NCBI RefSeq assembly: GCF_041886205.1
Contig: NZ_CP169029.1
Strand: one strand, 5' to 3'
Length of the DNA: 64,000 nt
From: Escherichia coli
Lineage (GTDB): Bacteria; Pseudomonadota; Gammaproteobacteria; Enterobacterales; Enterobacteriaceae
Part shown: positions 1 to 64,000 of the stretch, piece after piece
Numbering within the stretch: the first letter of the stretch is position 1
Layout of the letters: each line of letters begins with the position of its first letter
Notes under the pieces: generated by a model
Databases searched by the model: none
What the model was told of the DNA's origin: nothing
The model's input: only the letters and a program-made list of their open reading frames with translations
Translations under genes and position numbers: made by a program

Positions 1-8
1 TTATTCCC

Positions 9-1232
9 TCAATGCGCATGGATAGCACTTTCAGAGCGCATCCGCTCCAGTGCGCCAGAAATATTGGCTTCGGAATCAATCAGGAACAGGCCGCTGGAAA
101 CCACCTTTTCACCTTCCGCCAGACCAGAGCGTAATGCGGTGACACCTTGCGATGCCTGGAAAACGGCAACGCGTTTCGGTACAAAGCGCCCGTCGGCATC
201 AACGGTAATCACCCGCTGTTCGCTGCCGGTATCAATCAGCGCTTGTGACGGAATGAGCAGCATCGGTTCGCTGGCGGTATTGAGTTGCAACCAGGCGTTC
301 ATGCCCGGTTTTAGCGCCTCGTCGGCGTTGTCGACTTCCAGACGCAGCTGCAGCGTGCGGGTCGCGGCATCCACGCCGGGTAGCAGCGTCCATTTGCGGA
401 TGGTGAGCGTTTTATCCGGTCGTGCCGGAACGGTGAGCGTAAACTGCGAGGCATCTTTCACCAGCCAGGCGATAGACTCCGGGATCGCAGCAGTGACCCA
501 CACCGGGTCCATACCCTGAATTTTCGCTACCACGTTATCTTTGGCGATATTCATTCCCGCGCGCAGATCAAACGCGATGATCACGCCATCAATGGGTGCT
601 TTGAGCGTAAAGCGAGTCTGGATTTTTTGCGTGGCGATCAGGCGGCGAATATCCGCCTCCGGCATTCCCGCCAGTCGCAGCCGCTCAAGAATGCCTTCAG
701 TCTGGGTCGCCGTACCGCCGGTTTCGCGCAGCAGTAAATACTCACTCTGCGCTTCCACCCAGTCGGGAATGGTCAGGTCGAGAAGCGGTGTGCCCTTTTG
801 TACTTTATCGCCCACGGTAAGCGGATACACCTTGTCGATAAACCCGGCAGCGCGAGCCTGCACAATGGCATACTGATACTCGTTGTAACTGACATTCGCC
901 GGGAAACTCTGGGCAAAAGTCAGCGGCCCGCGCGTGACGGTAGCCGTTTTCACCCCCAGATTCTGCGTCTGAGTCGGGTCAATGCGCACACCAGACGCAG
1001 AACTCTCTTCATCGGCATATTTCGGCACCAGATCCATATCCATAAACGGCGATTTACCTGGTTTATCGAACCGCGTATTGGGATACATCGGGTCGTACCA
1101 GAATAAAATTTTACGTTCTGCGGTCGGCGTTTTTTCTGCGTGCTGTTCCGCCTGGTCAAACCAGGTAAAACCTGCCGCAGAAATAATACCGCCCGCGATC
1201 ATGCTGCCGATAATAAGCGCGATTTTTTTCAT
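9..1232 (-). CDS. cusB: Cu(I)/Ag(I) efflux RND membrane fusion protein CusB
   Basis: 407-aa ORF with N-terminal signal-like hydrophobic segment; directly downstream of cusF and cusC on the same strand; length matches CusB. Confidence 0.9.
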   Translation of the reverse strand: MKKIALIIGSMIAGGIISAAGFTWFDQAEQHAEKTPTAERKILFWYDPMYPNTRFDKPGKSPFMDMDLVPKYADEESSASGVRIDPTQTQNLGVKTATVTRGPLTFAQSFPANVSYNEYQYAIVQARAAGFIDKVYPLTVGDKVQKGTPLLDLTIPDWVEAQSEYLLLRETGGTATQTEGILERLRLAGMPEADIRRLIATQKIQTRFTLKAPIDGVIIAFDLRAGMNIAKDNVVAKIQGMDPVWVTAAIPESIAWLVKDASQFTLTVPARPDKTLTIRKWTLLPGVDAATRTLQLRLEVDNADEALKPGMNAWLQLNTASEPMLLIPSQALIDTGSEQRVITVDADGRFVPKRVAVFQASQGVTALRSGLAEGEKVVSSGLFLIDSEANISGALERMRSESAIHAH

Positions 1233-1247
1233 CTCATTAAACCTGGG

Positions 1248-1580
1248 TTACTGGCTGACTTTAATATCCTGTAATAAAGAAAGGTTGCCCTGCTGGACAA
1301 AATTAAACGCCACTTTGTCGCCGGTTTTAATTTCACTCATTTTCGTCTGCGGGGTGATGGTAAAGCGCATAGTCATCTCCGGCCAGTTCACGGCAGCAAT
1401 CGGATCGTGATGGATGGTGATTTTTTTGCTTTCCAGATCAATACCCTTTACCACGCCAGTGGCGCTAATAACCTGCGGTTGTACTTCGCTCATGGTTTCA
1501 TGATGATGTTCGTTAGCCTGGGCATTAAAGCCAATAACGGTAAACAGACTGAACATTGCGACTTGCAGTGCTTTTTTCAT
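1248..1580 (-). CDS. cusF: Periplasmic copper/silver chaperone CusF
   Basis: 110-aa ORF with signal peptide and His/Met-rich region; sits between cusC and cusB. Confidence 0.9.
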   Translation of the reverse strand: MKKALQVAMFSLFTVIGFNAQANEHHHETMSEVQPQVISATGVVKGIDLESKKITIHHDPIAAVNWPEMTMRFTITPQTKMSEIKTGDKVAFNFVQQGNLSLLQDIKVSQ

Positions 1581-1603
1581 TTATTCTCTCCTGGAGTTAA
1601 AAA

Positions 1604-2986
1604 TTATTGCTGCCAACCGCCACCAAGTGCGGTATATAAAGAAATTTCGTTGACCTGACGGGCATAATTCAGGTCAAGTAAAGTTTGTCGGGTTGCAAAT
1701 AAAGAACGCTCGGCATCCAGCACTTCCAGATAACTTACCGCGCCGTGCTGATATAATGCCCGCGCCCGTTGCAGGGTAATTTGCAGCGACGCCAGATAAC
1801 GCTGTTGGGCGCTGATTTGATCGTCCAGGCTTTGACGTAATGCCAGCGCATCAGCCACTTCTTTAAAGGCGTTCTGGATTTTTTGTTCATAATTCACCAC
1901 CGACTGCTGCTGGCGAATTTCGGCGATATCCAGATTGGCCTGGTTGCGTCCAGCATTAAAAATGGGAATCTCAATTTTGGGTATAAAATTCCACATCCCG
2001 CTGCTGGCGTTAAATAATGACGATAGATCGCTACTGGCGGTTGATATTCCGCTGGTCAGGCTTATAGACGGGAAAAATGCCGCGCGTGCGGCCCCAATAT
2101 TGGCATTAGCCGCCATTAACGCGTGTTCAGCTTCCATAATATCCGGGCGCTGCAATAAGATTTGCGACGACAAGCCCGCCGGTAATTTAACGCTTTGCAG
2201 ACTGCCGCCGTTTACTGTCTGCGCTTGCGGCAGCTTGCCGTAGCTTCCCAATAACAGTTGCAATGCATTATTCGCCTGCGCCAGTTCCCCCTGACGTTTA
2301 GCGATGTCGCTGCGGGTACTTTCAATCACCCCGCGAGCCTGTTCCAGCGCCAGAACATTGCTGCTGCCGGTCAACAGTTGTTTTTCGACAAACGCATATG
2401 ACTGCTGATAATTACGCAGCGTTTCTTCGGCTATTTGCAATTGCGCATACGCCAGTTGCTGATTGAAATAGCTTTGCGCGACATTAGAAACCAGCAGAAT
2501 ATGCACCGCGCGCTGAGCTTCCTCAGTGGCTAAATAATTTTGTCGCTCGGCTTCGCTCATGTTCTTTAAGCGACCGAAAAAATCGAGGTCAAAGCTGGCG
2601 TTAAGGCCGGTCGAAAACTCCCGTGTCGTGGCGGTATTCCCTTTAAGATTACCGCTCCAGCTGCCGCTGCCCTCGCCATTGAGCTGTGGATAGCGGTCGG
2701 CATCGGTCAGACGATATTGCGCCCGTGCCTCCTGCACTTTCAGCGTCGCCATGCGCAAATCCCGGTTATTCACCAGCGCCTCGCTAATCAGCGTCTTCAC
2801 CTGATTATCAACAAAAAAGGTGCGCCAGCCCGCGTTCTGATAGTTATCTGCTGCGTTAACCAGGCCGTTCTGGTTGAGTGAGAACTGCTGCGGCACGGGC
2901 ATTGCCGGACGCTGATAATCCGGTGCCAGTGAACAACCGGTTAGCGCAAGGGCCACACAAAATGGCAGAAGTTTACAAGGAGACAT
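1604..2986 (-). CDS. cusC: Outer membrane factor CusC of the Cus efflux system
   Basis: 460-aa ORF with lipoprotein lipobox (LTGC) and OMF-family repeats; first gene of the cusCFB(A) operon. Annotated start may be a few codons different. Confidence 0.9.
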   Translation of the reverse strand: MSPCKLLPFCVALALTGCSLAPDYQRPAMPVPQQFSLNQNGLVNAADNYQNAGWRTFFVDNQVKTLISEALVNNRDLRMATLKVQEARAQYRLTDADRYPQLNGEGSGSWSGNLKGNTATTREFSTGLNASFDLDFFGRLKNMSEAERQNYLATEEAQRAVHILLVSNVAQSYFNQQLAYAQLQIAEETLRNYQQSYAFVEKQLLTGSSNVLALEQARGVIESTRSDIAKRQGELAQANNALQLLLGSYGKLPQAQTVNGGSLQSVKLPAGLSSQILLQRPDIMEAEHALMAANANIGAARAAFFPSISLTSGISTASSDLSSLFNASSGMWNFIPKIEIPIFNAGRNQANLDIAEIRQQQSVVNYEQKIQNAFKEVADALALRQSLDDQISAQQRYLASLQITLQRARALYQHGAVSYLEVLDAERSLFATRQTLLDLNYARQVNEISLYTALGGGWQQ

Positions 2987-3055
2987 AGGCTCATAATTTC
3001 TGGTGATTTTATGCCGCCAACTTTACTCGCCAGGCTCTGATTTTCCGGTGACAGA

Positions 3056-3077
3056 AAAATGACAAAATTGTCATTTT
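3056..3077. promoter_or_regulatory. Candidate CusR operator in the divergent cusC/cusR promoter region
   Basis: Palindrome AAAATGACAA-AA-TTGTCATTTT read directly in the sequence, centred between the divergent cusC and cusR starts. Confidence 0.6.
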
Positions 3078-3142
3078 GCCAATAAGCGATTGCCATCTGA
3101 TCCCGCTACTCTAGAATTGCCCGGGCAACATGCGGAGGAAAT

Positions 3143-3826
3143 ATGAAACTGTTGATTGTCGAAGATGAAAAGAAAACCGGAGAATACTTGACCAAAGGGT
3201 TAACCGAAGCCGGTTTTGTAGTCGATTTGGCCGACAACGGGCTGAATGGCTACCATCTGGCGATGACCAGTGATTATGATCTGATAATCCTCGATATTAT
3301 GCTGCCGGACGTGAACGGCTGGGATATCGTGCGCATGTTGCGTTCCGCCAATAAAGGGATGCCGATTCTGTTGCTTACCGCGCTTGGCACCATTGAACAT
3401 CGCGTCAAGGGGCTGGAGTTGGGGGCGGATGACTATCTGGTGAAGCCGTTCGCTTTTGCTGAACTGCTGGCGCGGGTGCGCACTCTCCTGCGGCGCGGAG
3501 CGGCGGTAATTATCGAAAGTCAGTTTCAGGTTGCCGATCTGATGGTCGATCTCGTCAGCCGCAAAGTCACCCGCAGCGGTACGCGCATCACGTTGACCAG
3601 TAAAGAATTTACTCTGCTGGAGTTTTTCCTTCGCCATCAGGGCGAAGTGCTGCCCCGCTCGCTTATCGCTTCGCAGGTATGGGACATGAATTTCGACAGC
3701 GACACTAACGCTATTGATGTGGCGGTGAAGCGGCTACGCGGCAAAATCGACAACGACTTTGAGCCAAAGCTGATTCAAACCGTGCGTGGCGTGGGTTACA
3801 TGCTTGAGGTGCCGGATGGTCAGTAA
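3143..3826 (+). CDS. cusR: Copper-responsive response regulator CusR (OmpR family)
   Basis: 227-aa ORF with receiver domain and winged-helix C-terminus; divergent from cusC. Confidence 0.9.
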
Positions 3827-5258
3827 GCCATTTCAGCGCCCGTTTTCGCTGGCAACCCGCCTGACCTTTTTTATCAGCCTGGCCACCATCGCGGCATTTT
3901 TCGCCTTTGCATGGATCATGATCCACTCAGTAAAAGTGCATTTTGCCGAGCAGGATATTAATGATTTAAAAGAGATTAGCGCCACCCTTGAACGGGTACT
4001 AAATCACCCTGACGAAACGCAAGCCCGACGCTTAATGACGCTGGAAGATATCGTCAGTGGTTATTCCAATGTGTTGATTTCCCTGGCAGATAGCCACGGC
4101 AAAACGGTGTATCACTCCCCCGGTGCGCCCGATATCCGCGAGTTTGCACGTGATGCCATACCCGATAAAGACGCGCGGGGTGGCGAGGTGTATCTCCTTT
4201 CCGGCCCGACGATTATGATGCCAGGGCACGGTCACGGGCATATGGAACACAGCAACTGGCGGATGATTAACTTACCGGTTGGCCCGTTGGTGGACGGCAA
4301 ACCGATTTATACGCTCTACATCGCGCTTTCGATCGATTTTCATCTTCATTACATAAATGATTTGATGAATAAACTTATTATGACCGCATCGGTAATCAGC
4401 ATCCTGATCGTCTTTATCGTGCTGTTGGCGGTACATAAAGGTCACGCGCCGATCCGCAGCGTCAGCCGTCAAATCCAGAATATCACCTCGAAAGATCTCG
4501 ACGTTCGCCTTGACCCGCAGACCGTGCCGATTGAGCTGGAACAGCTGGTACTGTCGTTCAACCATATGATCGAGCGTATTGAGGATGTCTTTACCCGCCA
4601 GTCCAATTTCTCAGCAGATATCGCTCACGAAATTCGTACACCGATTACGAATCTCATAACGCAAACGGAAATCGCCCTCAGTCAGTCGCGCAGCCAGAAG
4701 GAGCTGGAAGATGTGCTCTACTCTAATCTCGAAGAGCTGACGCGAATGGCGAAAATGGTCAGCGATATGTTGTTTCTCGCCCAGGCCGATAACAACCAGT
4801 TAATCCCCGAAAAGAAAATGCTCAACCTGGCGGATGAAGTCGGCAAAGTGTTCGATTTTTTCGAGGCATTAGCGGAAGATCGCGGCGTGGAGTTGCGGTT
4901 TGTTGGTGACGAGTGTCAGGTTGCGGGCGATCCGCTGATGCTGCGTCGGGCGTTAAGCAACCTGCTTTCGAACGCCCTGCGTTATACGCCACCCGGAGAG
5001 GCAATTGTTGTGCGCTGCCAGACGGTCGATCACCTGGTGCAAGTTTCCGTCGAAAACCCCGGGACGCCCATTGCGCCCGAACACTTACCGCGATTGTTTG
5101 ACCGTTTCTACCGCGTTGATCCTTCCCGCCAGCGAAAAGGCGAAGGTAGCGGCATTGGTCTGGCGATAGTGAAATCAATTGTTGTCGCGCATAAAGGCAC
5201 GGTTGCGGTAACGTCAGATGCGCGGGGGACAAGGTTTGTTATCACATTACCCGCTTAA
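3816..5258 (+). CDS. cusS: Copper sensor histidine kinase CusS
   Basis: ORF 3786..5258; internal ATG at 3816 gives the expected N-terminus [10 protein letters not shown] and a 480-aa product; two TM segments, HAMP and HisKA/HATPase motifs; 11-bp overlap with cusR. Confidence 0.85.
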
Positions 5259-5407
5259 TTATTCAGCAAACGGCAACTTTTATAACCAGTGTAAAAATAA
5301 CGTGCCGCAATAGTCATACCTATTAATGGTAAAAAGCTGTCACAATTCATAAAAAACCTTAATATACGCCACCCTAAACATAACCAGCGTTAATGTAAGG
5401 TTTTTGT

Positions 5408-7614
5408 GTGGACTGGCTTCTTGATGTTTTTGCTACCTGGCTCTACGGCTTAAAAGTAATCGCGATAACGTTAGCGGTCATCATGTTCATCAGTGGGCTG
5501 GACGATTTTTTTATTGATGTCGTCTACTGGGTACGCCGCATTAAACGCAAGTTGAGTGTTTATCGCCGCTACCCGCGAATGAGTTACCGCGAACTGTATA
5601 AACCAGATGAAAAACCGTTAGCGATTATGGTTCCGGCGTGGAATGAAACGGGCGTCATCGGCAATATGGCCGAGCTGGCGGCGACCACGCTCGACTATGA
5701 AAACTATCATATCTTTGTTGGCACCTACCCCAACGACCCCGATACTCACCAAACGTGCATAAGGTAGTCTGCGCGCGTCCTGGCCCCACCAGCAAAGCCG
5801 ACTGCCTGAACAACGTGCTGGACGCCATCACCCAGTTTGAGCGTAGCGCCAATTTCGCTTTTGCTGGTTTTATTCTGCATGACGCCGAAGACGTAATTTC
5901 ACCGATGGAATTGCGTCTGTTCAACTATCTGGTCGAGCGTAAAGATCTGATTCAAATCCCGGTATACCCATTCGAACGCGAATGGACGCACTTCACCAGC
6001 ATGACTTACATTGATGAGTTTTCAGAACTGCATGGCAAAGATGTTCCGGTGCGTGAAGCCCTCGCCGGACAGGTGCCCAGCGCAGGCGTCGGTACTTGTT
6101 TCAGCCGCCGCGCCGTGACCGCACTGTTAGCTGACGGTGACGGTATTGCTTTCGACGTGCAGAGTCTTACTGAAGATTACGACATTGGTTTCCGCCTGAA
6201 AGAAAAAGGTATGACGGAAATTTTTGTCCGTTTTCCGGTGGTGGACGAAGCCAAAGAACGCGAGCAGCGTAAATTTTTACAGCACGCGCGGACGTCAAAC
6301 ATGATCTGCGTGCGCGAATATTTCCCCGATACCTTTTCGACTGCGGTTCGACAAAAATCTCGCTGGATCATCGGCATTGTTTTCCAGGGCTTTAAAACCC
6401 ATAAATGGACCTCCAGCCTGACGCTGAACTACTTTCTCTGGCGCGACCGCAAAGGGGCAATCAGTAACTTTGTCAGCTTCCTCGCGATGCTGGTGATGAT
6501 CCAGCTTTTGCTGTTGCTGGCGTATGAAAGTTTGTGGCCCGATGCCTGGCATTTCCTTTCTATTTTTAGCGGCAGCGCATGGTTAATGACCCTGCTGTGG
6601 CTAAACTTTGGCTTGATGGTTAACCGCATCGTGCAGCGAGTGATTTTCGTCACTGGCTACTACGGCCTCACGCAGGGCCTGCTTTCCGTCCTGCGTCTTT
6701 TCTGGGGCAACCTGATTAACTTCATGGCCAACTGGCGCGCGCTAAAACAGGTACTCCAACACGGCGATCCACGTCGCGTCGCGTGGGATAAAACAACGCA
6801 TGACTTCCCCAGCGTGACTGGCGATACCCGCTCGTTGCGCCCGTTAGGCCAAATTCTGCTGGAAAATCAGGTCATCACTGAAGAACAACTCGATACAGCA
6901 CTGCGTAATCGCGTCGAAGGTCTACGCCTGGGCGGTTCAATGCTGATGCAGGGGCTGATTAGCGCCGAGCAGCTGGCACAGGCGCTGGCAGAGCAAAACG
7001 GCGTGGCGTGGGAATCCATCGATGCCTGGCAGATCCCTTCCTCGCTGATTGCCGAAATGCCGGCCTCCGTGGCGCTGCATTATGCGGTACTGCCGCTGCG
7101 TCTGGAAAATGATGAGTTAATTGTCGGCAGTGAAGATGGTATTGACCCGGTTTCGCTGGCGGCCCTTACGCGTAAAGTCGGACGCAAAGTGCGTTACGTC
7201 ATTGTTCTGCGGGGACAAATTGTCACAGGGTTACGTCACTGGTATGCACGCCGACGCGGTCACGATCCGCGGGCAATGTTGTACAATGCGGTTCAGCATC
7301 AGTGGCTCACGGAACAGCAGACCGGTGAAATCTGGCGGCAATATGTGCCGCATCAGTTCCTGTTCGCCGAAATACTGACCACGCTCGGTCATATTAATCG
7401 TTCAGCAATTAACGTGTTGTTATTGCGCCATGAACGCAGTTCTCTGCCGCTCGGCAAGTTTTTGGTCACCGAAGGCGTTATCAGCCAGGAAACGTTGGAT
7501 CGCGTCCTGACAATTCAACGCGAATTACAAGTTTCGATGCAATCACTATTACTCAAAGCAGGTTTAAACACAGAACAGGTTGCGCAACTGGAGTCCGAAA
7601 ATGAAGGAGAATAA
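5408..7614 (+). pseudogene. nfrB: nfrB (inner-membrane glycosyltransferase, phage N4 receptor component) disrupted by a frameshift
   Basis: Two overlapping ORFs in different frames (5408..5767, 119 aa; 5755..7614, 619 aa) together cover a GT2-type glycosyltransferase. Frame 2 stops at TAG 5765-5767 right after ...YPNDPDT; the protein resumes in frame 1 at ...NVHKVVCARPGPTSKADCLNNVL. Expected single product is about 745 aa (from memory). Confidence 0.75.
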
Positions 7615-10573
7615 CCTTAATCGCGTCATCGGATGGTCTGGTTTACTGCTGACGTCTTTATTGAGTACCAGCGCACTCGCAGACAATATCGGCACCAGCG
7701 CAGAAGAGCTGGGGCTGAGCGATTATCGCCATTTTGTTATTTATCCCCGTCTCGATAAGGCGCTGAAGGCACAGAAAAATAACGACGAAGCAACCGCCAT
7801 CCGCGAATTTGAATATATACACCAGCAGGTGCCGGATAATATTCTGCTGACTTTATACCTTGCGGAAGCCTATCGCCATTTTGGTCATGATGACCGGGCG
7901 AGGCTGTTGCTTGAGGATCAACTGAAACGTCACCCAGGAGATGCCCGACTTGAGCGCAGTCTGGCGGCTATTCCGGTTGAAGTGAAAAGCGTTACAACTG
8001 TTGAAGAACTGCTTGCCCAGCAAAAAGCGTGCGATGCTGCGCCGACCCTGCGTTGTCGCAGTGAAGTCGGGCAGAATGCCCTGCGGCTGGCACAGTTACC
8101 TGTCGCCAGAGCGCAACTGAACGATGCGACGTTTGCTGCATCGCCGGAAGGAAAAACGCTGCGAACCGATCTGCTGCAACGGGCAATCTACCTGAAACAA
8201 TGGTCACAGGCAGATACGCTATACAATGAAGCACGCCAGCAGAACACATTAAGCGCGGCAGAACGCCGTCAGTGGTTTGACGTGCTTCTTGCCGGGCAGC
8301 TGGACGATCGGATCCTGGCACTGCAATCACAGGGGATCTTCACCGATCCTCAGTCATATATTACTTACGCGACCGCGCTGGCTTATCGTGGCGAAAAAGC
8401 ACGCCTCCAGCATTATCTCATTGAAAATAAGCCGCTGTTTACCACGGACGCACAAGAGAAAAGTTGGCTCTATCTGTTATCTAAATACAGCGGCAACCCC
8501 GTTCAGGCATTGGCGAATTATACGGTGCAGTTTGCCGATAACCGCCAGTATGTTGTTGGCGCGACGCTACCGGTGCTGTTAAAAGAAGGTCAGTACGACG
8601 CAGCGCAAAAACTGCTCGCCACCCTCCCCGCCAATGAAATGCTTGAGGAGCGTTATGCTGTCAGCGTGGCGACCCATAACAAGGCTGAAGCTTTGCGTCT
8701 GGCACGATTGCTGTATCAGCAAGAACCGGCAAATCTTACCCGCCTGGATCAACTGACCTGGCAACTGATGCAGAACGAGCAGTCACGCGAAGCTGCCGAT
8801 TTATTGCTGCAACGCTATCCTTTCCAGGGCGATGCGCGTGTCAGCCAGACTTTAATGGCGCGACTGGCGTCTCTGCTGGAAAGTCATCCTTACCTGGCAA
8901 CGCCGGCGAAGGTGGCGATTTTATCGAAACCCTTACCGCTGGCGGAGCAACGTCAGTGGCAAAGTCAGTTGCCGGGTATTGCAGATAATTGCCCGGCAAT
9001 AGTTCGCTTGCTGGGCGATATGTCGCCTTCCTACGATGCTGCCGCCTGGAACCGTCTGGCAAAGTGTTATCGGGACACGCTACCCGGTGTGGCGTTGTAT
9101 ACATGGCTTCAGGCCGAACAACGACAACCGAGCGCCTGGCAACATCGTGCGGTAGCCTATCAGGCGTATCAGGTTGAGGACTACGCCACCGCACTGGCGG
9201 CCTGGCAGAAAATCAGTCTTCACGACATGAGCAATGAGGATCTGCTTGCTGCTGCCAATACCGCCCAGGCGGCAGGAAATGGTGCGGCTCGCGATCGCTG
9301 GCTACAACAGGCAGAACAACGTGGACTGGGAAGCAATGCCCTCTACTGGTGGCTGCATGCACAACGTTACATTCCTGGTCAGCCGGAACTCGCACTGAAC
9401 GATCTCACGCGCTCAATCAATATTGCGCCTTCTGCCAACGCTTACGTTGCGCGGGCGACAATTTATCGCCAACGTCATAATGTCCCGGCCGCGGTGAGTG
9501 ATTTGCGCGCCGCGCTGGAACTGGAACCGAATAATAGCAACATCCAGGCAGCGCTTGGTTACGCCTTGTGGGATAGCAGTGATATCGCACAGTCGCGGGA
9601 AATGCTCGAACAGGCGCATAAAGGGCTTCCGGACGATCCGGCACTGATCCGACAACTGGCCTACGTGAACCAGCGTCTGGATGACATGCCTGCGACGCAG
9701 CACTACGCCCGGCTAGTGATTGATGACATTGATAATCAGGCGCTGATAACCCCACTGACCCCAGAGCAAAATCAACAACGCTTCAATTTCCGCCGTTTGC
9801 ATGAGGAGGTCGGTCGCCGCTGGACGTTCAGTTTCGATTCTTCTATCGGCTTGCGTTCCGGGGCAATGAGTACCTCTAACAATAATGTTGGCGGCGCAGC
9901 GCCAGGGAAAAGCTATCGTAGCTACGGGCAACTGGAAGCCGAGTACCGCATCGGACGCAATATGCTGCTGGAAGGCGACCTGCTCTCAGTTTATAGCCGC
10001 GTCTTTACCGATACCGGAGAAAACGGGGTGATGATGCCGGTGAAAAATCCGATGTCCGGCACCGGTCTGCGCTGGAAGCCGCTGCGCGATCAGATCTTTT
10101 TCCTCGCCGTCGAACAGCAGTTGCCGCTGAACGGGCAAAATGGCGCATCCGATACCATGCTGCGCGCCAGCGCCTCATTCTTTAATGGCGGCAAATACAG
10201 CGACGAATGGCACCCGAACGGTTCAGGCTGGTTTGCCCAAAACCTGTACCTCGATGCGGCGCAATATATCCGCCAGGATATTCAGGCGTGGACGGCAGAT
10301 TATCGCGTCAGCTGGCATCAGAAGGTAGCTAACGGACAGACTATTGAGCCTTACGCTCACGTTCAGGACAACGGCTATCGTGATAAAGGCACTCAGGGCG
10401 CGCAGCTTGGCGGAGTCGGGGTCCGCTGGAATATCTGGACCGGCGAGACGCACTACGACGCCTGGCCGCACAAAGTCAGTCTCGGCGTCGAGTATCAACA
10501 TACCTTTAAGGCGATTAATCAACGTAACGGAGAGCGCAACAACGCGTTTCTCACCATTGGAGTGCACTGGTAA
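7601..10573 (+). CDS. nfrA: Outer membrane protein NfrA (phage N4 receptor, TPR-containing)
   Basis: ORF 7580..10573; internal start at 7601 gives MKENNLNRVIGWSGLLL with signal peptide and about 990 aa; overlaps the nfrB stop. Confidence 0.85.
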   Translation: MKENNLNRVIGWSGLLLTSLLSTSALADNIGTSAEELGLSDYRHFVIYPRLDKALKAQKNNDEATAIREFEYIHQQVPDNILLTLYLAEAYRHFGHDDRARLLLEDQLKRHPGDARLERSLAAIPVEVKSVTTVEELLAQQKACDAAPTLRCRSEVGQNALRLAQLPVARAQLNDATFAASPEGKTLRTDLLQRAIYLKQWSQADTLYNEARQQNTLSAAERRQWFDVLLAGQLDDRILALQSQGIFTDPQSYITYATALAYRGEKARLQHYLIENKPLFTTDAQEKSWLYLLSKYSGNPVQALANYTVQFADNRQYVVGATLPVLLKEGQYDAAQKLLATLPANEMLEERYAVSVATHNKAEALRLARLLYQQEPANLTRLDQLTWQLMQNEQSREAADLLLQRYPFQGDARVSQTLMARLASLLESHPYLATPAKVAILSKPLPLAEQRQWQSQLPGIADNCPAIVRLLGDMSPSYDAAAWNRLAKCYRDTLPGVALYTWLQAEQRQPSAWQHRAVAYQAYQVEDYATALAAWQKISLHDMSNEDLLAAANTAQAAGNGAARDRWLQQAEQRGLGSNALYWWLHAQRYIPGQPELALNDLTRSINIAPSANAYVARATIYRQRHNVPAAVSDLRAALELEPNNSNIQAALGYALWDSSDIAQSREMLEQAHKGLPDDPALIRQLAYVNQRLDDMPATQHYARLVIDDIDNQALITPLTPEQNQQRFNFRRLHEEVGRRWTFSFDSSIGLRSGAMSTSNNNVGGAAPGKSYRSYGQLEAEYRIGRNMLLEGDLLSVYSRVFTDTGENGVMMPVKNPMSGTGLRWKPLRDQIFFLAVEQQLPLNGQNGASDTMLRASASFFNGGKYSDEWHPNGSGWFAQNLYLDAAQYIRQDIQAWTADYRVSWHQKVANGQTIEPYAHVQDNGYRDKGTQGAQLGGVGVRWNIWTGETHYDAWPHKVSLGVEYQHTFKAINQRNGERNNAFLTIGVHW

Positions 10574-11464
10574 ATGCGTAAGTTCATTTTCGTATTGCTG
10601 ACACTGCTTTTGGTCAGCCCTTTTTCCTTTGCGATGAAAGGTATTATCTGGCAACCACAAAACCGAGATAGTCAGGTTACCGATACCCAGTGGCAGGGGC
10701 TGATGAGTCAGTTACGTTTGCAAGGCTTCGATACCCTGGTTTTGCAATGGACCCGTTACGGCGATGCATTTACCCAGCCAGAACAGCGCACGTTATTGTT
10801 TAAGCGTGCCGCAGCTGCGCAACAGGCTGGCCTGAAGCTGATTGTCGGGCTGAACGCCGATCCGGAATTTTTTATGCACCAGAAACAGTCGTCCGCAGCG
10901 CTGGAAAGCTATCTTAATCGCCTGCTGGCTGCCGATCTCCAGCAAGCCAGATTATGGAGCGCCGCGCCTGGCATAACGCCGGATGACTGGTACATCAGCG
11001 CGGAAATTGACGACCTGAACTGGCGCAGCGAAGCTGCCCGTCAGCCTTTGCTAACATGGTTAAACAACGCGCAGCGGCTGATTAGCGATGTTTCAGCAAA
11101 ACCGGTTTATATCAGTAGTTTTTTCGCCGGAAACATGTCGCCCGATGGCTATCGCCAACTGCTGGAACACGTTAAAGCAACCGGCGTTAATGTTTGGGTA
11201 CAGGATGGCAGCGGCGTGGATAAACTGACCGCTGAACAGCGTGAACGTTATCTACAGGCCAGCGCCGATTGCCAAAGTTCCGCCCCAGCAAGCGGCATTG
11301 TTTATGAACTGTTTGTCGCCGGCAAAGGCAAAACCTTTACAGCGAAACCGAAACCGGACGCAGAAATTGCCTCGCTGTTAGCGAAACGTTCCTCTTGCGG
11401 TAAAGACACGCTCTATTTCTCTCTGCGCTATTTGCCCGTCGCGCACGGCATTCTCGAGTATTAA
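10574..11464 (+). CDS. ybcH: Uncharacterised periplasmic protein YbcH
   Basis: 296-aa ORF with signal peptide; ATG immediately follows the nfrA stop. Confidence 0.7.
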   Translation: MRKFIFVLLTLLLVSPFSFAMKGIIWQPQNRDSQVTDTQWQGLMSQLRLQGFDTLVLQWTRYGDAFTQPEQRTLLFKRAAAAQQAGLKLIVGLNADPEFFMHQKQSSAALESYLNRLLAADLQQARLWSAAPGITPDDWYISAEIDDLNWRSEAARQPLLTWLNNAQRLISDVSAKPVYISSFFAGNMSPDGYRQLLEHVKATGVNVWVQDGSGVDKLTAEQRERYLQASADCQSSAPASGIVYELFVAGKGKTFTAKPKPDAEIASLLAKRSSCGKDTLYFSLRYLPVAHGILEY

Positions 11465-11646
11465 ATCTCCTTCAGGTAAGTCGGGTACGACCTGGCTTAC
11501 CTCTTTCGCTCTCGTCAGAATTCCATCAAGATTAATTGCTAAAAAGCATGCTAAAGAAAGAAGATCGTTATGGGCGAACGGGCCGATCACTCATGCAGGA
11601 AGCATAGATCCTTTGAGCGGAGTTTCTGATATCTGAGGAGTGCGAA

Positions 11647-12408
11647 ATGCAATTGAGCAGCAGTGAACCTTGCGTGGTGATCCTGACCGAAAAAGAGGTA
11701 GAGGTAAGCGTCAATAACCATGCTACGTTTACCCTTCCGAAAAACTACCTGGCCGCCTTCGCGTGCAACAATAACGTCATTGAACTCTCAACGTTAAATC
11801 ACGTATTAATCACCCACATCAACCGTAACATCATCAACGATTATCTGTTGTTTTTAAATAAGAACTTAACCTGTGTAAAGCCCTGGTCGCGGCTGGCTAC
11901 CCCGGTTATCGCTTGTCATAGCCGTACACCGGAAGTGTTCCGGCTAGCCGCCAACCACAGCAAGCAGCAACCCAGCAAACCCTGCGAAGCGGAGTTGACG
12001 CGCGCATTGCTTTTTACCGTATTGTCTAACTTTCTTGAGCAATCGCGGTTTATTGCCCTACTGATGTATATCTTACGCAGCAGCGTCCGCGACAGCGTCT
12101 GCCGCATTATTCAAAGCGATATTCAGCACTACTGGAATCTGCGAATTGTCGCCAGTTCGCTATGTTTAAGCCCCAGCCTGCTCAAAAAGAAATTAAAAAA
12201 CGAAAATACCAGCTATAGCCAGATTGTCACAGAGTGTCGTATGCGTTACGCCGTACAGATGTTATTGATGGATAACAAAAATATCACTCAGGTGGCGCAA
12301 TTATGTGGCTATAGCAGCACGTCGTACTTTATCTCTGTTTTTAAGGCGTTTTACGGCCTGACACCGTTGAATTATCTCGCCAAACAGCGACAAAAAGTGA
12401 TGTGGTGA
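11647..12408 (+). CDS. envY: AraC-family transcriptional regulator EnvY
   Basis: 253-aa ORF with C-terminal AraC-type HTH (…ITQVAQLCGYSSTSYFISVFKAFYGLTP…). Confidence 0.75.
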   Translation: MQLSSSEPCVVILTEKEVEVSVNNHATFTLPKNYLAAFACNNNVIELSTLNHVLITHINRNIINDYLLFLNKNLTCVKPWSRLATPVIACHSRTPEVFRLAANHSKQQPSKPCEAELTRALLFTVLSNFLEQSRFIALLMYILRSSVRDSVCRIIQSDIQHYWNLRIVASSLCLSPSLLKKKLKNENTSYSQIVTECRMRYAVQMLLMDNKNITQVAQLCGYSSTSYFISVFKAFYGLTPLNYLAKQRQKVMW

Positions 12409-12453
12409 AGGGCAAAGCGGAAACGGATAAGACGGGCATAAATGAAGAAGAAA

Positions 12454-12530
12454 TGGCGCGCCCTGCAGGATTCGAACCTGCGGCCCACGACTTAGAAGGT
12501 CGTTGCTCTATCCAACTGAGCTAAGGGCGC
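12454..12530 (-). tRNA. argU: tRNA-Arg (anticodon UCU)
   Basis: Minus-strand 77-nt sequence GCGCCCTTAGCTCAGTTGGATAGAGCAACGACCTTCTAAGTCGTGGGCCGCAGGTTCGAATCCTGCAGGGCGCGCCA with cloverleaf, UCU anticodon and encoded CCA. Confidence 0.9.
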
Positions 12531-12561
12531 GTTGATACCGCAATGCGGTGTAATCGCGTGA

Positions 12562-12589
12562 ATTATACGGTCAACCCTTGCTGAGTCAA
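12562..12589 (-). promoter_or_regulatory. Candidate sigma70 promoter for argU
   Basis: On the minus strand: TTGACT, 16-nt spacer, TATAAT, about 30 nt upstream of the tRNA 5' end. Confidence 0.45.
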
Positions 12590-12772
12590 TGGCTTTTGAT
12601 CTGGTTGCTGAACAAGTGAACGACCGCGTCTGATTTTCTGATTTATTTCGCTATAGCGGCAAACAAACACACACCGCTGCGCGTCTGAATCAAGAAAACC
12701 CGTATTTTCATGTATCAAAGTACAATTTACCGCCCTAACGGAAAATTGTCCGCTCCTATGAGACTGGTAACT

Positions 12773-13405
12773 ATGAAACCAACGTCGGTGATCATTATGG
12801 ATACTCATCCTATCATCAGAATGTCTATTGAAGTTCTGTTGCAAAAAAACAGTGAATTGCAGATTGTCCTGAAAACGGATGATTACCGCATAACCATCGA
12901 TTATCTCCGAACCCGTCCTGTTGATTTAATCATTATGGATATAGACTTGCCCGGAACAGACGGTTTTACCTTCCTGAAAAGGATCAAACAAATCCAGAGC
13001 ACAGTGAAAGTGTTATTTTTATCATCGAAATCAGAATGCTTTTATGCTGGCAGAGCGATACAAGCTGGTGCTAACGGTTTTGTCAGTAAATGCAATGATC
13101 AGAATGATATTTTTCATGCCGTTCAGATGATCCTCTCCGGATACACGTTTTTTCCCAGCGAAACGCTTAACTATATAAAAAGCAATAAATGTAGTACGAA
13201 TAGTTCAACGGTCACTGTGCTATCTAATCGTGAAGTGACCATATTACGTTATCTGGTTAGCGGATTATCTAATAAAGAAATTGCCGATAAGTTATTACTT
13301 AGCAATAAAACAGTTAGTGCGCATAAATCTAATATTTATGGCAAACTAGGTTTGCATTCAATTGTAGAGCTTATCGACTACGCCAAATTATACGAATTAA
13401 TATAA
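12773..13405 (+). CDS. fimZ: LuxR/NarL-family response regulator FimZ
   Basis: ORF 12710..13405; internal start at 12773 gives MKPTSVIIMDTHPII, 210 aa, receiver domain plus LuxR HTH. Confidence 0.8.
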   Translation: MKPTSVIIMDTHPIIRMSIEVLLQKNSELQIVLKTDDYRITIDYLRTRPVDLIIMDIDLPGTDGFTFLKRIKQIQSTVKVLFLSSKSECFYAGRAIQAGANGFVSKCNDQNDIFHAVQMILSGYTFFPSETLNYIKSNKCSTNSSTVTVLSNREVTILRYLVSGLSNKEIADKLLLSNKTVSAHKSNIYGKLGLHSIVELIDYAKLYELI

Positions 13406-13407
13406 TA

Positions 13408-13923
13408 TTAATTATAATTGATCATAAAAATCGCATCCGCTTTCGCCACACCTGGCTGAACACCGCTGGCTAACGCTCGATAATTGGCAAAAAAGTTTAG
13501 TGTGACATTGCCATTTGCATCTACTTCCTCAGTCGGGCTCGCCGCTCCCAGTGCGAGCCGGGAGCGATCGCTATTACGTAATTCGATGGCGACGGTTTGT
13601 GCCATTGCGGGATCATCCAGAGCCAGCAAGTTGGCATCGGATGCCGGCGTTCCCGTAAATAAAATCGCAACTGAACCCGGAGGACATCCCTCCAGCCGCA
13701 GGCTAAAAGGGACGAGTGCCGTGGTATCGCCAGCGTTCAGTAATTGTGTCGTAGGCCATCTGCCTAAATCTACCGTCTTATCAATATCCGCAGTGTTTAC
13801 GGTACAGGAGAAATCAACAACGTTACCGTGCAAATTGATATTAATCGTTCCCAAAGGGTCAGCTGCCCATCCACTGGAACTCCACAGTAACCCGCAGAAA
13901 CAGCTAAAGAGTACTCTTCTCAT
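13408..13923 (-). CDS. sfmF: Fimbrial minor subunit SfmF
   Basis: ORF 13408..14118; internal start at 13923 gives MRRVLFSCFCGLLWSSSGWA signal peptide and a 171-aa fimbrial-subunit fold; convergent with fimZ. Confidence 0.75.
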   Translation of the reverse strand: MRRVLFSCFCGLLWSSSGWAADPLGTININLHGNVVDFSCTVNTADIDKTVDLGRWPTTQLLNAGDTTALVPFSLRLEGCPPGSVAILFTGTPASDANLLALDDPAMAQTVAIELRNSDRSRLALGAASPTEEVDANGNVTLNFFANYRALASGVQPGVAKADAIFMINYN

Positions 13924-13933
13924 TTTCCGTACC

Positions 13934-14941
13934 TCATTGATAATCGACGCGTAAATACCCCAGCGCGCTAAACGGCCCTTCGGTCGGTTTTTGACCGGTA
14001 ATACTGATAGGCCAGGCGCGAAGTGTGACATTGGCTGCCGCAGCTGCATCCAGACGGAAAGGAATAACGCTATTGAGATCGTTAGGCGTGATCGGCGTAT
14101 CGTTCTGATCGGCGACAATAAAACCTAAATCCTGATTGTCCGACACCATCGCCTGACCAGAAACGGCACTGGCTTCCAGACGCATTGTTAAATAAGCCTG
14201 CGCAGCAACATTCGTACATTTGACCGCAATGCTCTTGGTTTGCGGCATGACACCAGCAGGCCGATTACCCGGCCCTGCCGCACTAAATAACGATGCGCCG
14301 ATATCACCAAAATCAAATTCAACAATCTGCCCGGCATTTAATTCGCAGTTTTGCGGTACTTCAACCCGGCCACCAAAACTAATGGTATAAACAGGTGTAA
14401 CCAACGGATCGTAAGGCGTTGATGTCACATACACGGTAAACATCACCTGTCTGGGGATCTCCACCATGTTAATAAAGGGACGAATAACCTTTAAACGAAA
14501 TATTAAACGAGAATCCATCACCCCGAATGGAAGGTTTTGTGAAACGTTAGGATCTGTTCCCATCCGAATATAATTTTGCGGGGGGAACTGAATATCCATC
14601 ACACTATCAACCAGACTCATCGCACCTAATAGATAATCATTTAATTGCATATATTTATAATTATCGATAGTTTCCTGAACAATAAAGTTGGTGACATAAC
14701 TACGGTATGTATAATTCACCAGCGTGCCGGGTGGACAAATTGCTGAGACACCTACCCAGCCGGATTTTTCCGGTAAAACAACAATCTGCCCTGGCTGGTT
14801 ATTGGTGCTATTAAAGATATTTGAAAGATCATAGTGTTCATCTTCTGCTACGCCAGTACTATTTGCACAAACAGTAGCCCAGGATATGTTTGCCAGACAC
14901 AAACATGCCATCGCCAATAATAATCTGCAGATTATCTTCAT
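13934..14941 (-). CDS. sfmH: Fimbrial adhesin-like subunit SfmH
   Basis: 335-aa ORF with signal peptide, FimH-like two-domain length; true start may lie a few codons downstream. Confidence 0.75.
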   Translation of the reverse strand: MKIICRLLLAMACLCLANISWATVCANSTGVAEDEHYDLSNIFNSTNNQPGQIVVLPEKSGWVGVSAICPPGTLVNYTYRSYVTNFIVQETIDNYKYMQLNDYLLGAMSLVDSVMDIQFPPQNYIRMGTDPNVSQNLPFGVMDSRLIFRLKVIRPFINMVEIPRQVMFTVYVTSTPYDPLVTPVYTISFGGRVEVPQNCELNAGQIVEFDFGDIGASLFSAAGPGNRPAGVMPQTKSIAVKCTNVAAQAYLTMRLEASAVSGQAMVSDNQDLGFIVADQNDTPITPNDLNSVIPFRLDAAAAANVTLRAWPISITGQKPTEGPFSALGYLRVDYQ

Positions 14942-14953
14942 TGATAATTTCCT

Positions 14954-17563
14954 TTATGAGCCAGGATGTGTGCAAACTGCCGAAATAACAGTGACGGCTT
15001 GCTGTAAGCTTTGCTTCGGCAATACATAGTGCGCAATGCAGCGTGAGTTCGCGCCGTCTCCCCACTGAACCAGTAATTCACCAGACAATGGCGCACCACT
15101 TAAATAAACTTGCCCGTCATCACCCACCATACTGGTTATTCCGGTACTGTTTTCCCGTACCAGTGATCCAAACGGCACCGGTTTTCCGCCCTGGGTAACG
15201 GTAATGAGCGCCCGCACGCCTATGCGGGTATCAAAATTGGCACGAACCAACGCGCCTTGCGTCGGCACAACGCTGCTAATATTTTTTTCAACATCGATGG
15301 AATTCCCCATCGTATTGGTATCAAGCGCGATACGGTTATACCGATAAACCGTGGCATACGGCATCACCGCATAGCCGCGCCAGTCAGTTAAAATGCCAGT
15401 TTGATTTTCAATGCGTACACCGCCTGCGCCAGGCGCTTTAATCAAAACATTGGTATCCCCTAAAGGCTGGCTCAGCGTTATGCCATTTTCGTGCCCGACC
15501 ACACCGCCAGACAGCTGCCAGTTAACGTCATGTTGATCACGGTCGTAGTTATACCCGACCCCCAGCGTACCGTAAGCGGCCTGCCAGTTTGCCGTGGCGC
15601 TGCCCGTATACCCATTATTCGAGGTATCACCCTGGCTTACGTGATAACTCAGGTTGTGGCCTTCCAGTAAGGTCCCACCTACACCTGCCAGCCAGCTATT
15701 TTGCCCGTTGCTGTTACGGTTGGCGTTAAAGGAGGCATAAGCGCGGTCGAGCGCATTTTCCCGGGTGTAGCGACGTTTGGTCAGAACATTGAAAGGCACT
15801 GAAACATTAAGTCCGACAATACGTTCGTTATCGGGGATCCCTACAGATTCATTCCACGAAAATGAGAGTGAATAACTGATGCCAACCCAGCTGCTGGTAT
15901 ACCCCACCTGATACCAGGTATCTGAATCCGAAGTATTCCAGTATTTTTGATGGGTACCAGAGATATAAAGCGAGCCAAAGTCATTAAGTGATTGTGAAAT
16001 ATTTAACTGCAAACGGTCTTTACGGCTAAAGCGTAAATTGTGGTAATTCACGATTATCGGTTCATCGCGATGCTCACCGTCGTAATCGTAATCATATTCG
16101 TACCCCTCCATTCGACGATACGCAACATCATCAAGGGTATAAAAACCTTGTGTCGAATAGCGGTAACCCATTAACTGAAAATTGGTGCCGAAGGTGTTCA
16201 TCGATTTCGCATAGAGGAAGCGAATGGAATCCCCCTCATGACGACTGTCGTCGGCTAACTGACTGCGCGCATGGGTCACATCCAGCGACACTGCGCCCCA
16301 GTTCCCGAGGTTGCGCCCCAGCCCTAATAAAAAGGCGGTGTAATTGGCAGATAATTGCGTCCCGCCGTAGGCAGTAAATTCCTGTGGTAAACCGCCGAGT
16401 GCCGTGCCCTGAAAAAAGAAAGGTGATGATTGCTGACTATTACCGCTACGAAAATCGCCCGCCGTCAGGTCAAATTTGAAACGCCCTTCGCGTTGTAAAA
16501 TCGGCACTGTTGAATACGGAATTGTGTAATTCTGCTGATTGCCATCGCGCTCGTCGATGGTGACATCCAGATCGCCATTTGAAGATGTCGGGTGCAAATC
16601 TGTAATTTCAAAAGCGCCGGGGGAAACATAGCTTTGATAGATAATAAAACCATTTTGCCGAATCGTTAGCTGGGCCGCCGTACGGGCAATCCCACGTACC
16701 GTTGGGGCAAATCCTTGCTGGCTATCAGGATACATATTATCGGAAGAATAAAGCCGTACACCACGAAATCCAACACCATCGAAAATATCACTTCCTGTAT
16801 TGCCGTCTCCCATTACCAGTTCACTTTTCAGCGGAATAATGGCGCGCTGTACCCAGGTGCCAATATTATTCCACTGTTCTGAATGATATCCATTTCCGCG
16901 AAAATAGTTCCAGGAACCATTGTTGCGTAAACGCCACGGGCCAATATTAATCCCGCTGAGTTCACTAAAAAAATAGCTATCGTTACCATTACCTCTGTTA
17001 CCGGTGAAATTATAATTCAGGAGTAAAGCAGGAATACCTTCATCCCACTCTTCAGGCGGAATGTAACCGTGAGCGCTACTCAACAACGCTATCTGAGGAA
17101 TAGTGATGTTCAGGCGCATCGCTGCAAAATCAAAGTTAATTGTGGCATCAGGTACAGCTTTCAGTAAATTGATGCATTTATTGTTTTGCTGCTGGGCTAA
17201 CTCGGGAAATGCACTGCTATTAAGGCCAATTCGTTCAAGGAGTACCTGGTTAAAACAGGGCATTAACCCACCTGATTTATCACCTGTATTTTCTGTTGTC
17301 GATTCAAATACGATATCCTGTGAACCAATGAACTCATCATTACGCCAGAGATCTACCCGATACACGCCCGCAGGTTGATGATTACCTCTCTCAAAGCGCG
17401 ATAAATCAGCAACGGATGTGCCATTCTCTAATAAAAATGCCGGGTTGAAATAACTTTCCGCATAGCTTAAAAAGGAGGGTAAAATGGCAAGAGATGAATA
17501 ACAAATTCCGGCCAGACACCAGGTATACCTCTGCGGAATATCCGTAGTAGTGGGTATTTTCAT
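14954..17563 (-). CDS. sfmD: Fimbrial outer-membrane usher SfmD
   Basis: 869-aa ORF of usher family size, located between chaperone and tip subunits. Confidence 0.85.
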
Positions 17564-17593
17564 AATTAGCTCTGATATTGTCAGATGATTCGG

Positions 17594-18286
17594 TTAGTTT
17601 AAGTTCACTTCTCTGACCGGGGTTACTGAACCATAATCATTAACGGTCTGAAATTTCAGCTTTCCCTGCACTCCTGAGGGTAAGGGAATTTGTGAATTAA
17701 CTCTGGGTGCAGCCATAGCATTCCCCAGTTTTTGGCTGCCCACTTGCAAGTTAACCAGGGTGACATAAAAAGGTGATGGATTATGAACATTGATATAGTT
17801 ACCGGATCGCGAAAACTTGAGTGTGTCCGGCGCTTCTGCGGGTAATTCTTGTAATTGAATTGGACGGAGAAATAACTTCATGCGCGATAAAATCGCCAGT
17901 TGCAAAACATTCCTGCCGTTCAATGCATTTTTATCTACCGAAGGGATCGTCTTAACATTCATCCAGAACAGAGACTCACGATCTGCCGCCAGCGGTGGAC
18001 CGGTGTAAATAATACGCAAAGTATTTTCGCTTTTGGGTTCACTAACAAACAGTGGCGGTGTAATGATGAATGACTTTTCTTTTACACCGCTGCTGTTTTC
18101 AATCCACGAATTGACCAGAAAGCGCTCATTGGTATGGCTATTTCTAATCCATACTGCAGTCTGTTTAGCATCAGCGGGATAAATAATACGCGTGGCACCT
18201 AATGCGATCCCTCCGGCAGCATGGGCGCTGGCCGAAATGATTAAATAAAATATAATGAGCATCAATAACTTTATTTTAGTCATCAT
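17594..18286 (-). CDS. sfmC: Periplasmic fimbrial chaperone SfmC
   Basis: 230-aa ORF with signal peptide and PapD-like chaperone motifs. Confidence 0.85.
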
Positions 18287-18505
18287 AGTTAATACGCCTT
18301 GTGTATTCCTGACGGCAAAAATAAGAAATATAAAGAAATGATTGCTTTGGTTTCTTACAACACATCATTCCCTTTTCATTTAATAAAGCGGCATGATACA
18401 AAGTGAACATGATTTCGATTTACATTGCCACCATACCGCTTCAGACAACCGGTACATTACTTTGTTATAAGACGTGATATATAATTCAAAACAACGTGGT
18501 TTTGA

Positions 18506-19048
18506 TTATTCGTATCTCATAATAAAAGTCGCGTCAGCATTTGCTTGCCCTGCTGATGCACTTGTACCGGTGCCTTTATAACGTGCAGAAAAATGAAGAA
18601 CGTTGGTCCCGGGGATCAAGTTCTGGTTGGTTGAGAAGCTATTCCCATCAGGTTTGAGAATTGCGGATGTATTATCAAGTATTTCAATACCGACACCCGT
18701 TGCTGTTGTTGTATTGGTACTGGATGCAATGGCCAATAAATTATCATTGATTGCATCAGCCTGACCAGAAAATGCAACGGCAGCATTAGCGGCAACAACA
18801 GGATCGCAGTCGTTCAACTGAATGGTGAATGGAATTAATGCAGAGGTATTACCAACAGCATTGAAAATATCGGTACGATATTGACCGAGTGTGACAACCT
18901 GGTCTACCGAGTCAGTATTCACTGAACAGGCAGCATTCACCAGTTCGCCTTCAAAGTGAATTGTACCGCCATCTACAACGGCAGCATAACTACCCGTAGC
19001 GGCGAATAGTGCGGCAGCCAGCGCAGACGAAATAAATCTTAATTTCAT
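18506..19048 (-). CDS. sfmA: Fimbrial major subunit SfmA
   Basis: ORF 18506..19081; internal start at 19048 gives [22 protein letters not shown] signal peptide and about 180 aa. Confidence 0.8.
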
Positions 19049-19519
19049 ATATATTCCTTCAATCTCATTTATCGACTCCACATCCGTATATAACCGATTA
19101 CTTTATTTAAGACACTGATAGTAGTAAAATTCCTTTTTATCCTCTAAGAATGTCTTAATTGAAAATATGCACTCTATTCTAAAAAATAGAGAGCCCCGTT
19201 AGATGAATACTTCCGCGCAAAATATATTCAACACAAATATAGACCTGAAGCGGTAAATTACCAGGCTGAAAATTCTTTTTATATTGTCAGGTATTTCTTA
19301 AATTATCTTAATCCTTAAACAAGGAAATAAATCAGTTCCAGATTTACAACGCCATCATGGACGAAAAATGAAGCTTTCAATCTCAGCGACGGTGCGCCTC
19401 ACCTTCGCAAGAGGTCGCTTCACGCGATAAATCTGAAACGAAACCTGACAGCGCGCCCCGCTTCTGACAAAATAGGCGCATCCCCTTCGACCTACGTAAC
19501 AGATGGAATCCTCTCTCTG

Positions 19520-20386
19520 ATGGCAGCAAAGATTATTGACGGTAAAACGATTGCGCAGCAGGTGCGCTCTGAAGTTGCTCAAAAAGTTCAGGCGCGTATT
19601 GCAGCCGGACTGCGGGCACCAGGACTGGCCGTTGTGCTGGTGGGTAGTAACCCTGCATCGCAAATTTATGTCGCAAGCAAACGCAAGGCTTGTGAAGAAG
19701 TCGGGTTCGTCTCCCGCTCTTATGACCTCCCGGAAACCACCAGCGAAGCGGAGCTGTTGGAGCTTATCGATGCGCTGAATGCCGACAACACCATCGATGG
19801 CATTCTGGTTCAACTGCCGTTACCGGCGGGTATTGATAACGTCAAAGTGCTGGAACGTATTCATCCGGACAAAGACGTGGACGGTTTCCATCCTTACAAC
19901 GTCGGTCGTCTGTGCCAGCGCGCGCCGCGTCTGCGTCCCTGCACCCCGCGCGGTATCGTCACGCTGCTTGAGCGTTACAACATTGATACCTTCGGCCTCA
20001 ACGCCGTGGTGATTGGCGCATCGAATATCGTTGGCCGCCCGATGAGCATGGAACTGCTGCTGGCAGGTTGCACCACTACCGTTACCCACCGTTTCACTAA
20101 AAATCTGCGTCACCACGTAGAAAATGCCGATCTACTGATCGTTGCCGTCGGCAAGCCGGGCTTTATTCCTGGTGACTGGATCAAAGAAGGCGCAATTGTG
20201 ATTGATGTTGGCATCAACCGTCTGGAAAATGGCAAAGTTGTGGGCGACGTCGTGTTTGAAGACGCGGCTAAACGCGCCTCATACATTACGCCTGTTCCCG
20301 GCGGCGTTGGCCCGATGACGGTTGCCACGCTGATTGAAAACACGCTACAGGCGTGCGTTGAATATCATGATCCACAGGATGAGTAA
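19520..20386 (+). CDS. folD: Bifunctional methylene-THF dehydrogenase/methenyl-THF cyclohydrolase FolD
   Basis: 288-aa ORF beginning [19 protein letters not shown] with conserved FolD motifs. Confidence 0.95.
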
Positions 20387-20387
20387 C

Positions 20388-20600
20388 ATGGCGACATTTT
20401 CTTTAGGTAAACATCCGCACGTTGAGCTGTGCGACTTGCTGAAACTGGAAGGCTGGAGCGAAAGCGGCGCGCAGGCGAAAATCGCGATTGCCGAAGGCCA
20501 GGTGAAAGTCGACGGCGCGGTTGAAACGCGCAAACGCTGCAAAATCGTCGCCGGTCAGACAGTGAGTTTTGCAGGTCACAGCGTACAGGTTGTTGCCTGA
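20388..20600 (+). CDS. ybcJ: S4-domain RNA-binding protein YbcJ
   Basis: ORF 20334..20600; internal start at 20388 gives the 70-aa MATFSLGKHPHVELCDLLKLEGW... product directly after folD. Confidence 0.75.
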   Translation: MATFSLGKHPHVELCDLLKLEGWSESGAQAKIAIAEGQVKVDGAVETRKRCKIVAGQTVSFAGHSVQVVA

Positions 20601-20603
20601 TCC

Positions 20604-20640
20604 CTTTCCCGGCCTGTATCAACAGGCCGGTTCTCTTTTC
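20604..20640 (+). terminator. Intrinsic terminator after ybcJ
   Basis: Hairpin CCGGCCTG-TATCAA-CAGGCCGG followed by a T-rich tract. Confidence 0.5.
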
Positions 20641-20707
20641 AGATTTTTGCCCTCTACGCCCCGTTCATCCATGCTGATAGCATCGACATTTTGCCGAAGC
20701 GACCATC

Positions 20708-21229
20708 ATGCCAACCGTTATTACGCACGCCGCCGTTCCCCTATGCATTGGTTTAGGGTTGGGTTCGAAAGTCATCCCTCCGCGTCTGTTATTTGCCGGA
20801 ATCATCCTGGCGATGCTGCCCGACGCCGACGTATTGTCGTTTAAATTTGGCGTTGCTTACGGCAATGTTTTTGGTCATCGCGGGTTTACCCATTCGCTGG
20901 TGTTTGCGTTTGTTGTCCCGCTGTTATGTGTGTTTATTGGACGCCGATGGTTCAGGGCTGGGCTGATTCGCTGCTGGCTGTTTTTAACCGTCTCGTTGCT
21001 ATCGCACAGCTTGCTGGATTCGGTAACCACTGGCGGTAAAGGCGTTGGCTGGCTGTGGCCGTGGTCAGATGAACGCTTTTTCGCTCCCTGGCAGGTGATA
21101 AAAGTCGCGCCGTTTGCATTGTCTCGTTACACCACGCCGTACGGGCATCAGGTGATTATTTCTGAATTGATGTGGGTGTGGTTGCCGGGGATGCTACTGA
21201 TGGGAATGTTGTGGTGGCGCAGACGATAA
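20708..21229 (+). CDS. ybcI: Inner membrane protein YbcI (DUF457 family)
   Basis: 173-aa hydrophobic ORF; convergent with cysS, with a hairpin between them. Confidence 0.7.
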   Translation: MPTVITHAAVPLCIGLGLGSKVIPPRLLFAGIILAMLPDADVLSFKFGVAYGNVFGHRGFTHSLVFAFVVPLLCVFIGRRWFRAGLIRCWLFLTVSLLSHSLLDSVTTGGKGVGWLWPWSDERFFAPWQVIKVAPFALSRYTTPYGHQVIISELMWVWLPGMLLMGMLWWRRR

Positions 21230-21264
21230 CCGGATGCGAAAACTCGCATCCGGCAATAGCGCAA

Positions 21265-22650
21265 TTACTTACGACGCCAGGTGGTCCCTTGCGGGCCATC
21301 TTCCAGCACGATCCCCATCTCGTTAAGACGATCACGCGCCGCATCCGCCGCCGCCCAGTCTTTCGCTTTACGGGCATCCAGACGCTGTTGAATTAACGCT
21401 TCAATCTCAGCCACTTCGCTGTCGTCTGCCTGCGCGCCGCTTTGCAGGAACGCTTCCGGTTCTTGCTCCAGCAGGCCCAATACAGCGGAAAGTTTACGCA
21501 GGTGAGATGCCATTGCATTCGCCGCTGCCATATCTTCTGCTTTCAGACGGTTTACTTCACGCGCCATATCAAACAGTACGGAATAGGCTTCCGGGGTGTT
21601 GAAATCGTCGTCCATCGCTTCAATAAAGCGCGCTTCAAACGCTTCGCCACCGGCAGGCGCAACGGTTTTATCTGTGCCGCGCAGCGCAGTGTAGAGACGC
21701 TCCAGCGCCGCACGCGCCTGCTTCAGGTTCTCTTCGCTGTAGTTCAACTGGCTGCGATAGTGGCCCGACATCAGGAAGTAACGCACGGTTTCCGCGTCGT
21801 AGTATTTCAGCACATCGCGCACGGTAAAGAAGTTACCCAGCGATTTGGACATCTTCTCGCGGTCAACCATCACCATTCCGGAGTGCATCCAGTAGTTCAC
21901 ATACTGACCATCATGGGCACAGGTGGACTGCGCGATTTCGTTCTCGTGGTGCGGGAACATCAGGTCTGAACCGCCGCCGTGGATATCAAAGTGGTTACCC
22001 AGCTGCTTGCAGTTCATGGCCGAACATTCAATGTGCCAGCCAGGACGACCCGCGCCCCACGGAGACGGCCAGCTCGGTTCGCCCTCTTTCGACATCTTCC
22101 ACAGAACGAAGTCCATCGGGTTGCGTTTGTCATCAACCACGTCAACGCGCGCGCCAGCCTGCAGCTGGTCGAGATCCTGACGCGACAGCACGCCATAAGT
22201 TGGATCGGTCGGGACGTCAAACATCACGTCGCCGTTGTCCGCCACATAAGCGTGACCTTTGGCGATCAGTTGTTCAGTGAGTTCAATAATTTCTGCGATA
22301 TGGTGCGTCGCGCGCGGCTCCATATCCGGGCGCAGAATGTTCAAAGCATCAAAATCTTTGTGCATTTCGGCGATCATGCGATCCACCAGCGCCACAAAGC
22401 TTTCGCCATTTTCATTGGCGCGTTTGATGATTTTGTCGTCGATATCGGTAATGTTGCGCACATACTTCAGTTTATAGCCGAGGAAACGCAGATAGCGCGC
22501 AACCACGTCAAAAGCAACAAAGGTACGCCCGTGACCGATATGACAGAGATCGTAAACGGTGATTCCACACACGTACATGCCGACTTCCCCGGCGTGAATA
22601 GGCTTAAATTCCTCTTTTTGGCGTGTCAGAGTATTGAAGATTTTTAGCAT
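21265..22650 (-). CDS. cysS: Cysteine--tRNA ligase
   Basis: 461-aa ORF with class I aaRS HIGH (HIGHGR) and KMSKS motifs. Confidence 0.95.
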
Positions 22651-22823
22651 CGAAGATTCCGTTTAGACATGTGTGGGTAATTGAGTTGCGTATAATACCC
22701 ATATTTCCCGCGCGAATCAGCATACATTGCGTGATGATCCGATCGTGCGGTTATGCTATAACACCACCCTATATATGACCCGAACTGGGTTGAAGCACCA
22801 ATCAAACGGAACAGGATGCAAAA

Positions 22824-23318
22824 ATGGTTACTTTCCACACCAATCACGGCGATATTGTCATCAAAACTTTTGACGATAAAGCACCTGAAACAGTTAAAAA
22901 CTTCCTGGACTACTGCCGCGAAGGTTTTTACAACAACACCATTTTCCACCGTGTTATCAACGGCTTTATGATTCAGGGCGGCGGTTTTGAACCGGGCATG
23001 AAACAAAAAGCCACCAAAGAACCGATCAAAAACGAAGCCAACAACGGCCTGAAAAATACCCGTGGTACGCTGGCAATGGCACGTACTCAGGCTCCGCACT
23101 CTGCAACTGCACAGTTCTTCATCAACGTGGTTGATAACGACTTCCTGAACTTCTCTGGCGAAAGCCTGCAAGGTTGGGGCTACTGCGTGTTTGCTGAAGT
23201 GGTTGACGGCATGGACGTGGTAGACAAAATCAAAGGTGTTGCAACCGGTCGTAGCGGTATGCACCAGGACGTGCCAAAAGAAGACGTTATCATTGAAAGC
23301 GTGACCGTTAGCGAGTAA
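22824..23318 (+). CDS. ppiB: Peptidyl-prolyl cis-trans isomerase B (cyclophilin)
   Basis: 164-aa [30 protein letters not shown]..., cyclophilin fold. Confidence 0.95.
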
Positions 23319-23320
23319 TC

Positions 23321-24043
23321 GTGGCGACACTCTTTATTGCAGATCTTCATCTCTGCGTGGAAGAACCGGCGATCACCGCCGGTTTTCTGCGTTTTTTAGC
23401 GGGGGAAGCCCGCAAGGCCGACGCGCTGTATATTCTTGGCGATCTGTTTGAAGCATGGATTGGCGACGACGATCCCAACCCACTCCATCGCAAGATGGCG
23501 GCGGCGATCAAAGCGGTGTCCGATTCCGGCGTTCCCTGTTATTTCATTCATGGCAACCGTGATTTTCTGCTCGGCAAACGCTTTGCCCGTGAAAGTGGCA
23601 TGACGTTATTGCCGGAAGAAAAGGTGCTCGAACTTTATGGTCGCCGGGTGTTGATTATGCATGGCGACACGCTGTGCACCGATGACGCGGGTTATCAGGC
23701 TTTTCGCGCCAAGGTCCACAAACCCTGGCTGCAGACGCTATTCCTCGCCCTGCCGTTGTTTGTGCGCAAACGCATTGCCGCGCGAATGCGCGCGAACAGC
23801 AAAGAAGCCAACAGCAGTAAATCGCTGGCGATCATGGACGTTAACCAAAACGCGGTGGTCAGTGCGATGGAAAAACATCAGGTGCAATGGCTGATCCACG
23901 GGCATACCCATCGCCCGGCGGTGCATGAACTTATCGCCAATCAGCAACCTGCTTTTCGCGTGGTACTGGGTGCCTGGCATACGGAAGGTTCAATGGTGAA
24001 AGTCACGGCGGATGACGTTGAGCTGATTCATTTTCCGTTTTAA
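23321..24043 (+). CDS. lpxH: UDP-2,3-diacylglucosamine hydrolase LpxH
   Basis: 240-aa ORF with GTG start and calcineurin-like metallophosphatase motifs (DLHL, GDLFE, GNRD). Confidence 0.9.
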
Positions 24044-24073
24044 AAAACCCGCAACTTTGCTGATTTCACAGCC

Positions 24074-24089
24074 ACGCAACCGTTTTCCT
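24074..24089. promoter_or_regulatory. Candidate PurR operator upstream of purE
   Basis: ACGCAACCGTTTTCCT closely matches the PurR box consensus ACGCAAACGTTTTCTT; about 70 bp upstream of the purE start. Confidence 0.5.
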
Positions 24090-24160
24090 TGCTCTCTTTC
24101 CGTGCTATTCTCTGTGCCCTCTAAAGCCGAGAGTTGTGCACCACAGGAGTTTTAAGACGC

Positions 24161-24670
24161 ATGTCTTCCCGCAATAATCCGGCGCGTGTCGCCATCGTGA
24201 TGGGGTCCAAAAGCGACTGGGCTACCATGCAGTTCGCCGCCGAAATCTTCGAAATCCTGAATGTCCCGCACCACGTTGAAGTGGTTTCTGCTCACCGCAC
24301 CCCCGATAAACTGTTCAGCTTCGCCGAAAGCGCCGAAGAGAACGGTTATCAGGTGATTATTGCGGGCGCAGGCGGCGCAGCGCATCTGCCAGGCATGATT
24401 GCCGCCAAAACGCTGGTGCCGGTGCTGGGCGTGCCAGTACAGAGCGCCGCACTGAGCGGTGTCGATAGCCTCTACTCCATCGTACAAATGCCGCGCGGCA
24501 TTCCGGTGGGTACGCTGGCGATTGGTAAAGCTGGCGCGGCAAACGCGGCGTTACTGGCAGCACAAATTCTTGCGACTCATGATAAAGAACTGCACCAGCG
24601 TCTGAATGACTGGCGCAAAGCCCAGACCGACGAAGTGCTGGAAAACCCGGACCCGCGAGGTGCGGCATGA
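24161..24670 (+). CDS. purE: N5-carboxyaminoimidazole ribonucleotide mutase PurE
   Basis: ORF 24134..24670; internal ATG at 24161 gives [20 protein letters not shown], 169 aa. Confidence 0.95.
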
Positions 24671-25734
24671 AACAGGTTTGCGTCCTCGGTAACGGGCAGT
24701 TAGGCCGTATGCTGCGTCAGGCAGGCGAACCGTTAGGCATTGCTGTCTGGCCAGTCGGGCTGGACGCTGAACCGGCGGCGGTGCCTTTTCAACAAAGCGT
24801 GATTACCGCTGAGATAGAACGCTGGCCGGAAACCGCATTAACCCGCGAGCTGGCGCGCCATCCGGCCTTTGTGAACCGCGATGTGTTCCCGATTATTGCT
24901 GACCGTCTGACTCAGAAGCAGCTTTTCGATAAGCTCCACCTGCCGACTGCACCGTGGCAGTTACTTGCCGAACGCAGCGAGTGGCCTGCGGTGTTTGATC
25001 GTTTAGGTGAGCTGGCGATTGTTAAGCGTCGCACTGGTGGTTATGACGGTCGCGGTCAATGGCGTTTACGCGCAAATGAAACCGAACAGTTACCGGCAGA
25101 GTGTTACGGCGAATGTATTGTCGAGCAGGGCATTAACTTCTCTGGTGAAGTGTCGCTGGTTGGCGCGCACGGCTTTGATGGCAGCACCGTGTTTTATCCG
25201 CTGACGCATAACCTGCATCAGGACGGTATTTTGCGCACCAGCGTCGCTTTTCCGCAGGCCAACGCACAGCAGCAGGCGCAAGCCGAAGAGATGCTGTCGG
25301 CGATTATGCAGGAGCTGGGCTATGTGGGCGTGATGGCGATGGAGTGTTTTGTCACCCCGCAAGGTCTGCTGATCAACGAACTGGCTCCGCGTGTGCATAA
25401 CAGCGGTCACTGGACACAAAACGGTGCCAGCATCAGCCAGTTTGAGCTGCATCTGCGGGCGATTACCGATCTGCCGTTACCGCAACCAGTGGTGAATAAT
25501 CCGTCGGTGATGATCAATCTGATTGGTAGCGATGTGAATTATGACTGGCTGAAACTGCCGCTGGTGCATCTGCACTGGTACGACAAAGAAGTCCGTCCGG
25601 GCCGTAAAGTGGGGCATCTGAATTTGACCGACAGCGACACATCGCGTCTGTCCGCGACGCTGGAAGCCTTAATCCCGCTGCTGCCGCCGGAATATGCCAG
25701 CGGCGTGATGTGGGCACAGAGTAAGTTCAGTTAA
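24667..25734 (+). CDS. purK: N5-carboxyaminoimidazole ribonucleotide synthase PurK
   Basis: 355-aa ATP-grasp ORF; start overlaps the purE stop (ATGA). Confidence 0.95.
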
Positions 25735-25750
25735 CCTGGTGCTCATTTGA

Positions 25751-25840
25751 TTGCCGGATGCGGCGTGAACGCCTTATCCGGCCTACACCGATCCGGTACC
25801 CATTGTAGGCCTGATAAGACGCGTCAAGCGTCGCATCAGG
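25751..25840. repeat. REP (repetitive extragenic palindromic) element pair
   Basis: GCCGGATGCGGCGTGAACGCCTTATCCGGCCTAC and inverted partner GTAGGCCTGATAAGACGCGTCAAGCGTCGCATCAGGC between convergent purK and ybcF. Confidence 0.7.
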
Positions 25841-25872
25841 CATGGTGCACCGATTGCTGGATGCTCTCATCA

Positions 25873-26766
25873 CTACAGCGAAATACAGGTCCCCGCTTCG
25901 CCCGCCAGCGTCTCTTCAATTCGCGATAACGCCCCAATCCACGCGGGTTTACCACGGCTTCTGACATAACCACTCACCGCCGTTACCTTCGGCCCCATCG
26001 AACCATCGGCTTTGGCAAATGGCGCTAACTCATCCGGTGTGGCATGGCGAATGGCGCGTTGCTGCGGCGTTCCCCAGTTTTCATATACCGCATCAGCATC
26101 AGTGAGGATCACCAGCCCATCGGCGTTAATCTGCTCAGCGAGCAACGCAGCAGCGAGATCTTTATCAATCACCGCTTCACTCCCTGCCCCATCTTCCGTC
26201 ACAGGCACACCGCCGCCGCCACTGCAAATCACCACATGCCCCTCTTTGAGCAACAACTCGATGGCTTCGCTGTCGAGAATTTTACGCGGTTGCGGAGACG
26301 CCACCACCCGGCGCAAATATTTACCATCACGTTTCATCTGCCAGCCGTAAGCTGCTTCCAGTGCCTCTTGTTCTTCTGGCTGATAGACCGGACCGATAAA
26401 CTTCTCTGGCTGCAAAAACGCCGGATCATCAGGCGAAACTTCAATGCGCGTCAGCACCGTCGTGACAGGCGGCATCTGCGGCTGTGCGCTCAAACTCTGC
26501 GCCAGCATATAGCCAATCATCCCCTGACTTTCTGCCACCAGCACATCCAGCGGATACGGTTCCACTTCTTTCCACGCCAGATTCTGTAACGCCAGCAGCC
26601 CCACCTGCGGCCCGTTGCCGTGAACAATCGCCAGCCGATAAGAACGGGCCAGGCGCGCCAGCGCAGGTACAGCACTGGCGATATTGCGATATTGATTTTC
26701 TGCCGTCAGCGCCTCACCGCGCTGAAGCAAGGCATTGCCCCCAAGAGCTACAACCAGTGTTTTCAT
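25873..26766 (-). CDS. ybcF: Carbamate kinase-like protein
   Basis: 297-aa ORF of the amino-acid kinase family ([14 protein letters not shown]...); terminal gene of the fdrA-ylbE-ylbF-ybcF cluster. Confidence 0.8.
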
Positions 26767-27578
26767 GGTTTTCCTTGTAATAATTGTTGACCAAGCCAGA
26801 ACCCCAGCAGTGTATCTGCCCCTGACGTATGCCCCAGCGCCAGCAGCGAATCAATCGCAACAGCGGTACGTTTCGGGCAACTCAGAGCATGGACAAAGTG
26901 CAGGAGTGGCGAGGCGAAATATCCTTGCGCGGCATAACGTAAATAACTGACGCTCACCGCTGTGGTAACGAGTTGAAGATTGTCGGAACAGGCAAAAAAC
27001 TGGCGACCGGAGCGCGCATCTAAAGCACCATAATACCAGGCCGCCAGCAGCATTCCGCTCAGCGTGTCATCATGACTTGGCGTTAATCCGGGGCCTTTAC
27101 CCAGCCAGTGCCGCCAGTCGGTCTTAACGCCATTGAGCGCGGCCTGAAAACAGTGACGAAACTGGCGTAACTCAGCAGGCAGCGGATCGCCTGCCGCCAA
27201 CGCCAGTGGCCCGAAAAGCCCGGTTTCCTCCGCGCGTTGCATCCATGCAGCTGCAAGCGGTTGAGGATGCGCAGGCGGCGTAATACGCAGCAAACAATAA
27301 CGCTGTGGCTGTTTAACCGTGAAACGCCCGAGGCGAATCCCTTGAGCCACAACCTGTGGTCGTTCATTGCCGCATAATCCACCGCATAACGCATCGAATT
27401 GCGCGCGGCGAAGCACCCATCCTCCGGGGCCGAAACCACTACCCTGACGATGCAGCGTTAACAGTTCGCCGCTTTCCGTCATCAGGTTAATCGCCCGCCG
27501 CCACACTCCCGCTAACCGCCAGGACTGGCGATAATTCGGTGCGCTACTACTGGCAAGCAGAGGATGGATGATCGTCAT
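26763..27578 (-). CDS. ylbF: Uncharacterised protein YlbF (DUF2877)
   Basis: ORF 26763..27671; internal start at 27578 gives MTIIHPLL..., about 271 aa; 4-bp overlap with ybcF. Confidence 0.65.
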
Positions 27579-27588
27579 TGCGCGTTCC

Positions 27589-28848
27589 TCAACCAATCCC
27601 CATGCTTTCAGCCAGTGCTTCCAGCGCCTGTTCAAAACACGCCAGCGGTGCCCGCACAGTGCCTGCGCCAATCTGCCCGATCCCCGCCTCTTTATGGGCG
27701 ATACCGGTATTGATGAGTGGCGTAATGCCGGTTTCTACCACGCGACGAATGTCCAGTCCCAGGCACGCGCCCTGAAAATCCCAGCCTGGGATCTGCAACT
27801 GCATATTGCGCTCAAGGTAAATTTCCGCCATCTCTTCAGATACCGCTCTGGCCGCTTCCATGCCACCCGCACCGACAAAGCGCGTTACGCCAGGCGCTGC
27901 GATCATTGCCGCACCTCCGATACCAAAGGTTTCGGTAATCGCGCTATCGCCCATATCCGGGTTCGCCTGCTCCTGCGAGAAGCCGGTGAAAAACAGACCT
28001 TGCGGAGTGTTTACAGGCGCAGTAAACCAGCGTTCGCCCAGCCCGCTTACCCGAATCCCGAACATATTGCCGTTGCGGGTCATTGCCGTGACGATGCTGC
28101 CTGCGCGGATCATCGCGCCAGCATCCATCGCCGCCTTGCAGTAAGCCATCGCGAGGTTGAGGAAGAACTGATCGGTCACGCTGAGGAAATCCATCACTTC
28201 GGCGATGTGCTGTTTATCATGATCGAGGCGAGCAATTTGTGGGGCCAGCGCACGCATTAACAGTGCAGAGGAAGCAATATTGCGTTGATGGAACTCATCG
28301 CCCATCGTAATGCCCTGCGCCATCATCGCCGTGAGATCGATACCGCGCTCCATGCGCCCCAGCGCCGCGCTTAATACTGGCATTAACACATCGCGCATCC
28401 AGCGATGGCGAGTCAGGACATCTTCGCCGTAAGCGCCAAAACGCATCACTTTGCCGATACCTTCGTTGAGGTTGCAGTACGCCCGGTTGCCGTCGGTCAC
28501 GTTCTCGACCACCAGCATCGGCATACTGGCAGAAGTAATACCGCCCATTGGACCGACGGCATTCACATGGTGACAAGGAATGAAGTTCACTTCCCCCTGC
28601 TCCAGTATTGCCAGCGCCTGCGCTTCATCTTTCACCCAGCCTTCGAACAGACATGCGCCCACGCACGCCCCTTTCATGGGTCCGGTCATCTCCTGCCAGC
28701 GCATTGGCGGCCCGGCGTGAAGCAGTGTTTTGCCCTCGTTTAGTTCGCTGATAAGTGAAGAAGCCGGTTGCACATCCAGCCAGTGTGGACGAGCGCGACG
28801 AATTTGTTCGATAACCGCAGCATTGGCTTGCGCTACTGATGTAAACAT
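27589..28848 (-). CDS. ylbE: Uncharacterised protein YlbE (DUF1116)
   Basis: Uninterrupted 419-aa ORF between fdrA and ylbF. Confidence 0.7.
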
Positions 28849-28857
28849 GGGAACCCC

Positions 28858-30525
28858 TTATTGCAAACGTTCTAATAAACGAGCCAGTTTTTTATTGCCG
28901 CCGGCGACTGGCGACCATTGGTAATGCACAACCGGTTTGCTGGCGCTTTGTAGCTCCAGCGCAAAGCTGCGTAATCCGATGTTAATCACGGCGACGTTTT
29001 CCAGTAATGACGGTGTGTGTTGCTGAGTGGCAGGCGAAAGCGGACGAATCAGTGCCGCCGCCAGCAAGGTGGCTTCCGGCAGCGAACTCACTACCGCGAT
29101 CCCTGCATCTTCCAGCGTGGCGATTTGCTGCGAGCGGCATTGCGGGTCACGTTCAGTGCCTGTCACCGTGGCAATGGCATACAGTGGTTGATTGTCTGAA
29201 CGCGCGGCACATGCTTTTTGCCAGGCGCTTACCAGCGAGGCGGCAGGATCGGCGGTCGCACCGAAGCCAATCACGACATCAAGCAGCAATACGCGCACTT
29301 GCGGTTTAGCGCCGAGATCGGCAATTAACTGGTTGCGTAAGGCTGGGTCGATCATCGGATGGGGACGCCCGACGGTGTAGAAATCATCGCCGAGGTCAAT
29401 AATCTGGTGACCATCGGCGTCGAGCATCATGCCGTGATGATGGGTATCGTCGGCTTCCACGCCAAGGTGTCCAGCAAGTAATCCCGCCGCTTCGGCAGCC
29501 AGCGTACCGCCGGTATACAAACCGCAAATAAATCCGCTGCTGACAGGCGCTATTGCGTTACGTCGCGCCGTGACACGTGAAAGCAGGCAAGCCAGGCGTG
29601 CGGCCTCATCCAGCGAGGAGGCAAACCAGACATTCTCGTCGCGGGCCACCGCCGGGGTATAACCTAAAAACAGCGCCACCGTCGGTTTGCCGGTTGCTTT
29701 CATGGCATTAACAATTTTCAGACGCACAGCTTCGGCAGGCGGTTTTGAAACAAATGCCAGCACTTCGCTTTTCTCGTCTGCACTGAGCATTTCCAGCGCC
29801 GTCAGCGCACTGATGCCGCCTACTTCACGGCTGAGGTCGCGCCCGCCAAGGCCAATCGCGTGAGTAATTCCCTCCCCTGCCAGCGCAATCTGCGAGCACA
29901 GCTCCTGAATCCCGGTACCGGAAGCGCCAATGACGCCAATGTTGCCTTCCGGCATCACGTTAGCAAAAGCCAGCGGCGTGCCGGCAATCATCGATGTACC
30001 GCAGTCCGGCCCCATCACCAGCAAGCCTTTTTCCCGCGCGCGGGTTTTAAGTTGGATTTCATCTTCCAGCGTGACGTTATCGGAGAACATCATCACGTTG
30101 AGGTTGCGATCCAGCGCCTGGTTCGCCAGCTCCGCCGCATACTCACCAGCCACTGAAATCAGCGCCAGACTGGCGTCGGGTAATTTCTGACAGGCACTGT
30201 CCCAGCGACGCACCTGCGTCAACGCCTGGCTGCTGCCTGCCCCCTGCGCCAGTTGTTTTAGCGCCTCTTCAAGCTGCTGCATAATCGCCTGCGCGATCCC
30301 CGCATCCGCCGCTTCGCTACGAATTGCCACGCAAATATCGTTCGGCGTGGCGTTATTAAAATCGTCATGCCAGAAACCTGTGGTATCTAATAACGCTTTA
30401 TTGGCGGGCGTACCCATCATTACGGAAACATCATCAACATTTTCTGATTCGCTGAGTTTTCGTGAAATAATCATTAAACTGACCGAATCCTGAAAACACC
30501 CTTTTTTAATAAAGGCGTGGATCAT
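28858..30525 (-). CDS. fdrA: FdrA (succinyl-CoA synthetase-like / CoA-binding family protein)
   Basis: 555-aa ORF with CoA-binding and ligase-CoA domains. Confidence 0.8.
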   Translation of the reverse strand: MIHAFIKKGCFQDSVSLMIISRKLSESENVDDVSVMMGTPANKALLDTTGFWHDDFNNATPNDICVAIRSEAADAGIAQAIMQQLEEALKQLAQGAGSSQALTQVRRWDSACQKLPDASLALISVAGEYAAELANQALDRNLNVMMFSDNVTLEDEIQLKTRAREKGLLVMGPDCGTSMIAGTPLAFANVMPEGNIGVIGASGTGIQELCSQIALAGEGITHAIGLGGRDLSREVGGISALTALEMLSADEKSEVLAFVSKPPAEAVRLKIVNAMKATGKPTVALFLGYTPAVARDENVWFASSLDEAARLACLLSRVTARRNAIAPVSSGFICGLYTGGTLAAEAAGLLAGHLGVEADDTHHHGMMLDADGHQIIDLGDDFYTVGRPHPMIDPALRNQLIADLGAKPQVRVLLLDVVIGFGATADPAASLVSAWQKACAARSDNQPLYAIATVTGTERDPQCRSQQIATLEDAGIAVVSSLPEATLLAAALIRPLSPATQQHTPSLLENVAVINIGLRSFALELQSASKPVVHYQWSPVAGGNKKLARLLERLQ

Positions 30526-30762
30526 AACAACTCCTTAAAAATTGCACCCATGGCAATTGCACGAGCAGTGTTAATGTGGCGATTACGGTATCGATGACAA
30601 CGGGTAAATAAGGTGATGAATATCACACAGGGATTATTAACAAAAGAATTCAAATAACCGCCATGCTATTACGTGTTATTTTTTAATAAGCGTGGTTGTT
30701 TTAAAAACCAGGTTAAAAGCGAGCGGATTATCAAATAAATTCTAACTATATTTTTTTGCCTG

Positions 30763-30782
30763 TCTGGATCACATAATCCAGA
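30763..30782. promoter_or_regulatory. Inverted repeat in the fdrA/allD divergent promoter region (possible regulator site)
   Basis: TCTGGAT-CACATA-ATCCAGA perfect 7-bp arms, about 60 bp upstream of the allD start. Confidence 0.3.
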
Positions 30783-30841
30783 TATTTTCCCTGTATGTTA
30801 ATTGCAGTCATGCTTCACACCGTCGTTAAAAAGGAAGACAG

Positions 30842-31891
30842 ATGAAAATCAGTCGGGAAACACTCCACCAGCTAATTGAGAATAAACTCTGCCAGGCTGG
30901 GTTAAAACGTGAGCACGCTGCAACCGTGGCTGAAGTATTGGTTTACGCCGATGCCAGAGGGATCCACTCTCATGGCGCGGTGCGCGTGGAATACTACGCG
31001 GAACGCATTTCAAAAGGCGGCACCAACCGCGAACCGGAGTTTCGTCTTGAGGAAACCGGGCCGTGCTCGGCAATTTTACATGCCGACAATGCCGCCGGAC
31101 AGGTCGCGGCGAAAATGGGTATGGAACATGCCATCAAAACCGCCCAGCAAAATGGCGTTGCGGTGGTCGGTATCAGCCGGATGGGTCACAGCGGCGCAAT
31201 CTCTTATTTTGTGCAGCAGGCAGCCCGCGCCGGATTAATTGGCATTTCGATGTGCCAGTCCGATCCAATGGTGGTGCCGTTTGGCGGCGCGGAAATTTAC
31301 TACGGTACTAACCCACTGGCCTTTGCCGCGCCGGGAGAAGGCGACGAGATCCTTACCTTTGATATGGCGACTACCGTACAGGCATGGGGAAAAGTGCTCG
31401 ACGCCCGCTCGCGTAATATGTCTATCCCGGATACCTGGGCGGTCGATAAAAACGGTGCACCAACAACCGATCCGTTCGCGGTACATGCTCTGCTCCCCGC
31501 CGCCGGGCCGAAAGGGTATGGCCTGATGATGATGATTGACGTCCTCTCAGGCGTCTTACTCGGCTTACCGTTCGGGCGACAGGTTAGTTCGATGTATGAC
31601 GATTTACACGCCGGGCGTAATTTGGGGCAATTACATTTAGTTATTAACCCGAACTTTTTCTCCTCCAGCGAATTATTCCGTCAACATCTTAGCCAGACCA
31701 TGCGCGAATTAAATGCCATTACCCCCGCGCCCGGTTTTAACCAAGTTTATTATCCCGGACAGGATCAGGATATTAAACAACGCAAAGCCGCCGTCGAAGG
31801 CATCGAAATTGTTGATGATATTTACCAGTATTTAATTTCCGACGCGCTTTATAACACGTCATACGAAACGAAAAATCCCTTTGCGCAATAA
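30842..31891 (+). CDS. allD: Ureidoglycolate dehydrogenase
   Basis: 349-aa ORF of the Ldh_2 (malate/L-lactate dehydrogenase-like) family within the allantoin cluster. Confidence 0.9.
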   Translation: MKISRETLHQLIENKLCQAGLKREHAATVAEVLVYADARGIHSHGAVRVEYYAERISKGGTNREPEFRLEETGPCSAILHADNAAGQVAAKMGMEHAIKTAQQNGVAVVGISRMGHSGAISYFVQQAARAGLIGISMCQSDPMVVPFGGAEIYYGTNPLAFAAPGEGDEILTFDMATTVQAWGKVLDARSRNMSIPDTWAVDKNGAPTTDPFAVHALLPAAGPKGYGLMMMIDVLSGVLLGLPFGRQVSSMYDDLHAGRNLGQLHLVINPNFFSSSELFRQHLSQTMRELNAITPAPGFNQVYYPGQDQDIKQRKAAVEGIEIVDDIYQYLISDALYNTSYETKNPFAQ

Positions 31892-31912
31892 TTATTGAGA
31901 CAGGACTTTCTT

Positions 31913-33148
31913 ATGATTACACATTTTCGTCAAGCCATAGAAGAAGCGCTGCCCTGGCTTTCCTCTTTTGGCGCTGACCCAACGGGTGGGATGACCCGTT
32001 TACTTTATTCGCCGGAATGGCTGGAAACCCAGCAGCAATTTAAAAAAAGAATGGCAGCAAGTGGGCTGGAAACACGTTTCGATGAAGTAGGGAATTTATA
32101 CGGTCGCCTGAATGGTACCGAATATCCACAGGAAGTGATTCTGAGCGGTTCGCATATCGATACCGTGGTTAACGGCGGTAACCTCGACGGGCAATTCGGC
32201 GCGCTGGCGGCGTGGCTGGCAATTGACTGGCTGAAAACGCAATACGGCGCACCGTTACGTACGGTCGAAGTGGTGGCGATGGCAGAAGAAGAAGGCAGCC
32301 GCTTCCCGTATGTCTTCTGGGGCAGTAAAAATATCTTTGGGCTGGCGAATCCTGACGACGTGCGGAATATCTGTGATGCCAAAGGAAATAGTTTTGTCGA
32401 TGCGATGAAGGCTTGCGGATTTACTCTGCCGGACGCCCCGCTAACTCCGCGTCAGGATATTAAAGCCTTTGTCGAACTGCATATCGAACAGGGCTGTGTG
32501 CTGGAAAGTAATGGGCAATCAATTGGCGTGGTGAATGCAATTGTCGGGCAACGTCGCTATACGGTGACGCTGAACGGCGAATCAAACCATGCAGGCACCA
32601 CGCCGATGGGTTATCGTCGTGATACGGTTTACGCTTTCAGTCGCATTTGCCATCAGTCGATCGAAAAAGCGAAAAAGATGGGCGATCCGCTGGTTCTGAC
32701 CTTTGGGAAAGTAGAGCCGCGCCCGAATACGGTGAATGTGGTGCCGGGTAAAACCACGTTCACCATTGATTGTCGTCATACCGACGCCGCCGTGCTGCGT
32801 GATTTCACCCAACAGTTAGAAAACGACATGCGGGCGATTTGCGATGAAATGGACATTGGTATTGATATCGATTTATGGATGGACGAAGAACCCGTGCCGA
32901 TGAATAAGGACCTGGTCGCCACCCTGACAGAATTGTGTGAAAGTGAAAAACTGAATTACCGGGTGATGCACAGTGGTGCCGGGCACGACGCGCAAATTTT
33001 CGCGCCTCGCGTGCCGACCTGCATGATTTTCATTCCCAGCATCAACGGGATCAGCCATAACCCGGCGGAACGCACCAATATTACCGACCTTGCCGAAGGG
33101 GTCAAAACGTTGGCACTCATGCTTTATCAACTTGCCTGGCAGAAATAA
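31913..33148 (+). CDS. allC: Allantoate amidohydrolase
   Basis: ORF 31895..33148; internal start at 31913 gives MITHFRQAIEEALPWL, 411 aa, M20 peptidase family. Confidence 0.9.
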   Translation: MITHFRQAIEEALPWLSSFGADPTGGMTRLLYSPEWLETQQQFKKRMAASGLETRFDEVGNLYGRLNGTEYPQEVILSGSHIDTVVNGGNLDGQFGALAAWLAIDWLKTQYGAPLRTVEVVAMAEEEGSRFPYVFWGSKNIFGLANPDDVRNICDAKGNSFVDAMKACGFTLPDAPLTPRQDIKAFVELHIEQGCVLESNGQSIGVVNAIVGQRRYTVTLNGESNHAGTTPMGYRRDTVYAFSRICHQSIEKAKKMGDPLVLTFGKVEPRPNTVNVVPGKTTFTIDCRHTDAAVLRDFTQQLENDMRAICDEMDIGIDIDLWMDEEPVPMNKDLVATLTELCESEKLNYRVMHSGAGHDAQIFAPRVPTCMIFIPSINGISHNPAERTNITDLAEGVKTLALMLYQLAWQK

Positions 33149-33158
33149 GGAGTCATAA

Positions 33159-33944
33159 ATGGGATATTTAAATAACGTCACCGGTTACCGCGATGATTTA
33201 CTGGCTAACCGTGCGATTGTGAAACACGGTAATTTCGCACTGTTAACCCCGGACGGTCTGGTAAAAAATATTATTCCGGGCTTTGAAAATTGTGACGCGA
33301 CAATCCTCTCCACGCCAAAGCTGGGTGCCTCTTTTGTTGATTATCTGGTCACACTGCATCAAAACGGCGGCAACCAACAGGGCTTCGGTGGCGAAGGCAT
33401 TGAAACGTTCCTGTATGTGATCACTGGAAATATCACTGCCAAAGCCGAAGGCAAAACATTTGCCTTAAGCGAAGGTGGCTATCTTTATTGCCCGCCAGGC
33501 TCCTTAATGACGTTTGTTAACGCCCAGGCCGAAGACAGCCAAATCTTTTTATATAAGCGCCGCTATGTTCCGGTAGAAGGCCATGCACCGTGGCTGGTTT
33601 CTGGCAATGCCAGCGAACTGGAACGCATTCACTATGAAGGTATGGATGATGTGATCCTGCTGGATTTTCTGCCCAAAGAGTTAGGTTTTGATATGAACAT
33701 GCATATCCTCTCTTTTGCACCAGGTGCCAGCCACGGTTATATCGAAACACATGTTCAGGAACACGGTGCCTATATTCTTTCCGGTCAGGGGGTTTATAAC
33801 CTCGACAATAACTGGATCCCGGTGAAAAAAGGCGATTACATCTTTATGGGCGCTTATTCTTTACAGGCTGGTTATGGTGTAGGGCGTGGTGAAGCGTTCA
33901 GCTATATTTACTCGAAAGATTGCAACCGCGACGTAGAGTTTTAA
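33159..33944 (+). CDS. allE: (S)-ureidoglycine aminohydrolase (cupin)
   Basis: 261-aa bicupin ORF immediately downstream of allC. Confidence 0.8.
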   Translation: MGYLNNVTGYRDDLLANRAIVKHGNFALLTPDGLVKNIIPGFENCDATILSTPKLGASFVDYLVTLHQNGGNQQGFGGEGIETFLYVITGNITAKAEGKTFALSEGGYLYCPPGSLMTFVNAQAEDSQIFLYKRRYVPVEGHAPWLVSGNASELERIHYEGMDDVILLDFLPKELGFDMNMHILSFAPGASHGYIETHVQEHGAYILSGQGVYNLDNNWIPVKKGDYIFMGAYSLQAGYGVGRGEAFSYIYSKDCNRDVEF

Positions 33945-33986
33945 GTCATACCACTCGCCTGATTATTTTTAGCTATGTTGGATTTT

Positions 33987-34013
33987 GCCACGGTTTATAC
34001 CGTGGCTTTTTTT
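33987..34013 (+). terminator. Intrinsic terminator after allE
   Basis: GCCACGG-TTTATA-CCGTGGC hairpin followed by a run of seven T. Confidence 0.55.
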
Positions 34014-34097
34014 GTAACATTGCCTGATGCGCTTCGCTTATCAGGCCTACATGATCTCTGCAATATATAGAATTTGCGCGATTTTCAGGAAGGATAT

Positions 34098-34127
34098 AGT
34101 ACTCATGCCGCATCCGGCATGAGTACT
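34098..34127. repeat. 30-bp perfect palindrome between convergent allE and glxK
   Basis: AGTACTCATGCCG-CATC-CGGCATGAGTACT with 13-bp arms; a REP-like element (GCCTGATGCGCTTCGCTTATCAGGCCTAC) lies just upstream at about 34022..34050. Confidence 0.5.
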
Positions 34128-34171
34128 GCGCTCTTATGCGATATACATCGCATCCACTTTAAAGGTAAGAG

Positions 34172-35317
34172 TCAGTTTTTAATTCCCTGACCTATTTTAA
34201 TGGCGCAGGCAATATTTCGCGCGCTGTTGAAGAGATTGGTTTCACCGCTGGCGAGCACTTCGGCTAAAGGTGCCAGACGTGGCAAAATGCTGAATACCGC
34301 ATCAATGCCGTACTGGTGCACCACTTCCACGCCATCACCCAATACGCCAGCAATCCCAATCACCGGTACATTAAACTGTTTCGCCACCGACGCCACACCC
34401 AGCGGCGCTTTACCGCCTGCCGTTTGCGAGTCGATGCGCCCTTCCCCGGTGATCACCAGTGCTGCCCCCTGCACCGCCTGCTCCAGGTTGACCGCCCGCA
34501 GTACAATCTCAATACCCGGTTTAATATCCGCATTGAGAAATACCGCCGCCGCAATACCCATACCGCCCGCAGCGCCGCCGCCCGCCATCTGGCAGACATT
34601 AATTTCAGTTTGCTGTTGTAAAACACGGGCGTAATTTTGCAGCCCCTGTTCCAGTTCTTCGACCATCTCCGGCGTTGCCCCTTTTTGCGGGCCAAACACC
34701 GCCGCCGCGCCGCGTGCCCCTACCAGCGGGTTATCAACGTCACATGCTACTTCAATATGGCAGTTCGCCAGACGCGGATCGCATTCCTCCATCTCAATGC
34801 TTGCCACGCGCGCTAAATTGCCGCCGTTAGCTGCCAGCACCTGACCGTCGGCATCAAGGAAACGCACACCGAGCGCCTGCGCCATGCCCATACCGCCGTC
34901 GACCGTCGCACTGCCGCCAATGCCGAGAATAATATGGCGAATGCCGTTATCCAGCGCATGACGAATTAACTCCCCCGTACCAAAACTGGAGGCCAGCAAC
35001 GGATTACGCTTTTCAGGCGCGACCAGCATCAGACCACTTGCTGCCGCCATCTCAATCACCGCTGTTTTCCCGTCGCCGTTAAGGCCATAAAAAGCATTCA
35101 CTTTTTCGCCCATCGGCCCGCAGACTTCAAGCGTCACGATGTTGCCGCCCGTCGCGGCGACCATCGCATCCACCGTTCCTTCGCCGCCATCCGCTATCGG
35201 CAAACAGATATAGTTCGCATCGGGAAAGAGGGCCGAAAACCCGGCTTTAATTGCCTGACAACATTTTTCTGCACTTAAGCTCTCTTTAAAAGAGTCTGGC
35301 GCAATGACAATCTTCAT
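34172..35317 (-). CDS. glxK: Glycerate 2-kinase
   Basis: ORF 34172..35323; start [16 protein letters not shown]..., 381 aa, glycerate kinase family. Confidence 0.85.
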
Positions 35318-35338
35318 TATCAATCCTTTTTCAACAAA

Positions 35339-36646
35339 TTATTCGATGCGTTCCCACGGAATAAGGTTATCCATAAGAACAGCCAGTAAAATCCCGACCA
35401 ATAAGCCGTTACTGAGCAGAGGACGAAGCGTTAATGGAAGGTCTTGCAGATACACAGGCGGTAATGCCATTAAAAATATACCGACAAATAACGGCAATGC
35501 GAGTCGATAAATATTGCGAGCGGTAAAGGTTATTTGCTGGCTAAACACCAGCGCGGAAAAGAGTAAAGGCAGATAAGAAACCAGCATGACCGCACTACTC
35601 ACGGGTAAAGGGATACTGCAAAACAGTCGCGTGAGTGCCGGAACCAGCGCCACCAGCAGGCAAATAACGCTGCCATAAATAAACGAACGCCGCGTGTAAT
35701 CGCCAGTCTGGGTTAATAAACCAATGGATGAAACAAACGGTGAAAATGGAATTACCGCCAGCGGTACGGTTATCAGCGTCATAAATCCGGTCGCCACAAA
35801 GCTACGACGATAACGCGTATTCCCCGCGCCCTGCTGCGGATAAAAAACATCCGTGCCCCGAATCGCACCGTAGGTATTGCTGATATTTACCAGACCTGTA
35901 ATCACCGCCGTCAGAATAATTCCCGGCGACAAAGCACCGCCACTGCCGAGCGGGAACCACTGCCAGTGCAACTCACCGGAGAGCGAATGCGAAGAAGGAA
36001 AGCAAAAGTACCACAACAACCAGCCGGTTATCGTGCCGACCAGCAGGCCATAACGGGCAAAACGTTGCGGCAGGAAAATAATCATCGCCAGTACCAGGCA
36101 CATCACCGCCACCGAAAGCGCGAACGGTGGTAACTGAATTTTAAAATTTGGGTCGGCTATGCCAAACGGCAGCCCGAGCATACCTTTGAAAAAGATAGTG
36201 GTCAGCTGCGCGCCCAACATCAACATAAACAAGACCATCACCGACGGCGTAAATAACCGCGCCAGGCGATGGCCTAATCCGCTAAAACCAATCAACATCG
36301 TTAGCACGCCGGAGAGTGCAATCCCCACCGCCAGACTGGTAGCGATATCGTTGATCGGTGTCCCGCGCGATGCTTCGCCAAGGGTGATAGTAAGGATGGT
36401 TCCCCACCACAGGCCACCCGGCCCTTCCATAATAGCGCGACGATGACCGCAGAACGCCTGAGCGAAGCAGGCCAGTGCGGTAGCAAGAAAAGCATATTGC
36501 GTGAGCGTAAGCAGGCTACTTTGCGGCAACTGAAAAGCAGAAAGTAGCGTAGGAGGAACCACAACAGTGTTGCAAAAAATAAAGAAAAACCACTGAAATC
36601 CTGATAACAGGCTTTCGCGGCTGACTGCAAAATTGAACATAAACAC
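35339..36646 (-). CDS. ybbY: Putative purine/xanthine-uracil family permease YbbY
   Basis: 435-aa polytopic membrane ORF between allB and glxK. Confidence 0.7.
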   Translation of the reverse strand: MFMFNFAVSRESLLSGFQWFFFIFCNTVVVPPTLLSAFQLPQSSLLTLTQYAFLATALACFAQAFCGHRRAIMEGPGGLWWGTILTITLGEASRGTPINDIATSLAVGIALSGVLTMLIGFSGLGHRLARLFTPSVMVLFMLMLGAQLTTIFFKGMLGLPFGIADPNFKIQLPPFALSVAVMCLVLAMIIFLPQRFARYGLLVGTITGWLLWYFCFPSSHSLSGELHWQWFPLGSGGALSPGIILTAVITGLVNISNTYGAIRGTDVFYPQQGAGNTRYRRSFVATGFMTLITVPLAVIPFSPFVSSIGLLTQTGDYTRRSFIYGSVICLLVALVPALTRLFCSIPLPVSSAVMLVSYLPLLFSALVFSQQITFTARNIYRLALPLFVGIFLMALPPVYLQDLPLTLRPLLSNGLLVGILLAVLMDNLIPWERIE

Positions 36647-36696
36647 ACCTTAACCGGAGAATGCCCGCCGCAAGGACGGGCATTGCAGGGGCCAGA

Positions 36697-38058
36697 TTAC
36701 TGCTGATGTTTAAGGATAAATTGACCTTTCGGCGCAACAGGGAAGCCCTGTTCAATGTCGTAAATCACATCACCACGTAAGATGGTTTTCGTGATACGCG
36801 CGCCAATGGTACGGCCAACATACGGGCTGACTTTGTGGCGATATTCCAGATCGTCATTGGTAAGAACATAGCTGCTATTCGGCTGAATGAAGACGAAGTC
36901 GGCATCTTTTCCTGGGGCGATACGGCCTTTTTGCTGCAGACCGAAAATATCTGCTGCGTTAGTCGCCATTAATTTGCCGAACATTGGCAGAGACATTCCG
37001 CGTTTCTGTACCGCTTCATCGAACATCACGTCCATACAGTTTTGCAGACCGGCAATACCGCCCCATGCTTCCATGATGTTGCCGGCTTTCATTTCCGGCG
37101 GGCATGGTGAGTGGTCGGAAACCAGGCAGTCGATTTCACCGTTAAACAGTTTTTCCCACATGCCTTTCTGGTTTTCCAGATCGCGGATCGGCGGTGAACA
37201 CTTCGCCAGAGTACCGATTTCTTCGAACTGATCGGTATCCAGTACAAAGTAATGCGGGCAGGATTCACAAGTAACGTCCTGACCTTCCTGACGTGCACGA
37301 GTCACTTCTTCAACGCCTTCCGGGCTGCTGATATGGCAAACGTGCAGACGGCAACCGGCAACTTTCGCCAGATACAGCACGCGGCGAATCGCTTCCACTT
37401 CGGTAAATACCGGACGCGAAGCCACATAGTCATGGGCAGTTACGCGACCTTCACGTTTCGCTTCTTCGCCCAGTGCGTCACAGATCAGCGCGTTTTCGCA
37501 GTGCACCAGCACCGGCTGCCCCAGTTCGCCCAGCTTCTGCGCACCTTTGAAGAACTGCCAGTCGTTTACATCACGGAAGTCGTTGTCGATACCGCGATCG
37601 CCACAGGTCGCAACGAAGCATTTGAAGCCGACAACGCCCACTTCATCCAGCTCATGCAGACGGTCGATGTTGTAAGACACCAGGCCACCGAGTTGTGCCG
37701 CATCGATAGTCAGCTTGCCTTTAGCGGCATCGAACTTCAGTTCAATTGAAGCGCGGTCAACCGTTGCAGGCAGCTGGTTGAGCGGCATTTCGATCATGGT
37801 GGTGATACCACCTTTTGCCGCTGCGCGAGTACCGTTTTCATAACCTTCCCAGTGGCTACGACCCGGTTCAGAAATATGGGTGTGCGCATCAACCATGCCC
37901 GGCGAAACCACCAGACCAGACGCATCCATAACTTCTTTTGCATCGCCCAGATCCTGACCGATAGCAGCAATTTTGCCGCCTTTAACGGCGATATCTACAA
38001 CGCGAGCTTCGTTTTCTAAAATAACGGTGCCGTTTTTAATGATTAAATCAAAAGACAT
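36697..38058 (-). CDS. allB: Allantoinase
   Basis: ORF 36697..38106; internal start at 38058 gives [25 protein letters not shown], 453 aa, amidohydrolase with HxH metal motif. Confidence 0.9.
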
Positions 38059-38118
38059 AACAAACTCCTTGTAAAATACAGATTGGTTTTTTAACTCAAT
38101 GTTCAATATCGGGATTAA

Positions 38119-39573
38119 TTAACCTGTGACTTTTTGTTCTCCTGTTTTTTCTGCTGCTGTACGTTTTTTTAATAACGCGTAGGCAGCGAATGCGACAATA
38201 ACGCCGACAAACCATGAAACGCGAGATAAAGGCTCCATGAACGGAATAAATTTACCACCGAGAGATAAAATAACGGCGACCAAAGTTACTGAGAACGCGG
38301 TAAGATTAAAGCCGTTATCGTAATATTTGAAATCACCTGCTGCGGTATACAGTTCATCAAGATTAATTTGTCCGCGCATTACCACAAAATAATGCGCCAT
38401 CATGACACCAATTACCGGACCAAGCATTCCGCCGATAATATCGAGGAACAGATAAATACTGTCCTGATTTTCCATTAATTTCCACGGGCAGATCAGCAGG
38501 CTGATAATACTGGCAATCAGTACGCCGTTTTTATAGGTCAGTTTTGTCGGTGCAATGGCGGCAATCTGATAACCGGCCGGAATAATATTACCGGTGGCGT
38601 TAGTGGAAATGGTCGTCATCAGAATAACCAGTACCGCAAAGAACGAGGCAAACAGGCTGTCCCAACGCTGAACAATATCCAGCACGTTCCAGGTATCAGC
38701 GCCGTAGTGAATACTGGCTCCGGCAATAATACATACCCCAGCGACCGCAAACAGAATATAGGCCACAACTAAACCCAGCGTTTGCCCCAGCGCTTGCTCA
38801 CGAAACGAGTGGGCGTTTTGCGTAAAGTCGGATGCGCTCACCGCCGGTGCCGCCCAGACCGCAACTACCGCGTTAATCACTACCAGGAACAAGAATCCAC
38901 TGTTTTCTGCTTTCTGAATACCGCTCGGAATGTAGTCAAAGATTGGACCGAGCCCGACCAGCGAAATCGCCCAAATCGCCATACCGCCGAAAACGATATA
39001 GATGCACGGGTTAAGAATGGCAGTGAATTTATTTAAAACTTTGCCACCGCCAAAACCTATACCAACGTTGACCAGCCAGAAGAGTAAGAAAGTAATTAAG
39101 CCCGGTAGAGAAAGGCCTAACAGAGTGAAATCACCACCGAGAGTCAAAAATCCCGGCCAGATTTTGCCAATCAGAATCAAGCAGGCCAGTGACCCCGCGT
39201 AACATTGCAGGCCAAACCACATAATGGCAGCAATACCGCCTCTTAATAATCCGGGAAACAGTGCGCCACGTACGCCATAAGAAGCACGCAGGATCATGGC
39301 AAACGGTACGCCGTATTTACTGCCCGCAGCGCCGTTTAATACCATTACCGCGGCAATGAAAAAGGCGCTGAGGATAATTGCCAGCATAATACTAAAGGTA
39401 GACAAGCCGAGAATAAAAAAGCCGCCGACCATCACATAATTGGGAACGTTATGAACCGAACCCATCCATAAGGTAAAATAGTTAAATGTTTTCCAGGTCC
39501 GCTGGCTTTGCGTTTTCGGCAATAGATCTTCGCTATAGCCGCGTTGCTGGAATAGTTTTCTCTGATGTTCCAT
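38119..39573 (-). CDS. ybbW: Putative allantoin permease (NCS1 family)
   Basis: 484-aa 12-TM ORF upstream of allB on the same strand. Confidence 0.8.
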   Translation of the reverse strand: MEHQRKLFQQRGYSEDLLPKTQSQRTWKTFNYFTLWMGSVHNVPNYVMVGGFFILGLSTFSIMLAIILSAFFIAAVMVLNGAAGSKYGVPFAMILRASYGVRGALFPGLLRGGIAAIMWFGLQCYAGSLACLILIGKIWPGFLTLGGDFTLLGLSLPGLITFLLFWLVNVGIGFGGGKVLNKFTAILNPCIYIVFGGMAIWAISLVGLGPIFDYIPSGIQKAENSGFLFLVVINAVVAVWAAPAVSASDFTQNAHSFREQALGQTLGLVVAYILFAVAGVCIIAGASIHYGADTWNVLDIVQRWDSLFASFFAVLVILMTTISTNATGNIIPAGYQIAAIAPTKLTYKNGVLIASIISLLICPWKLMENQDSIYLFLDIIGGMLGPVIGVMMAHYFVVMRGQINLDELYTAAGDFKYYDNGFNLTAFSVTLVAVILSLGGKFIPFMEPLSRVSWFVGVIVAFAAYALLKKRTAAEKTGEQKVTG

Positions 39574-39741
39574 AAATCCCTCTTAATTTCACGTATCGAA
39601 TAACGTTGTTTTAATCTAGCTATGAGGAACAAATAAAATAAAAATATTATTTTTAATACTGAAGCAACATCTTTGGCTGCTTTCTTTTTTAATATTGCTG
39701 GCCGATTCATTTTCTGATATCAGCCATTTTTATTGCGGGTA

Positions 39742-40620
39742 TCAGGCCAGTTTATGGTTAGCCATTAATTCCAGCGCCTGCACTAACGCAGAGTGATCCA
39801 ACTGGCTGCCACCGTTTGCCGCACAGGTATTAAATAACTCCTGGCAGGTCGCGGTGTTTGGCAGGTTCAGCGCCAGTGCCTTCGCACTTTGCAGTGCCAG
39901 GTTGAGATCTTTCTGGTGCAGAGCGATTTTGAAGCCCGGATTAAAGGTGCGTTTAATCATACGCTCGCCATGAACTTCCAGAATACGTGAGGAAGCAAAG
40001 CCGCCCATCAGCGCCTGGCGCACACGTACCGGGTCCGCACCGGCTTTTGAAGCAAATAGCAGGGCTTCAGAAACCGCTTCAATATTGAGCGCCACGATAA
40101 TCTGATTTGCCACTTTGCAGGTTTGACCATCGCCGTTACCGCCCACGAGGGTGATATTTTTACCGAGCAGTTCAAACAGCGGTTTAACACGTTCAAATAC
40201 CGCTTCATCACCGCCAACCATAATCGACAACGTCCCTTCACGCGCACCGATTTCACCGCCGGAGACTGGCGCATCGAGATAATCGCCGCCCAGTTCATTC
40301 ACCTGACGAGCGAAACGCTTAGTTTCAATCGGGGAAATGGAGCTCATATCAACAATGGTTTTGCCCTTCAGCGAGGCTTTGGTACAACCATTTTCACCGA
40401 ACAGAACTTCTTCAACCTGAGGTGTGTCCGGCACCATAATAAAAATGATGTCCGATGCTTCCGTTACCTGGCGAGCAGTTTCAACACTGACGGCACCCAG
40501 TGACAGTAATTCATCAGCAACCGGTCCAATGGTCGTGACATGTAATTGATGACCGGCACGCGCCAGATTAATGGCCATCGGTGTACCCATAATGCCTAAG
40601 CCAATAAATCCCAGTTTCAT
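39742..40620 (-). CDS. glxR: Tartronate semialdehyde reductase (2-hydroxy-3-oxopropionate reductase)
   Basis: 292-aa ORF with N-terminal Rossmann GxGxxG (MKLGFIGLGIMGTPMA). Confidence 0.9.
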   Translation of the reverse strand: MKLGFIGLGIMGTPMAINLARAGHQLHVTTIGPVADELLSLGAVSVETARQVTEASDIIFIMVPDTPQVEEVLFGENGCTKASLKGKTIVDMSSISPIETKRFARQVNELGGDYLDAPVSGGEIGAREGTLSIMVGGDEAVFERVKPLFELLGKNITLVGGNGDGQTCKVANQIIVALNIEAVSEALLFASKAGADPVRVRQALMGGFASSRILEVHGERMIKRTFNPGFKIALHQKDLNLALQSAKALALNLPNTATCQELFNTCAANGGSQLDHSALVQALELMANHKLA

Positions 40621-40719
40621 AATTAACCTCTTTTAAATTTCGCTTTTCCTGAATTCAGACAACACGATCCCCTGCCAACTTAGCGGCCTAAAAAAGCATT
40701 GTCTGAATAGCGTTACGTT

Positions 40720-41496
40720 TTAACGGTACGGATCCATCCAGCGTAAACCGGCTTCCGTGGTGGTTTGGGGTTTATATTCACACCCAACCCAACCGTTGTA
40801 GTCAGAATTTTCGATTACCTTAAAGAGATAATCATAATTAATTTCTCCGGTTCCCGGTTCGCCGCGATGCGGATTATCGGCAATTTGCAGGTGACCAATT
40901 TTATCAGCCCACTGAGTCATGGTGTTGGTTAATTCACCTTCCATCCGCTGCATGTGATAAATGTCATACTGAATTTTCAAATTGCAGCAACCAACATCAT
41001 CAATCAATTTCAGCGCCTGCCGAGTTCCGGTGAGATGGAAACCAGGAATATCAAAATGGTTAATAGGTTCAATCAGTAATAAAATATCTTCTTTCATCAG
41101 CATATTCGCGGCATAACGCAGGTTTTCTACAAGCGTTGCGTGAATCTGTTCACTGCTGAAACCAGCCGGCGTTTTACCGACCAGACAGTTAATTTTTTTA
41201 TTACCCAGCGCACGGGCATAACGAATCGCTGCTGCTACGCCATCCCGAAACTCTTCTTCACGGCCAGGAATACAGGCAATACCGCGCTCCCCCGCCGCCC
41301 AGTCACCCGCCGGTAAATTGTGCAGCGTATGTTCGAGTTTATTACTCGCCAGCACCTGTTTTAATTCTTCAATGTCGTAGTCATAAGGAAACATAAATTC
41401 AACGCCGCGAAAACCACACTGCGCAGCTTTCTCAAAACGGGCGAGAAAATCATATTCTCCAAATAACATCGATAAATTAGCAGAGAAACGTAACAT
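40720..41496 (-). CDS. hyi: Hydroxypyruvate isomerase
   Basis: 258-aa TIM-barrel xylose-isomerase-like ORF between gcl and glxR. Confidence 0.9.
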   Translation of the reverse strand: MLRFSANLSMLFGEYDFLARFEKAAQCGFRGVEFMFPYDYDIEELKQVLASNKLEHTLHNLPAGDWAAGERGIACIPGREEEFRDGVAAAIRYARALGNKKINCLVGKTPAGFSSEQIHATLVENLRYAANMLMKEDILLLIEPINHFDIPGFHLTGTRQALKLIDDVGCCNLKIQYDIYHMQRMEGELTNTMTQWADKIGHLQIADNPHRGEPGTGEINYDYLFKVIENSDYNGWVGCEYKPQTTTEAGLRWMDPYR

Positions 41497-41508
41497 TATT
41501 TATCTCCC

Positions 41509-43290
41509 TTATTCATAGTGCATGAAGCAGGTTTCAGTCGGTGCATCCGCTGCGTTATCGGCGATATCTTCAAATTCCATGACGTTATCCAGTTCGCTGC
41601 CCATCGAAATATTGGTCACACGCTCGAGAATAACTTCCACGACTACCGGTACCCGATATTGCGCCATTAAGGCTTTCGCCTGTTCAAAGGCTGGCGCAAT
41701 ATCTTCCGGTTTGAAGACGCGAATCGCTTTACAACCTAAACCTTCCGCTACTTTTACGTGGTCGACGCCGTAACCGTTCACTTCGCTGGAGTTGATATTC
41801 TCGAAAGCGAGTTGCACGCAGTAGTCCATATCAAACGCGCGCTGCGACTGGCGAATCAGCCCCAGATAAGCGTTGTTGACCAGCACATGGATGTACGGAA
41901 TGTTGAACTGCGCGCCAACAGCTAACTCTTCAATCAGGAACTGGAAGTCAAAGTCGCCAGAAATCGCCACCACATTGCGTTTCGGATCAGCGGCACAAAC
42001 CCCCAGCGCAGCCGGAATCGTCCAGCCTAACGGACCAGCCTGACCACAGTTGATCCAGTGGCGGTCTTTAAAGACATGCAGCATTTGTGCCGCAGCGATT
42101 TGTGACAGACCAATGGTGGTGACATAACAAACATCGCGACCAAAGGCTTTGTTCATCTCTTCATACACACGCTGCGGTTTCACCGGCACGTTGTCGAAGT
42201 GGGTTTTGCGCAGCAAAGTGCGTTTACGCTGCTGGCAGTCGGCGACCCATTCTTTACGACACGGCAGACGACCCGCTTTTTGCATCTCCTGCGCCACTTC
42301 AACCAGCAGTGTCAGCGCCGCTTTAGCATCAGAGACAATGCCGAGATCCGGACACAGCACGCGACCAATTTGCGTCGGCTCAATATCGATATGAACGATT
42401 TTGCGCCCTTCGGTGTATTTCTCTACCGAACCGGTATGACGGTTAGCAAAACGGTTACCGATACCAAACACCATGTCGGACGCCAGCAACGTTGCGTTAC
42501 CGTAACGATGCGCGGTTTGCAGACCGACCATCCCGGCCATCAGTTCATGATCGTCCGGGATACAGCCCCAGCCCATTAGCGTTGGGATCACCGGAACGCT
42601 GGTCAGTTCAGCAAACTGTTGTAACAGTGCAGCTGCGTCAGCATTAATTACCCCGCCCCCGGCAACAATCACCGGACGTTCGGCCTGGATTAACATTTCT
42701 ACAGCTTTTTCGATCTGCATACGGCTGGCAGCAGGTTTGTAGACCGGCAGCGGTTCGTACATGTCAGGATCAAACTCGATTTCCGCAACCTGAACGTCGA
42801 ACGGTAAATCCACCAGTACCGGACCCGGACGACCAGAACGCATCAGGTGAAATGCCTGTTGCAGCACGCGAGGCACCAGCGCCGCTTCACGAACTGTAAC
42901 CGCCATTTTGCTGACCGGTTTAGCAATTGCTTCAATATCTACGGCCTGAAAATCTTCTTTATGCAGACGGGCGCGCGGTGCCTGGCCGGTAATGCACAGA
43001 ATAGGAATGGAATCAGCAGAAGCGGAATAGAGCGCGGTGATCATGTCCGTGCCCGCAGGACCGGAAGTCCCCAGACATACGCCGATATTTCCTGCCGTTG
43101 CGCGGGTATAACCTTCCGCCATGTGCGAAGCACCTTCCACATGACGCGCCAGAATGTGACGAATACCGCCGTGCTTACGCATCGCTGAGTAGAACGGATT
43201 GATTGCAGCTCCCGGAACACCGAAGGCGGTGGTGATACCTTCTTTCTCCAGCACATACATTGCCGCGTCAACGGCTCTCATTTTTGCCAT
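41509..43290 (-). CDS. gcl: Glyoxylate carboligase (tartronate-semialdehyde synthase)
   Basis: ORF 41509..43380; internal start at 43290 gives [34 protein letters not shown], 593 aa, ThDP enzyme. Confidence 0.9.
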
Positions 43291-43310
43291 TTTATTCCTA
43301 CCTCTATTTA

Positions 43311-43327
43311 TTGGAAAATTTTTCCAA
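43311..43327. promoter_or_regulatory. Candidate AllR operator in the gcl promoter
   Basis: Perfect palindrome TTGGAAAATTTTTCCAA about 20 bp upstream of the gcl start on the minus strand. Confidence 0.55.
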
Positions 43328-43342
43328 CTTTCAAATTTTGTC

Positions 43343-43367
43343 AAAAAAACCCGCTCCGCAGAGCGGG
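43343..43367 (-). terminator. Intrinsic terminator after allR
   Basis: On the minus strand: CCCGCTC-TGCGG-AGCGGG hairpin followed by a U7 run, immediately downstream of the allR stop. Confidence 0.5.
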
Positions 43368-43379
43368 ATGCGACAGACA

Positions 43380-44195
43380 TTATGGATGTGCTTTCAGTCC
43401 CAACGCCGTGCTGATATCGCGGGCGGTGTCTCTTACCAGCTCACCCTGACTGACAAAACGATCTTCTGTCAGTCTTGATGAAGGCCCGGAGATGGAGATA
43501 GCGGCAACAACACTACCGACATCATCGTAAATTGCTGAAGCTATGCAATTCAGACCTACAACATGCTCTTCTTTATCTACGGTATAGCCCAGTTCACGCG
43601 CTTGTTCCAGGTCCTTCAGCAAGGTGGGCATATCCACAAGCGTAGTTGGCGTAAACTGCTGCAAACCGGTTTGCAGAATGATGCTCATCAACTCCTCTTC
43701 CGCCAGCGGATAAAGCAGCGCTTTGCCCGCACCGGAAGCATGCAGTGGCAGACGACTGCCCAGTGGCGCACACATCCTGACCATCGATTTACACTCTAAC
43801 TGACCAATTAATACCGCTTCATTGCCGTTACGGATCGCGACATTGACCGTTTCGCCGGAAAGTAACATCAGGCGGCGCATAAACGGCCCGGCGACGGAGA
43901 GGACATCGCGGTTATGGATGTACGCCGCACCGACGTTAAAGACACCTAATCCTATATGCCACCAGCCTAATTGACTGTCCTGATAGACAAAATCCGCTGC
44001 CTGTAAAACCTTCAGCAAGCGAAAGGTCGTGGAGAGCGGCAAATCCAGATTGAGAGAAATATCGCTAACCGACGAACTTCCCCCACTTTTTTCCAAATAT
44101 TGCAGAATCGCAATTCCCCGCTCTAACGCCTGTGCGCCCTTCTGTACCACAGGCTCCGCCTGTCCTGGCCTGCCGCGCCGTCTAACTTCCGTCAT
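43380..44195 (-). CDS. allR: IclR-family repressor of the allantoin regulon, AllR
   Basis: 271-aa ORF with N-terminal HTH and IclR effector domain. Confidence 0.9.
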
Positions 44196-44272
44196 ACCTA
44201 CGTTAACTCCGACCTACAAGTGAGCATAAACAATGAACAATTAGTTTATCTTATGCAAGTCGGTTGCAGGCG

Positions 44273-44755
44273 TCACGCAAAACAGAGTTCCTGTTCAGGA
44301 ATACTTTCAACATCACAGTTGTCACTGCCGCCGCGATCGATGGTCAGAAAATCGGTGACGCGCTGCCAGGCGAAAAGTGGGTGATGCCAGACGTTACGAT
44401 GGTAATTCACTCCCTGTTCGCCGTTGGTGATAAACGCCCGCAGCGTTGACAGGTCTGGTTTGTCGTCACCTAACGCCACGACCACCACAAACACCTCACC
44501 TTTCATCGGGATAAAGGCCTGAGTACCCAGCGGATGACGTTCGAGTTCGTGAATGGTCAGCGGCAGATTCGCCGGTTGCGCGCGGTTAATGCTGATAAGC
44601 GTACGGTCTTGCTCAAGAATCTCAACCAGCGCCAAATCGTGGTAACGCTCCACCAGGCCATTGTTAATATGGAAAAAATCCCGTTGCTGCGTTTCGATTA
44701 CGTCGCCATAAGCACTAAAGGCTTCCTGACTTAACGGTAATACCTGAAGTTTCAT
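44273..44755 (-). CDS. allA: Ureidoglycolate lyase
   Basis: 160-aa [24 protein letters not shown]..., divergent from allS. Confidence 0.85.
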
Positions 44756-44860
44756 CTTTTTGTCCTTGTAACATAATTCCGTTCAACCACCGCCGACCGG
44801 TCAGCTTGGTTTCAATAACAGGCAATCTAAAACCTTAAGAGAACAACATCAATACAAAAG

Positions 44861-44877
44861 TTGGAATATTTTTCCAA
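44861..44877. promoter_or_regulatory. Candidate AllR operator in the allA/allS divergent region
   Basis: Near-perfect palindrome TTGGAATATTTTTCCAA, matching the gcl-promoter box apart from the spacer. Confidence 0.55.
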
Positions 44878-44984
44878 AACTAGATTTAGTCCACAAATTG
44901 AACAGGGTTATCATGTAAAAATACTGATAAATCAGAGGATAAGAAAATCACGCAACTTGCGGATTTAAAAGGGGATACCTGAAG

Positions 44985-45911
44985 ATGTTCGATCCAGAAA
45001 CCTTGCGGACTTTCATTGCGGTTGCTGAAACAGGAAGTTTTTCAAAAGCGGCAGAACGATTATGTAAAACCACGGCGACGATCAGTTATCGCATTAAACT
45101 TCTGGAAGAGAATACCGGAGTAGCGCTGTTTTTCCGTACGACTCGCAGCGTGACGTTGACAGCGGCTGGCGAGCATCTACTTTCCCAGGCCAGAGACTGG
45201 CTGAGCTGGCTGGAAAGTATGCCAAGCGAGCTGCAACAGGTGAATGATGGCGTGGAACGCCAGGTGAATATTGTCATCAACAACCTGCTCTACAACCCCC
45301 AGGCCGTCGCCCAGTTGCTGGCGTGGCTGAATGAGCGTTACCCCTTTACCCAGTTTCACATCTCCCGACAAATCTATATGGGCGTCTGGGACTCGCTATT
45401 GTACGAAGGTTTTTCGCTGGCTATCGGCGTCACGGGAACTGAGGCGCTGGCAAATACCTTTAGTCTTGATCCCTTAGGATCGGTGCAATGGCGCTTTGTC
45501 ATGGCGGCGGATCATCCGCTGGCGAACGTTGAAGAGCCGCTAACAGAAGCGCAGTTGCGGCGCTTTCCGGCGGTCAATATTGAAGACAGCGCCCGCACCT
45601 TAACCAAACGCGTCGCCTGGCGATTGCCAGGGCAAAAAGAGATTATTGTTCCCGATATGGAAACGAAAATCGCCGCCCATCTGGCGGGCGTTGGCATTGG
45701 TTTTTTGCCAAAATCGCTTTGCCAGTCAATGATCGATAATCAACAACTGGTCAGCCGGGTAATCCCAACGATGCGCCCTCCTTCGCCATTGAGTCTGGCA
45801 TGGCGCAAATTTGGCAGCGGCAAAGCGGTAGAAGATATTGTGACCTTGTTTACCCAGCGCAGGCCGGAAATCAGCGGATTTTTAGAAATTTTCGGCAACC
45901 CACGCAGTTAA
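44985..45911 (+). CDS. allS: LysR-family activator AllS
   Basis: 308-aa ORF with LysR HTH and substrate-binding domain; divergent from allA. Confidence 0.85.
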
Positions 45912-45964
45912 AAATCAAGTTTCCTTGCGCGTTGGCGCGTAAAATAGCGCGCAAGCTGATTTGA

Positions 45965-47074
<1,110 letters not shown>

Positions 47075-47137
47075 TGGGCGGTATTCTGAAACGGCGATTG
47101 TCGTGAGAACAGAATGGTTGCACCAGAATACAGATAT

Positions 47138-47167
47138 AAAAAAACCGACATGACAGTCGGTTTTTTT
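47138..47167. terminator. Bidirectional intrinsic terminator (selU on plus, candidate sRNA on minus)
   Basis: A7-CCGAC-ATGACA-GTCGG-T7: hairpin flanked by an A-run and a T-run, so it works on either strand. Confidence 0.6.
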
Positions 47168-47225
47168 ATTTTTTCCGCCCAAGACTTGGTGGTTCCGGGC
47201 AGAAATGAAACAGTCCTCATCTAGC
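47140..47225 (-). ncRNA. Candidate antisense antitoxin sRNA (about 86 nt) of a type I toxin-antitoxin pair
   Basis: Transcript inferred from the promoter at 47232..47260 to the terminator at 47138..47167. Its 5' end (reverse complement of 47207..47225) is complementary to 47393..47411 upstream of the toxin ORF, about 19 bp including 2 G-U pairs. Confidence 0.5.
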
Positions 47226-47231
47226 AAGTGA

Positions 47232-47260
47232 ATTATAAGTCAGGATGCCTCCATATTCAA
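47232..47260 (-). promoter_or_regulatory. Near-consensus sigma70 promoter driving the candidate sRNA
   Basis: On the minus strand: TTGAAT, 17-nt spacer, TATAAT (perfect -10), oriented away from the toxin ORF. Confidence 0.6.
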
Positions 47261-47485
47261 ACAGCTATGTTGGCGATACAATCCCGACGCTAGTAGTGAT
47301 ACTGCCTCAAGGGATTACCGCAGTGCGGAAAAGTACTTTTAAGTCCTGGTCAGGATACAGGTGGTGCTGATTCTGGTGCTCTAATTTGGAGAGAGGCAGT
47401 CCTCATCTAGCACATGAAGAAAATCATAGTTACAGGCAACGTAAGGGTAAGCTGTGATTGTCTTTCTCCCTTAAGGGAGCAACGG

Positions 47486-47569
47486 ATGAAAACTTTTCTC
47501 GATAAAGTTCTCATCGTTCTTAAGGCGCTAATCGCGCTGCTGGAACTGATCCGTCAGTTTATTGAATAA
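47486..47569 (+). CDS. Candidate type I toxin, 27-aa hydrophobic peptide (DinQ/ZorO/TisB-like)
   Basis: ATG preceded by AAGGGAG with 7-nt spacing; product MKTFLDKVLIVLKALIALLELIRQFIE is a single amphipathic helix closely resembling DinQ as I remember it (shared ALIALLELIR); followed by a hairpin terminator. Below the ORF-track size cutoff. Confidence 0.6.
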   Translation: MKTFLDKVLIVLKALIALLELIRQFIE

Positions 47570-47589
47570 CTGAGGAAACGTAGCTAAGG

Positions 47590-47615
47590 CCGAAGGTTTA
47601 CCACCTTCGGTCTTT
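47590..47615 (+). terminator. Intrinsic terminator after the toxin ORF
   Basis: CCGAAGGT-TTACC-ACCTTCGG 8-bp stem followed by TCTTT. Confidence 0.5.
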
Positions 47616-47641
47616 AAAAAAACCGACATGACAGTTGGTTT
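47616..47641. repeat. Second copy of the A7-CCGACATGACAGTYGG hairpin (direct repeat of 47138..47163)
   Basis: AAAAAAACCGACATGACAGTTGGTTT matches 47138..47163 at 25 of 26 positions; the two copies bracket the toxin/sRNA module. Confidence 0.5.
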
Positions 47642-47672
47642 CATATTTATTGCCAAAATGCACACTGTTCAT

Positions 47673-47770
<98 letters not shown>

Positions 47771-47786
47771 AATCTAACACCTGTCA

Positions 47787-50201
47787 TCACCCCGCAAACT
47801 GCCTGAACAGCGCCTTACCCTTAACCAGTCTCGCGCCCAGCCAGCCGCCGAAAAGCGACAGCAGCAGCGCACCGCTGCACGGCAGAACAATCCACAATCG
47901 CCAGTCTGGCTCCCACGGGAAATCAAACACTTTCGCCTGCAACACTGCCAGTGCCGTTTCCGCACCAATTGCGGCCACCAGGCCGGAAACAAACCCAAGC
48001 ATGGCGAACTCACACCACAATGTCGTGCGCAGCAGTTTTTTCCCCGCACCGAGTGTGCGCCATACCACCAGCTCCTGATGACGCTGGCGCATTCCCACCT
48101 GCACCTGTGCCAGCAACAGCAACATACCGCAGGCGGTGACCAGCACCACCATCACCTCCAGCGCCCGACTTACCTGCTCCAGCACCTGACCGACCTGTTT
48201 TAAAATCGCGCCAATATCTAACAGGCTAATGGTCGGGAACTGGCGGTTGAGTTGCGTCAACATGCCGTTGCCATTCTCCCAGCGGAAACTGGTAAGCCAG
48301 CTCTGCGGTTGCCCGTCTAATGCCCCTTCCGGGAAAATAAAATAGAAATTAGGCCGCAGACTTTCCCAGTCCACTTTGCGCAGGCTGGTCACTTTAGCGC
48401 GGAACTCCTGGGTATCGCCCATAAAAGTCACGGTATCACCGAGGGCAACGTTTAAGCGTTTCGCCAGCCCCTCTTCCATCGACACTTCATCGGCTTTTGG
48501 CGGCCAGTTACCGGCGACAATCGGATTATGATCGGGCCGCGTATTTTGCCAGGTAAGATTGAGTTCGCGATTAAGCGCCTCATCTTCATTACCTTCTGTC
48601 GGCTTATCGTTAATCGCCGTCAGCCGCGCCCGCACTACCGGATAAAATGATTCCGGGACTATATGATGTTCCGCGAGGAACGCTTTTAGCGGTGCTACCT
48701 GTTCTGTGGCGATGTTAATTAAAAAGTAGTTCGGGCTTTCTGGCGGTAGCTGCTGCTGCCAGCGGTCGAGCAGATCGCCACGCAATACCAGCAACAGCGC
48801 CAGCAGCATAAAGGAGAGCGAAAATGCCGAAAGCTGACTTAACGTTGACCACGGCTGACGTAACAGGCGGCTAACCGCCAGGCGCAGAGGCAGCGATTTC
48901 AGCGTCATGCGGCGAAGTACATTCAGCAGCATCCAGCCCAGCACACCGCACAGCAAAGCCAGTACTACCGCGCCAGCCAGCACCGCCCAAAGCAGCATGC
49001 TGCCACCCATTAATCCGGCGAGCAGCAGCACAACCACCACACTGACAATCGGCAGATAAAACTTCAGCGGCCAGACGTTCGCTACCACATCATTACGTAA
49101 TACGCGTAAAGGCTGCGTTGCCAGCAACAAGCGATATGGTCGTAGCCCCACCAGCAGCGAGATGACCGTCATGGTGCCCAGCGCCCACAACCACGGCCAG
49201 AGGCTGGCTGGCGGTAGTGCAGCAGGCAGAACGGGCTTGAGCAGCACCATCAACACGTTTTCGAACAACAGGCCTATGGCCCCACCGGTAACGGCTGAAA
49301 GCGCCAGCACCATCAACCACTGACCGACGATTAGCTTACGCAGTTGCGCTCGCCCTGCCCCCAGCGTTTTGAGGATCGCCACCAGATCGTAGCGACTGCG
49401 ACAGTAATGATTCATCGCCACCGCCACCGCTGCCACTGCCAGCAGCAAGGTCAGAAGCGCCGAAAGCAGCAGGAACTGCTGCGAGCGTTCCATCGATCGC
49501 CCCAGCGCGCCTTCGTCCTGTTCCAGACCGTACCAGCGTTGTTCGGGTTTAAGCTGGGGTAACAACCATTTCTCATAGCCGTCGAGCTGGTTCTCGTTGC
49601 CGCCGAATTTATAACGCCAGGTGACCCGACTCCCCGGCTGCACGGCTCCGGTTTTATCGACATCCGCCAGATTCATCATCAGACGCGGAGCCATCTGGAA
49701 GGGGTTAAAACCAGAATCCGGTTCCTGAATCACTTCTCCGGCAATCCGCAAGGTGGCATCGCCCACGTCGATGGTGTCGCCTGTTTTCAGGTTAAGCAGC
49801 GCCATCAGGCGTGGGGCCAGCAATACGCTGCCCGCCTGCGGTTTCAGGCCAGGGGGATTAGTTTGCAGATCGCCATACATCGGGTAGATATCATCCACCG
49901 CTTTGACGTTCGCCAGCTGCGGTGTGTCGCCTGCAAATGTCATGGTGGCGAAAGTCAGCTGCTTGCCGACTTTCAGGCCGCGCTTTTGCGCTTCCTCCAG
50001 CCACGCTTGCGGCACTTCGCGCGAACTGCGCAACGCCCGATCGCCCGCCATAAACTCACGGCTTTGCTGGCTTAAGCCCTTCTCCATGCGATCGCTGATA
50101 TTGCCCAGCGCCAGCACGCAGGCCACCGCCAGGCTTAGCGCCAGCCAGACAATTAATAGCGACGGCGAACGCCATTCGCGCCAGAACCAACGTGCAATCA
50201 T
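47787..50201 (-). CDS. ybbP: ABC transporter permease YbbP (FtsX-like, LolE family)
   Basis: 804-aa ORF with duplicated FtsX-like permease architecture; 4-bp overlap with upstream ybbA. Confidence 0.85.
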   Translation of the reverse strand: MIARWFWREWRSPSLLIVWLALSLAVACVLALGNISDRMEKGLSQQSREFMAGDRALRSSREVPQAWLEEAQKRGLKVGKQLTFATMTFAGDTPQLANVKAVDDIYPMYGDLQTNPPGLKPQAGSVLLAPRLMALLNLKTGDTIDVGDATLRIAGEVIQEPDSGFNPFQMAPRLMMNLADVDKTGAVQPGSRVTWRYKFGGNENQLDGYEKWLLPQLKPEQRWYGLEQDEGALGRSMERSQQFLLLSALLTLLLAVAAVAVAMNHYCRSRYDLVAILKTLGAGRAQLRKLIVGQWLMVLALSAVTGGAIGLLFENVLMVLLKPVLPAALPPASLWPWLWALGTMTVISLLVGLRPYRLLLATQPLRVLRNDVVANVWPLKFYLPIVSVVVVLLLAGLMGGSMLLWAVLAGAVVLALLCGVLGWMLLNVLRRMTLKSLPLRLAVSRLLRQPWSTLSQLSAFSLSFMLLALLLVLRGDLLDRWQQQLPPESPNYFLINIATEQVAPLKAFLAEHHIVPESFYPVVRARLTAINDKPTEGNEDEALNRELNLTWQNTRPDHNPIVAGNWPPKADEVSMEEGLAKRLNVALGDTVTFMGDTQEFRAKVTSLRKVDWESLRPNFYFIFPEGALDGQPQSWLTSFRWENGNGMLTQLNRQFPTISLLDIGAILKQVGQVLEQVSRALEVMVVLVTACGMLLLLAQVQVGMRQRHQELVVWRTLGAGKKLLRTTLWCEFAMLGFVSGLVAAIGAETALAVLQAKVFDFPWEPDWRLWIVLPCSGALLLSLFGGWLGARLVKGKALFRQFAG

Positions 50202-50884
50202 GCTTCCTCCTGCAACTGCCCGTTCACCAGCCGTAAGCAGCGGTCGCAGCGTGCCGCCAGTTGCAGGTCGTGGGTCACCATAATCAACGTGGTGCCATGT
50301 TCACGGTTGAGGGAAAACAGCAGGTCGGCAATTTTATCGCCCGTCTGGCGGTCAAGGTTGCCGGTGGGTTCGTCGGCAAACAGCACATCAGGTCGACCAT
50401 TAAAGGCTCGTGCCAGCGCCACTCGTTGCTGTTCACCGCCGGAAAGCTGTGCCGGAAGATGATCCAGACGTTTACCCAGCCCTAACTGTTCGAGCAACGC
50501 TTTCGCCCCGTTACGACTTTCCGCGCTACTCTCACCGCGCAGCAGAGCCGGAAGCTCGACGTTTTCCAGCGCGTTAAGGGTAGGAATTAACATAAATGAC
50601 TGAAAAACAAAGCCGACGTGCTTCGCGCGCAACTTTGCCCGCGCTTCTTCGTCCATATTATGTAGCGGTTGTCCCACCAGACTCACTTCGCCACTGCTGC
50701 CGTCATCAAGCCCGGCGAGGATCGCCAGCAAGGTTGACTTACCCGATCCCGACTCGCCCACCAGTGCGATGGTCTCGCCACGTTTGACAACCAGCTCAAC
50801 TCCGGTGAGGATGGAGAGTTCATGCTCCCCCTGACCGACGGACTTCTTAAGATGATGAACTTCAACAATGTTTTCCGCTGGCAT
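50198..50884 (-). CDS. ybbA: ABC transporter ATP-binding protein YbbA
   Basis: 228-aa ORF with Walker A (GESGSGKST), ABC signature (LSGGEQQR) and Walker B. Confidence 0.85.
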   Translation of the reverse strand: MPAENIVEVHHLKKSVGQGEHELSILTGVELVVKRGETIALVGESGSGKSTLLAILAGLDDGSSGEVSLVGQPLHNMDEEARAKLRAKHVGFVFQSFMLIPTLNALENVELPALLRGESSAESRNGAKALLEQLGLGKRLDHLPAQLSGGEQQRVALARAFNGRPDVLFADEPTGNLDRQTGDKIADLLFSLNREHGTTLIMVTHDLQLAARCDRCLRLVNGQLQEEA

Positions 50885-51478
50885 TTGCCCTTCCTGTTCC
50901 TGGTCCTGTTAACCTTCCGTGCCGCCGCAGCGGACACGTTATTGATTCTGGGTGATAGCCTGAGCGCCGGGTATCGAATGTCTGCCAGCGCGGCCTGGCC
51001 TGCCTTGTTGAATGATAAGTGGCAGAGTAAAACGTCGGTAGTTAATGCCAGCATCAGCGGCGACACCTCGCAACAAGGACTGGCGCGCCTTCCGGCTCTG
51101 CTGAAACAGCATCAGCCGCGTTGGGTGCTGGTTGAACTGGGCGGCAATGACGGTTTGCGTGGTTTTCAGCCACAGCAAACCGAGCAAACGCTGCGCCAGA
51201 TTTTGCAGGATGTCAAAGCCGCCAACGCTGAACCATTGTTAATGCAAATACGTCTGCCTGCAAACTATGGTCGCCGTTATAATGAAGCCTTTAGCGCCAT
51301 TTACCCCAAACTCGCCAAAGAGTTTGATGTTCCGCTGCTGCCCTTTTTTATGGAAGAGGTCTACCTCAAGCCACAATGGATGCAGGATGACGGTATTCAT
51401 CCCAACCGCGACGCCCAGCCGTTTATTGCCGACTGGATGGCGAAGCAGTTGCAGCCTTTAGTAAATCATGACTCATAA
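50852..51478 (+). CDS. tesA: Acyl-CoA thioesterase I / lysophospholipase L1 (SGNH hydrolase)
   Basis: ORF 50822..51478; internal start at 50852 gives MMNFNNVFRW..., 208 aa with signal peptide and GDSLS motif; 5' end overlaps the divergent ybbA start. Confidence 0.85.
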   Translation: MMNFNNVFRWHLPFLFLVLLTFRAAAADTLLILGDSLSAGYRMSASAAWPALLNDKWQSKTSVVNASISGDTSQQGLARLPALLKQHQPRWVLVELGGNDGLRGFQPQQTEQTLRQILQDVKAANAEPLLMQIRLPANYGRRYNEAFSAIYPKLAKEFDVPLLPFFMEEVYLKPQWMQDDGIHPNRDAQPFIADWMAKQLQPLVNHDS

Positions 51479-52277
51479 AGCAACGGAGATCCTGACAGGT
51501 AAAGTTATGCAAAAATCGGTCTTAATTACCGGATGTTCCAGTGGAATTGGCCTGGAAAGCGCGCTCGAATTAAAACGCCAGGGTTTTCATGTGCTGGCAG
51601 GTTGCCGAAAACCGGATGATGTTGAGCGTATGAACAACATGGGATTTACCGGCGTGTTGATCGATCTGGATTCACCAGAAAGTGTTGATCGCGCAGCAGA
51701 CGAGGTGATCGCCCTGACCGATAATTGTCTGTATGGGATCTTTAACAATGCCGGATTCGGCATGTATGGCCCCCTTTCCACCATCAGCCGTGCGCAGATG
51801 GAACAGCAGTTTTCCGCCAACTTTTTCGGCGCACACCAGCTCACCATGCGCCTGTTACCCGCGATGTTACCGCACGGTGAAGGGCGTATTGTGATGACAT
51901 CATCGGTGATGGGATTAATCTCCACGCCGGGTCGTGGCGCTTACGCGGCCAGTAAATATGCGCTGGAGGCGTGGTCAGACGCGCTGCGCATGGAGCTACG
52001 CCACAGCGGAATTAAAGTCAGCCTGATCGAACCCGGTCCCATTCGTACTCGCTTCACCGACAACGTCAACCAGACGCAAAGTGATAAACCAGTCGAAAAT
52101 CCCGGCATCGCCGCCCGCTTTACGTTGGGACCGGAAGCGGTGGTGGACAAAGTACGCCATGCTTTTATTAGCGAGAAGCCGAAGATGCGCTATCCGGTAA
52201 CGCTGGTGACCTGGGCAGTAATGGTGCTTAAGCGCCTGCTGCCGGGGCGCGCGATGGACAAAATATTGCAGGGGTGA
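51468..52277 (+). CDS. ybbO: Short-chain dehydrogenase/reductase YbbO
   Basis: 269-aa ORF with TGCSSGIG cofactor motif and YxxxK catalytic motif. Confidence 0.8.
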   Translation: MTHKATEILTGKVMQKSVLITGCSSGIGLESALELKRQGFHVLAGCRKPDDVERMNNMGFTGVLIDLDSPESVDRAADEVIALTDNCLYGIFNNAGFGMYGPLSTISRAQMEQQFSANFFGAHQLTMRLLPAMLPHGEGRIVMTSSVMGLISTPGRGAYAASKYALEAWSDALRMELRHSGIKVSLIEPGPIRTRFTDNVNQTQSDKPVENPGIAARFTLGPEAVVDKVRHAFISEKPKMRYPVTLVTWAVMVLKRLLPGRAMDKILQG

Positions 52278-52295
52278 GTTGAAGCGCGCGCTTAA

Positions 52296-53192
<897 letters not shown>

Positions 53193-53254
53193 TATTCCGT
53201 TGATCGGCACATGAACCACAACGCCGGATGCGATGCTGCGCATCCGGCATCGCA

Positions 53255-54034
53255 TCATTTCTTCTTCAATTGCGTCACCACCAACTGGTGGCGCGAATTA
53301 TAAAACTTACGATAGGTTAAATAGCAGGCAATAATGGTCGACAAGCTGGCGGTTGAGAGCAGCATAAAGGTCACCATAATCTGATATTTAATCGCCTTCA
53401 CCGGATCAATCCCGGCAAATATCAGCCCGGACATCATTCCTGGTAAACTCACTAAGCCAACCGTTTTTGCTGAATCGACCGTCGGAATTAAAGCCGCGCG
53501 AATACTGTCGCGAATCAATATCGCTGAAGCCTGCTTCGGCGTCGCACCAAGACTCAGTTTCTCCTGAATCTGTTGCTGTTCGCTAATGACCCGTTGCCCT
53601 AAATTGTTGTAACACAACCCCACCGCTACCATGGCGTTACCGGCAATCATCCCGGCGATAGGGATCACCTGCATCGGGATAAATTCAATCGACCCTGAGA
53701 GAATCAGCACCGCCAGGGTAATTCCCGCCCCGACCGTAATGGCAACAAACGATGAGATAAAAGCTTTAGCAATATATTTACTGCGTTTTTGCGCGTTCCA
53801 CGCCGCATTAAAGCAGATAAATAACACCATCAATAATGTCAGGCTGGCATCATCCACGCTGAAAATATACTTCAGCACATAGCCGACAATAATCAGCTGA
53901 ATTATCGCTCGCCCGACGCTCCAGAGAATATCTTTCTCCAGCGCCAGTTTTTCTTTATGGCTAATTAAGATTGCCACCACCACCAGCATTAATGCCAGTG
54001 CTAATGATTCGTTAGTAATATTATGCGAGTTCAT
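53255..54034 (-). CDS. fetB: Iron export ABC transporter permease FetB
   Basis: ORF 53255..54061; internal start at 54034 gives MNSHNITNESLALA, about 259 aa, polytopic membrane protein; overlaps the fetA stop. Confidence 0.8.
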   Translation of the reverse strand: MNSHNITNESLALALMLVVVAILISHKEKLALEKDILWSVGRAIIQLIIVGYVLKYIFSVDDASLTLLMVLFICFNAAWNAQKRSKYIAKAFISSFVAITVGAGITLAVLILSGSIEFIPMQVIPIAGMIAGNAMVAVGLCYNNLGQRVISEQQQIQEKLSLGATPKQASAILIRDSIRAALIPTVDSAKTVGLVSLPGMMSGLIFAGIDPVKAIKYQIMVTFMLLSTASLSTIIACYLTYRKFYNSRHQLVVTQLKKK

Positions 54035-54698
54035 AGCGTGCTTCCTGCATTTCTCCGGCATGCGGTTGCAGTGTAATCACTTTATCCGCATGATTAATTT
54101 CGTCTTTATCGTGTGTCACCCACAGCACGGCAATATTTTGCTCGCGCACATAACGATGGATCATCTCATTGACGTTATGTTTATTACTTTCATCCAGCGC
54201 ACTGGTTATTTCATCCAGCAATAAAACCTTCGGCATAAATTGCAGGTTACGAATCAATGAGATGCGTTGTTTTTCACCACCAGATAGCTCGGCGATATTC
54301 TTCGTCAAAATGCTGTCCGGCAAAGCGAAGCGTTCGAGAAAATCGAGAAAAATGGCCGGGTCAGGCTGCCGGTTACGGATCTGCCAGGGAAAGATCAGAT
54401 TATCGTATACCGTATCGCCAAACAGCGTCGGCGTCTGGGCGCAGTAAGAGACTTGTTGGCGGTAGATTTCTGGCTTTAGTGTGCTGACATCCTCACCTTC
54501 AAACAGTAACGTTCCGCTGGTTGGGCTGATCAATGAAGCAACTATTTTTAGCAGCGTACTTTTGCCACAACCAGAAGGACCGGTAATTAACTTAAATTCG
54601 CCAGCACGCAGCGAAAAATTGATGTTATTAAGAATCTTCGCATCACCCGCCAGATATCCTACGTTTTGTAGCTGAAGCAAAGGACTATTTTCCTGCAT
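54021..54698 (-). CDS. fetA: Iron export ABC transporter ATP-binding protein FetA
   Basis: 225-aa ORF with Walker A (GPSGCGKST) and ABC signature (LSGGEKQR). Confidence 0.85.
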   Translation of the reverse strand: MQENSPLLQLQNVGYLAGDAKILNNINFSLRAGEFKLITGPSGCGKSTLLKIVASLISPTSGTLLFEGEDVSTLKPEIYRQQVSYCAQTPTLFGDTVYDNLIFPWQIRNRQPDPAIFLDFLERFALPDSILTKNIAELSGGEKQRISLIRNLQFMPKVLLLDEITSALDESNKHNVNEMIHRYVREQNIAVLWVTHDKDEINHADKVITLQPHAGEMQEARYELA

Positions 54699-54843
54699 CG
54701 CTGTTCCCTTTTTCTGATTTTTACTAAAAACAGTTTATCCTTCGCAGGAATAAGGGGGAACTCTCTTTCAGTAATCAGGTATAATTTGTTTAATCAAGCA
54801 GCAATTTTGCTGATTATGGACGGTACAACAGGAGGTTTTTCCG

Positions 54844-55761
54844 ATGCTTATCTTTATCCCGATTCTCATTTTTGTCGCGCTGGTCATTGTCGGCGCGGGT
54901 GTCAAAATCGTACCGCAGGGCTATCAGTGGACAGTAGAACGCTTTGGTCGCTATACCAAAACGTTACAGCCGGGGCTCAGTCTGGTGGTGCCGTTTATGG
55001 ATCGCATTGGTCGCAAGATCAATATGATGGAGCAAGTGCTCGATATCCCTTCCCAGGAAGTTATCTCGAAAGATAACGCCAACGTTACCATCGACGCCGT
55101 GTGCTTTATTCAGGTGATTGACGCGCCGCGCGCGGCTTATGAAGTCAGCAATCTGGAGCTGGCGATCATCAACCTGACCATGACTAACATCCGTACCGTG
55201 CTGGGTTCAATGGAACTTGACGAAATGCTCTCTCAGCGCGACAGCATCAACTCACGCCTGCTGCGTATTGTCGATGAAGCCACCAACCCGTGGGGGATTA
55301 AAGTCACCCGTATTGAAATTCGCGACGTGCGCCCACCGGCAGAGCTTATCTCTTCAATGAACGCGCAGATGAAAGCGGAACGTACCAAACGCGCTTACAT
55401 TCTTGAAGCGGAAGGGATCCGTCAGGCGGAAATCCTCAAAGCCGAAGGTGAAAAACAGTCGCAAATCCTGAAAGCGGAAGGCGAACGTCAGTCGGCGTTT
55501 TTACAGGCTGAAGCGCGTGAACGTTCCGCCGAAGCAGAAGCCCGCGCCACCAAAATGGTGTCTGAAGCCATCGCCTCCGGTGATATTCAGGCGGTGAACT
55601 ACTTCGTAGCGCAGAAATACACCGAAGCGTTACAGCAGATCGGTTCCTCCAGTAACAGCAAAGTAGTGATGATGCCATTAGAGGCCAGCAGCCTGATGGG
55701 GTCGATTGCCGGGATTGCCGAGCTGGTGAAAGACAGCGCCAACAAGCGGACTCAGCCATGA
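54844..55761 (+). CDS. qmcA: SPFH/stomatin-family membrane protein QmcA
   Basis: 305-aa ORF with N-terminal TM segment and band-7 domain. Confidence 0.85.
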
Positions 55762-56216
55762 TGGAGTTAATGGTCGTTCATCCACATATTTTCTGGCTCA
55801 GTCTCGGCGGTTTGCTGCTGGCAGCCGAGATGCTGGGCGGAAATGGTTATTTGTTGTGGAGCGGCGTGGCAGCGGTGATTACCGGCCTGGTGGTCTGGCT
55901 GGTGCCGCTGGGTTGGGAGTGGCAAGGGGTAATGTTTGCCATCCTGACGCTGCTCGCCGCCTGGCTGTGGTGGAAATGGTTGTCGCGGCGGGTGCGCGAA
56001 CAAAAGCACAGCGATAGTCATTTAAACCAGCGCGGGCAGCAGCTGATTGGCCGACGTTTTGTGCTGGAATCTCCGCTGGTCAACGGGCGCGGTCATATGC
56101 GCGTCGGTGACAGTTCATGGCCTGTCAGCGCCAGCGAGGATCTCGGTGCAGGTACGCATGTTGAAGTCATTGCGATAGAAGGGATAACCCTACATATCCG
56201 AGCCGTCTCGTCTTAA
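55758..56216 (+). CDS. ybbJ: NfeD-family membrane protein YbbJ
   Basis: 152-aa ORF; 4-bp overlap with qmcA, the usual stomatin/NfeD pairing. Confidence 0.75.
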
Positions 56217-56624
56217 TCACCCTGCCCGATGATGACAGCAGCCGGAGAGATTTTCGATAATCGGGCAGTCGGCGCTGTCATCGCCAGGGCAGGCATTCGC
56301 CAGTGCCAGCAGCTGGTCGCGCATGGATTGCAGCTCCTCAATGTGTCGTTCGATCTCCGCCACCTTCTCCAGCGTGCGCCGTTTGACGTCGGCGCTGTGC
56401 CGCTGCGGGTCGTTAAACAGATTCACCAGCTCGCCGCTCTCTTCCAGGTTAAAGCCCACCTGCCGTGCCTGGCGCAGTAAGGTCAGTTCGTTGAGATGCT
56501 GCTGCGTGTAGGTGCGATAACCGTTTTCGCTGCGCATCGGCGGCGTCACCAGCCCCTTCTCTTCATAGAAGCGAATGGCTTTGCTGGTCAGGCCGGTAAT
56601 TTTTGCTACATCGCTGATGTTCAT
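56217..56624 (-). CDS. cueR: MerR-family copper-responsive regulator CueR
   Basis: 135-aa [28 protein letters not shown]... with C-terminal Cys metal site. Confidence 0.9.
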
Positions 56625-56748
56625 CGTTCGCGCAACGCCTCCTGTGCTTTGTTAAAGGGTTTCAACAGATATTCAAGCACGTTTTTTTGCCAGTGCGAAT
56701 ATCGACCGCCACCACAATAATACAGGAAGTACTGCGCACAGAGAGATG

Positions 56749-58041
56749 TTATACGGTTTTATTGCGCTTCATGACCATTGCCACAATAAGGCTGAGTAAG
56801 AGTGAGCCAATAATCCATATCAACGCACGGCTACCCTGGGACCACAGACTGTAGATAAAGCCAACGATCACCAACAACATCACCAACGTACCAACGATAA
56901 GAATCGGCAACGAGGCGTGAATATCATGACGCAGGCGGATCGCCACCACAAACACCGCCAGGTAGCAAATCAAAAAGGTGGCGCTGGCAACGCTGGCGAG
57001 TGAGCCTAAATTCAGTGCCGCCGTCATCAGCATAATCAACACCACGACAATAATGTTGCCCCAGGTACTCTGCCGCCACAGGGATTTATTCATTAGCTTC
57101 GGCAGTTCGCGTTCGCTGCCCATGTTGTCCATGATGTTAAACACGGCGAACAGGTTCGCGTTAATGGCTGAAGCCGTCGCCAGTAAAGCGCCGATGACGA
57201 CGATCACATAACCCACATGCCCGAGCAGCGGAGAAGCAGCCTGCGCTACGGCGGTATCGGCATATTTTTCTAACTCTAATGCCGATACATCGCTAAGCAA
57301 AACCAGTGCCAGCGAGATATAAAGCAACGTGGTAACGCCAATCGCCACCAGAAACGCCCGCGGCATAATGACCTGCGGATCTTTCACTTTATCCGCCGCG
57401 TTCGCCATCATGCCAAAGCCCGCATAGGCAAGGAAAGTTATCCCAATACAGGAGAAGAACGCACCGGAGCTGGGGGGCGCAGAGACGGAAATATGCGCCG
57501 GTTGCAGCGACCAGACACCGGCAATAATCAGCAATAACAGGATCATCATTTTAATGCCGACGAGGATCACTTCCAGCCGCCCTACCGCATGGTTGCTTAA
57601 GGAGTTGAAAAGCGTCATCACCGCAATGATCCCCAACGCGTAGAGCAAAATAAGGTGCTCCTCCTGGCTGCCTTCATGCAAAAACTGCACGGCATAAGCG
57701 CCAAAAGCACGGGCGACCATGGCGATGCTCACCGCCAGCGTCAACAGGTACAGTAACGAGAGCGCCAGCGAAAAGACGCCGTTACCTAATCCGCGACGAA
57801 AGAAGTCGATAATGCCGCCATTGCTGGGATAGCTCGCCCCCAGGCGCGCATAGGCATAACCGGAAAACATCGCCACAATACCGCCAAAAGCAAAGGCGAC
57901 CCAGGTCGAGGCTTCCATTAGCAATGCAGCCTGCCCCAGCAGCGCGAAGATCCCCGCCCCCACCATTGCCCCAATGCCGATGGAAACGACGTTCCATAGA
58001 CCGAGAGGTTTGTTACCGTTATTACCTTCCGTGTTCATCAT
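56749..58041 (-). CDS. ybaT: Putative amino acid transporter YbaT (APC family)
   Basis: 430-aa 12-TM ORF directly downstream of glsA. Confidence 0.8.
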   Translation of the reverse strand: MMNTEGNNGNKPLGLWNVVSIGIGAMVGAGIFALLGQAALLMEASTWVAFAFGGIVAMFSGYAYARLGASYPSNGGIIDFFRRGLGNGVFSLALSLLYLLTLAVSIAMVARAFGAYAVQFLHEGSQEEHLILLYALGIIAVMTLFNSLSNHAVGRLEVILVGIKMMILLLLIIAGVWSLQPAHISVSAPPSSGAFFSCIGITFLAYAGFGMMANAADKVKDPQVIMPRAFLVAIGVTTLLYISLALVLLSDVSALELEKYADTAVAQAASPLLGHVGYVIVVIGALLATASAINANLFAVFNIMDNMGSERELPKLMNKSLWRQSTWGNIIVVVLIMLMTAALNLGSLASVASATFLICYLAVFVVAIRLRHDIHASLPILIVGTLVMLLVIVGFIYSLWSQGSRALIWIIGSLLLSLIVAMVMKRNKTV

Positions 58042-58043
58042 GA

Positions 58044-58976
58044 TCAGCCCTTAAACACGTTATAGCCGAGTTGCTTAGCGACCGATGCCACCATTTTTTG
58101 ACCGCGAACACTGTTGCCTTCTTCGTCCAGCGGTGGTGAGAACGCGGCAATTCCCATCACGCCAGGGACGACCGCCAGAATACCGCCACCTACACCGCTT
58201 TTGCCCGGTAAACCAACGCGATACGCCCAGTCACCGGAGCGACCATACAGCCCTTCCATCATCATTTCGGCCAGAATATACGGCACGTTGTCGGCCTGAA
58301 GAACGCGTTCATGCGTCAGCGGATTCACCCCCCCCGCCGCCAGCGTCGCGCCAAGCGTTGCTAGTTCAACAGTATTGATGAGCGTGGAGCACTGACGGGT
58401 ATACACGTCACAGGCTTCCATTGCATCACAATAGAGATATCCGGCGGAGTACAGCAGCCAGGCAATGGCCCGGTTATGGAAGTTGGTTGTTTGTTCCGAC
58501 AGGTTGACTTCGTCAGAGAGCGCTACCAGCTCACCAGCCAGTTGCTGTTGGATATGTAAAATTCGCTGCCAGCGTTGTTCGGCATTTTCAGCGTTAATCA
58601 GGCTGGTGGTGGCAATAGCGCCAGCATTTACCAGTGGCGAAAGCGGTTTGCCGCCATGCAACTCTAAGGCGATAACTGAGTTAAAGGGCAATCCGGTCGG
58701 GTCAGCGCCAATTTTGTCCTGTACCGCCTGCGGGCCGACATCTTCTAACGCGAGGGCTAACGTACAGACTTTCGAGATGGATTCCAGCGCAAAGCGGTAA
58801 TCACTGTCACCCGCACTATAGACGTTGCCATCGCTGGTCACGATAGCCACTGCTGCCAGTTGACCAGGCACATTCGCCAGAAAGGGAATGTAATCGGCAT
58901 TTTGTCCGCCGTTAAGTGAGTGAAATTGGGTGTGAGCCTGATCCACTGCCTGCTGTAATTTGTTTGCATCTAACAT
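58044..58976 (-). CDS. glsA: Glutaminase 1
   Basis: 310-aa ORF of the serine-dependent glutaminase family. Confidence 0.85.
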   Translation of the reverse strand: MLDANKLQQAVDQAHTQFHSLNGGQNADYIPFLANVPGQLAAVAIVTSDGNVYSAGDSDYRFALESISKVCTLALALEDVGPQAVQDKIGADPTGLPFNSVIALELHGGKPLSPLVNAGAIATTSLINAENAEQRWQRILHIQQQLAGELVALSDEVNLSEQTTNFHNRAIAWLLYSAGYLYCDAMEACDVYTRQCSTLINTVELATLGATLAAGGVNPLTHERVLQADNVPYILAEMMMEGLYGRSGDWAYRVGLPGKSGVGGGILAVVPGVMGIAAFSPPLDEEGNSVRGQKMVASVAKQLGYNVFKG

Positions 58977-59167
58977 CTTTTGTTAACTCCTTTTTATAGA
59001 TGCGGGAGGTAATTCCTCACCCCGGTGCCGATTTTCAGGCATCCTGATTTAACTTAGCACCCGCAACTTAACTACAGGAAAACAAAGAGATAAATGTCTA
59101 ATCCTGATGCAAATCGAGCCGATTTTTTAATCTTTACGGACTTTTACCCGCCTGGTTTATTAATTTC

Positions 59168-59198
59168 TTGACCTTCCCCTTGCTGGAAGGTTTAACCT
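59168..59198 (+). promoter_or_regulatory. copA promoter with CueR operator
   Basis: TTGACC followed by a 19-bp spacer containing the dyad ACCTTCC-N7-GGAAGGT, then a -10-like hexamer; this is the MerR-type long-spacer promoter architecture. Confidence 0.65.
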
Positions 59199-59237
59199 TT
59201 ATCACAGCCAGTCAAAACTGTCTTAAAGGAGTGTTTT

Positions 59238-61742
59238 ATGTCACAAACTATCGACCTGACCCTGGACGGCCTGTCCTGCGGTCACTGCGTTAAACGCGTG
59301 AAAGAAAGTCTTGAACAGCGTCCGGATGTTGAGCAGGCGGATGTGTCTATCACTGAAGCGCACGTTACCGGGACTGCCAGTGCAGAACAGCTGATCGAAA
59401 CCATCAAACAAGCGGGTTATGACGCATCTGTAAGCCACCCAAAGGCTAAACCGCTGGCGGAGTCATCAATCCCGTCGGAAGCACTGACAGCGGTTTCTGA
59501 GGCGCTTCCGGCAGCGACCGCCGATGACGATGACAGCCAGCAGTTGCTGCTGAGCGGCATGAGCTGCGCCAGCTGTGTCACCCGCGTACAAAATGCGTTG
59601 CAAAGCGTACCGGGCGTCACTCAGGCACGGGTAAACCTGGCGGAGCGTACTGCGCTGGTGATGGGCAGTGCCTCCCCACAAGATTTAGTGCAGGCGGTGG
59701 AAAAAGCGGGCTACGGTGCGGAAGCGATTGAAGATGACGCTAAACGCCGCGAGCGCCAGCAAGAAACCGCCGTAGCTACGATGAAGCGCTTCCGCTGGCA
59801 GGCAATTGTTGCACTGGCTGTGGGTATCCCGGTAATGGTCTGGGGGATGATCGGCGATAACATGATGGTCACCGCTGACAACCGCAGCTTGTGGTTAGTT
59901 ATCGGCCTGATAACCCTGGCAGTGATGGTTTTCGCCGGCGGCCATTTTTACCGCAGTGCATGGAAAAGCCTGCTGAACGGTGCAGCGACGATGGATACGC
60001 TGGTGGCGCTGGGAACGGGTGTGGCGTGGCTCTATTCGATGAGCGTCAACCTGTGGCCGCAGTGGTTCCCGATGGAAGCGCGGCATCTTTACTATGAAGC
60101 CAGTGCGATGATTATCGGTCTGATTAATCTCGGCCATATGCTGGAAGCGCGCGCACGTCAGCGTTCTTCTAAGGCGCTGGAGAAATTACTCGATTTAACC
60201 CCACCGACGGCGCGAGTGGTCACCGCAGAGGGTGAAAAAAGCGTGCCGCTGGCGGAAGTTCAGCCAGGGATGTTACTGCGCCTGACGACCGGCGATCGCG
60301 TGCCGGTAGATGGCGAGATTACCCAGGGCGAAGCATGGCTGGATGAAGCGATGCTGACGGGCGAACCAATCCCACAGCAAAAAGGCGAAGGCGAAAGCGT
60401 CCATGCCGGGACAGTGGTACAGGACGGCAGTGTGCTGTTTCGTGCCAGTGCGGTTGGCAGCCATACCACGCTGTCACGGATCATTCGCATGGTGCGCCAG
60501 GCCCAGAGCAGCAAGCCAGAAATCGGTCAGCTGGCGGATAAAATCTCAGCCGTATTTGTACCTGTGGTGGTGGTGATTGCGCTGGTCAGTGCGGCAATCT
60601 GGTACTTCTTTGGTCCGGCACCGCAAATTGTTTATACCCTGGTGATTGCCACCACGGTACTGATTATCGCCTGTCCGTGTGCGCTGGGGCTGGCGACGCC
60701 GATGTCGATTATTTCCGGCGTCGGGCGGGCGGCTGAGTTTGGCGTGCTGGTGCGGGACGCCGACGCGCTGCAACGCGCCAGTACACTCGATACCGTCGTG
60801 TTCGATAAAACCGGGACGCTGACCGAAGGGAAGCCGCAGGTTGTCGCAGTGAAAACGTTTGCTGATGTTGATGAAGCGCAGGCATTGCGTCTGGCGGCGG
60901 CACTGGAGCAAGGTTCCAGCCATCCGCTGGCACGGGCGATCCTCGATAAAGCAGGTGATATGCAGCTGCCGCAGGTCAACGGTTTCCGCACATTGCGCGG
61001 GCTGGGCGTGAGCGGTGAAGCTGAAGGTCATGCGTTATTGCTGGGCAATCAGGCGCTGTTAAATGAGCAACAGGTTGGTACCAAAGCTATCGAAGCGGAG
61101 ATTACTGCTCAGGCATCGCAAGGAGCAACGCCTGTGCTGCTGGCGATTGACGGGAAAGCAATAGCCCTGCTGGCTGTACGCGATCCGTTGCGTAGTGATA
61201 GCGTGGCGGCGCTGCAACGCCTGCATAAAGCGGGATATCGTCTGGTGATGTTGACCGGGGATAACCCAACCACCGCCAATGCGATCGCCAAAGAAGCCGG
61301 GATTGATGAGGTGATAGCCGGGGTGCTGCCGGACGGTAAAGCCGAAGCGATCAAACGTCTGCAAAGTGAAGGACGTCAGGTGGCAATGGTGGGCGACGGC
61401 ATTAACGATGCGCCAGCGCTGGCCCAGGCAGATGTCGGCATTGCAATGGGCGGCGGCAGTGATGTTGCCATTGAAACCGCGGCGATTACCCTGATGCGCC
61501 ATAGCCTGATGGGCGTTGCGGATGCGCTCGCTATTTCCCGCGCAACGCTGCGCAACATGAAGCAGAACCTGCTCGGCGCGTTTATCTACAACAGTATCGG
61601 TATTCCGGTCGCCGCCGGTATTTTGTGGCCGTTTACTGGAACACTGCTTAACCCGGTGGTTGCCGGAGCGGCAATGGCGCTCTCGTCGATTACCGTAGTG
61701 AGTAACGCCAACCGGTTGCTGCGGTTTAAACCGAAGGAATAA
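59238..61742 (+). CDS. copA: Cu(I)-translocating P1B-type ATPase CopA
   Basis: 834-aa ORF with two N-terminal CxxC metal-binding domains, CPC membrane motif, DKTGT phosphorylation site and GDGxND. Confidence 0.95.
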
Positions 61743-61799
61743 GTACGTCATTGCGGATGCGCTGCTTTAGAGCGGCGCATTTGGCATCGACGCATGACT

Positions 61800-62035
<236 letters not shown>

Positions 62036-62057
62036 GAGATGAAGCGATGTTTTGGCC

Positions 62058-62399
62058 TTACGCGACCTTTTTTGCACGCTCTTCACGGCGTGCCAAATAT
62101 TCAGCCACTGTTTCAATCCGTCCCAATTCTTCCTGGGTGCGCATGTTGTTTTCAACTTCCCAAAGATCAACTGCCGCCTGGAGGTTTAGCCTAAAATCGA
62201 CTGTGGTATCAAAAACTTTCGCCAGACGGAATGCCATCTCAGTGGTGAGTTTACGATTGTTATTGATCAGTGCACTGACGCTATTACGATGAACATGCAG
62301 CAACTCTGCTAACTCATTGATTTTCAAATCGAGCGGTTCCAGATATTCATAGAGAAGAATATCTCCGGGTGTCGTCGGTTTTCTTGTTGCCTGTTTCAT
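62058..62399 (-). CDS. ybaQ: XRE-family HTH DNA-binding protein YbaQ (HigA-like)
   Basis: ORF 62058..62453; internal start at 62399 gives MKQATRKPTTPGDILLYEYLEPL..., about 113 aa with HTH. Confidence 0.7.
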   Translation of the reverse strand: MKQATRKPTTPGDILLYEYLEPLDLKINELAELLHVHRNSVSALINNNRKLTTEMAFRLAKVFDTTVDFRLNLQAAVDLWEVENNMRTQEELGRIETVAEYLARREERAKKVA

Positions 62400-62536
62400 G
62401 GTTTTTAACTGTTGCTTCCTTGTGAATAGCGATGCAAGAACATACTGAATCATACAAACACATTAAACAAGTCCCCAACTCCATTTGCGCCATCCCTCAC
62501 CGCGCGCTAGCATGATATTTCACAAAGGGAGGTCGT

Positions 62537-63331
62537 ATGGATCTGTTGTACCGGGTAAAAACGCTTTGGGCCGCGCTGCGCGGTAATCATTACACCTGGC
62601 CTGCCATCGATATCACCCTCCCCGGCAATCGCCATTTTCATCTGATTGGCAGTATTCATATGGGTAGCCACGATATGGCTCCCCTGCCCACCCGTTTGCT
62701 CAAAAAGCTCAAAAACGCCGATGCGCTGATCGTCGAGGCGGATGTTTCCACCAGTGATACGCCTTTTGCTAATTTGCCTGCCTGCGAGGCGCTGGAAGAG
62801 CGCATTAGCGAGGAGCAACTCCAAAACCTGCAGCACATTAGCCAGGAGATGGGCATTTCTCCCTCGCTCTTTTCTACCCAACCGCTGTGGCAAATCGCGA
62901 TGGTTCTTCAGGCGACGCAGGCACAAAAACTGGGGCTGCGGGCAGAATACGGTATCGATTACCAGCTATTGCAGGCGGCGAAGCAACAACATAAACCCGT
63001 GATTGAACTGGAAGGGGCTGAAAACCAGATTGCCATGTTGCTCCAGCTCCCTGACAAAGGACTGGCGCTGCTGGACGATACGCTGACCCACTGGCATACC
63101 AACGCACGGTTGCTGCAACAAATGATGAGCTGGTGGCTGAATGCACCGCCGCAAAATAATGATATAACGCTGCCCAATACGTTCAGTCAGTCGCTGTACG
63201 ATGTGCTGATGCATCAGCGAAATCTCGCCTGGCGGGATAAATTACGCGCCATGCCGCCGGGGCGATATGTGGTCGCGGTCGGTGCACTACACCTGTATGG
63301 AGAAGGGAATTTGCCGCAAATGTTGCGCTAA
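62537..63331 (+). CDS. ybaP: TraB/GumN-family protein YbaP
   Basis: 264-aa ORF. Confidence 0.75.
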   Translation: MDLLYRVKTLWAALRGNHYTWPAIDITLPGNRHFHLIGSIHMGSHDMAPLPTRLLKKLKNADALIVEADVSTSDTPFANLPACEALEERISEEQLQNLQHISQEMGISPSLFSTQPLWQIAMVLQATQAQKLGLRAEYGIDYQLLQAAKQQHKPVIELEGAENQIAMLLQLPDKGLALLDDTLTHWHTNARLLQQMMSWWLNAPPQNNDITLPNTFSQSLYDVLMHQRNLAWRDKLRAMPPGRYVVAVGALHLYGEGNLPQMLR

Positions 63332-63533
63332 AAAAATGGCCAATATCGCTATTGGCCCGTCAAAGAGGAATTTCATTTTTTTATTATTATGCCGTCACTT
63401 TAAGCGACGGTGTAACTCGATTGTCGCTCAATCTCACCATCCTGCCAATACTCTTAGGCAAGATGACTCTTTTTTTGGACCGCCATCAGGCGTATGCTTG
63501 CTTCGTTTTTTTGTTTAAGGCAGGAAAATTACC

Positions 63534-64000
63534 ATGACACCCGCAGTTAAATTACTCGAAAAAAACAAGATTTCGTTTCAAATCCATACCTACGAGCACG
63601 ATCCGGCTGAAATCAATTTTGGCGATGAAGTCGTCAAAAAATTAGGTTTGAATCCGGATCAGGTCTACAAAACGCTGCTGGTGGCAGTGAACGGTGATAT
63701 GAAACACCTTGCCGTGGCCGTTACGCCGGTCGCAGGTCAACTGGATCTTAAAAAAGTAGCAAAAGCGCTGGGTGCCAAGAAAGTTGAGATGGCCGATCCG
63801 ATGGTCGCGCAGCGTTCGACGGGATACCTGGTTGGAGGGATTAGCCCACTGGGGCAGAAAAAACGTCTGCCAACGATTATCGACGCCCCCGCACAAGAAT
63901 TTGCCACTATTTATGTTTCCGGCGGCAAGCGCGGACTGGATATCGAACTGGCGGCAGGCGATCTGGCAAAGATCCTCGATGCCAAATTTGCTGATATCGC
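63534..64000 (+). CDS. ybaK: Cys-tRNA(Pro)/Cys-tRNA(Cys) deacylase YbaK (3'-truncated by window end)
   Basis: ATG at 63534 with upstream AGGAAAA; product [24 protein letters not shown]... runs to the window edge. Confidence 0.8.

Follow-up and report, generated by a model that had tools for sequence, protein, structure and literature searches.

The original genetics of the Nfr system is reportedly the work of Kiino and Rothman-Denes. In laboratory K-12, strains without NfrB or NfrA are not lysed by phage N4, and NfrB variants mutated in the glycosyltransferase (GT) domain (D169A, D267A and W330A) fail to complement (Junkermeier and Hengge, 2021; PMC8669469). The same model was reached by Sellner et al. 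(2021; PMC8669472), in whose work the product was named NGR and a ΔnfrB strain also showed full or partial resistance to Vequintavirinae, phi92-like and Enquatrovirus phages. These knock-out and active-site mutants, which are N4-resistant and make no NfrB-dependent exopolysaccharide (PMC8669469; PMC8669472), share with the locus described here the gene, the nfrBA-ybcH operon, the loss of GT2 function and an intact NfrA, however, the phenotype was measured there whereas here it is predicted from sequence, and the lesion here, a frameshifting deletion of 31 bp, arose spontaneously in wild isolates. Natural counterparts have also been noted, as nfrB or dgcJ is disrupted by an insertion, a deletion or a premature stop codon in some Escherichia coli strains, all B strains included (Sellner et al., 2021; PMC8669472). 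Those lesions in natural and laboratory strains are events of the same kind as the one described here, in that the NGR pathway is inactivated at nfrB, although allele and lineage differ. Beyond that remark of Sellner et al. (PMC8669472), a literature search for described nfrB pseudogenes returned nothing specific.

The window, by which we mean the whole 64-kb stretch of E. coli DNA that was analyzed, has the gene order cusCFBA / cusRS / nfrB / nfrA / ybcH / envY, the same as MG1655. The position of the broken gene (cusRS-nfrB-nfrA-ybcH-envY) and its DNA, 98.6-100% identical to annotated nfrB (98.6% against MG1655), identify it as nfrB, in agreement with the name given to it in an earlier, sequence-only reading of this DNA. 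A single uninterrupted frame of about 745 aa, required of functional NfrB, is not present, the break falling at codon 114. Judged from its reading frames, nfrB here is a pseudogene, and not a functional member of the c-di-GMP-activated GT2-MshEN exopolysaccharide synthases. The coordinates of the locus are collected in Table 1.

Table 1. Features of the nfrB locus, numbered from the first base of the window
Feature	Position	Strand	Remarks
nfrB pseudogene	5408..7614	+	whole former CDS, 2207 nt vs 2238 nt; 100% match to NZ_AP045833.1 nfrB
N-terminal ORF, 119 aa	5408..5767	+	GTG start; residues 1-113 + 6 out-of-frame (HQTCIR), TAG 5765-5767
Deletion junction	5748..5749	+	31 bp (GCGTGATGTTGACGAAGTGTGCGCTCGCTTC) absent between both bases; from alignment
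Downstream ORF, 619 aa = NfrB residues 127-745	5755..7614	+	DxD, TED, QxxRW motifs, TM helices, MshEN domain
nfrA, intact, 990 aa	7601..10573	+	overlaps nfrB stop by 14 nt; own GGAG 7 nt upstream of ATG
ybcH, intact, 296 aa	10574..11464	+	last gene of nfrBA-ybcH operon

Much of the sequence-only reading stands: the two ORFs into which it had split the gene and the stop codon between them are present, the stretch PNVHKVV can be read only in the second frame, and the nfrA frame that it had called intact runs uninterrupted. The C-terminal end of the 119-aa ORF reads ...YPNDPDTHQTCIR / ...GTYPNDPDTHQTCIR. The 619-aa ORF begins with a GTG that is the V127 codon of the intact protein, has the N-terminus VHKVVCARPGPTSKADCLNNVLD and ends at the normal stop. 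Its frame carries HDAEDV (DxD), LTEDYD (TED) and QKSRW (QxxRW), the motifs being those defined for NfrB (PMC8669469). The native nfrB start sits in a GUGUG context (window 5405-5411, tttttGTGTGGAC). Initiation at AUGUG/GUGUG sequences is the subject of a paper that is said to mention nfrB.

Alignment to intact nfrB, the check that the sequence-only reading had proposed, reveals one clean 31-bp gap relative to ET201 and MG1655, at window 5748/5749. The lost segment, GCGTGATGTTGACGAAGTGTGCGCTCGCTTC, corresponds to codons 114-124 (QRDVDEVCARF). The gap was read directly against orthologous DNA whose flanks are 98.6-99.9% identical, and the question of a chance result therefore does not arise. As 31 bp amounts to 10 codons plus 1 nt, the lesion shifts the frame as well as deleting a short internal stretch. 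This is the favored interpretation of the sequence-only reading, whereas the single-base indel that it had left open is excluded, as 31 bp are missing. The other genomes examined are single-frame, with the 31 bp present. From the native start, the frame now yields 113 native and 6 aberrant residues and then a stop. When the 31 bp are restored in silico, a 2,238-nt ORF of 745 codons results, whose product differs from K-12 NfrB by one residue (A649T) and whose sequence lies 2 nt from ET201. A restored ORF so near to both K-12 and ET201 indicates that nfrB has no other lesion.

The break lies in a sensitive part of the protein. On an intact orthologue, Pfam places PF13641 at residues 70-332, PF13632 at 165-382 and MshEN (PF05157) at 542-628; as the GT2 domain PF13641 spans residues 70-332, the break at 114-124 falls inside the catalytic domain. 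It parts the start of GT2, together with the hydrophobic segment at the N-terminus, from the DxD, TED and QxxRW motifs. For the 619-aa piece, Glyco_tranf_2_3, Glyco_trans_2_3 and MshEN are recorded in Pfam, and for the 119-aa piece no Pfam match is recorded. A search for a solved NfrB structure gave PDB matches for the MshEN region only (PilF/PilB/MshE) and nothing meaningful for the GT domain alone.

The junction shows 0 bp of microhomology and no significant hairpin spans the deleted segment (DNA fold -4.6 kcal/mol, z = +1.04), so that no mutational mechanism is evident. The deleted 31 bp are unique sequence, without a repeat or an invertible element at the switch point. A phase-variable, reversible locus was considered and rejected on these grounds: the sequence is unique, there is no flanking repeat, and neither microhomology nor a significant hairpin is found at the junction. 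A deletion without a flanking repeat cannot revert in the way a phase-variable switch does.

One could suppose that the 119-aa piece and a reinitiated 619-aa piece together form an active or partly active synthase, or that the 619-aa piece alone keeps a role in binding c-di-GMP or partnering NfrA. The geometry for this exists, as GTG 5755 precedes the TAG (5765-5767) by 10 nt, an arrangement that can allow termination-reinitiation, and the 619-aa ORF, which is conserved exactly on 105 contigs, keeps the DxD, TED and QxxRW motifs and the MshEN domain. However, the duplex energy with the anti-Shine-Dalgarno (anti-SD) sequence, computed for the 20 nt upstream of start codons, is +0.3 kcal/mol for GTG 5755, compared to -3.9 for the native nfrB start, -5.9 for nfrA and ybcH and a window-wide mean of -2.1. 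By this measure no Shine-Dalgarno sequence precedes GTG 5755, and none of the next six in-frame start codons after it does better than -3.3 kcal/mol. A restart at GTG 5755 was thus given no support by the anti-SD energies. Against a working split enzyme it also counts that the start of GT2 (PF13641 from residue 70) and the N-terminal hydrophobic segment are cut off from the remaining catalytic domain, and that 13 residues (114-126) are missing from both pieces. In the carrier ERR13624319, an extra 1-nt loss in an A5 run breaks the 619-aa ORF again, into 152 and 467 aa, as expected of a decaying pseudogene; this loss may be further decay or a homopolymer error. That the 619-aa ORF is still open in most carriers could mean constraint, but a recent origin explains it equally well. 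Overall, a split but functional NfrB seems improbable to us. Low-level synthesis of the 619-aa ORF by reinitiation at GTG 5755, giving a truncated c-di-GMP-binding membrane protein that could act as a local c-di-GMP sink or as a partner of DgcJ or NfrA, is conceivable from the frame but carries a similarly small probability.

A sequencing or assembly artefact, with the 31 bp and an intact nfrB in the actual genome, is the alternative that had been raised in the sequence-only reading. A megablast search with window 5400-7620 as the query was run against 5,426 complete E. coli genomes. The nfrB/nfrA locus was matched in 5,092 of these, while 334 had no nfrB match and a further 61 were covered at <80%. 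Among the matches listed, all but one align in two pieces (2,252 bp in the record vs 2,221 bp in the query). The exception is NZ_AP045833.1 (strain wlxctx60, from the faeces of an Asian black bear in Japan), which aligns in one piece at 100% identity and whose nfrB is called a pseudogene, 'frameshifted', in RefSeq (PGAP). A 48-nt junction probe, with 24 nt from each side, likewise found wlxctx60 only. An artefact would fit this rarity, the junction being seen in just 1 of 5,426 complete RefSeq genomes. However, the window is itself a second genome carrying the allele, distinct from wlxctx60: over the 64 kb the two have the junction in common but differ by 10 SNPs (577, 3896, 9101, 29816, 33939, 39722, 48975, 55744, 59528 and 61771) and one homopolymer indel (T7 vs T8 at window 63477).

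That the lesion is authentic is argued from its recurrence in independent assemblies. Exact copies of the 119-aa product are found on 123 public contigs and of the 619-aa product on 105; looked up with an initial M, the exact 119-aa sequence occurs in 139 blocks of a public assembly collection. Carriers include the Logan assemblies of SRR27876928, ERR10124709 and ERR13624319 and the NCBI assembly GCA_000303635.2, which by its source names (EKI55117.1, EKI55116.1) is E. coli N1. The 48-nt junction is present in all four of the carrier loci that were fetched, on at least four SNP haplotypes, and the N1 contig (JH965297.1) is identical to the window over the 6,360 nt compared. The junction and the exact truncated proteins thus recur across runs and pipelines (Logan, NCBI, ENA) on differing SNP backgrounds. 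In addition, sequencing platforms do not typically drop 31 bp from sequence that is neither repetitive nor a homopolymer, and the junction has neither a hairpin (z = +1.04) nor microhomology. An artefact is therefore very unlikely. Because carriers differ by flanking SNPs, the allele appears to be inherited within a clade; the comparison of assemblies indicates that the deletion is rare but genuine, and that the clade is small and slightly diversified. The lesion is disabling relative to intact orthologues and reproducible in independent sequence data, which is the mark of a pseudogene.

Programmed recoding, by which a -1 shift between the junction and the TAG would give a near-full-length NfrB minus about 10-11 residues, is very improbable. 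In its favor, the junction-to-stop distance is only 18 nt, and two rare codons, ATA and AGG, come last before the TAG. However, a -1 (or +2) shift is needed and CAC CAA ACG TGC ATA AGG TAG (5747-5767) holds no X XXY YYZ heptamer. The other genomes examined are single-frame with the 31 bp and the junction is in 1/5,426, so that the arrangement is derived, a lesion rather than a recoding site kept by conservation. The product would still be without 11 residues of the GT2 core.

With no Shine-Dalgarno sequence before the downstream ORF and no slippery site, a null allele is the best reading. We put the probability at roughly 90% that this is a genuine 31-bp nfrB deletion of single origin, inherited by a small clade and null in effect. 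On this null-allele reading, the deletion would have arisen once in the GT domain and been passed down in a clade that includes N1, wlxctx60 and several independently sequenced isolates. The frame shift would end translation from the native GTG after the 113 native and 6 aberrant residues, and residues 127-745, lacking a ribosome-binding site, would most likely not be made in useful amounts. The expected outcome is that no NfrB polymer (the NGR glycan) is made, and that phage N4 and other NGR-dependent phages would fail to adsorb although the outer-membrane partner NfrA is intact. Furthermore, about 1.85 kb of untranslated nfrB mRNA may lower nfrA/ybcH expression via Rho-dependent polarity. 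For this strain, N4 resistance and loss of the c-di-GMP-dependent NGR glycan are predictions that we infer from K-12 genetics (PMC8669469; PMC8669472), and O-antigen or capsule could already block N4 in this lineage even with an intact nfrB. Among the pathway genes surveyed, namely nfrB, nfrA and dgcJ, the last in the sister genome wlxctx60, where it is annotated intact, nfrB carries the only lesion seen.

The deletion is not the only way in which nfrB has been broken; inactivating alleles of the gene are common. The nearest allele that keeps the 31 bp, that of ET201 (NZ_CP100994.1), has a W11* mutation (TGG>TAG) at 6039-6041, corresponding to window 5438-5440, which PGAP hides by a 728-aa 'intact' NfrB CDS starting at ATC, codon 18 (6060). 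By its sequence, W11* is a second, independent nfrB lesion in a nearly identical background. The 90%-identity cluster of the 119-aa fragment holds 177 distinct N-terminal NfrB fragments. Two alleles were checked in place, namely Q114* (CAG>TAG), on 142 contigs and with loci 25 or 41 nt from K-12 nfrB, and E119* (GAA>TAA), on 85 contigs and with loci 39 or 28 nt from K-12 nfrB. The Q114* codon falls at about window 5747-5749 and the E119* codon lies within the deleted segment. Each of the two occurs on nfrB backgrounds more than 10 nt apart, which suggests recurrence or recombination. Like the deletion, W11*, Q114* and E119* truncate NfrB inside its first 119 codons, and gene callers turn the long ORF that remains downstream into a 619- or 626-aa protein; however, they are point nonsense mutations, whereas the deletion allele cannot revert by a single base change. 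Q114* and E119*, together with the 31-bp deletion, hint at repeated natural loss of NfrB. The coexistence of widespread nulls (W11*, Q114*, E119* and the deletion) may mean that the NGR glycan is still being selected against in nature, whether through phages or through its cost.

Both this kind of event and the deletion allele itself are already known, the latter having been flagged by PGAP and deposited since the N1 assembly, and as a lineage-specific pseudogene of a gene in a phage-receptor pathway the finding is ordinary. It leaves knowledge of the Nfr system unchanged, and its value is practical and modest. The 619-aa fragment is in GenBank as a separate protein (EKI55116.1, GDH08118.1, PAU29642.1) under the names 'type II secretion system (T2SS), E, N-terminal domain protein' or 'GSPII family protein', which misname the fragment on account of its MshEN domain. 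With both pieces of nfrB deposited as separate GenBank proteins and one of them mislabelled, this annotation needs correcting. Carriers of the allele (N1, wlxctx60 and relatives) are predicted non-hosts for N4-like and NGR-dependent phages (Vequintavirinae, phi92-like) and have an intact-looking nfrA. Genome-based prediction of phage host range must check the integrity of nfrB and not its mere presence. The deletion also serves as a clean clade marker.

Several features elsewhere in the window were also observed. Directly after envY, the interval from the envY stop to fimZ (window 12409-12772) holds an argU-type tRNA-Arg at about 12454-12530 on the minus strand, followed by fimZ. ET201 and MG1655 have the DLP12 prophage and ompT downstream of envY; here both are missing, so that in this lineage the DLP12 site is empty and the locus encodes no OmpT. 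Between ybbP and mnmH, a small CDS (47414-47569) is annotated 'damage-inducible type I toxin DinQ'; K-12 presumably has an RhsD element at this position, which appears absent here. A 98-nt remnant between ybaT and cueR (56621-56718), a frameshifted, partial 'hypothetical protein' in RefSeq, is the only pseudogene-flagged feature in the 64-kb window besides nfrB. Finally, the ybaQ-copA intergenic region (61799-62036) contains 2.4 tandem copies of a 101-bp unit, 98% identical, with REP/BIME-like palindromes.

Follow-up and report, generated by a model that had tools for sequence, protein, structure and literature searches.

The cryptic prophage DLP12 of Escherichia coli K-12 is integrated at the tRNA gene argU, a location that two later papers credit to Lindsey, Mullin and Walker in 1989 (PMC6379469, PMC2629481). 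The first of these papers describes a 47-bp attR that resembles the 3′ end of argU. The second describes the Salmonella phage epsilon34, which has a 43-bp attP identical to argU by a DLP12-like integrase. The gene ompT is located within DLP12, and OmpT-negative lineages are considered either never to have hosted the prophage or to have excised it (PMC5723341). The position of DLP12 at argU, its 47-bp repeat and the presence of ompT inside the prophage have all been published earlier. The emptiness of the argU site in some strains is likewise already known, and is a well-described and very common polymorphism.

Here, we consider this site in a 64,000-nucleotide stretch of an E. coli genome (contig NZ_CP169029.1), referred to throughout as the window. 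An original prediction, made from the letters of the window, proposed that envY lies only 45 bp from the 3′ end of argU and that the site is an unoccupied attB. The adjacency is borne out by ARAGORN and the list of open reading frames. The gene envY encodes an intact AraC-family regulator of 253 aa (11647..12408, + strand), appears in the open reading frame list, and is annotated as envY in a genome identical to the window. Its stop codon is the TGA at 12406..12408, and its product differs from K-12 EnvY by one amino acid. The argU site is bordered on its B′ side by this bacterial gene. The gene argU itself is a full-length tRNA-Arg(UCU) at 12454..12530 on the − strand, with its 3′ end at 12454. 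It is identical to K-12 argU at 77 of 77 nucleotides, and ARAGORN reports a single tRNA in the whole window, tRNA-Arg(tct). The spacer between the two genes, 12409..12453, is therefore exactly 45 bp.

The remaining parts of the site follow from alignment with the K-12 attL and attR junctions, which identified a 47-bp att core at 12452..12498 (− strand) as an exact match to the repeat found at both. In tRNA orientation the core reads CTTCTAAGTCGTGGGCCGCAGGTTCGAATCCTGCAGGGCGCGCCATT. It spans nucleotides 33-77 of argU, from the anticodon loop to the CCA, plus 2 nt downstream. A three-way alignment of attB, attL and attR places the B′ arm at 12409..12451 (no strand assigned), covering the 43 bp from the envY stop to the core, such that the 45-bp spacer consists of the B′ arm and 2 bp of the core. 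On the other side, the B arm at 12499..12561 (− strand) comprises the 5′ part of argU and its leader, and aligns collinearly with K-12 attL on the bacterial side. Beyond it lies a likely argU promoter at 12562..12589 (− strand), with TTGACT, a 16-nt spacer and TATAAT, proposed from a consensus match at 11 of 12 positions. The bacterial neighbour on the B side is fimZ (12773..13405, + strand), as in K-12; it is identified from the annotation of the identical genome and from K-12 gene order. No terminator-like hairpin was found in the 45-bp spacer. Across 12250..12800, a terminator-like site occurs only once, at 12669..12684, a count within the expectation from shuffled sequence.

The reference for the occupied site is the interval 563000-588000 of K-12 MG1655, where the gene order is fimZ, argU, the cryptic prophage DLP12, envY, ybcH and nfrA. 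DLP12 is annotated at 564755-586056, with 21.3 kb between both copies of the core. From the intD end, it carries intD, xisD, IS3, emrE, rusA, quuD, nmpC interrupted by IS5, essD-rrrD-rzpD, borD, nohD, tfaD, appY and ompT. The original prediction described the K-12 state correctly: DLP12 is at argU, and appY and ompT are inside its right end. The prophage is not uniform in length among K-12 laboratory strains. In DH1, DH5alpha, JM109, S17-1 and ER1821R, the region matching window positions 1..25000 extends over 36.3 kb rather than the approximately 46.3 kb expected from MG1655, which indicates that DLP12 is about 10 kb shorter there. This agrees with the IS5-associated deletion of DLP12 in XL1-Blue, which runs from codon 51 of intD to near essD (PMC11148124), and is not a property of the window.

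Comparison with the K-12 junctions shows how the two arrangements are related. The longest exact repeat common to both junctions is 47 bp, with copies at 564755-564801 (attL) and 586057-586103 (attR). An exact search of both strands of the 64-kb window recovered one copy. The left flank of this single core matches attL at 60 of 60 positions and attR at 10 of 60, whereas the right flank matches attR at 52 of 53 positions and attL at 18 of 60. The B′ arm is the same sequence as the K-12 stretch between envY and the attR core, with one mismatch, and the distance is 43 bp in both. BLAST alignments give the same picture at larger scale. One match, 10555..12501 in the window, is collinear with the envY side of the K-12 prophage, and a second, 12452..14253, with its argU side. 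The two share 50 bp, with breakpoints at 12501 and 12452. With a single core and both flanks collinear with the bacterial arms of K-12, the proposal of an unoccupied attB holds. One qualification concerns a condition set in the original prediction, namely that envY lying immediately next to argU in the reference would tell against it. K-12 envY, too, has a tRNA 3′ end at a distance of 45 bp. That end, however, belongs to a 45-nt partial copy of argU within attR, 21.3 kb away from the real argU.

Phage-derived sequence was sought in several ways. BLAST with the whole 21.3-kb interior of DLP12 as query left the 64-kb window without a match. The annotation of the matching genome lists neither an integrase nor any phage gene, ompT or appY over these 64 kb, in agreement with the absences first claimed. 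The att region of the complete phage 2G7b matched the window at the core alone. Further, around the junction, where phage sequence or a repeat scar would have told against an empty site, the searches found only the single core. No scar, core polymorphism or phage remnant was found at the site. We are therefore highly confident that 12409..12530 represents a scarless B-O-B′ site, and a natural unoccupied attB for IntD-type lambdoid phages.

The phages that would use such a site can be recognised from the core that they carry. It was found in 17 phage records, at identities from 47/47 to 50/50 in E. coli phages and at 94% in Salmonella phages. These include Escherichia phage 2G7b, ev243, the PhiR series from ECOR strains, and Salmonella phage SEN22. 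The complete genome of 2G7b, the one record inspected for gene order, carries integrase, core and ompT in succession. The core lies 13 bp downstream of the gene for a 387-aa integrase, which is identical to K-12 IntD at 385 of 387 positions, and upstream of ompT. Its position between integrase and ompT in phage genomes such as 2G7b identifies ompT as phage cargo. Two further records, PP925833.1 (Kati) and PP925837.1 (Turner), annotate the 47-bp attP core as 'tRNA-Pro', which looks like a mis-annotated partial copy of tRNA-Arg.

Reciprocal exchange within a shared core is established for the lambda-family tyrosine integrases. From the structure of the site and from what is known of these integrases, we infer that the same exchange could take place in the window. 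An IntD-type phage would bring the same core as its attP, directly downstream of int. Reciprocal exchange within the core would then yield the order known from K-12, argU(attL)-int ... ompT-attR-envY. At attL, argU would regain its 3′ half from the phage-borne core, with int alongside. At attR, a 45-nt partial argU would be kept beside envY; ompT would lie at this end, joined in K-12 by appY. The window site is probably recombination-competent, and would be available for lysogeny by IntD-type phages.

The adjacency of envY and argU is deterministic, such that chance is not the issue and the frequency of the arrangement in the population is the relevant baseline. Empty sites were counted among 5,426 complete E. 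coli genomes with a 445-bp query across the junction, requiring contiguous coverage. The contiguous envY-argU junction is present in 2,532 of them (47%), including O157:H7 strains. In genomes of the K-12 type, query positions 1-290/293 match at envY and a second place matches at argU, a split that is expected from attR and attL. Occupied sites were counted with a 300-bp query across K-12 attR, comprising the right end of DLP12, the core and the envY side, and this K-12-type prophage junction is complete in 1,619 of the 5,426 genomes. Most of the remainder form a group of about 1,100, in which the argU side is matched at 90-95% identity; the one member inspected, NCTC9022, carries a decayed remnant at the argU site. 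The gene ompT is present in 3,095 of the 5,426 genomes; approximately 43% are without it, a share near that of empty sites. O157:H7 departs from this, having an empty argU site and ompT elsewhere. The window has no ompT, either at the argU site or elsewhere in its 64 kb.

The strain background of the window is that of a wild isolate. Positions 1..25000 are 100% identical to E. coli wlxctx60, isolated from the faeces of a Japanese black bear, and wlxctx60 is again the best match for 39001..64000, with a one-base difference in length. In the search with positions 1..25000, the five next-closest genomes are 99.7-99.9% identical and all are contiguous across the argU site; they are wild isolates from humans, cattle and pigs. 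Over the same 25 kb, K-12 strains reach 98.7% identity to the window. Two other features of the window can be recorded here. The gene nfrB (5408..7614, + strand) encodes a c-di-GMP-activated glycosyltransferase needed for phage N4 adsorption, and relative to K-12 it has a 31-bp deletion between 5748 and 5749, corresponding to nucleotides 342-372 of K-12 nfrB. The reading frame is shifted as a result, and the gene is marked 'frameshifted' in the annotated identical genome. In the closest relatives, the 25,000-bp query corresponds to 25,031 bp; they have thus probably kept these 31 bp, and the lesion would be strain-specific. Positions 39001..64000 contain a short element of which an E. coli genome has about 34-36 copies (median 34 places), presumably of the REP/BIME type.

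That the closest sequenced relatives all have an empty site, and that the strain is a wild isolate, favours an inherited empty allele. The empty state of the window is most likely inherited, and the product of neither a recent nor an engineered deletion; we infer a lineage without a recent prophage at the argU site. A competing explanation is that argU in this lineage was once occupied by a prophage resembling DLP12 or 2G7b, the precise loss of which left a scarless attB. Loss could have proceeded through Int/Xis excision or through homologous recombination between the 47-bp direct repeats, and either route, the latter mediated by RecA, restores exactly the sequence observed. Consequently, sequence alone cannot separate a site that was never occupied from one that was precisely vacated. 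Several observations are compatible with such a history. Complete phage genomes that carry this attP are known, with E. coli recorded as the host. K-12, only about 1% diverged, is occupied, such that both states occur among fairly close relatives. Inducible excision of DLP12 has been reported in K-12 (PMC4632033), and the choice between 'never hosted' and 'excised' is left unsettled for Shigella and EIEC (PMC5723341). The site itself, however, carries no scar, core polymorphism or phage remnant as a trace of an earlier occupant, and since all of the closest sequenced relatives are empty too, any loss would not be recent. We regard an older, precise loss as a possibility, albeit a doubtful one.

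A stronger version holds that this lineage lost an active 2G7b-type phage carrying ompT, both precisely and recently in evolutionary terms, within a continuing cycle of integration and excision under selection on OmpT, and that the empty site reflects this loss. Were this true, the approximately 50:30:20 split between empty sites, prophages and remnants would represent ongoing turnover under OmpT selection rather than a set of old, fixed events. We consider this version improbable.

A different origin, raised in the original prediction as one form of clean deletion, is that the window derives from an engineered K-12 strain from which DLP12 had been deleted, as in an MDS42-type reduced genome or a Delta-9 prophage-free strain. 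There is a superficial likeness, in that two K-12 islands, DLP12 and the RhsD element, are absent from the window. However, the deletions in reduced genomes were directed at islands missing from other strains of E. coli, and a natural strain can therefore resemble a reduced genome. Missing K-12 islands are accordingly no evidence of engineering, and the right test is divergence from K-12. The flanks of the core differ from K-12 at 22 of 1897 and 17 of 1755 positions (39 mismatches in 3,652 bp), a divergence of about 1%; across 25 kb, identity to K-12 is 98.7%. The wild isolate from bear faeces, by contrast, is identical to the window. An engineered derivative would be essentially identical to MG1655 or BW25113 outside its deletions; the window is not, and an engineered K-12 origin was rejected, with practically no probability left to it. 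The second missing island is no clean K-12 deletion, because the gap between ybbP and mnmH is filled by a different sequence of 712 bp.

This replacement has some features of its own. The K-12 RhsD island (rhsD-ybbC-ylbH-ybbD-ylbI-ylbG) is about 7 kb long. In its place, the window has an unrelated region at 47075..47786, between mnmH (45980..47074) and ybbP (47787..50201). It contains a 51-aa open reading frame at 47414..47569 (+ strand), annotated as a type I toxin similar to DinQ. Two motifs of a hairpin followed by a T-run, CCAACTGTCATGTCGGTTTTTTT and CCGACTGTCATGTCGGTTTTTTT, also lie there and are nearly identical to each other.

Although segments bounded by repeats can in principle drop out during assembly, a 47-bp repeat does not collapse at least 20 kb of unique DNA, and the same junction occurs in 2,532 independent complete genomes, one of them identical to the window, making an assembly artefact at argU exceedingly improbable. 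Nothing is missing or misassembled at the envY-argU junction.

The unoccupied attB of the window can be set beside three known counterparts. The DLP12 site of K-12 has the same tRNA gene, an identical 47-bp core and the same arms, with fimZ-argU on one side and envY on the other. It is occupied by a 21.3-kb prophage that carries IS3 and IS5, whereas the window has a single core and no prophage DNA. The second counterpart, in NCTC9022, a strain of the B2 type, occupies the same chromosomal locus, between ybcH and argU. Its remnant is about 3.5 kb long (L006 5439..9002) and retains ompT. An integrase fragment, a tail-fibre fragment, a SAM methyltransferase and ompT are kept at the NCTC9022 site, and none of these is present in the window. 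Further, envY of NCTC9022 has been deleted save for its last 40 nt or so, which lie beside a degenerate core of 74% identity, whereas envY of the window is intact. Searched against the window, the remnant matches at the end of envY and the degenerate core only. On the other side of argU, NCTC9022 is without sfm-fimZ. The third counterpart is the attP of phages such as 2G7b, in which phage arms flank the core; in 2G7b itself these arms are int and ompT. The window carries the bacterial partner of this site.

Follow-up and report, generated by a model that had tools for sequence, protein, structure and literature searches.

Does an intact ylbE gene set an Escherichia coli sequence apart from the K-12 MG1655 reference? 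The question arises from a 64,000-nucleotide stretch of E. coli DNA (the window), in which a first-pass annotation found ylbE as one continuous reading frame, took the MG1655 copy to be frameshifted and split into two fragments, and proposed the intact form as a lineage marker. The comparisons described here make it almost certain that ylbE in the window is the normal, functional allG of a commensal-type, non-K-12 E. coli, and that the MG1655 frameshift is a peculiarity of first-generation records that reflects no difference between lineages.

The allG gene and its operon

The ORF list and its translation place ylbE on the minus strand at 27589..28848, as an uninterrupted frame of 419 codons plus a stop, with an ATG start at 28848. 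The first-pass annotation had described this 419-codon frame correctly, omitting its strand. Placement on the plus strand was considered and rejected, as translation of the same interval in that direction meets many stops and the uninterrupted frame is that of the minus strand.

The encoded protein matches Pfam PF06545 over the entire profile (positions 1–215 of 215; E=7.9e-98) with 326.7 bits, which clears the curated gathering score of 27 bits. A match that spans the full profile shows ylbE to be a genuine gene rather than a frame that is open by chance. PF06545, formerly DUF1116, is now named AllG, oxamate carbamoyltransferase subunit. The profile match, the placement in an allF-allG-allH-allK order beside allDCE and the full-length 419-residue product all agree with membership of AllG. 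As an NCBIfam profile scan returned no family for YlbE or YlbF, YlbE is assigned on the basis of Pfam, of synteny and of its close identity to the K-12 protein. At the DNA level, the gene is 100% identical to ylbE as annotated in many RefSeq genomes.

The gene and its neighbours are arranged as follows.

25873..26766, minus strand: ybcF (allK), carbamate kinase, 297 aa, intact; NF006926 carbamate kinase equivalog, 621 bits
26763..27578, minus strand: ylbF (allH), 271 aa, intact; Pfam AllH, E=1.4e-29
27589..28848, minus strand: ylbE (allG), intact; ORF with Pfam AllG match, product identical to WP_000495380.1
28858..30525, minus strand: fdrA (allF), 555 aa, intact; CoA_binding and Ligase_CoA domains, NF004760 FdrA 1043 bits
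30842..31891, plus strand: allD, which heads the divergently transcribed allD-allC-allE operon

The fdrA-ylbE-ylbF-ybcF (allFGHK) cluster is complete, as had been proposed from the first reading of the sequence: fdrA, ylbF and ybcF are full length, have no internal stop and equal their MG1655 counterparts in length. Spacing within the cluster is tight. The fdrA stop codon is followed after 9 bases by the ylbE ATG, with a Shine-Dalgarno-like GGGG motif in the spacer; 10 nt separate the ylbE stop from the ylbF start, and the last 4 nt of ylbF are shared with ybcF. The order fdrA-ylbE-ylbF-ybcF beside allDCE is collinear with that of MG1655. The gene in the window is a known one, ylbE/allG, in its usual intact form, and its anatomy is that of the characterised K-12 operon.

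The frameshifted allele of older reference records

In the current MG1655 reference, NC_000913.3, ylbE is a single intact CDS of 1260 nt (b4572, YP_009029994.1; 548357..549616). Alignment of the window gene to this CDS gives 12 substitutions and no indels (99.05% identity), with the same length and the same run of five G residues; the two proteins differ at two residues, V72A and G355S (the residue of the window is given first). The reference is therefore not identical to the window across the ORF, and the single-base difference that the first-pass annotation expected is absent, all differences being substitutions. Its statement that ylbE is frameshifted and split in MG1655 does not hold for NC_000913.3 and holds for the superseded version of that reference only.

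The allele described for that superseded version can be defined by two positions in the gene, both of which are informative in the window.

28593..28597, minus strand: five-G run (gene positions 252–256); old MG1655 and W3110 records have four G, which leads to TGA at codon 87
28735, minus strand: gene position 114, a silent site in codon E38; the old-reference allele has A, the window and NC_000913.3 have G

Removing one G from the run in silico introduces the TGA at codon 87. Like NC_000913.3, the window has a run of five G residues and G at position 114, and so the old-reference pseudogene allele (four G with A114) is absent from it. In alignment, ylbE of the W3110 record NC_007779.1 (547581-548839) and of strain CIT (NZ_CP026028.1) departs from NC_000913.3 at two positions only, 114 and 252, and in both records the gene is flagged 'frameshifted'. 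W3110 thus offers a direct contrast: its ylbE lies on a K-12-type backbone like that of NC_000913.3, yet it carries A114 and four G and is annotated as a pseudogene.

Published resequencing bears on the same two positions. In MG1655 stocks, reads mapped to an earlier version of the reference yielded the changes '547,694 A>G' and '547,831 +G', which convert ylbE from a pseudogene into an open reading frame (PMC5460176, PMC4404585). An ylbE+ allele was reported both in a derivative of MG1655 and in ATCC 47076, with ylbE counted among the lesions of the reference (PMC4759930). NCM3722 has an intact ylbE and is said to have 'restored an intact ancestral gene' (PMC3045373). The paper on DGF-298 names ylbE only within a deleted block and is silent on the W3110 allele. 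From these papers, with W3110 and CIT serving as proxies for the state of ylbE in the old version (NC_000913.2/U00096.2), we infer that the frameshifted gene belongs to the superseded MG1655 sequence and disappeared with its revision to NC_000913.3.

The distribution of the two alleles among complete E. coli genomes is strongly uneven. The ylbE locus is present in 5,418 of 5,426 genomes. A 64-nt probe carrying the four-G run is matched exactly, among the matches listed, in 4 of the 5,417 genomes with a match: W3110 (NC_007779.1, a 2006 record), CIT, LIM and CAR; one further match of at least 99% identity lies outside the matches listed. A probe carrying A114 is matched exactly in 4 of 5,398 genomes, and these are the same records. 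CIT, LIM and CAR are numbered by the old MG1655 coordinates; their match positions equal or nearly equal that of W3110, and CIT and LIM have about the length of MG1655, which suggests that all three are reference-guided assemblies on the old MG1655 sequence. The old allele in W3110, CIT, LIM and CAR may be a record error, either uncorrected or inherited from a template.

When ylbE of NC_000913.3 is used as the query, the best 60 matches listed are all 100% identical, so that at least 60 records hold the exact intact allele. K-12 laboratory strains make up most of these matches, among them several separately deposited MG1655 sequences, C600, J53, DH1, DH5alpha, RR1, NEB 5-alpha, AG100 and NCM3722. 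On this distribution, the split form of ylbE characterises a few records that are early or derived from a template, and does not characterise the K-12 lineage.

These observations weigh against the proposal that K-12 MG1655 is truly frameshifted in ylbE and that the intact gene is a genuine lineage marker. The proposal draws on the older literature, in which ylbE is one of the MG1655 reference lesions (PMC4759930), and on the RefSeq record of W3110, which still labels the gene 'frameshifted'. It is contradicted by the intact gene of NC_000913.3, by the 100% identity to the intact allele of the best 60 listed matches, which come mostly from diverse K-12 sub-lineages and include re-sequenced MG1655 stocks, and by the confinement of the frameshift to four records, three of which (CIT, LIM and CAR) look reference-guided on the old MG1655 sequence. 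It is accordingly judged highly improbable. Since nearly all E. coli normally carry the intact form, it marks no lineage, and the use of ylbE as a marker against MG1655 proposed in the first-pass annotation fails, NC_000913.3 itself being intact. Whether ylbE is intact or split is unfit for telling a sequence from MG1655.

A second explanation is that the five-G run is an unstable homopolymer, and that four G with A114 was a real, private polymorphism of the MG1655 and W3110 clones that were originally sequenced. Homopolymer runs do slip during replication, and it would be odd for independent errors to produce both changes in W3110 and in old MG1655, which are nominally separate; the wording used for NCM3722, a restored ancestral gene (PMC3045373), also fits such an event. 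However, the silent substitution, 138 nt away from the one-base deletion, always accompanies it and occurs nowhere else in approximately 5,400 genomes, and no other genome among the matches listed has the exact four-G variant in that sequence context. The constant pairing of A114 with four G points to a common source for a single stretch of sequence rather than to recurrent slippage. Private polymorphism is hence considered very unlikely. For the allele shared by old MG1655 and W3110, common provenance seems likelier than either two independent errors or a real polymorphism, and a sequencing error is the most likely origin of the four-G/A114 allele.

There is only the slightest chance that four G and A114 were truly present in the original MG1655 and W3110 clones and that the five-G run of allG is a natural slippage site. 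If this were so, slippage in the run could inactivate the oxamate branch of anaerobic allantoin breakdown, a branch that yields ATP.

Differences from MG1655 beyond ylbE and nearest genomes

With ylbE intact in NC_000913.3 as well, evidence that the window does not derive from the MG1655 reference has to come from elsewhere. The window is collinear with MG1655, in inverted orientation, from position 506,616 to beyond 596,000, the end of the MG1655 stretch compared, with 97.4-99.1% identity per block. The DLP12 prophage, which occupies 21.3 kb of MG1655 at argU (564,801-586,054) and includes emrE, appY and ompT, is absent from the window. Also absent, between mnmH/selU and ybbP, is the 7.3-kb rhsD-ybbC-ylbH-ybbD-ylbG block (MG1655 522,833-530,130). 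Together with the 12 substitutions in ylbE, these differences uphold the view, already put forward in the first-pass annotation, that the source is not the MG1655 reference; the usable markers in the window are its pattern of substitutions and the lack of DLP12 and of the rhsD block. An origin in W3110 or another K-12 strain was likewise considered and rejected, since identity is 97.4-99.1% and both DLP12 and rhsD are lacking.

Both sites of absence have a distinct local structure. At the argU/envY junction (approximately 12452-12501), tRNA-Arg lies directly beside envY, and the MG1655 alignment blocks on either side share 50 bp, the pattern expected where an attachment site is empty. At the rhsD-block site, window positions 47077-47783 hold approximately 0.7 kb of other sequence instead; this includes a 51-aa ORF (47414-47569), for which RefSeq gives the annotation DinQ type I toxin in the sister strain.

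Divergence from MG1655 also varies along the window. The all/gcl region (25790-47076) is 98.25% identical to MG1655, compared with 99.1% on the neighbouring purK-to-argU side, and individual genes range from 96.3% for ybcF and 97.7% for fdrA to 99.05% for ylbE. In fdrA, there are 39 nucleotide and 8 amino-acid differences. This patchy divergence of the all/gcl region suggests past recombination.

NfrB is a c-di-GMP-activated glycosyltransferase required for adsorption of phage N4. In the window, nfrB (5408-7614) has a 31-bp deletion after position 5748 relative to MG1655, which causes a frameshift and a stop at codon 120. Unlike ylbE, nfrB is a real pseudogene here, and the near-identical strain wlxctx60 has its nfrB annotated as 'frameshifted'. 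At 61771-62036, a palindromic unit of REP/BIME type (GCCGGATGCGGCGTAAACGCCTTATCCGGCCTAC) is repeated in tandem, in three copies spaced 101 bp apart; these repeats are 84% related to the ybcF-purK intergenic element at approximately 25790-25864.

The nearest genome found is that of E. coli wlxctx60 (NZ_AP045833.1), a strain from the faeces of an Asian black bear in Japan. Over 49,801 bp (window 5100-54900), it differs from the window by five substitutions, at 9101, 29816, 33939, 39722 and 48975. None of these falls in ylbE and one, at 29816, falls in fdrA. The window therefore stems from a very close relative of wlxctx60 rather than from NZ_AP045833.1 itself.

AllG function and comparison with characterised systems

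The function of allG has been established with K-12 proteins and strains. Purified AllF, AllG and AllH constitute oxamic transcarbamylase, deletion of allG abolishes the anaerobic production of oxamate from allantoin, and the gene is listed as 1,260 bp encoding 419 aa (UniProt P77129) (PMC11326118). The fourth gene of the operon, allK (ybcF), is described as encoding the catabolic carbamate kinase (PMC9843812).

By analogy, AllG in the window would combine with AllF (FdrA) and AllH (YlbF) as the oxamic transcarbamylase of anaerobic allantoin breakdown. The enzyme would convert oxalurate and phosphate into oxamate and carbamoyl phosphate, and AllK (YbcF), encoded by the last gene of the operon, would use the carbamoyl phosphate to yield ATP and ammonia. 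The AllG copy in the window is predicted to be active, given the 417 of 419 residues (99.5%) that it shares with the K-12 protein and the intact operon in which it lies.

Comparison with known systems supports this assignment at several distances. The closest counterparts are at the DNA level: ylbE of wlxctx60 (WP_000495380.1) is 100% identical to the window gene, and ylbE together with its flanks is likewise identical to the window in wlxctx60, HS, ATCC 8739 and many other genomes. The experimentally characterised counterpart is AllG of K-12 MG1655, an oxamic transcarbamylase subunit that also has 419 aa, holds the equivalent operon position beside allDCE and differs from the window protein at V72A and G355S. 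More distantly, PDB 3CLQ, a protein of 421 aa deposited as an 'uncharacterized protein', is by sequence a full-length homologue of YlbE (E=1.8e-111, query residues 2-414). It is a protein distinct from YlbE and its entry assigns no function; through this homologue of solved structure, the fold of the YlbE family is already solved.

Follow-up and report, generated by a model that had tools for sequence, protein, structure and literature searches.

The spacer between the convergent Escherichia coli genes allE and glxK contains a 30-bp perfect palindrome, and this raises the question of whether the palindrome is an element in its own right or a part of a known class of repeats, how its arms came to be perfect, and whether it plays any role at the 3' ends of the two genes. 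An earlier note on the 64,000-nucleotide stretch of E. coli DNA analyzed here (NZ_CP169029.1, referred to below as the window) had deemed the palindrome longer and more perfect than a simple terminator needs, and had proposed that it could be a protein-binding site or a recombination- or cruciform-prone element.

Organization of the allE-glxK spacer

The two genes converge on a 227-bp spacer (33945-34171), and this placement, already described in the earlier note, agrees with both the open reading frames and the K-12 annotation. The features to which we refer are listed below in window coordinates.

33159-33944, plus strand: allE, encoding (S)-ureidoglycine aminohydrolase (ORF, K-12 annotation)
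33987-34013, plus strand: allE intrinsic terminator, GCCACGGT-TTAT-ACCGTGGC-T7, with an 8-bp GC-rich stem (terminator scan)
34022-34050, plus strand: Z-type REP GCCTGATGCGCTTCGCTTATCAGGCCTAC, in iREP orientation and ending in CTAC, the first palindromic unit of a BIME-1
34051-34085, no strand assigned: long (L) linker of the BIME-1, 35 nt (Rfam ES036, IHF scan)
34086-34119, plus strand: degenerate Y-type REP CAGGAAGGATATAGTACTCATGCCGCATCCGGCA (in-register comparison with canonical Y REPs)
34098-34110, no strand assigned: left arm of the palindrome
34111-34114, no strand assigned: loop of the palindrome
34115-34127, no strand assigned: right arm of the palindrome
34136-34153, minus strand: former glxK terminator stem, ATGCGAT-ATAC-ATCGCAT (comparison with BIME-free alleles)
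34172-35317, minus strand: glxK, encoding glycerate kinase (ORF, K-12 annotation), with the stop codon TGA at 34172-34174

The palindrome at 34098-34127 reads AGTACTCATGCCG-CATC-CGGCATGAGTACT, its two 13-nt arms being 100% complementary around a 4-nt loop, as seen both by reading the sequence and with a repeat finder, and it lies 44 nt from the glxK stop codon. It is beyond chance. The window holds a single exact copy of the 30-mer, for which 100 shuffles give an expectation of 0.00, and the longest arm in 30 block-shuffles of the window is 11. When the whole window was scanned for perfect inverted repeats with loops of up to 20 nt, arms of at least 13 bp were found at one other site only, 47136-47169. 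The longest perfect palindrome of the window, ATAAAAAAACCGAC-ATGACA-GTCGGTTTTTTTAT with 14-bp arms, lies within 47136-47224; the hairpin at 47136-47169 is flanked by A7 and T7, has the look of a bidirectional terminator, and overlaps a match to Rfam AgrB (RF02891) on the minus strand. Also correct in the earlier note are the REP adjoining the palindrome, at 34022-34050, and the separate intrinsic terminator at 33987-34013. A 46-amino-acid ATG open reading frame (33973-34113, minus strand), whose start is in the hairpin loop, spans the BIME and the allE terminator and is almost certainly no gene.

The allE terminator sits within a block, 33951-34017, that is conserved across genera. Rfam STnc480 (RF02068) matches this block on the minus strand with 87.6 bits, and the family's RNA model, A7 followed by a hairpin and then AAAAUCC, corresponds to a canonical terminator read as its reverse complement. 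Conservation of the plus-strand block TTAGCTATGTTGGATTTTGCCACGGT-N4-ACCGTGGC-T7 extends from Escherichia to Izhakiella and Atlantibacter, and the block is kept even where REP- or ERIC-like inserts part it from the allE stop codon. REP-like units lie between the allE stop codon and the terminator block in the Klebsiella and Raoultella loci (L009, L013, L014), and an ERIC/IRU-like repeat (…CCCCAGGAGCTTACTTAAGTAAGTGACTGGGGTGAG…) occupies the same place in Enterobacteriaceae bacterium RIT691 (L016 3320-3420). To judge from these sequences, the conservation of 33951-34017 looks more like that of an sRNA derived from the 3' UTR in allE sense and, because of this plus-strand pattern, the strand of the STnc480 family may deserve checking. 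We found nothing useful in the literature on STnc480, nor on glxK or ylbA in connection with REPs or terminators.

The palindrome in the Y position of a BIME-1

In a BIME-1, a Z-type REP and an inversely oriented Y-type REP are joined by a long conserved L linker often carrying an IHF site, and an imperfect palindrome with a GTAG on its 5' side defines a REP (Ton-Hoang et al., PMC3333891). When the spacer was searched for in 5426 complete E. coli genomes, window positions 34015-34122 turned out to be about 84% identical to the glnS-chiP locus, a textbook BIME-1 (GCCTGATGCGCTACGCTTATCAGGCCTAC - ATGATCTCTGCAATATATTGAGTTTGCGTGCTTTT - GTAGGCCGGATAAGGCGTTCACGCCGCATCCGGCA). With the glnS-chiP and yaaX-yaaA copies as canonical references, 34022-34119 aligns in register as Z REP, L linker, and Y REP. 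The Z REP (34022-34050) is near-identical to that of the glnS-chiP copy; the L linker carries only 2 substitutions relative to a 28-nt L probe from that copy, and Rfam ES036, the family that models this linker, is found at 34043-34085 with 38.1 bits, above its gathering score of 37.6. In the same alignment the left arm and loop of the palindrome coincide with the place of the Y REP, and all three BIME-1 copies have AGG and GCCG 20 nt apart.

Like the BIME-1s, which are also named RIP or RIB, the element thus holds a Z REP, an L linker, and a Y position in canonical order and spacing, and it is a single, non-tandem unit at the 3' ends of transcription units, here between the allE terminator and the glxK stop codon. 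Its Z REP and L linker are canonical, whereas the Y unit, albeit in the right place and register, is degenerate; it further differs from BIME-1s in its presence/absence polymorphism within E. coli and in its weakened IHF consensus. The consensus WATCAANNNNTTR is matched at 7 of 9 positions by ATTCTATATATTG (34061-34073, minus strand), against 8 of 9 in two canonical copies, the change in the linker being TCAA to TCTA.

What the palindrome shares with a Y-type REP, besides its register after the L linker and the convergent-gene setting, is the 13-nt 3' half: the core GCCGCATCCGGCA at 34107-34119 matches the invariant 3' half of Y REPs at 13 of 13 positions. Six exact copies of this core are found in the window, where 0.22 would be expected, and the five besides the one in the palindrome all have GTAGGCCGGATAAGGCGTT(C/T)AC upstream. 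The earlier note had overlooked the REP signature in the core of the palindrome. Unlike a Y REP, the unit has TCAG in place of GTAG at 34085-34088, while the five canonical Y REPs of the window keep GTAG. Its outer left arm has changed from GCCGGAT to GAAGGAT, with 5 of 7 pairs left, and its interior from GGCGTTCAC to AGTACTCAT, with the inner stem mutated at 4 positions. The canonical stem pattern, GCCGGAT..ATCCGGC with a 2-base mismatch and GGCG..CGCC inside, is absent from 34086-34119, and this REP stem can no longer form since the Y unit has lost its left arm and interior pairing. The palindrome, instead, is built on a stem whose center lies 9 nt further right: its right arm (34115-34127) is composed of the REP end CGGCA and of the recruited 8-nt flank TGAGTACT, which together pair with the AGTACTCAT interior and the GCCG-CATC-CGGC mini-palindrome. 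This stem, on which the predicted fold settles, is perfect, without the 2-base bubble of a REP.

The 30-mer is single copy in the genome. We considered whether it might represent an independent repeat family; however, it occupies one place per genome in the 5426 E. coli genomes, the extra places being opposite-strand self-matches. The search for other copies that the earlier note had suggested accordingly recovers the 13-nt core alone as a repeated sequence, as the REP signature. Rfam at a permissive E value returns only a chance miRNA match for the palindrome (E = 6.9), STnc480 and ES036 adjoining it instead. No repeat_region features are given in the K-12 RefSeq annotation, and the yaaX-yaaA BIME-1 is no exception.

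According to this alignment with canonical copies, the palindrome is very likely the remodeled Y-type palindromic unit of a BIME-1, and not an element distinct from the REP as the earlier note had it, since it occupies the Y-REP slot in register. It lacks three features of REP membership, namely, GTAG, the canonical stem, and multi-copy status. The element is best described as a remodeled Y unit in a recognizable, decaying BIME-1, and is of low general interest.

Elsewhere in the window, a REP-like hairpin at 53223-53256, between convergent ORFs, contains two overlapping perfect 10-bp palindromes, GCCGGATGCG-ATGCTG-CGCATCCGGC and GATGCGATGC-N10-GCATCGCATC. Its 3' flank is an inverted copy of its interior, giving a shifted stem of the same kind as in the glxK palindrome. 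Tandem Y REPs with a period of ~101 bp are found at 61799-62032 and 63330-63413, where Rfam naRNA4 (RF02564) matches twice per strand; the sRNA sroB lies just downstream of this cluster. A tRNA is located at 12457-12530.

Distribution across genomes

The palindrome locus is present in 2367 to 2369 of the 5426 complete E. coli genomes (~44%), the palindrome with its flanks having a median of 1 place per genome, and it is absent from the remaining 56%. Most palindrome-free strains, including the type strain ATCC 11775, keep allE and glxK around a spacer of 128 bp, from which REP, linker, and palindrome are all missing. We were not able to detect the palindrome at the loci of Citrobacter, Klebsiella, Raoultella, Buttiauxella, or Serratia that carry the same genes, or in the other genera examined, which have the shared terminator only; in Citrobacter, Klebsiella, Raoultella, Buttiauxella, Izhakiella, and Atlantibacter, the end of glxK comes to within a few bases of this shared allE terminator. 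In Escherichia whittamii (L006 3357-3470), a Z REP and a shortened L linker are followed by unrelated sequence where the palindrome would be. E. coli E69 (L005 3357-3500) carries a G/C-rich hairpin insert, CCCCTCGCCCCTTTGGGGAGAGGGG, which we take to be Box C-like, flanked by a ~27-bp duplication of the glxK terminator stem. From these absences and from the differing inserts in relatives, the spacer is a hot spot of small-repeat turnover in which the palindrome is dispensable.

The spacer haplotype that the window carries (A at 34098, G at 34130, C at 34146, and A at 34157) is rare: 6 of 5426 genomes have 100% identity over the 55-mer of the palindrome, and E. coli LHM10-1, from a pig, matches all 227 bp of the spacer without a difference. 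The idea of a special function, which the earlier note itself would have given up for a palindrome missing from close relatives or belonging to an ordinary REP family, does not survive this distribution: the palindrome is missing from more than half of E. coli, and its core is that of the ordinary REP family.

The same distribution bears on the protein-binding site of the earlier note. The perfect dyad symmetry, with AGTACT at both ends, would suit an operator for a dimeric allantoin or glyoxylate regulator and, among other proteins, TnpA(REP), gyrase, or IHF might be considered, as BIME-1 linkers often bind IHF and TnpA(REP) binds REPs as single-stranded hairpins (PMC3333891). However, the palindrome is located where two convergent genes end, with no promoter nearby, and most strains and all other genera examined have the same operon without it. 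TnpA(REP) needs both GTAG and a stem mismatch (PMC3333891), of which the former has been lost and the latter is missing from the new stem, and the IHF consensus lies in the linker rather than in the palindrome and is weaker than in canonical copies. Nothing in our analysis supports a protein site, which we regard as barely conceivable.

A role at the DNA level is highly improbable, too. Extrusion of a hairpin or cruciform, upon replication or supercoiling, would make the palindrome a fragile, recombination-prone site or a target of insertion sequences. The single-stranded DNA is predicted to fold at -15.1 kcal/mol (z = -5.8), and substitutions cluster in the palindrome. A TEM-1/IS1-associated junction in strain JE86-ST02 (L085 380-430) falls in the loop (...GCATCACC|CGGCATGAGTACT) and leaves only the right arm, while strain EC06 (L089 205-240) carries an IS1 on the glxK side of the palindrome, 8 bp past the right arm. 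Nevertheless, these two rearrangements come from a set of ~2370 genomes, and the locus is stable and single copy in 2367 genomes. Arms of 13 bp with a GC-rich center are, furthermore, at the low end for in vivo cruciform extrusion and much shorter than those that SbcCD attacks, which counts against such a role. What is left of the recombination or cruciform idea of the earlier note is anecdotal evidence of fragility from these two strains, the Tn/IS-associated loop junction and the IS1 at a distance of 8 bp. The JE86-ST02 junction also deletes the left arm of the palindrome and allE.

Alleles of the palindrome and covariation of the arms

Four palindrome alleles occur in E. coli. The commonest, the K-12 type (GGTACT...AGTACT, at K-12 coordinates 543078-543107), has 12 perfect pairs and is found in ~1800 genomes; the window type, with its perfect 13 bp, is found in 270 genomes on at least 3 flank backgrounds; the N2250 type (238 genomes) has a change confined to the right arm, GAGCACT; and the E1V33 type (AGTGCTCATGCAG...CGGCATGAGCACT) is found in 43 genomes. 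The variable sites are 34098 (A/G), 34101 (A/G), which pairs with 34124 (T/C), and 34109 (C/A). At pair 4 (34101/34124) the alleles form a series from the A-T of the window type, through the single-arm intermediate of the N2250 type (A with C), to the G-C of the E1V33 type, in which pair 12 is broken. The N2250 pair is a G.U in glxK sense, where the hairpin is predicted at -22.8 kcal/mol with no energy cost, and an A.C mismatch in allE sense, where it costs 4.7 kcal/mol (-16.6 kcal/mol). At first this seemed to indicate that the palindrome acts on the glxK-sense strand; however, the terminal pair of the K-12 type gives the mirror signal, being an A.C mismatch in glxK sense and a G.U in allE sense, and we set this argument aside as weak, since with one wobble and one mismatch for each orientation the strand signal is nearly symmetric.

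EC931-type and E1V33-type spacers differ by 4 substitutions, 3 of which are inside the 30-bp palindrome and 2 of those at pairing partners, an outcome whose chance we estimate at ~0.5-1%. The covariation of the arms across strains, which the earlier note had recommended checking, hence gives a divided answer: on the one hand, a compensatory pair is found among the four alleles; on the other hand, two changes break pairs, and a formal count of pairs on four alleles, which has no statistical power, is equaled by 256 of 500 shuffles. A scan of metagenomes recovered 33 copies of the locus with the same four alleles and no new covariation, and the fully compensated allele AGTGCT..GCCG..AGCACT, for which we searched, is in no genome. 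The palindrome is more variable than the adjoining L linker and allE terminator and is the most variable part of the spacer, a pattern more in line with a mutational hot spot than with purifying selection.

Origin of the perfect arms

When the Y-REP consensus is compared, at the nine outer positions of the left arm, with the bases needed to pair with the right arm, 4 positions match, 5 differ by transitions, and 0 by transversions. By our own calculation, the probability of such an outcome with arms of independent origin is ~0.2-0.4%, the value for unrelated sequences being (1/2)^9, or ~0.2%. Because 4 matches with 5 transitions are this improbable for unrelated sequences, the arms did not arise independently; as the sequence comparison has it, either one arm was copied from the other, or the arms coevolved through wobble-type steps. 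The 13th pair of the window is deemed a later G-to-A change, given that K-12 retains the consensus G at position 1.

The perfection of the palindrome probably originated by templated mutation, that is, by intrastrand template switching or quasipalindrome correction, and selection for pairing may have helped. Passages of PMC8794818 argue that template switching creates and maintains RNA hairpins, compensatory changes included, without selection. The palindrome resembles products of quasipalindrome correction in that a REP end, GCCG-CATC-CGGC, together with TCA/TGA, appears extended to a perfect 12 to 13 bp, and it resembles template-switch hairpins in that each arm mirrors changes of its partner, the compensatory pair within the species among them. 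It differs from the template-switch cases in having no ancestral sequence that displays a single multi-base event, and stepwise mutation under selection is possible. Since no pre-conversion intermediate was found in the 5426 genomes or in the 33 metagenome copies, we infer the template-switch origin, as we do any RNA function, from features that were determined directly: identity, homology, population distribution, alleles, and folding energies.

The predicted hairpin and the 3' end of glxK

The palindrome is predicted to fold into an RNA hairpin of -21.3 kcal/mol in allE sense and -22.8 kcal/mol in glxK sense, which is the stability of the canonical Y REP (-20.9 and -21.3 kcal/mol); whichever strand of the spacer is folded, this hairpin is the dominant structure (z about -5.8). 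It shares with an intrinsic terminator a GC-rich hairpin shortly after a stop codon. Nevertheless, the terminator scan calls it on neither strand, and no U-run follows the stem, the tails after the hairpin being ATATCCTTCC (AUAUCCUUCC) in glxK sense and GCGCTCTTAT (GCGCUCUUAU) in allE sense. To this extent the earlier note was right in seeing more than a simple terminator: with no T-run after the stem on either strand, the hairpin is not a canonical intrinsic terminator. The genuine terminator of allE lies 85 nt upstream, and that of glxK exists only in BIME-free alleles.

In these BIME-free alleles glxK has a canonical terminator, GAUGCGAU-UUAU-AUCGCAUC, followed by UUUUUUU (U6-7 across alleles). 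Comparison of window positions 34136-34171 with L003 3093-3128, L091, and L093 shows that the former glxK stem (34136-34153), followed on the glxK strand by CTTTTTTT in BIME-free alleles, is followed here by AAGAGCGC; in the BIME allele, then, the stem runs into AAGAG(C/U)GC, and the U-tract is gone. In EC931-, N2250-, and E1V33-type haplotypes, the former stem is further degraded to ATACGAA..ATAGCAT, with three pair-breaking substitutions in EC931-like haplotypes. A U-tract has also been lost in BS-04 (L092), a BIME-free strain in which a 13-bp deletion removes that of glxK.

Transcripts that cover the palindrome should come mostly from the glxK side, given that plus-strand transcription meets the allE terminator first. 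In the glxK-sense transcript its hairpin would form a stable 3'-UTR stem-loop that blocks 3'-to-5' exonucleases, and it may also help pausing or termination. According to passages of Harris et al. (bioRxiv 10.64898/2026.03.23.713779), REPs are dual terminators and stabilizers in 3' UTRs, are enriched between convergent genes, and are present in ~30% of E. coli convergent spacers at positions that vary between strains, while their effect on mRNA half-life is not consistent. Like the REPs that stabilize or terminate transcripts in 3' UTRs (REP325 in yjdMN and the classical mRNA stabilizers), the palindrome is a predicted stable stem-loop after a stop codon with no U-tract; unlike them, it is a derived structure and not a canonical REP. 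A REP-like role would matter more in the BIME allele, as its spacer lacks the U-tract of glxK's own terminator.

Among the mechanisms considered, a REP-like stem-loop in the glxK 3' UTR is the best supported, on account of the lost U-tract, the upstream allE terminator, and the roles described for REPs. Going by the predicted folds and by analogy with REPs, we give a tentative chance, a shade below even, to the hairpin acting in this manner at the 3' end of glxK RNA, as a block to exonucleases or an aid to termination. Against an RNA role are the terminal A.C mismatch that the commonest allele has in glxK sense, the broken pair 12 of the E1V33 type, and the 56% of E. coli genomes that do without the palindrome. 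Neither glxK nor allE, nor K-12 positions 5431xx, appear in the supplements of Adams et al. 2021 and of the TRS study, and the operon is poorly expressed.

Nearly as likely as the REP-like RNA hairpin, and thus a serious possibility even if we rate it clearly under even, is that the palindrome is a neutral relic, left behind as a dying BIME-1 decayed and underwent quasipalindrome correction, with no effect on the expression of glxK or allE. The compensatory change would then be a product of templated mutation between the arms and not of selection, in keeping with passages of PMC8794818 on hairpins that arise and persist by template switching without selection. A relic would be expected to be missing from many genomes, as the palindrome is from 56% of E. 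coli and every other genus examined, and to have lost, as here, GTAG, the REP stem, and some of the IHF consensus; of the four alleles, two have a broken pair in what is the most variable part of the spacer, and the covariation on four alleles is not significant. However, the new hairpin is as stable as the REP it replaced, and the sole internal single-arm variant is a wobble in glxK-sense RNA. Moreover, in the same haplotypes in which the former terminator stem decays by pair-breaking changes, the palindrome stays at least 11 bp long.

A stronger version of the REP-like reading, which we consider unlikely, is that insertion of, or replacement by, the BIME-1 took the glxK U-tract and that the rebuilt REP hairpin is now selected as the element that forms the 3' end of glxK mRNA and stabilizes it. 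Taken as a whole, a remodeled Y REP with templated arms that forms a REP-like stem-loop in the glxK 3' UTR is the best explanation at hand, and we hold it to be about as probable as its negation.

Implications

The palindrome has little bearing on gene function, as it belongs to a known class of E. coli repeats (REP/BIME-1) in a typical place between convergent genes. It is, nonetheless, a clean natural example of a decaying REP reshaped into a new perfect stem-loop, with a compensatory base-pair change that segregates within one species. The presence or absence of the BIME swaps the canonical terminator of glxK for REP-type hairpins in ~44% of strains, and we think that the locus, with natural alleles that carry the element, lack it, or have altered stems, could serve as a test locus for models of REPs as terminators or stabilizers. 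If the hairpin were indeed a selected element of the glxK 3' end, it would be a case of a mobile repeat exapted to repair its own damage, with the steps from A-U through G.U to G-C still segregating in E. coli.

Follow-up and report, generated by a model that had tools for sequence, protein, structure and literature searches.

The window analysed here, a stretch of 64,000 nucleotides, comprises the allantoin (ALL) gene cluster of E. coli with the surrounding chromosome and is inverted in orientation with respect to K-12. Complete E. coli genomes match the 2.2-kb stretch surrounding two 17-bp palindromes at 100% identity, and the stretch is present in 5404 of 5426 genomes; in the RefSeq annotation of the 100%-identical genomes it carries gcl, allR, allA and allS. 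The allR product displays the Pfam domains HTH_IclR and IclR_C and matches PDB 1TF1, the solved AllR effector domain, under the name 'Negative regulator of allantoin and glyoxylate utilization operons' (E = 2e-110), so that the locus of the operators also encodes their cognate IclR-family regulator. A third symmetric element, a 7-6-7 inverted repeat, is found upstream of allD, and Rfam returned no RNA family at either palindrome or at this repeat. The features discussed are listed in Table 1.

Table 1. Genes and regulatory features of the allantoin locus, in window coordinates.
Feature	Position	Strand	Basis or remark
fdrA/allF	28858..30525	-	ORF matching the annotated layout
CRP site GGTGA-TGAATA-TCACA, allF (fdrA) promoter	30612..30627		published CRP site and conservation
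LysR-like box TCAAATAAATTCTAA	30731..30745		predicted AllS recognition site for allD
7-6-7 inverted repeat TCTGGAT-CACATA-ATCCAGA	30763..30782		60-79 nt upstream of allD ATG; symmetry Escherichia-specific
GATCACA element, allD promoter	30767..30773	+	left arm and spacer of the repeat; 36 of 36 sequences (window and 35 loci)
Predicted allD -10 hexamer TATGTT	30794..30799	+	conserved GTAT(G/T)TT block (30793..30799), fixed spacing
allD	30842..31891	+	ORF; ATG at 30842
gcl	41509..43290	-	heads the repressed gcl-hyi-glxR-allW-allB-ybbY-glxK operon; ATG at 43290
AllR operator, gcl promoter	43311..43327		TTGGAAAATTTTTCCAA, perfect palindrome, 8-bp arms
Putative consensus -35 hexamer TTGACA, gcl promoter	43339..43344	-	sequence
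allR intrinsic terminator hairpin	43350..43367	-	GC-rich CCCGCTCTGCGGAGCGGG and T-run; directly upstream of gcl promoter
allR	43380..44195	-	IclR-family repressor; RefSeq annotation, Pfam, PDB
allA (ureidoglycolate lyase)	44273..44755	-	repressed target
AllR operator, allA/allS divergent control region	44861..44877		TTGGAATATTTTTCCAA, 7 of 8 arm pairs
allS (LysR-type activator)	44985..45911	+	repressed target, divergent from allA

The original prediction had proposed a pair of 17-bp palindromes bracketing allR and allA. Both are found exactly at the positions proposed, and the ORF coordinates agree with the bracketing, the centres of the two palindromes being 1550 bp apart with allR and allA between them. 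The one at gcl forms 8 of 8 complementary arm pairs around a central T. When the whole window was scanned allowing up to three mismatches, no sites other than these two were obtained; counted by strand, this amounts to 4 matches observed for 0.21 expected, a number that none of 100 shuffles reached. The window strain shows no difference from K-12 at either operator.

Both palindromes are located in control regions, one in that of the gcl operon and the other in that of the divergent allS-allA pair. The latter lies at about the middle of a 229-bp region, the start codons of allA and allS being 105 and 107 nt away, respectively. In the case of gcl, the order read along the minus strand is the allR stop, the terminator hairpin, the TTGACA hexamer, 11 nt, the operator (43327..43311), 20 nt and the gcl ATG, and the last 20 nt contain GAGGTAGGA. 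A sigma-70 consensus scan was uninformative in the gcl, allA/allS and allD regions.

AllR operators at gcl and at allS-allA have been mapped since 2002, are listed in regulatory databases and have been the subject of quantitative models; published work on them includes EMSA and footprinting. The sequences of the window were compared with the AllR motif given as KTTGGAAWAWTWTTCCAAC in Table 1 of PMC8222616 (Suvorova & Gelfand 2021, citing Rintoul 2002). Both sites match it at 17 of 17 core positions and, in their flanked forms GTTGGAAAAATTTTCCAAT (gcl, minus strand) and GTTGGAATATTTTTCCAAA (allA/allS), at 18 of 19. Furthermore, PMC13300388, which cites Rintoul 2002, gives a 37-nt 'AllR recognition site' used for modelling, AAATCTAGTTTTGGAAAAATATTCCAACTTTTGTATT, and this is the reverse complement of window positions 44851..44887, i.e. 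the allA/allS operator with its flanks. That paper also cites an 'AllR dimer' model from Walker 2006. The paper also employs a ~80-bp Pgcl fragment as an AllR-repressed reporter, and its Pgcl primers match the stretch of the window that holds TTGACA and the gcl operator. PMC12535856 summarises the targets of AllR as the control region between allS and allA and the promoter of gcl, glyoxylate being the inducer and allantoin the corepressor. ChIP-seq, Library-ChIP and biolayer interferometry (BLI) data on its binding, together with binding models, are also available (PMC12059191). The proposal that AllR acts on these palindromes to control gcl and the divergent allA/allS pair is thus in line with both the published motif and the published sites.

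In order to follow the operators outside E. coli, comparison loci recovered through AllD homologues were used, some of which extend to gcl, allR and allA. Four Serratia loci, Serratia sp. DD3 and two Providencia loci carry TTGGAA-N5-TTCCAA 15-21 nt ahead of gcl; ahead of allA, a copy with one mismatch or none is present in Providencia, Budvicia diplopodorum and Serratia sp. DD3. The operator is hence conserved at orthologous promoters in other genera, and three Enterobacterales families retain the palindrome at both positions. Within E. coli, divergent strains differ in the gcl operator only at its unpaired central base (T to A), while the arms are fixed. We conclude that the two 17-bp palindromes are almost certainly the operators of AllR, which is encoded between them, and with the same confidence that the 7-6-7 repeat at allD, described further below, is no conserved palindrome. 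Given the motif match, the published recognition site and the cross-genus conservation, the assignment of the palindromes is correct and already known; AllR control of gcl and allS-allA is textbook regulation. The result therefore serves as a positive control, in that a reading of the raw sequence recovered true operators, and it adds nothing new.

The arrangement suggests how repression operates. AllR, a tetramer in solution, binds each dyad through the helix-turn-helix domains of a dimer. The gcl operator fills the space between the consensus -35 hexamer and the Shine-Dalgarno sequence; the gcl -10 and start would consequently fall in or at the edge of the operator, and a bound repressor would exclude RNA polymerase. 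From its position, AllR would be expected to occlude the -10 and +1 of gcl and to shut off the whole operon down to glxK, and an overlap of each operator with core promoters can likewise be inferred. The central operator in the allA/allS region serves to repress both divergent genes. According to the effector responses described in the literature, glyoxylate releases AllR and allantoin strengthens its binding. Derepression of allS then supplies the LysR-type activator of allDCE and allFGHK.

A different mode of action would be that one AllR tetramer bridges both operators and loops out allA-allR, making repression at each promoter interdependent. The near-identical operators do bracket these genes at a distance of 1550 bp, and AllR is reportedly tetrameric (Walker 2006). 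However, each operator sits at its own promoter, which is sufficient for local repression, other genera have operators with different gene content and spacing, and no evidence for such a loop was found in the literature consulted. Moreover, PMC13300388 describes repression by AllR of an isolated gcl promoter fragment of ~80 bp in its reporter strain. Looping is quite unlikely.

The palindromes could also be targets, or co-targets, of IclR, a paralogous repressor that is structurally nearest to AllR apart from AllR itself and whose published motif TGGAAATNATTTCCA (PMC8222616, Table 1) resembles the gcl operator core TGGAAAATTTTTCCA with two specified positions differing. The literature consulted nevertheless assigns both sites to AllR only (PMC12535856, PMC13300388, PMC8222616, PMC12059191), the outer TT/AA of the 17-mer is AllR-specific and kept in every orthologue, and it is the allR gene that lies between the sites, so that binding by IclR is very improbable. 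Finally, that the palindromes are functionless symmetry, of the short kind that is common in AT-rich intergenic DNA such as that in which both lie, has a practically negligible chance in view of the shuffling result, the cross-family conservation at both positions and the published binding.

We turn to the fdrA-allD intergenic region, for which 18 Enterobacteriaceae were aligned and 13 more distant Enterobacterales inspected. The 7-6-7 repeat, which had been proposed as the AllS activator site, is present where it was reported. On its own it is statistically unremarkable: the window contains 80 perfect repeats with 7-bp arms and a spacer of 0-10, against ~55 in Markov simulations, and ~29% of simulated 316-bp intergenic regions of matching composition hold at least one. 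Its arms are complementary at 7 of 7 positions in the window and in E. coli E69 and at 6 of 7 in E. whittamii, whereas 32 other loci, including Citrobacter, display 1-4 of 7; in the orthologous allD promoters the dyad is thus conserved in Escherichia only. The right arm, ATCCAGA (30776..30782), is unconserved even in Citrobacter and falls in the spacer between the GATCACA element and the -10 hexamer. Its complementarity to the left arm seems to have arisen fortuitously in the Escherichia lineage.

Three other readings of this short stretch were set aside. A terminator-like call made on the repeat in the sigma-70 scan was rejected, as fdrA is divergent and no gene reads in from upstream. Inspection by eye at GATCACA and the repeat revealed no fit to an FNR box (TTGAT-N4-ATCAA) or to the sigma-54 consensus (TGGCAC-N5-TTGCA) in E. 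coli, and neither was conserved in other genera.

LysR-type regulators contact a T-N11-A recognition site near -65 and an activation site near -35. In favour of the repeat as the AllS recognition site of the allD promoter, it is located in the fdrA-allD intergenic region, its left arm overlaps an invariant element, and a promoter-proximal activation site near -35 is frequent among LysR activators. In addition, AllS activates allD by binding the promoter region, as stated in PMC12535856, citing Rintoul 2002. The symmetry is lost, however, in 32 loci that keep the same promoter architecture, and the repeat shows no T-N11-A dyad, its layout being T-N6-A/7-6-7 with a GGAT-N6-ATCC core. Furthermore, the DNA in the published AllS EMSA, which relied on crude lysate, was a 60-bp fragment spanning -203/-144 relative to the allF ATG, with a PRODORIC motif centred at -181. 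This fragment corresponds to window positions 30669..30728 and the motif centre to ~30706, a mapping that was checked against a K-12-like record with the fdrA start at 546680. The repeat lies outside the fragment, at least 35 bp away from it, and a better conserved LysR-like box is available at 30731..30745. The repeat itself is real, but its role as the AllS site is unlikely, given the missing conservation, the missing T-N11-A layout and its position outside the AllS-bound fragment.

The LysR-like box is located ~68 nt upstream of the predicted allD start in E. coli, within a block, GATTATCAAATAAATTCTAAC (30726..30746), that is conserved in the 18 Enterobacteriaceae. The TCTAAC of this block (30741..30746), or TCTAAT, is kept in most Serratia, Budvicia, Pragia, Providencia and Erwinia/Pantoea loci. 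At this block Erwinia, Pantoea and Wohlfahrtiimonas exhibit a perfect TTAGA-N5-TCTAA dyad, and Serratia carries it as an inverted pair, ATTGTTAGAA/TTCTAACAAT, with one copy facing each promoter. The AllS paralogue AdnB has a motif similar to this box, TsttwTCAAwAwwwTTGaaGGCA. Judged from the sequence, the box is a likelier candidate for AllS recognition than the 7-6-7 repeat. On the allF side another conserved block, GGATTATTAACAAAAGAATTC, is found at ~30631..30651. Together with 30612..30627, 30767..30773 and 30793..30799, these two blocks make up the invariant or near-invariant part of the region.

The published AllS fragment itself falls where the intergenic region is polymorphic and least conserved. 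Of the 10 intergenic differences that separate the window from K-12, 7 lie in 30660..30720 and none in the conserved blocks. With 41-bp megablast queries, the region of the published AllS site matched 3249 E. coli genomes, 1880 of them identically, while the stretch with the repeat and the -10 matched 5304, of which 5281 were identical, a contrast that is only indicative because of the 28-mer seed and the low-complexity filter, a query for the gcl operator having matched only 2513 genomes; the near-uniformity of the second stretch could be counted in favour of AllS at the repeat. Reading the PRODORIC AllS site as a TGGTT-N8-AACCA palindrome was dropped, as two of the positions concerned are not the same in K-12 and in the window.

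The conserved part of the repeat is GATCACA, made of portions of the left arm and the spacer; window position ~30765 corresponds to 546,440 in NC_000913.3. It is followed by exactly 20 nt and a TAnnnT -10 in 25 of 27 sequences. In class II CRP-dependent promoters TGTGA-N6-TCACA is centred at -41.5; GATCACA stands where the half nearer to the promoter would lie in a CRP-type site of this class. Compared with TGTGA-N6-TCACA, the proximal TCACA agrees at 5 of 5 positions and the distal GCCTG of E. coli at 0 of 5, while the spacer TCTGGA agrees with TCTAGA at 5 of 6. The distal half upstream of GATCACA is neither CRP-like nor conserved.

The allF promoter displays a complete counterpart. The GTGA-N6-TCAC core of its CRP site shows no variation among the 18 aligned Enterobacteriaceae and is present in 24 of 27 Enterobacterales sequences; 23 of these 24 have TGTGA-N6-TCACx followed by exactly 21 nt and TAnnnT, the spacing of a class II promoter with the site centred at -41.5. 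This site is listed as a novel high-affinity CRP site (Kd 9.8 nM, centre 546586, allD/fdrA) in PMC12871828, a Footprint-seq preprint of 2026 with 1,217 CRP-bound regions; the binding reported there concerns the allF-side site only.

From this footprint we tentatively propose, as a possibility that is on the doubtful side, that AllS recognises TCTAAC-type boxes, at 30731..30745 for allD and ~30631..30651 for allF, rather than the annotated site, and that each promoter would also need a class II-positioned CRP-type element, 30612..30627 for allF and GATCACA for allD. If so, the left arm of the repeat would belong to a genuine activator contact, which might supply the missing connection to anaerobic or carbon control of allD. 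The phylogenetic footprint of the allD/allF region, a modestly useful by-product, questions the place where AllS binds and suggests a CRP-type element at each of the two promoters; it could help explain how allantoin catabolism is placed under anaerobic and carbon control.

Compared with known systems, the elements of this locus fall at different distances from their models. With class II CRP promoters, the allF promoter shares the full site and the 21 nt from TCACx to the -10, while GATCACA at allD, as a candidate element, has the same geometry, with 20 nt to the predicted -10, but only the proximal half-site. With LysR-type sites, the box at 30731..30745 shares the position, ~68 nt upstream of the predicted start for an expected T-N11-A near -65, and GATCACA may stand where an activation site would be expected, ending 20 nt before the predicted -10; the 7-6-7 repeat differs from such sites in lacking the T-N11-A layout and in not being conserved as a dyad. 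The IclR operator of aceBAK/iclR is, like that of AllR, an AT-rich palindrome with TGGAA/TTCCA arms, and the two paralogues are both IclR-family repressors responding to glyoxylate; it is, however, a 15-bp dyad without the outer T/A pair against 17 bp for AllR, and it belongs to another regulon and another protein. Lastly, with the AllR operators of the E. coli allantoin regulon the organism, the loci and the sequences are the same and there is no substantive difference: the two sites of the window are the published sites.

The intergenic region between the divergent allF/fdrA and allD genes carries a CRP-type site on its allF/fdrA side. Of 27 Enterobacterales sequences, 24 contain its core, and in 23 of these 24 exactly 21 nt separate the core from a TAnnnT hexamer, the geometry of a class II site. 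The same site is listed as a novel CRP site with a Kd of 9.8 nM in a 2026 Footprint-seq preprint (PMC12871828). It also falls within the -142/-83 fragment on which another paper showed ArcA binding with crude lysate.

Features of the fdrA-allD and allE-glxK intergenic regions (window positions)
Feature	Position	Strand	Remark
CRP-type site GGTGA-TGAATA-TCACA	30612..30627		Upstream of allF/fdrA
Predicted allF/fdrA -10, TACCGT	30585..30590	minus	
Conserved hairpin or terminator-like element, TGCTCGTGCAATTGCCATGGGTG then CAATTTTTAA	30545..30567	minus	allF 5' leader
Conserved AT-rich box GGATTATCAAATAAATTCTAAC	30725..30749		Adjoins one of two divergent promoters
Conserved AT-rich box GGATTATTAACAAAAGAATTC	30631..30654		Adjoins the other divergent promoter; related to the GGATTATCAAATAAATTCTAAC box
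STnc480 sRNA match, 87.6 bits	33951..34017	minus	Rfam gathering score
ES036/CssrF sRNA match, 38.1 bits	34043..34085	minus	Rfam gathering score

The allF hairpin or terminator-like element lies just 5' of the start codon and is possibly a leader structure; the leader block AATTGCACCCAT(G/T)GCAATTG is kept in most Enterobacteriaceae. Both enterobacterial sRNA matches sit in the convergent allE-glxK intergenic region.

Three divergent E. coli strains (G749, MS16-3 and PK8261) have A rather than T as the unpaired central base (43319) of the gcl AllR operator, with both 8-bp arms unaltered. Such a change, confined to the central base, is a sign within the species that the dyad is under constraint. 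The cluster is interrupted by insertion sequences in other E. coli strains: an IS3 inside allB (8378..9606 of comparison locus L001) and IS1 copies within the allS-allA-allR-gcl and fdrA-allD stretches. Some lineages can evidently dispense with the regulon.

Conservation in the fdrA-allD intergenic region is lowest at 30660..30720, where the PRODORIC motif and the fragment from the published AllS EMSA are located. Seven of the ten differences between the window and K-12 in this intergenic region are found there, and the stretch is unalignable in Klebsiella and Raoultella. The two related AT-rich boxes are 94 bp apart, one for each divergent promoter. The TCTAAC element forms a perfect LysR-type dyad, TTAGA-N5-TCTAA, in Erwinia, Pantoea and Wohlfahrtiimonas; Serratia carries it as an inverted pair. 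We regard both boxes as candidate AllS boxes, distinct from the published AllS-binding fragment.

Follow-up and report, generated by a model that had tools for sequence, protein, structure and literature searches.

The dinQ/agrA/agrB locus of Escherichia coli K-12 lies in the gap between arsR and gor, and the DinQ/AgrB mechanism has been validated there by experiment, as set out in the text of two papers (Weel-Sneve 2013, PMC3567139; Kristiansen 2016, PMC5066626). The text of the second paper also describes the dql (dinQ-like) genes dqlA and dqlB of Enterobacteriaceae, which occur on chromosomes and on plasmids. As defined there, the family is recognized by similarity to the dinQ 5′ UTR, signature residues, a sigma-70 promoter, a terminator and a Shine–Dalgarno sequence (SD); the same text gives 14 published dql genes, which in some strains co-exist with dinQ (PMC5066626). 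Antisense RNAs of dql genes are predicted in T1TAdb (PMC8594479). On pOXA-48 and other Inc plasmids DqlB/AgrB forms an addiction module, for which toxicity, its relief by AgrB and a requirement for base pairing have been demonstrated in experiments, including with compensatory mutations (PMC12365149).

The module considered here is flanked by selU (mnmH) and ybbP in a 64,000-nucleotide stretch of E. coli DNA (contig NZ_CP169029.1), referred to below as the window. Judged from its sequence, it is very probably a chromosomal paralogue of the dinQ/agrB type I toxin–antitoxin system, of the dql type. The initial annotation had read it as a type I toxin resembling DinQ, accompanied by a divergent antisense sRNA that acts on a 5′-UTR repeat, in the dinQ/agrB layout. 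Curated models, collinearity with K-12 and covariation all bear this out, and the ORF, promoter, terminators, repeat and duplex listed at that time are present in the sequence. The window and K-12 align at 63% identity over the span delimited by the agr and dinQ terminators, collinear throughout and with conserved islands. Among 13–16 loci drawn from several genera, substitutions in the ORF follow a coding pattern, and covariation links the sRNA 5′ end with its mRNA target and extends to the hairpin that sequesters the SD and to further UTR helices. This covariation and the coding pattern of the ORF assign the module to DinQ/AgrB ("dql" type) and not to ZorO/TisB. The module has a single agr gene and is bracketed by a 40-nt direct repeat (47137–47176 and 47615–47654), the second copy of which (+ strand) is a degenerate duplicate of the agr terminator region with 83% identity. 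An empty site with a single copy of this repeat was not seen among the sampled rows.

The toxin gene and its distribution

The toxin gene is a 27-codon ORF at 47486–47569 on the + strand, encoding the DinQ-family peptide MKTFLDKVLIVLKALIALLELIRQFIE; the NCBIfam model, the RefSeq annotation and the substitution pattern all point to it. The peptide passes NCBIfam model NF041472 (toxin_DinQ) with 40.9 bits against a cut-off of 30, and the K-12 translation agrees with the DinQ sequence that the initial annotation gave for comparison. It falls short of the DqlB model NF041473 (24.5 bits, cut-off 35), and no NCBIfam family beyond DinQ and DqlB was matched even at E ≤ 10. The homologous-protein search used as its query the 51-aa in-frame ORF that contains the 27-aa peptide. 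A Pfam-A scan of this longer ORF gave no match at E ≤ 10, with a release that probably lacked PF28061; PF28061.1 is a precomputed tag on near-identical database entries.

Substitutions across homologues fall 101/42/168 by codon position, and this third-position bias is a coding signature. ORF length and start position are kept across genera, and window-type peptides are also found in Serratia, Enterobacter, Photorhabdus, Salmonella and Klebsiella. An upstream in-frame extension from the ATG at 47414 was ruled out as coding because relatives carry frame-shifting indels there and their extensions lie in differing reading frames. The strong SD noted earlier, AAGGGAG, is present at 47473–47479, with a spacing to the ATG of 6 nt and not the 7 nt first given.

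The module is found in about 1,314 of 5,426 complete E. coli genomes (~24%), beside the canonical arsR–gor dinQ; about 75% are without it. Since 5,422 of the 5,426 genomes have the canonical locus, the selU–ybbP copy is an additional one. In K-12-like strains an rhsD element occupies the site instead, and no remnant of the module was detected at the K-12 rhsD junctions. K-12, O157:H7, O104:H4 and O111:H8 are without a second DinQ-family locus. Escherichia sp. E1V33 carries the module at the same site, with an identical protein and one synonymous change, and has the canonical dinQ too. Disrupted alleles are also known: SCU-482 has lost the target box, SD and start codon to a 108-bp deletion, and isolate 362 has an IS insertion in the promoter region.

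The module had been called unannotated, which holds for the supplied ORF track but not for RefSeq/PGAP. There the ORF product is named "damage-inducible type I toxin DinQ" (WP_349808740.1), and the protein accession is identical in the four carriers for which annotation was inspected. All intact carrier genomes in the sample have the ORF labelled dinQ, and public collections name this exact peptide on 1,000 contigs or more. It is the sRNA gene alone that has no annotation in the RefSeq records examined, even though it scores above the Rfam threshold. The toxin–antitoxin pair in the selU–ybbP gap is thus already known as a DinQ-family member, and as a second copy of a known family that public annotation already calls "dinQ" the module is ordinary and not new. 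No description of this specific locus was found in the literature searched, which took in the main text of the 2016 dql paper. Understanding of type I toxin–antitoxin systems is unchanged by the finding and its practical value is modest: a real and conserved gene of 27 codons escapes a first-stage ORF track, as does its sRNA partner, and inventories of E. coli type I toxins should count two DinQ-family loci in ~24% of genomes.

The antisense RNA and the toxin transcript

The predicted antitoxin is an AgrB-family antisense sRNA of ~89 nt on the − strand (47137–47225), whose 5′ 19 nt can pair with the toxin 5′ UTR. Rfam model RF02891 (AgrB) matches at full length (model positions 1–84) at 47136–47224 (−), with 53.6 bits against a gathering score of 40. 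Its 5′ end would lie at 47225, judging from the promoter and the start of the Rfam model, and its predicted fold has a central stem-loop followed by the terminator. The opposite-strand promoter proposed earlier, TTGAAT-17-TATAAT, was found at 47260–47232 (−). It is near-consensus (10 of 12 positions), its −35 block is conserved in homologous loci, and it is the sole sigma-70 match in 46900–47900. The sRNA terminator, placed at 47138–47167 in the initial annotation, is a perfect 14-bp palindromic, bidirectional intrinsic terminator at 47136–47169 with T-runs on both strands. It aligns with the Rfam AgrB terminator stem and is the predicted end of the AgrB-like sRNA on the − strand; on the + strand it probably also ends selU.

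The candidate toxin promoter (47254–47282, +) comes from alignment with homologues. Its −10, TACAAT (47277–47282), lies 6 nt upstream of a G aligned with the mapped +1 of K-12 dinQ, and its poor −35-like hexamer, TATTCA (47254–47259; 3 of 6 positions), overlaps, back to back, the −35 of the sRNA promoter. Homologues from Serratia and Photorhabdus keep the −10 in the form TATCAT or TATAAT, with the exception of Serratia H1w, which has ATATAG in the aligned columns. In K-12 the window TACAAT aligns with the −10 TATGAT. TATAAC was considered as the K-12 dinQ −10 and rejected, since the published SD coordinates place the −10 at TATGAT, inside the LexA box.

By alignment with K-12, the toxin mRNA is predicted to run from 47289 to 47617 (+), about 329 nt, with a structured 5′ UTR of 197 nt. 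Element 1, ACTGCCTC (47301–47308, +), is the counterpart of K-12 element 1 and pairs with 47393–47400 in the minimum free energy (MFE) fold of the full-length mRNA. The sRNA target box (47386–47412, +), which includes element 2, GGAGAGAG (47388–47395), is homologous to the K-12 AgrB target G88–A119. Element 3, CTTTCTCC (47462–47469), and the SD-sequestering hairpin CTCCC-TTAA-GGGAG (the 3:4 pairing) together span 47462–47479 (+) and are recognized by the inverted repeat and by covariation across 16 loci. In the same 16 loci the hairpin is paired in 95.6% of alignment cells and its closing pair co-varies, and the 2:3 duplex shows a compensatory UA>AU swap in the window (alignment pair 148–223). 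The 16-locus 5′ UTR alignment has invariant blocks and a consensus fold in which 13 of 30 pairs carry compensatory changes; the window fits all of them. The mRNA would end at a hairpin terminator with a short T tail at 47586–47614 (+), which confirms the terminator reported 3′ of the ORF. Its arms are 92% complementary and it aligns with the K-12 dinQ terminator; with only TTT after the stem, it went unflagged by a consensus scan.

Folding reproduced the published closed, open and AgrB-closed behaviour of K-12 dinQ (model from PMC5066626), which served as a control. For the full-length window mRNA the predicted SD is closed (probability unpaired 0.05) and the 1:2 duplex is in the MFE structure. 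In a series of 5′ truncations no open SD was obtained at the position homologous to K-12 +44; it took a 5′ end at 47380 or further downstream to open the SD.

What follows is a proposed mechanism, in which transcription starts, processing of the mRNA, toxicity, targeting to the membrane and sRNA repression are all predicted purely by homology. A weak sigma-70 promoter (−10 TACAAT, no LexA operator) would produce the ~329-nt toxin mRNA, which at full length would be translationally inert, with element 1 paired to element 2 and the SD locked in its hairpin. Processing at the 5′ end, as in K-12 dinQ, would release element 2 for pairing with element 3 and so open the SD, allowing synthesis of a 27-aa helical peptide that would act on the inner membrane. 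The strong divergent promoter would meanwhile supply the ~89-nt AgrB-like sRNA, whose first 19 nt would pair with the UTR box at 47393–47411, overlapping element 2. This pairing may re-close the SD hairpin, create an RNase III substrate, or both, and in this way prevent toxin synthesis.

Pairing with the target and alternative readings

The 16-nt direct repeat CAGTCCTCATCTAGCA noted in the initial annotation is present at 47211–47226 and 47397–47412, and over an extended 22 nt the two copies are 91% identical. The duplex of about 19 bp with two G–U pairs claimed at that time agrees with the computed helix: an uninterrupted 19 bp (17 Watson–Crick and 2 G·U) between the sRNA 5′ end at 47225 and mRNA 47393–47411, followed by an A·A mismatch. 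For the first 35 nt of the sRNA the modelled duplex reaches −47.3 kcal/mol, against −24.4 ± 2.8 for 500 shuffles (minimum −35.4), so the predicted pairing is beyond chance expectation. In a 13 × 13 matrix of sRNAs and targets, cognate duplexes are the strongest almost everywhere.

The window cognate duplex is the weakest in the family (−46 to −48 kcal/mol, versus −54 to −67), and its distal half is degenerate, while Serratia and Photorhabdus relatives keep 31–35 nt of near-perfect pairing. It is energetically near K-12 AgrA–dinQ (−46.6), a pair reported to be non-repressing; the AgrA helix is broken by mismatches, whereas the window helix is contiguous. These values would suit a decaying, silent dql relic, with a toxin that is scarcely expressed and a pairing that is eroding, kept only by recent common descent. 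The weak toxin −35, the deletion and IS-disrupted alleles, the rhsD element in place of the locus in most strains and the only partial reproduction of the published structural switch in silico point the same way. However, this copy keeps an intact ORF, SD and start codon as well as an intact near-consensus sRNA promoter, its protein does not differ among the four annotated carriers and E1V33 (which has one synonymous change), and the changes of the window lineage in the 2:3 duplex and SD hairpin are compensatory, not disruptive. In OrzO/zorO and IstR-1/tisB, among other type I systems, contiguous duplexes of ~18–21 bp suffice. A relic is considered unlikely, and a working dinQ/agrB paralogue is preferred.

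A short pairing could also permit crossing between loci. The sRNA might act mainly in trans on canonical dinQ mRNA, or AgrA/AgrB on the selU–ybbP toxin, forming one cross-regulated network. The window sRNA pairs with one natural E. coli/E. albertii dinQ allele at −44.7 kcal/mol, close to the cognate −46.0, and K-12 AgrA pairs with the window mRNA at −40.8. Against this, the window sRNA reaches only −39.4 with the K-12 dinQ allele (versus −48.2), K-12 AgrB only −34.6 with the window mRNA (versus −59.9), and in E1V33, which has both loci, cross pairs are 13–26 kcal/mol weaker than cognate ones. For plasmid-borne DqlB, repression is lost once 4 nt are mismatched (PMC12365149). Such a network is thus very unlikely. 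A looser version, in which the short pairing and near-cognate complementarity of this LexA-independent paralogue to some dinQ alleles would allow cross-talk with SOS-controlled dinQ/agrAB, and presence or absence of the module would shift DinQ phenotypes, is also improbable, if a little less so. If it were true, strain differences in UV sensitivity, membrane depolarisation and persistence would follow the alternation between module and rhsD.

The PGAP name, and the passing of the NCBIfam DinQ equivalog model, would fit the copy being a LexA-regulated orthologue, that is, "the" SOS-induced dinQ. However, CTGT-N8-ACAG with at most one mismatch is absent from the selU–ybbP gap and CTG-N10-CAG is absent anywhere in the module, while identical scans, as a positive control, pick out the known operator at all arsR–gor dinQ loci of Escherichia and Citrobacter. 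The site also differs, with the canonical locus held separately in nearly all genomes and both loci in E1V33, and the peptide differs at its N and C termini. That the copy is the SOS-induced dinQ is accordingly highly improbable. In the absence of a LexA box the "damage-inducible" name is probably a misnomer, and the RefSeq label probably wrong for the selU–ybbP copy.

Membership in the ZorO/OrzO or TisB/IstR-1 families has practically no chance of being right: an overall arrangement in which a divergent sRNA goes with a long 5′ UTR and a small helical peptide, and a similarity of zor 5′ UTRs to plasmid dinQ 5′ UTRs noted in one paper (PMC11264685), favour it, but it is refuted at the sequence-family level by Rfam OrzO-P scores of 24.1 and 19.5 bits, below the gathering score of 60, by NCBIfam matches to DinQ and DqlB only, and by nucleotide collinearity with dinQ/agr. 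The earlier description "ZorO/TisB-like" stands as a general architectural analogy and falls as a family assignment.

Comparison with known systems

With zorO/orzO and tisB/istR-1 the module has in common, by analogy, a divergent sRNA that acts in trans, a small membrane peptide and a 5′ UTR that is long and processed, but it has no sequence-family match to them; neither such a match nor a LexA box was found that would mark it as TisB/IstR-1.

The K-12 dinQ locus is much closer. Like it, the module encodes a 27-aa peptide with the common core IVL-ALIALLELIR and has a divergent AgrB-family sRNA with a 5′ end complementary to a box ~75–110 nt upstream of the start codon. Both have an mRNA, predicted in the window, of ~330 nt (the K-12 +1 transcript is 326 nt) with a 5′ UTR of ~197 nt, an SD locked in a hairpin, elements 1–4 and a weak-tailed terminator. 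The differences are in setting and detail. The features of a canonical SOS-regulated dinQ (b4613 orthologue) are not found, as the window copy is without LexA operators, lies at selU–ybbP instead of arsR–gor and has one agr gene, not two. Its start codon is ATG and that of K-12 is GTG. The window peptide is 3 aa longer at its N terminus, ends in QFIE where K-12 DinQ ends in FLLQLLN, and is more charged and more amphipathic (muH 0.43 versus 0.20). Its sRNA–target helix is 19 bp with 2 G·U, compared with ~34 bp in K-12.

The plasmid DqlB/AgrB systems belong to the same family and have the same architecture, at ~67–77% nucleotide identity over partial lengths. They are addiction systems with 35-nt complementarity, whereas the window module is chromosomal and sits at a fixed site. 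Although its peptide is below the NCBI cut-off for DqlB (24.5 versus 35 bits), the module shows exactly the features that define the dql genes as a family.

Parts and family identity of the selU–ybbP module

Between the stop codons of selU (mnmH, 47074) and ybbP (47787) is a 712-bp gap that carries, on sequence evidence, a type I toxin–antitoxin module of the DinQ/AgrB family. The initial annotation, which proposed a DinQ/ZorO-like module here, was correct in kind, and all of the gap features that it named are found in the sequence. The putative toxin is the expected 27-codon ORF (47486..47569, plus strand), encoding MKTFLDKVLIVLKALIALLELIRQFIE. This peptide passes the NCBIfam DinQ equivalog model NF041472 (40.9 bits, cut-off 30), falls short of the DqlB one (24.5 bits, cut-off 35), and has no match among other NCBIfam families at E <= 10. 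The divergent minus-strand sRNA (47136-47224) matches the full Rfam AgrB model (RF02891; 53.6 bits, gathering score 40). The DinQ half of the proposal thus stands, and the ZorO half falls away: OrzO-P scores for the sRNA are 24 and 19.5 bits, with a gathering score of 60. Over its whole length, agr terminator to toxin terminator, the module is collinear with the K-12 agr–dinQ locus (63% identity over 525 columns), and the conserved islands are the agr body, the antisense box, the 5' UTR, and the ORF core.

The Shine–Dalgarno sequence (SD) AAGGGAG (element 4/SD, 47473-47479, plus strand) lies 6 nt from the ATG, not 7 as first counted, and a terminator hairpin (47586-47614, plus strand) follows the ORF. 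The near-consensus promoter assigned to the opposite strand, TTGAAT-17-TATAAT (47260..47232, minus strand), is the sole sigma-70 consensus match in a 1-kb scan, and the sRNA terminator is a perfect 14-bp bidirectional agr/selU terminator serving both strands (47136-47169). The 16-nt direct repeat (47211-47226 and 47397-47412) grows to 22 nt at 91% identity. Besides element 4/SD, counterparts of the other three elements in the dinQ 5' UTR model of PMC5066626 are present on the plus strand as element 1, ACTGCCTC (47301-47308), element 2, GGAGAGAG (47388-47395), and element 3, CTTTCTCC (47462-47469).

The candidate toxin -10, TACAAT (47277-47282, plus strand), is conserved in the aligned window-type loci of Serratia and Photorhabdus, its counterparts being TATCAT or TATAAT in S. 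oryzae and P. khanii. The toxin -35, TATTCA, is weak and overlaps the sRNA -35 back to back. Six nucleotides downstream of the -10, the K-12 +1 (GTTAGC), placed from SD coordinates in PMC5066626, lines up with a conserved G-(T/C)TAG. The predicted toxin mRNA runs from ~47289 to 47617 (~329 nt; 326 nt in K-12).

The family is a known one, and public E. coli genomes already carry an annotation for the gene. The ORF had been called unannotated, which holds only for the ORF track first used: in sampled carrier genomes RefSeq/PGAP names it "dinQ: damage-inducible type I toxin DinQ" (WP_349808740.1), and the exact peptide appears under the DinQ name on at least 1,000 contigs in public collections. 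The AgrB-family sRNA passes the Rfam gathering score yet is unannotated in the four RefSeq records examined for it. The dql (dinQ-like) genes of Enterobacteriaceae chromosomes and plasmids, dqlA and dqlB, go back to Kristiansen et al. (2016), who describe some strains holding dql genes alongside dinQ, with a UTR architecture common to both (PMC5066626). Antisense RNAs of dql genes are predicted in T1TAdb (PMC8594479), and plasmid DqlB/AgrB was validated experimentally in 2025, compensatory mutations included (PMC12365149). A literature search that covered the main text of the 2016 paper found none that names the selU–ybbP site or gives its peptide sequence.

Homologues, antitoxin pairing, and mRNA folding

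One genome per species was scanned with a degenerate ALIALLELIR-core pattern, giving 73 loci. These include three groups: a canonical DinQ-type (Escherichia, Citrobacter, Serratia, Pantoea, Kosakonia, Leminorella), a window-type ending KAL[IV]ALLELIRQFI[ED] (Escherichia sp. E1V33, Enterobacter, Serratia, Photorhabdus khanii), and a multi-copy Photorhabdus/Xenorhabdus type. Matches in Streptomyces and Firmicutes sit within long ORFs and are chance. The ORF keeps 27-28 codons, the same start position, and an ATG or GTG start across genera, with homologue substitutions of 101/42/168 by codon position. A 51-aa in-frame upstream extension (from 47414) is not conserved as protein. The Photorhabdus/Xenorhabdus peptide type, VKAFIDTAIIVLKALIALLELIRAFLK, has expanded to up to four loci per genome, with tandem pairs ~850-900 bp apart, and the P. 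khanii window-type (QFID) copy adjoins a group II intron match. The Enterobacter asburiae window-type locus may be rearranged; it lacks an AgrB match at gathering score, has an agr-terminator-like hairpin, AAAAAACCGACTGGTGAGGTCGGTTTTTT, on the 5' side of the toxin UTR (columns 79-103 of A2, the 16-sequence UTR alignment), and lies near an IS1222 frameshift element.

Of the 16 loci scanned, 12 have a divergent Rfam AgrB match upstream. When sRNA 5' ends are set against 5' UTRs in a 13 x 13 matrix, the cognate pair is strongest nearly throughout because changes in the sRNA go with changes in its target box, as in Leminorella (TTAGTTAAAGAGAGTCTCACT with AGTGAGACTCTCTTTAACTAA) and Pantoea (TTAGACAGAGGCTGTTCC with GGAACAACCTCTGTCTAA). 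In the window, the first 35 nt of the sRNA form a duplex of -47.3 kcal/mol with the mRNA (500 shuffles, -24.4 +/- 2.8). A start at 47225 gives an unbroken 19-bp helix (17 Watson–Crick, 2 G.U) followed by an A.A mismatch, in agreement with the duplex of about 19 bp and two G-U pairs predicted at the outset. As in K-12, the target overlaps element 2. Of all cognate duplexes in the family the window's is the weakest (-46 to -48 kcal/mol). It is near the K-12 AgrA–dinQ pair (-46.6), a pair reported inactive (PMC5066626); however, the AgrA helix is broken by mismatches whereas the window helix is contiguous. It seems unlikely that the module is a slowly decaying relic rather than an active toxin–antitoxin pair.

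The UTR consensus fold of A2 has compensatory changes in 13 of 30 pairs. At pair 148-223 of the 2:3 duplex, 12 sequences have U-A, whereas the window and Serratia H1w have A-U. Pairing in the alternative SD hairpin reaches 95.6% of cells, as against only 38-58% in slid controls. Its closing pair is A-U in 10 sequences and C-G in 2 (window, P. khanii), and wobble variants occur in others. RNAfold predicts that the full-length window mRNA forms the 1:2 duplex and closes the SD (P unpaired 0.05). K-12 control folds match the published series: closed for the full-length +1 form (0.05), open for the processed +44 form (0.21), and closed when the AgrB site is blocked (0.02). By analogy with K-12 dinQ, 5' processing would free the SD in the window mRNA. 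This step rests on homology because folding gives no open SD at the position homologous to +44; the SD is open and closable by the sRNA only with a 5' end at or beyond 47380. A nearly invariant CUCU is also paired to the SD GGAG in the consensus fold, in 16/16 loci (A2 columns 135-138 with 237-240; 47379-47382 with 47476-47479 in the window), which may be an additional anti-SD interaction. The CUCU belongs to a conserved GCTCT block just upstream of element 2, the K-12 counterpart of which falls inside the AgrB target (G88-A119).

Distribution and genomic site

At least 80% of the gap is present in 1,314 of 5,426 complete E. coli genomes (~24%). Canonical dinQ, between arsR and gor, is present in 5,422 of the 5,426, and module carriers therefore have two family members. 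Escherichia sp. E1V33 also has both loci, with the module at the identical allS–selU–[module]–ybbP–ybbA site (5 differences in 712 bp). In K-12 the entire gap is swapped for a 6.3-kb rhsD element with ylbG, and homology ends exactly at the two stop codons. The gap (47075-47786) has these two main alternative occupants in E. coli, the module or a K-12-like rhsD element, and a small third class in which the match runs 12 nt past the selU stop. The module is absent from O157:H7, O104:H4, and O111:H8. Relatives on plasmids, annotated as dinQ or dqlB, share only 67-77% identity with it.

Two loss alleles were found. In SCU-482, a 108-bp deletion (47398-47505) takes the target box, SD, and start codon/first toxin codons and keeps the sRNA gene. 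In isolate 362, an insertion sequence with an integrase-core CDS lies between the sRNA -35 and toxin -10 (47260-47266), with an apparent 7-bp duplication. Public assemblies also contain chimeric peptides with a window-type N terminus and a canonical DinQ C terminus (MKTFLDKVLIVLKALIALLELIRFLLQLLN; ...IRQLLNN), which points to exchange between the two paralogous loci by recombination or gene conversion, or else to chimeric assembly. Read-through variants without a stop codon occur in two proteins (P0012 and P0013).

A 40-nt direct repeat (47137-47176 and 47615-47654, 83% identity) flanks the module. Its left copy is the agr/selU bidirectional terminator, and its right copy, which directly follows the toxin terminator, is a degenerate duplicate. 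The repeat could be a tandem-duplication scar (compare agrA/agrB in K-12 and the Photorhabdus tandem toxins) or a recombination scar; none of the sampled E. coli genomes showed an empty site with one copy only. The space toward ybbP (47667-47760) is filled by REP/BIME-type repeats with partial naRNA4 and ES036 matches. Related features were noted at 61854-62032 and 33951-34085, and the window elsewhere holds full naRNA4 copies, STnc480, sroB, and a tRNA.

Comparison with canonical dinQ

K-12 dinQ is SOS-controlled. A CTG-N10-CAG scan detects TACTGTATGATTATCCAGTT-type boxes at all arsR–gor loci of Escherichia and Citrobacter and no site in the module, and the gap has no CTGT-N8-ACAG site with at most one mismatch. 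Promoter regions of the window-type loci lack a LexA-type site, the single S. oryzae match being downstream of the ORF, and none is found in the Leminorella, Pantoea, or Serratia dinQ loci. Because operators occur only in the Escherichia and Citrobacter arsR–gor loci, SOS control seems to have been added in a particular lineage and not to be general to the family. With no LexA box, the window copy is probably without it, and its PGAP name "damage-inducible" is probably wrong.

Three traits are specific to the window copy, all modest refinements: it probably lacks SOS control, its antitoxin pairing is shortened, and it alternates with the rhsD element. The module also has one agr gene where canonical K-12 dinQ has two, and its peptide is more charged and amphipathic than canonical DinQ (mean H 0.34 and muH 0.43, versus 0.53 and 0.20).
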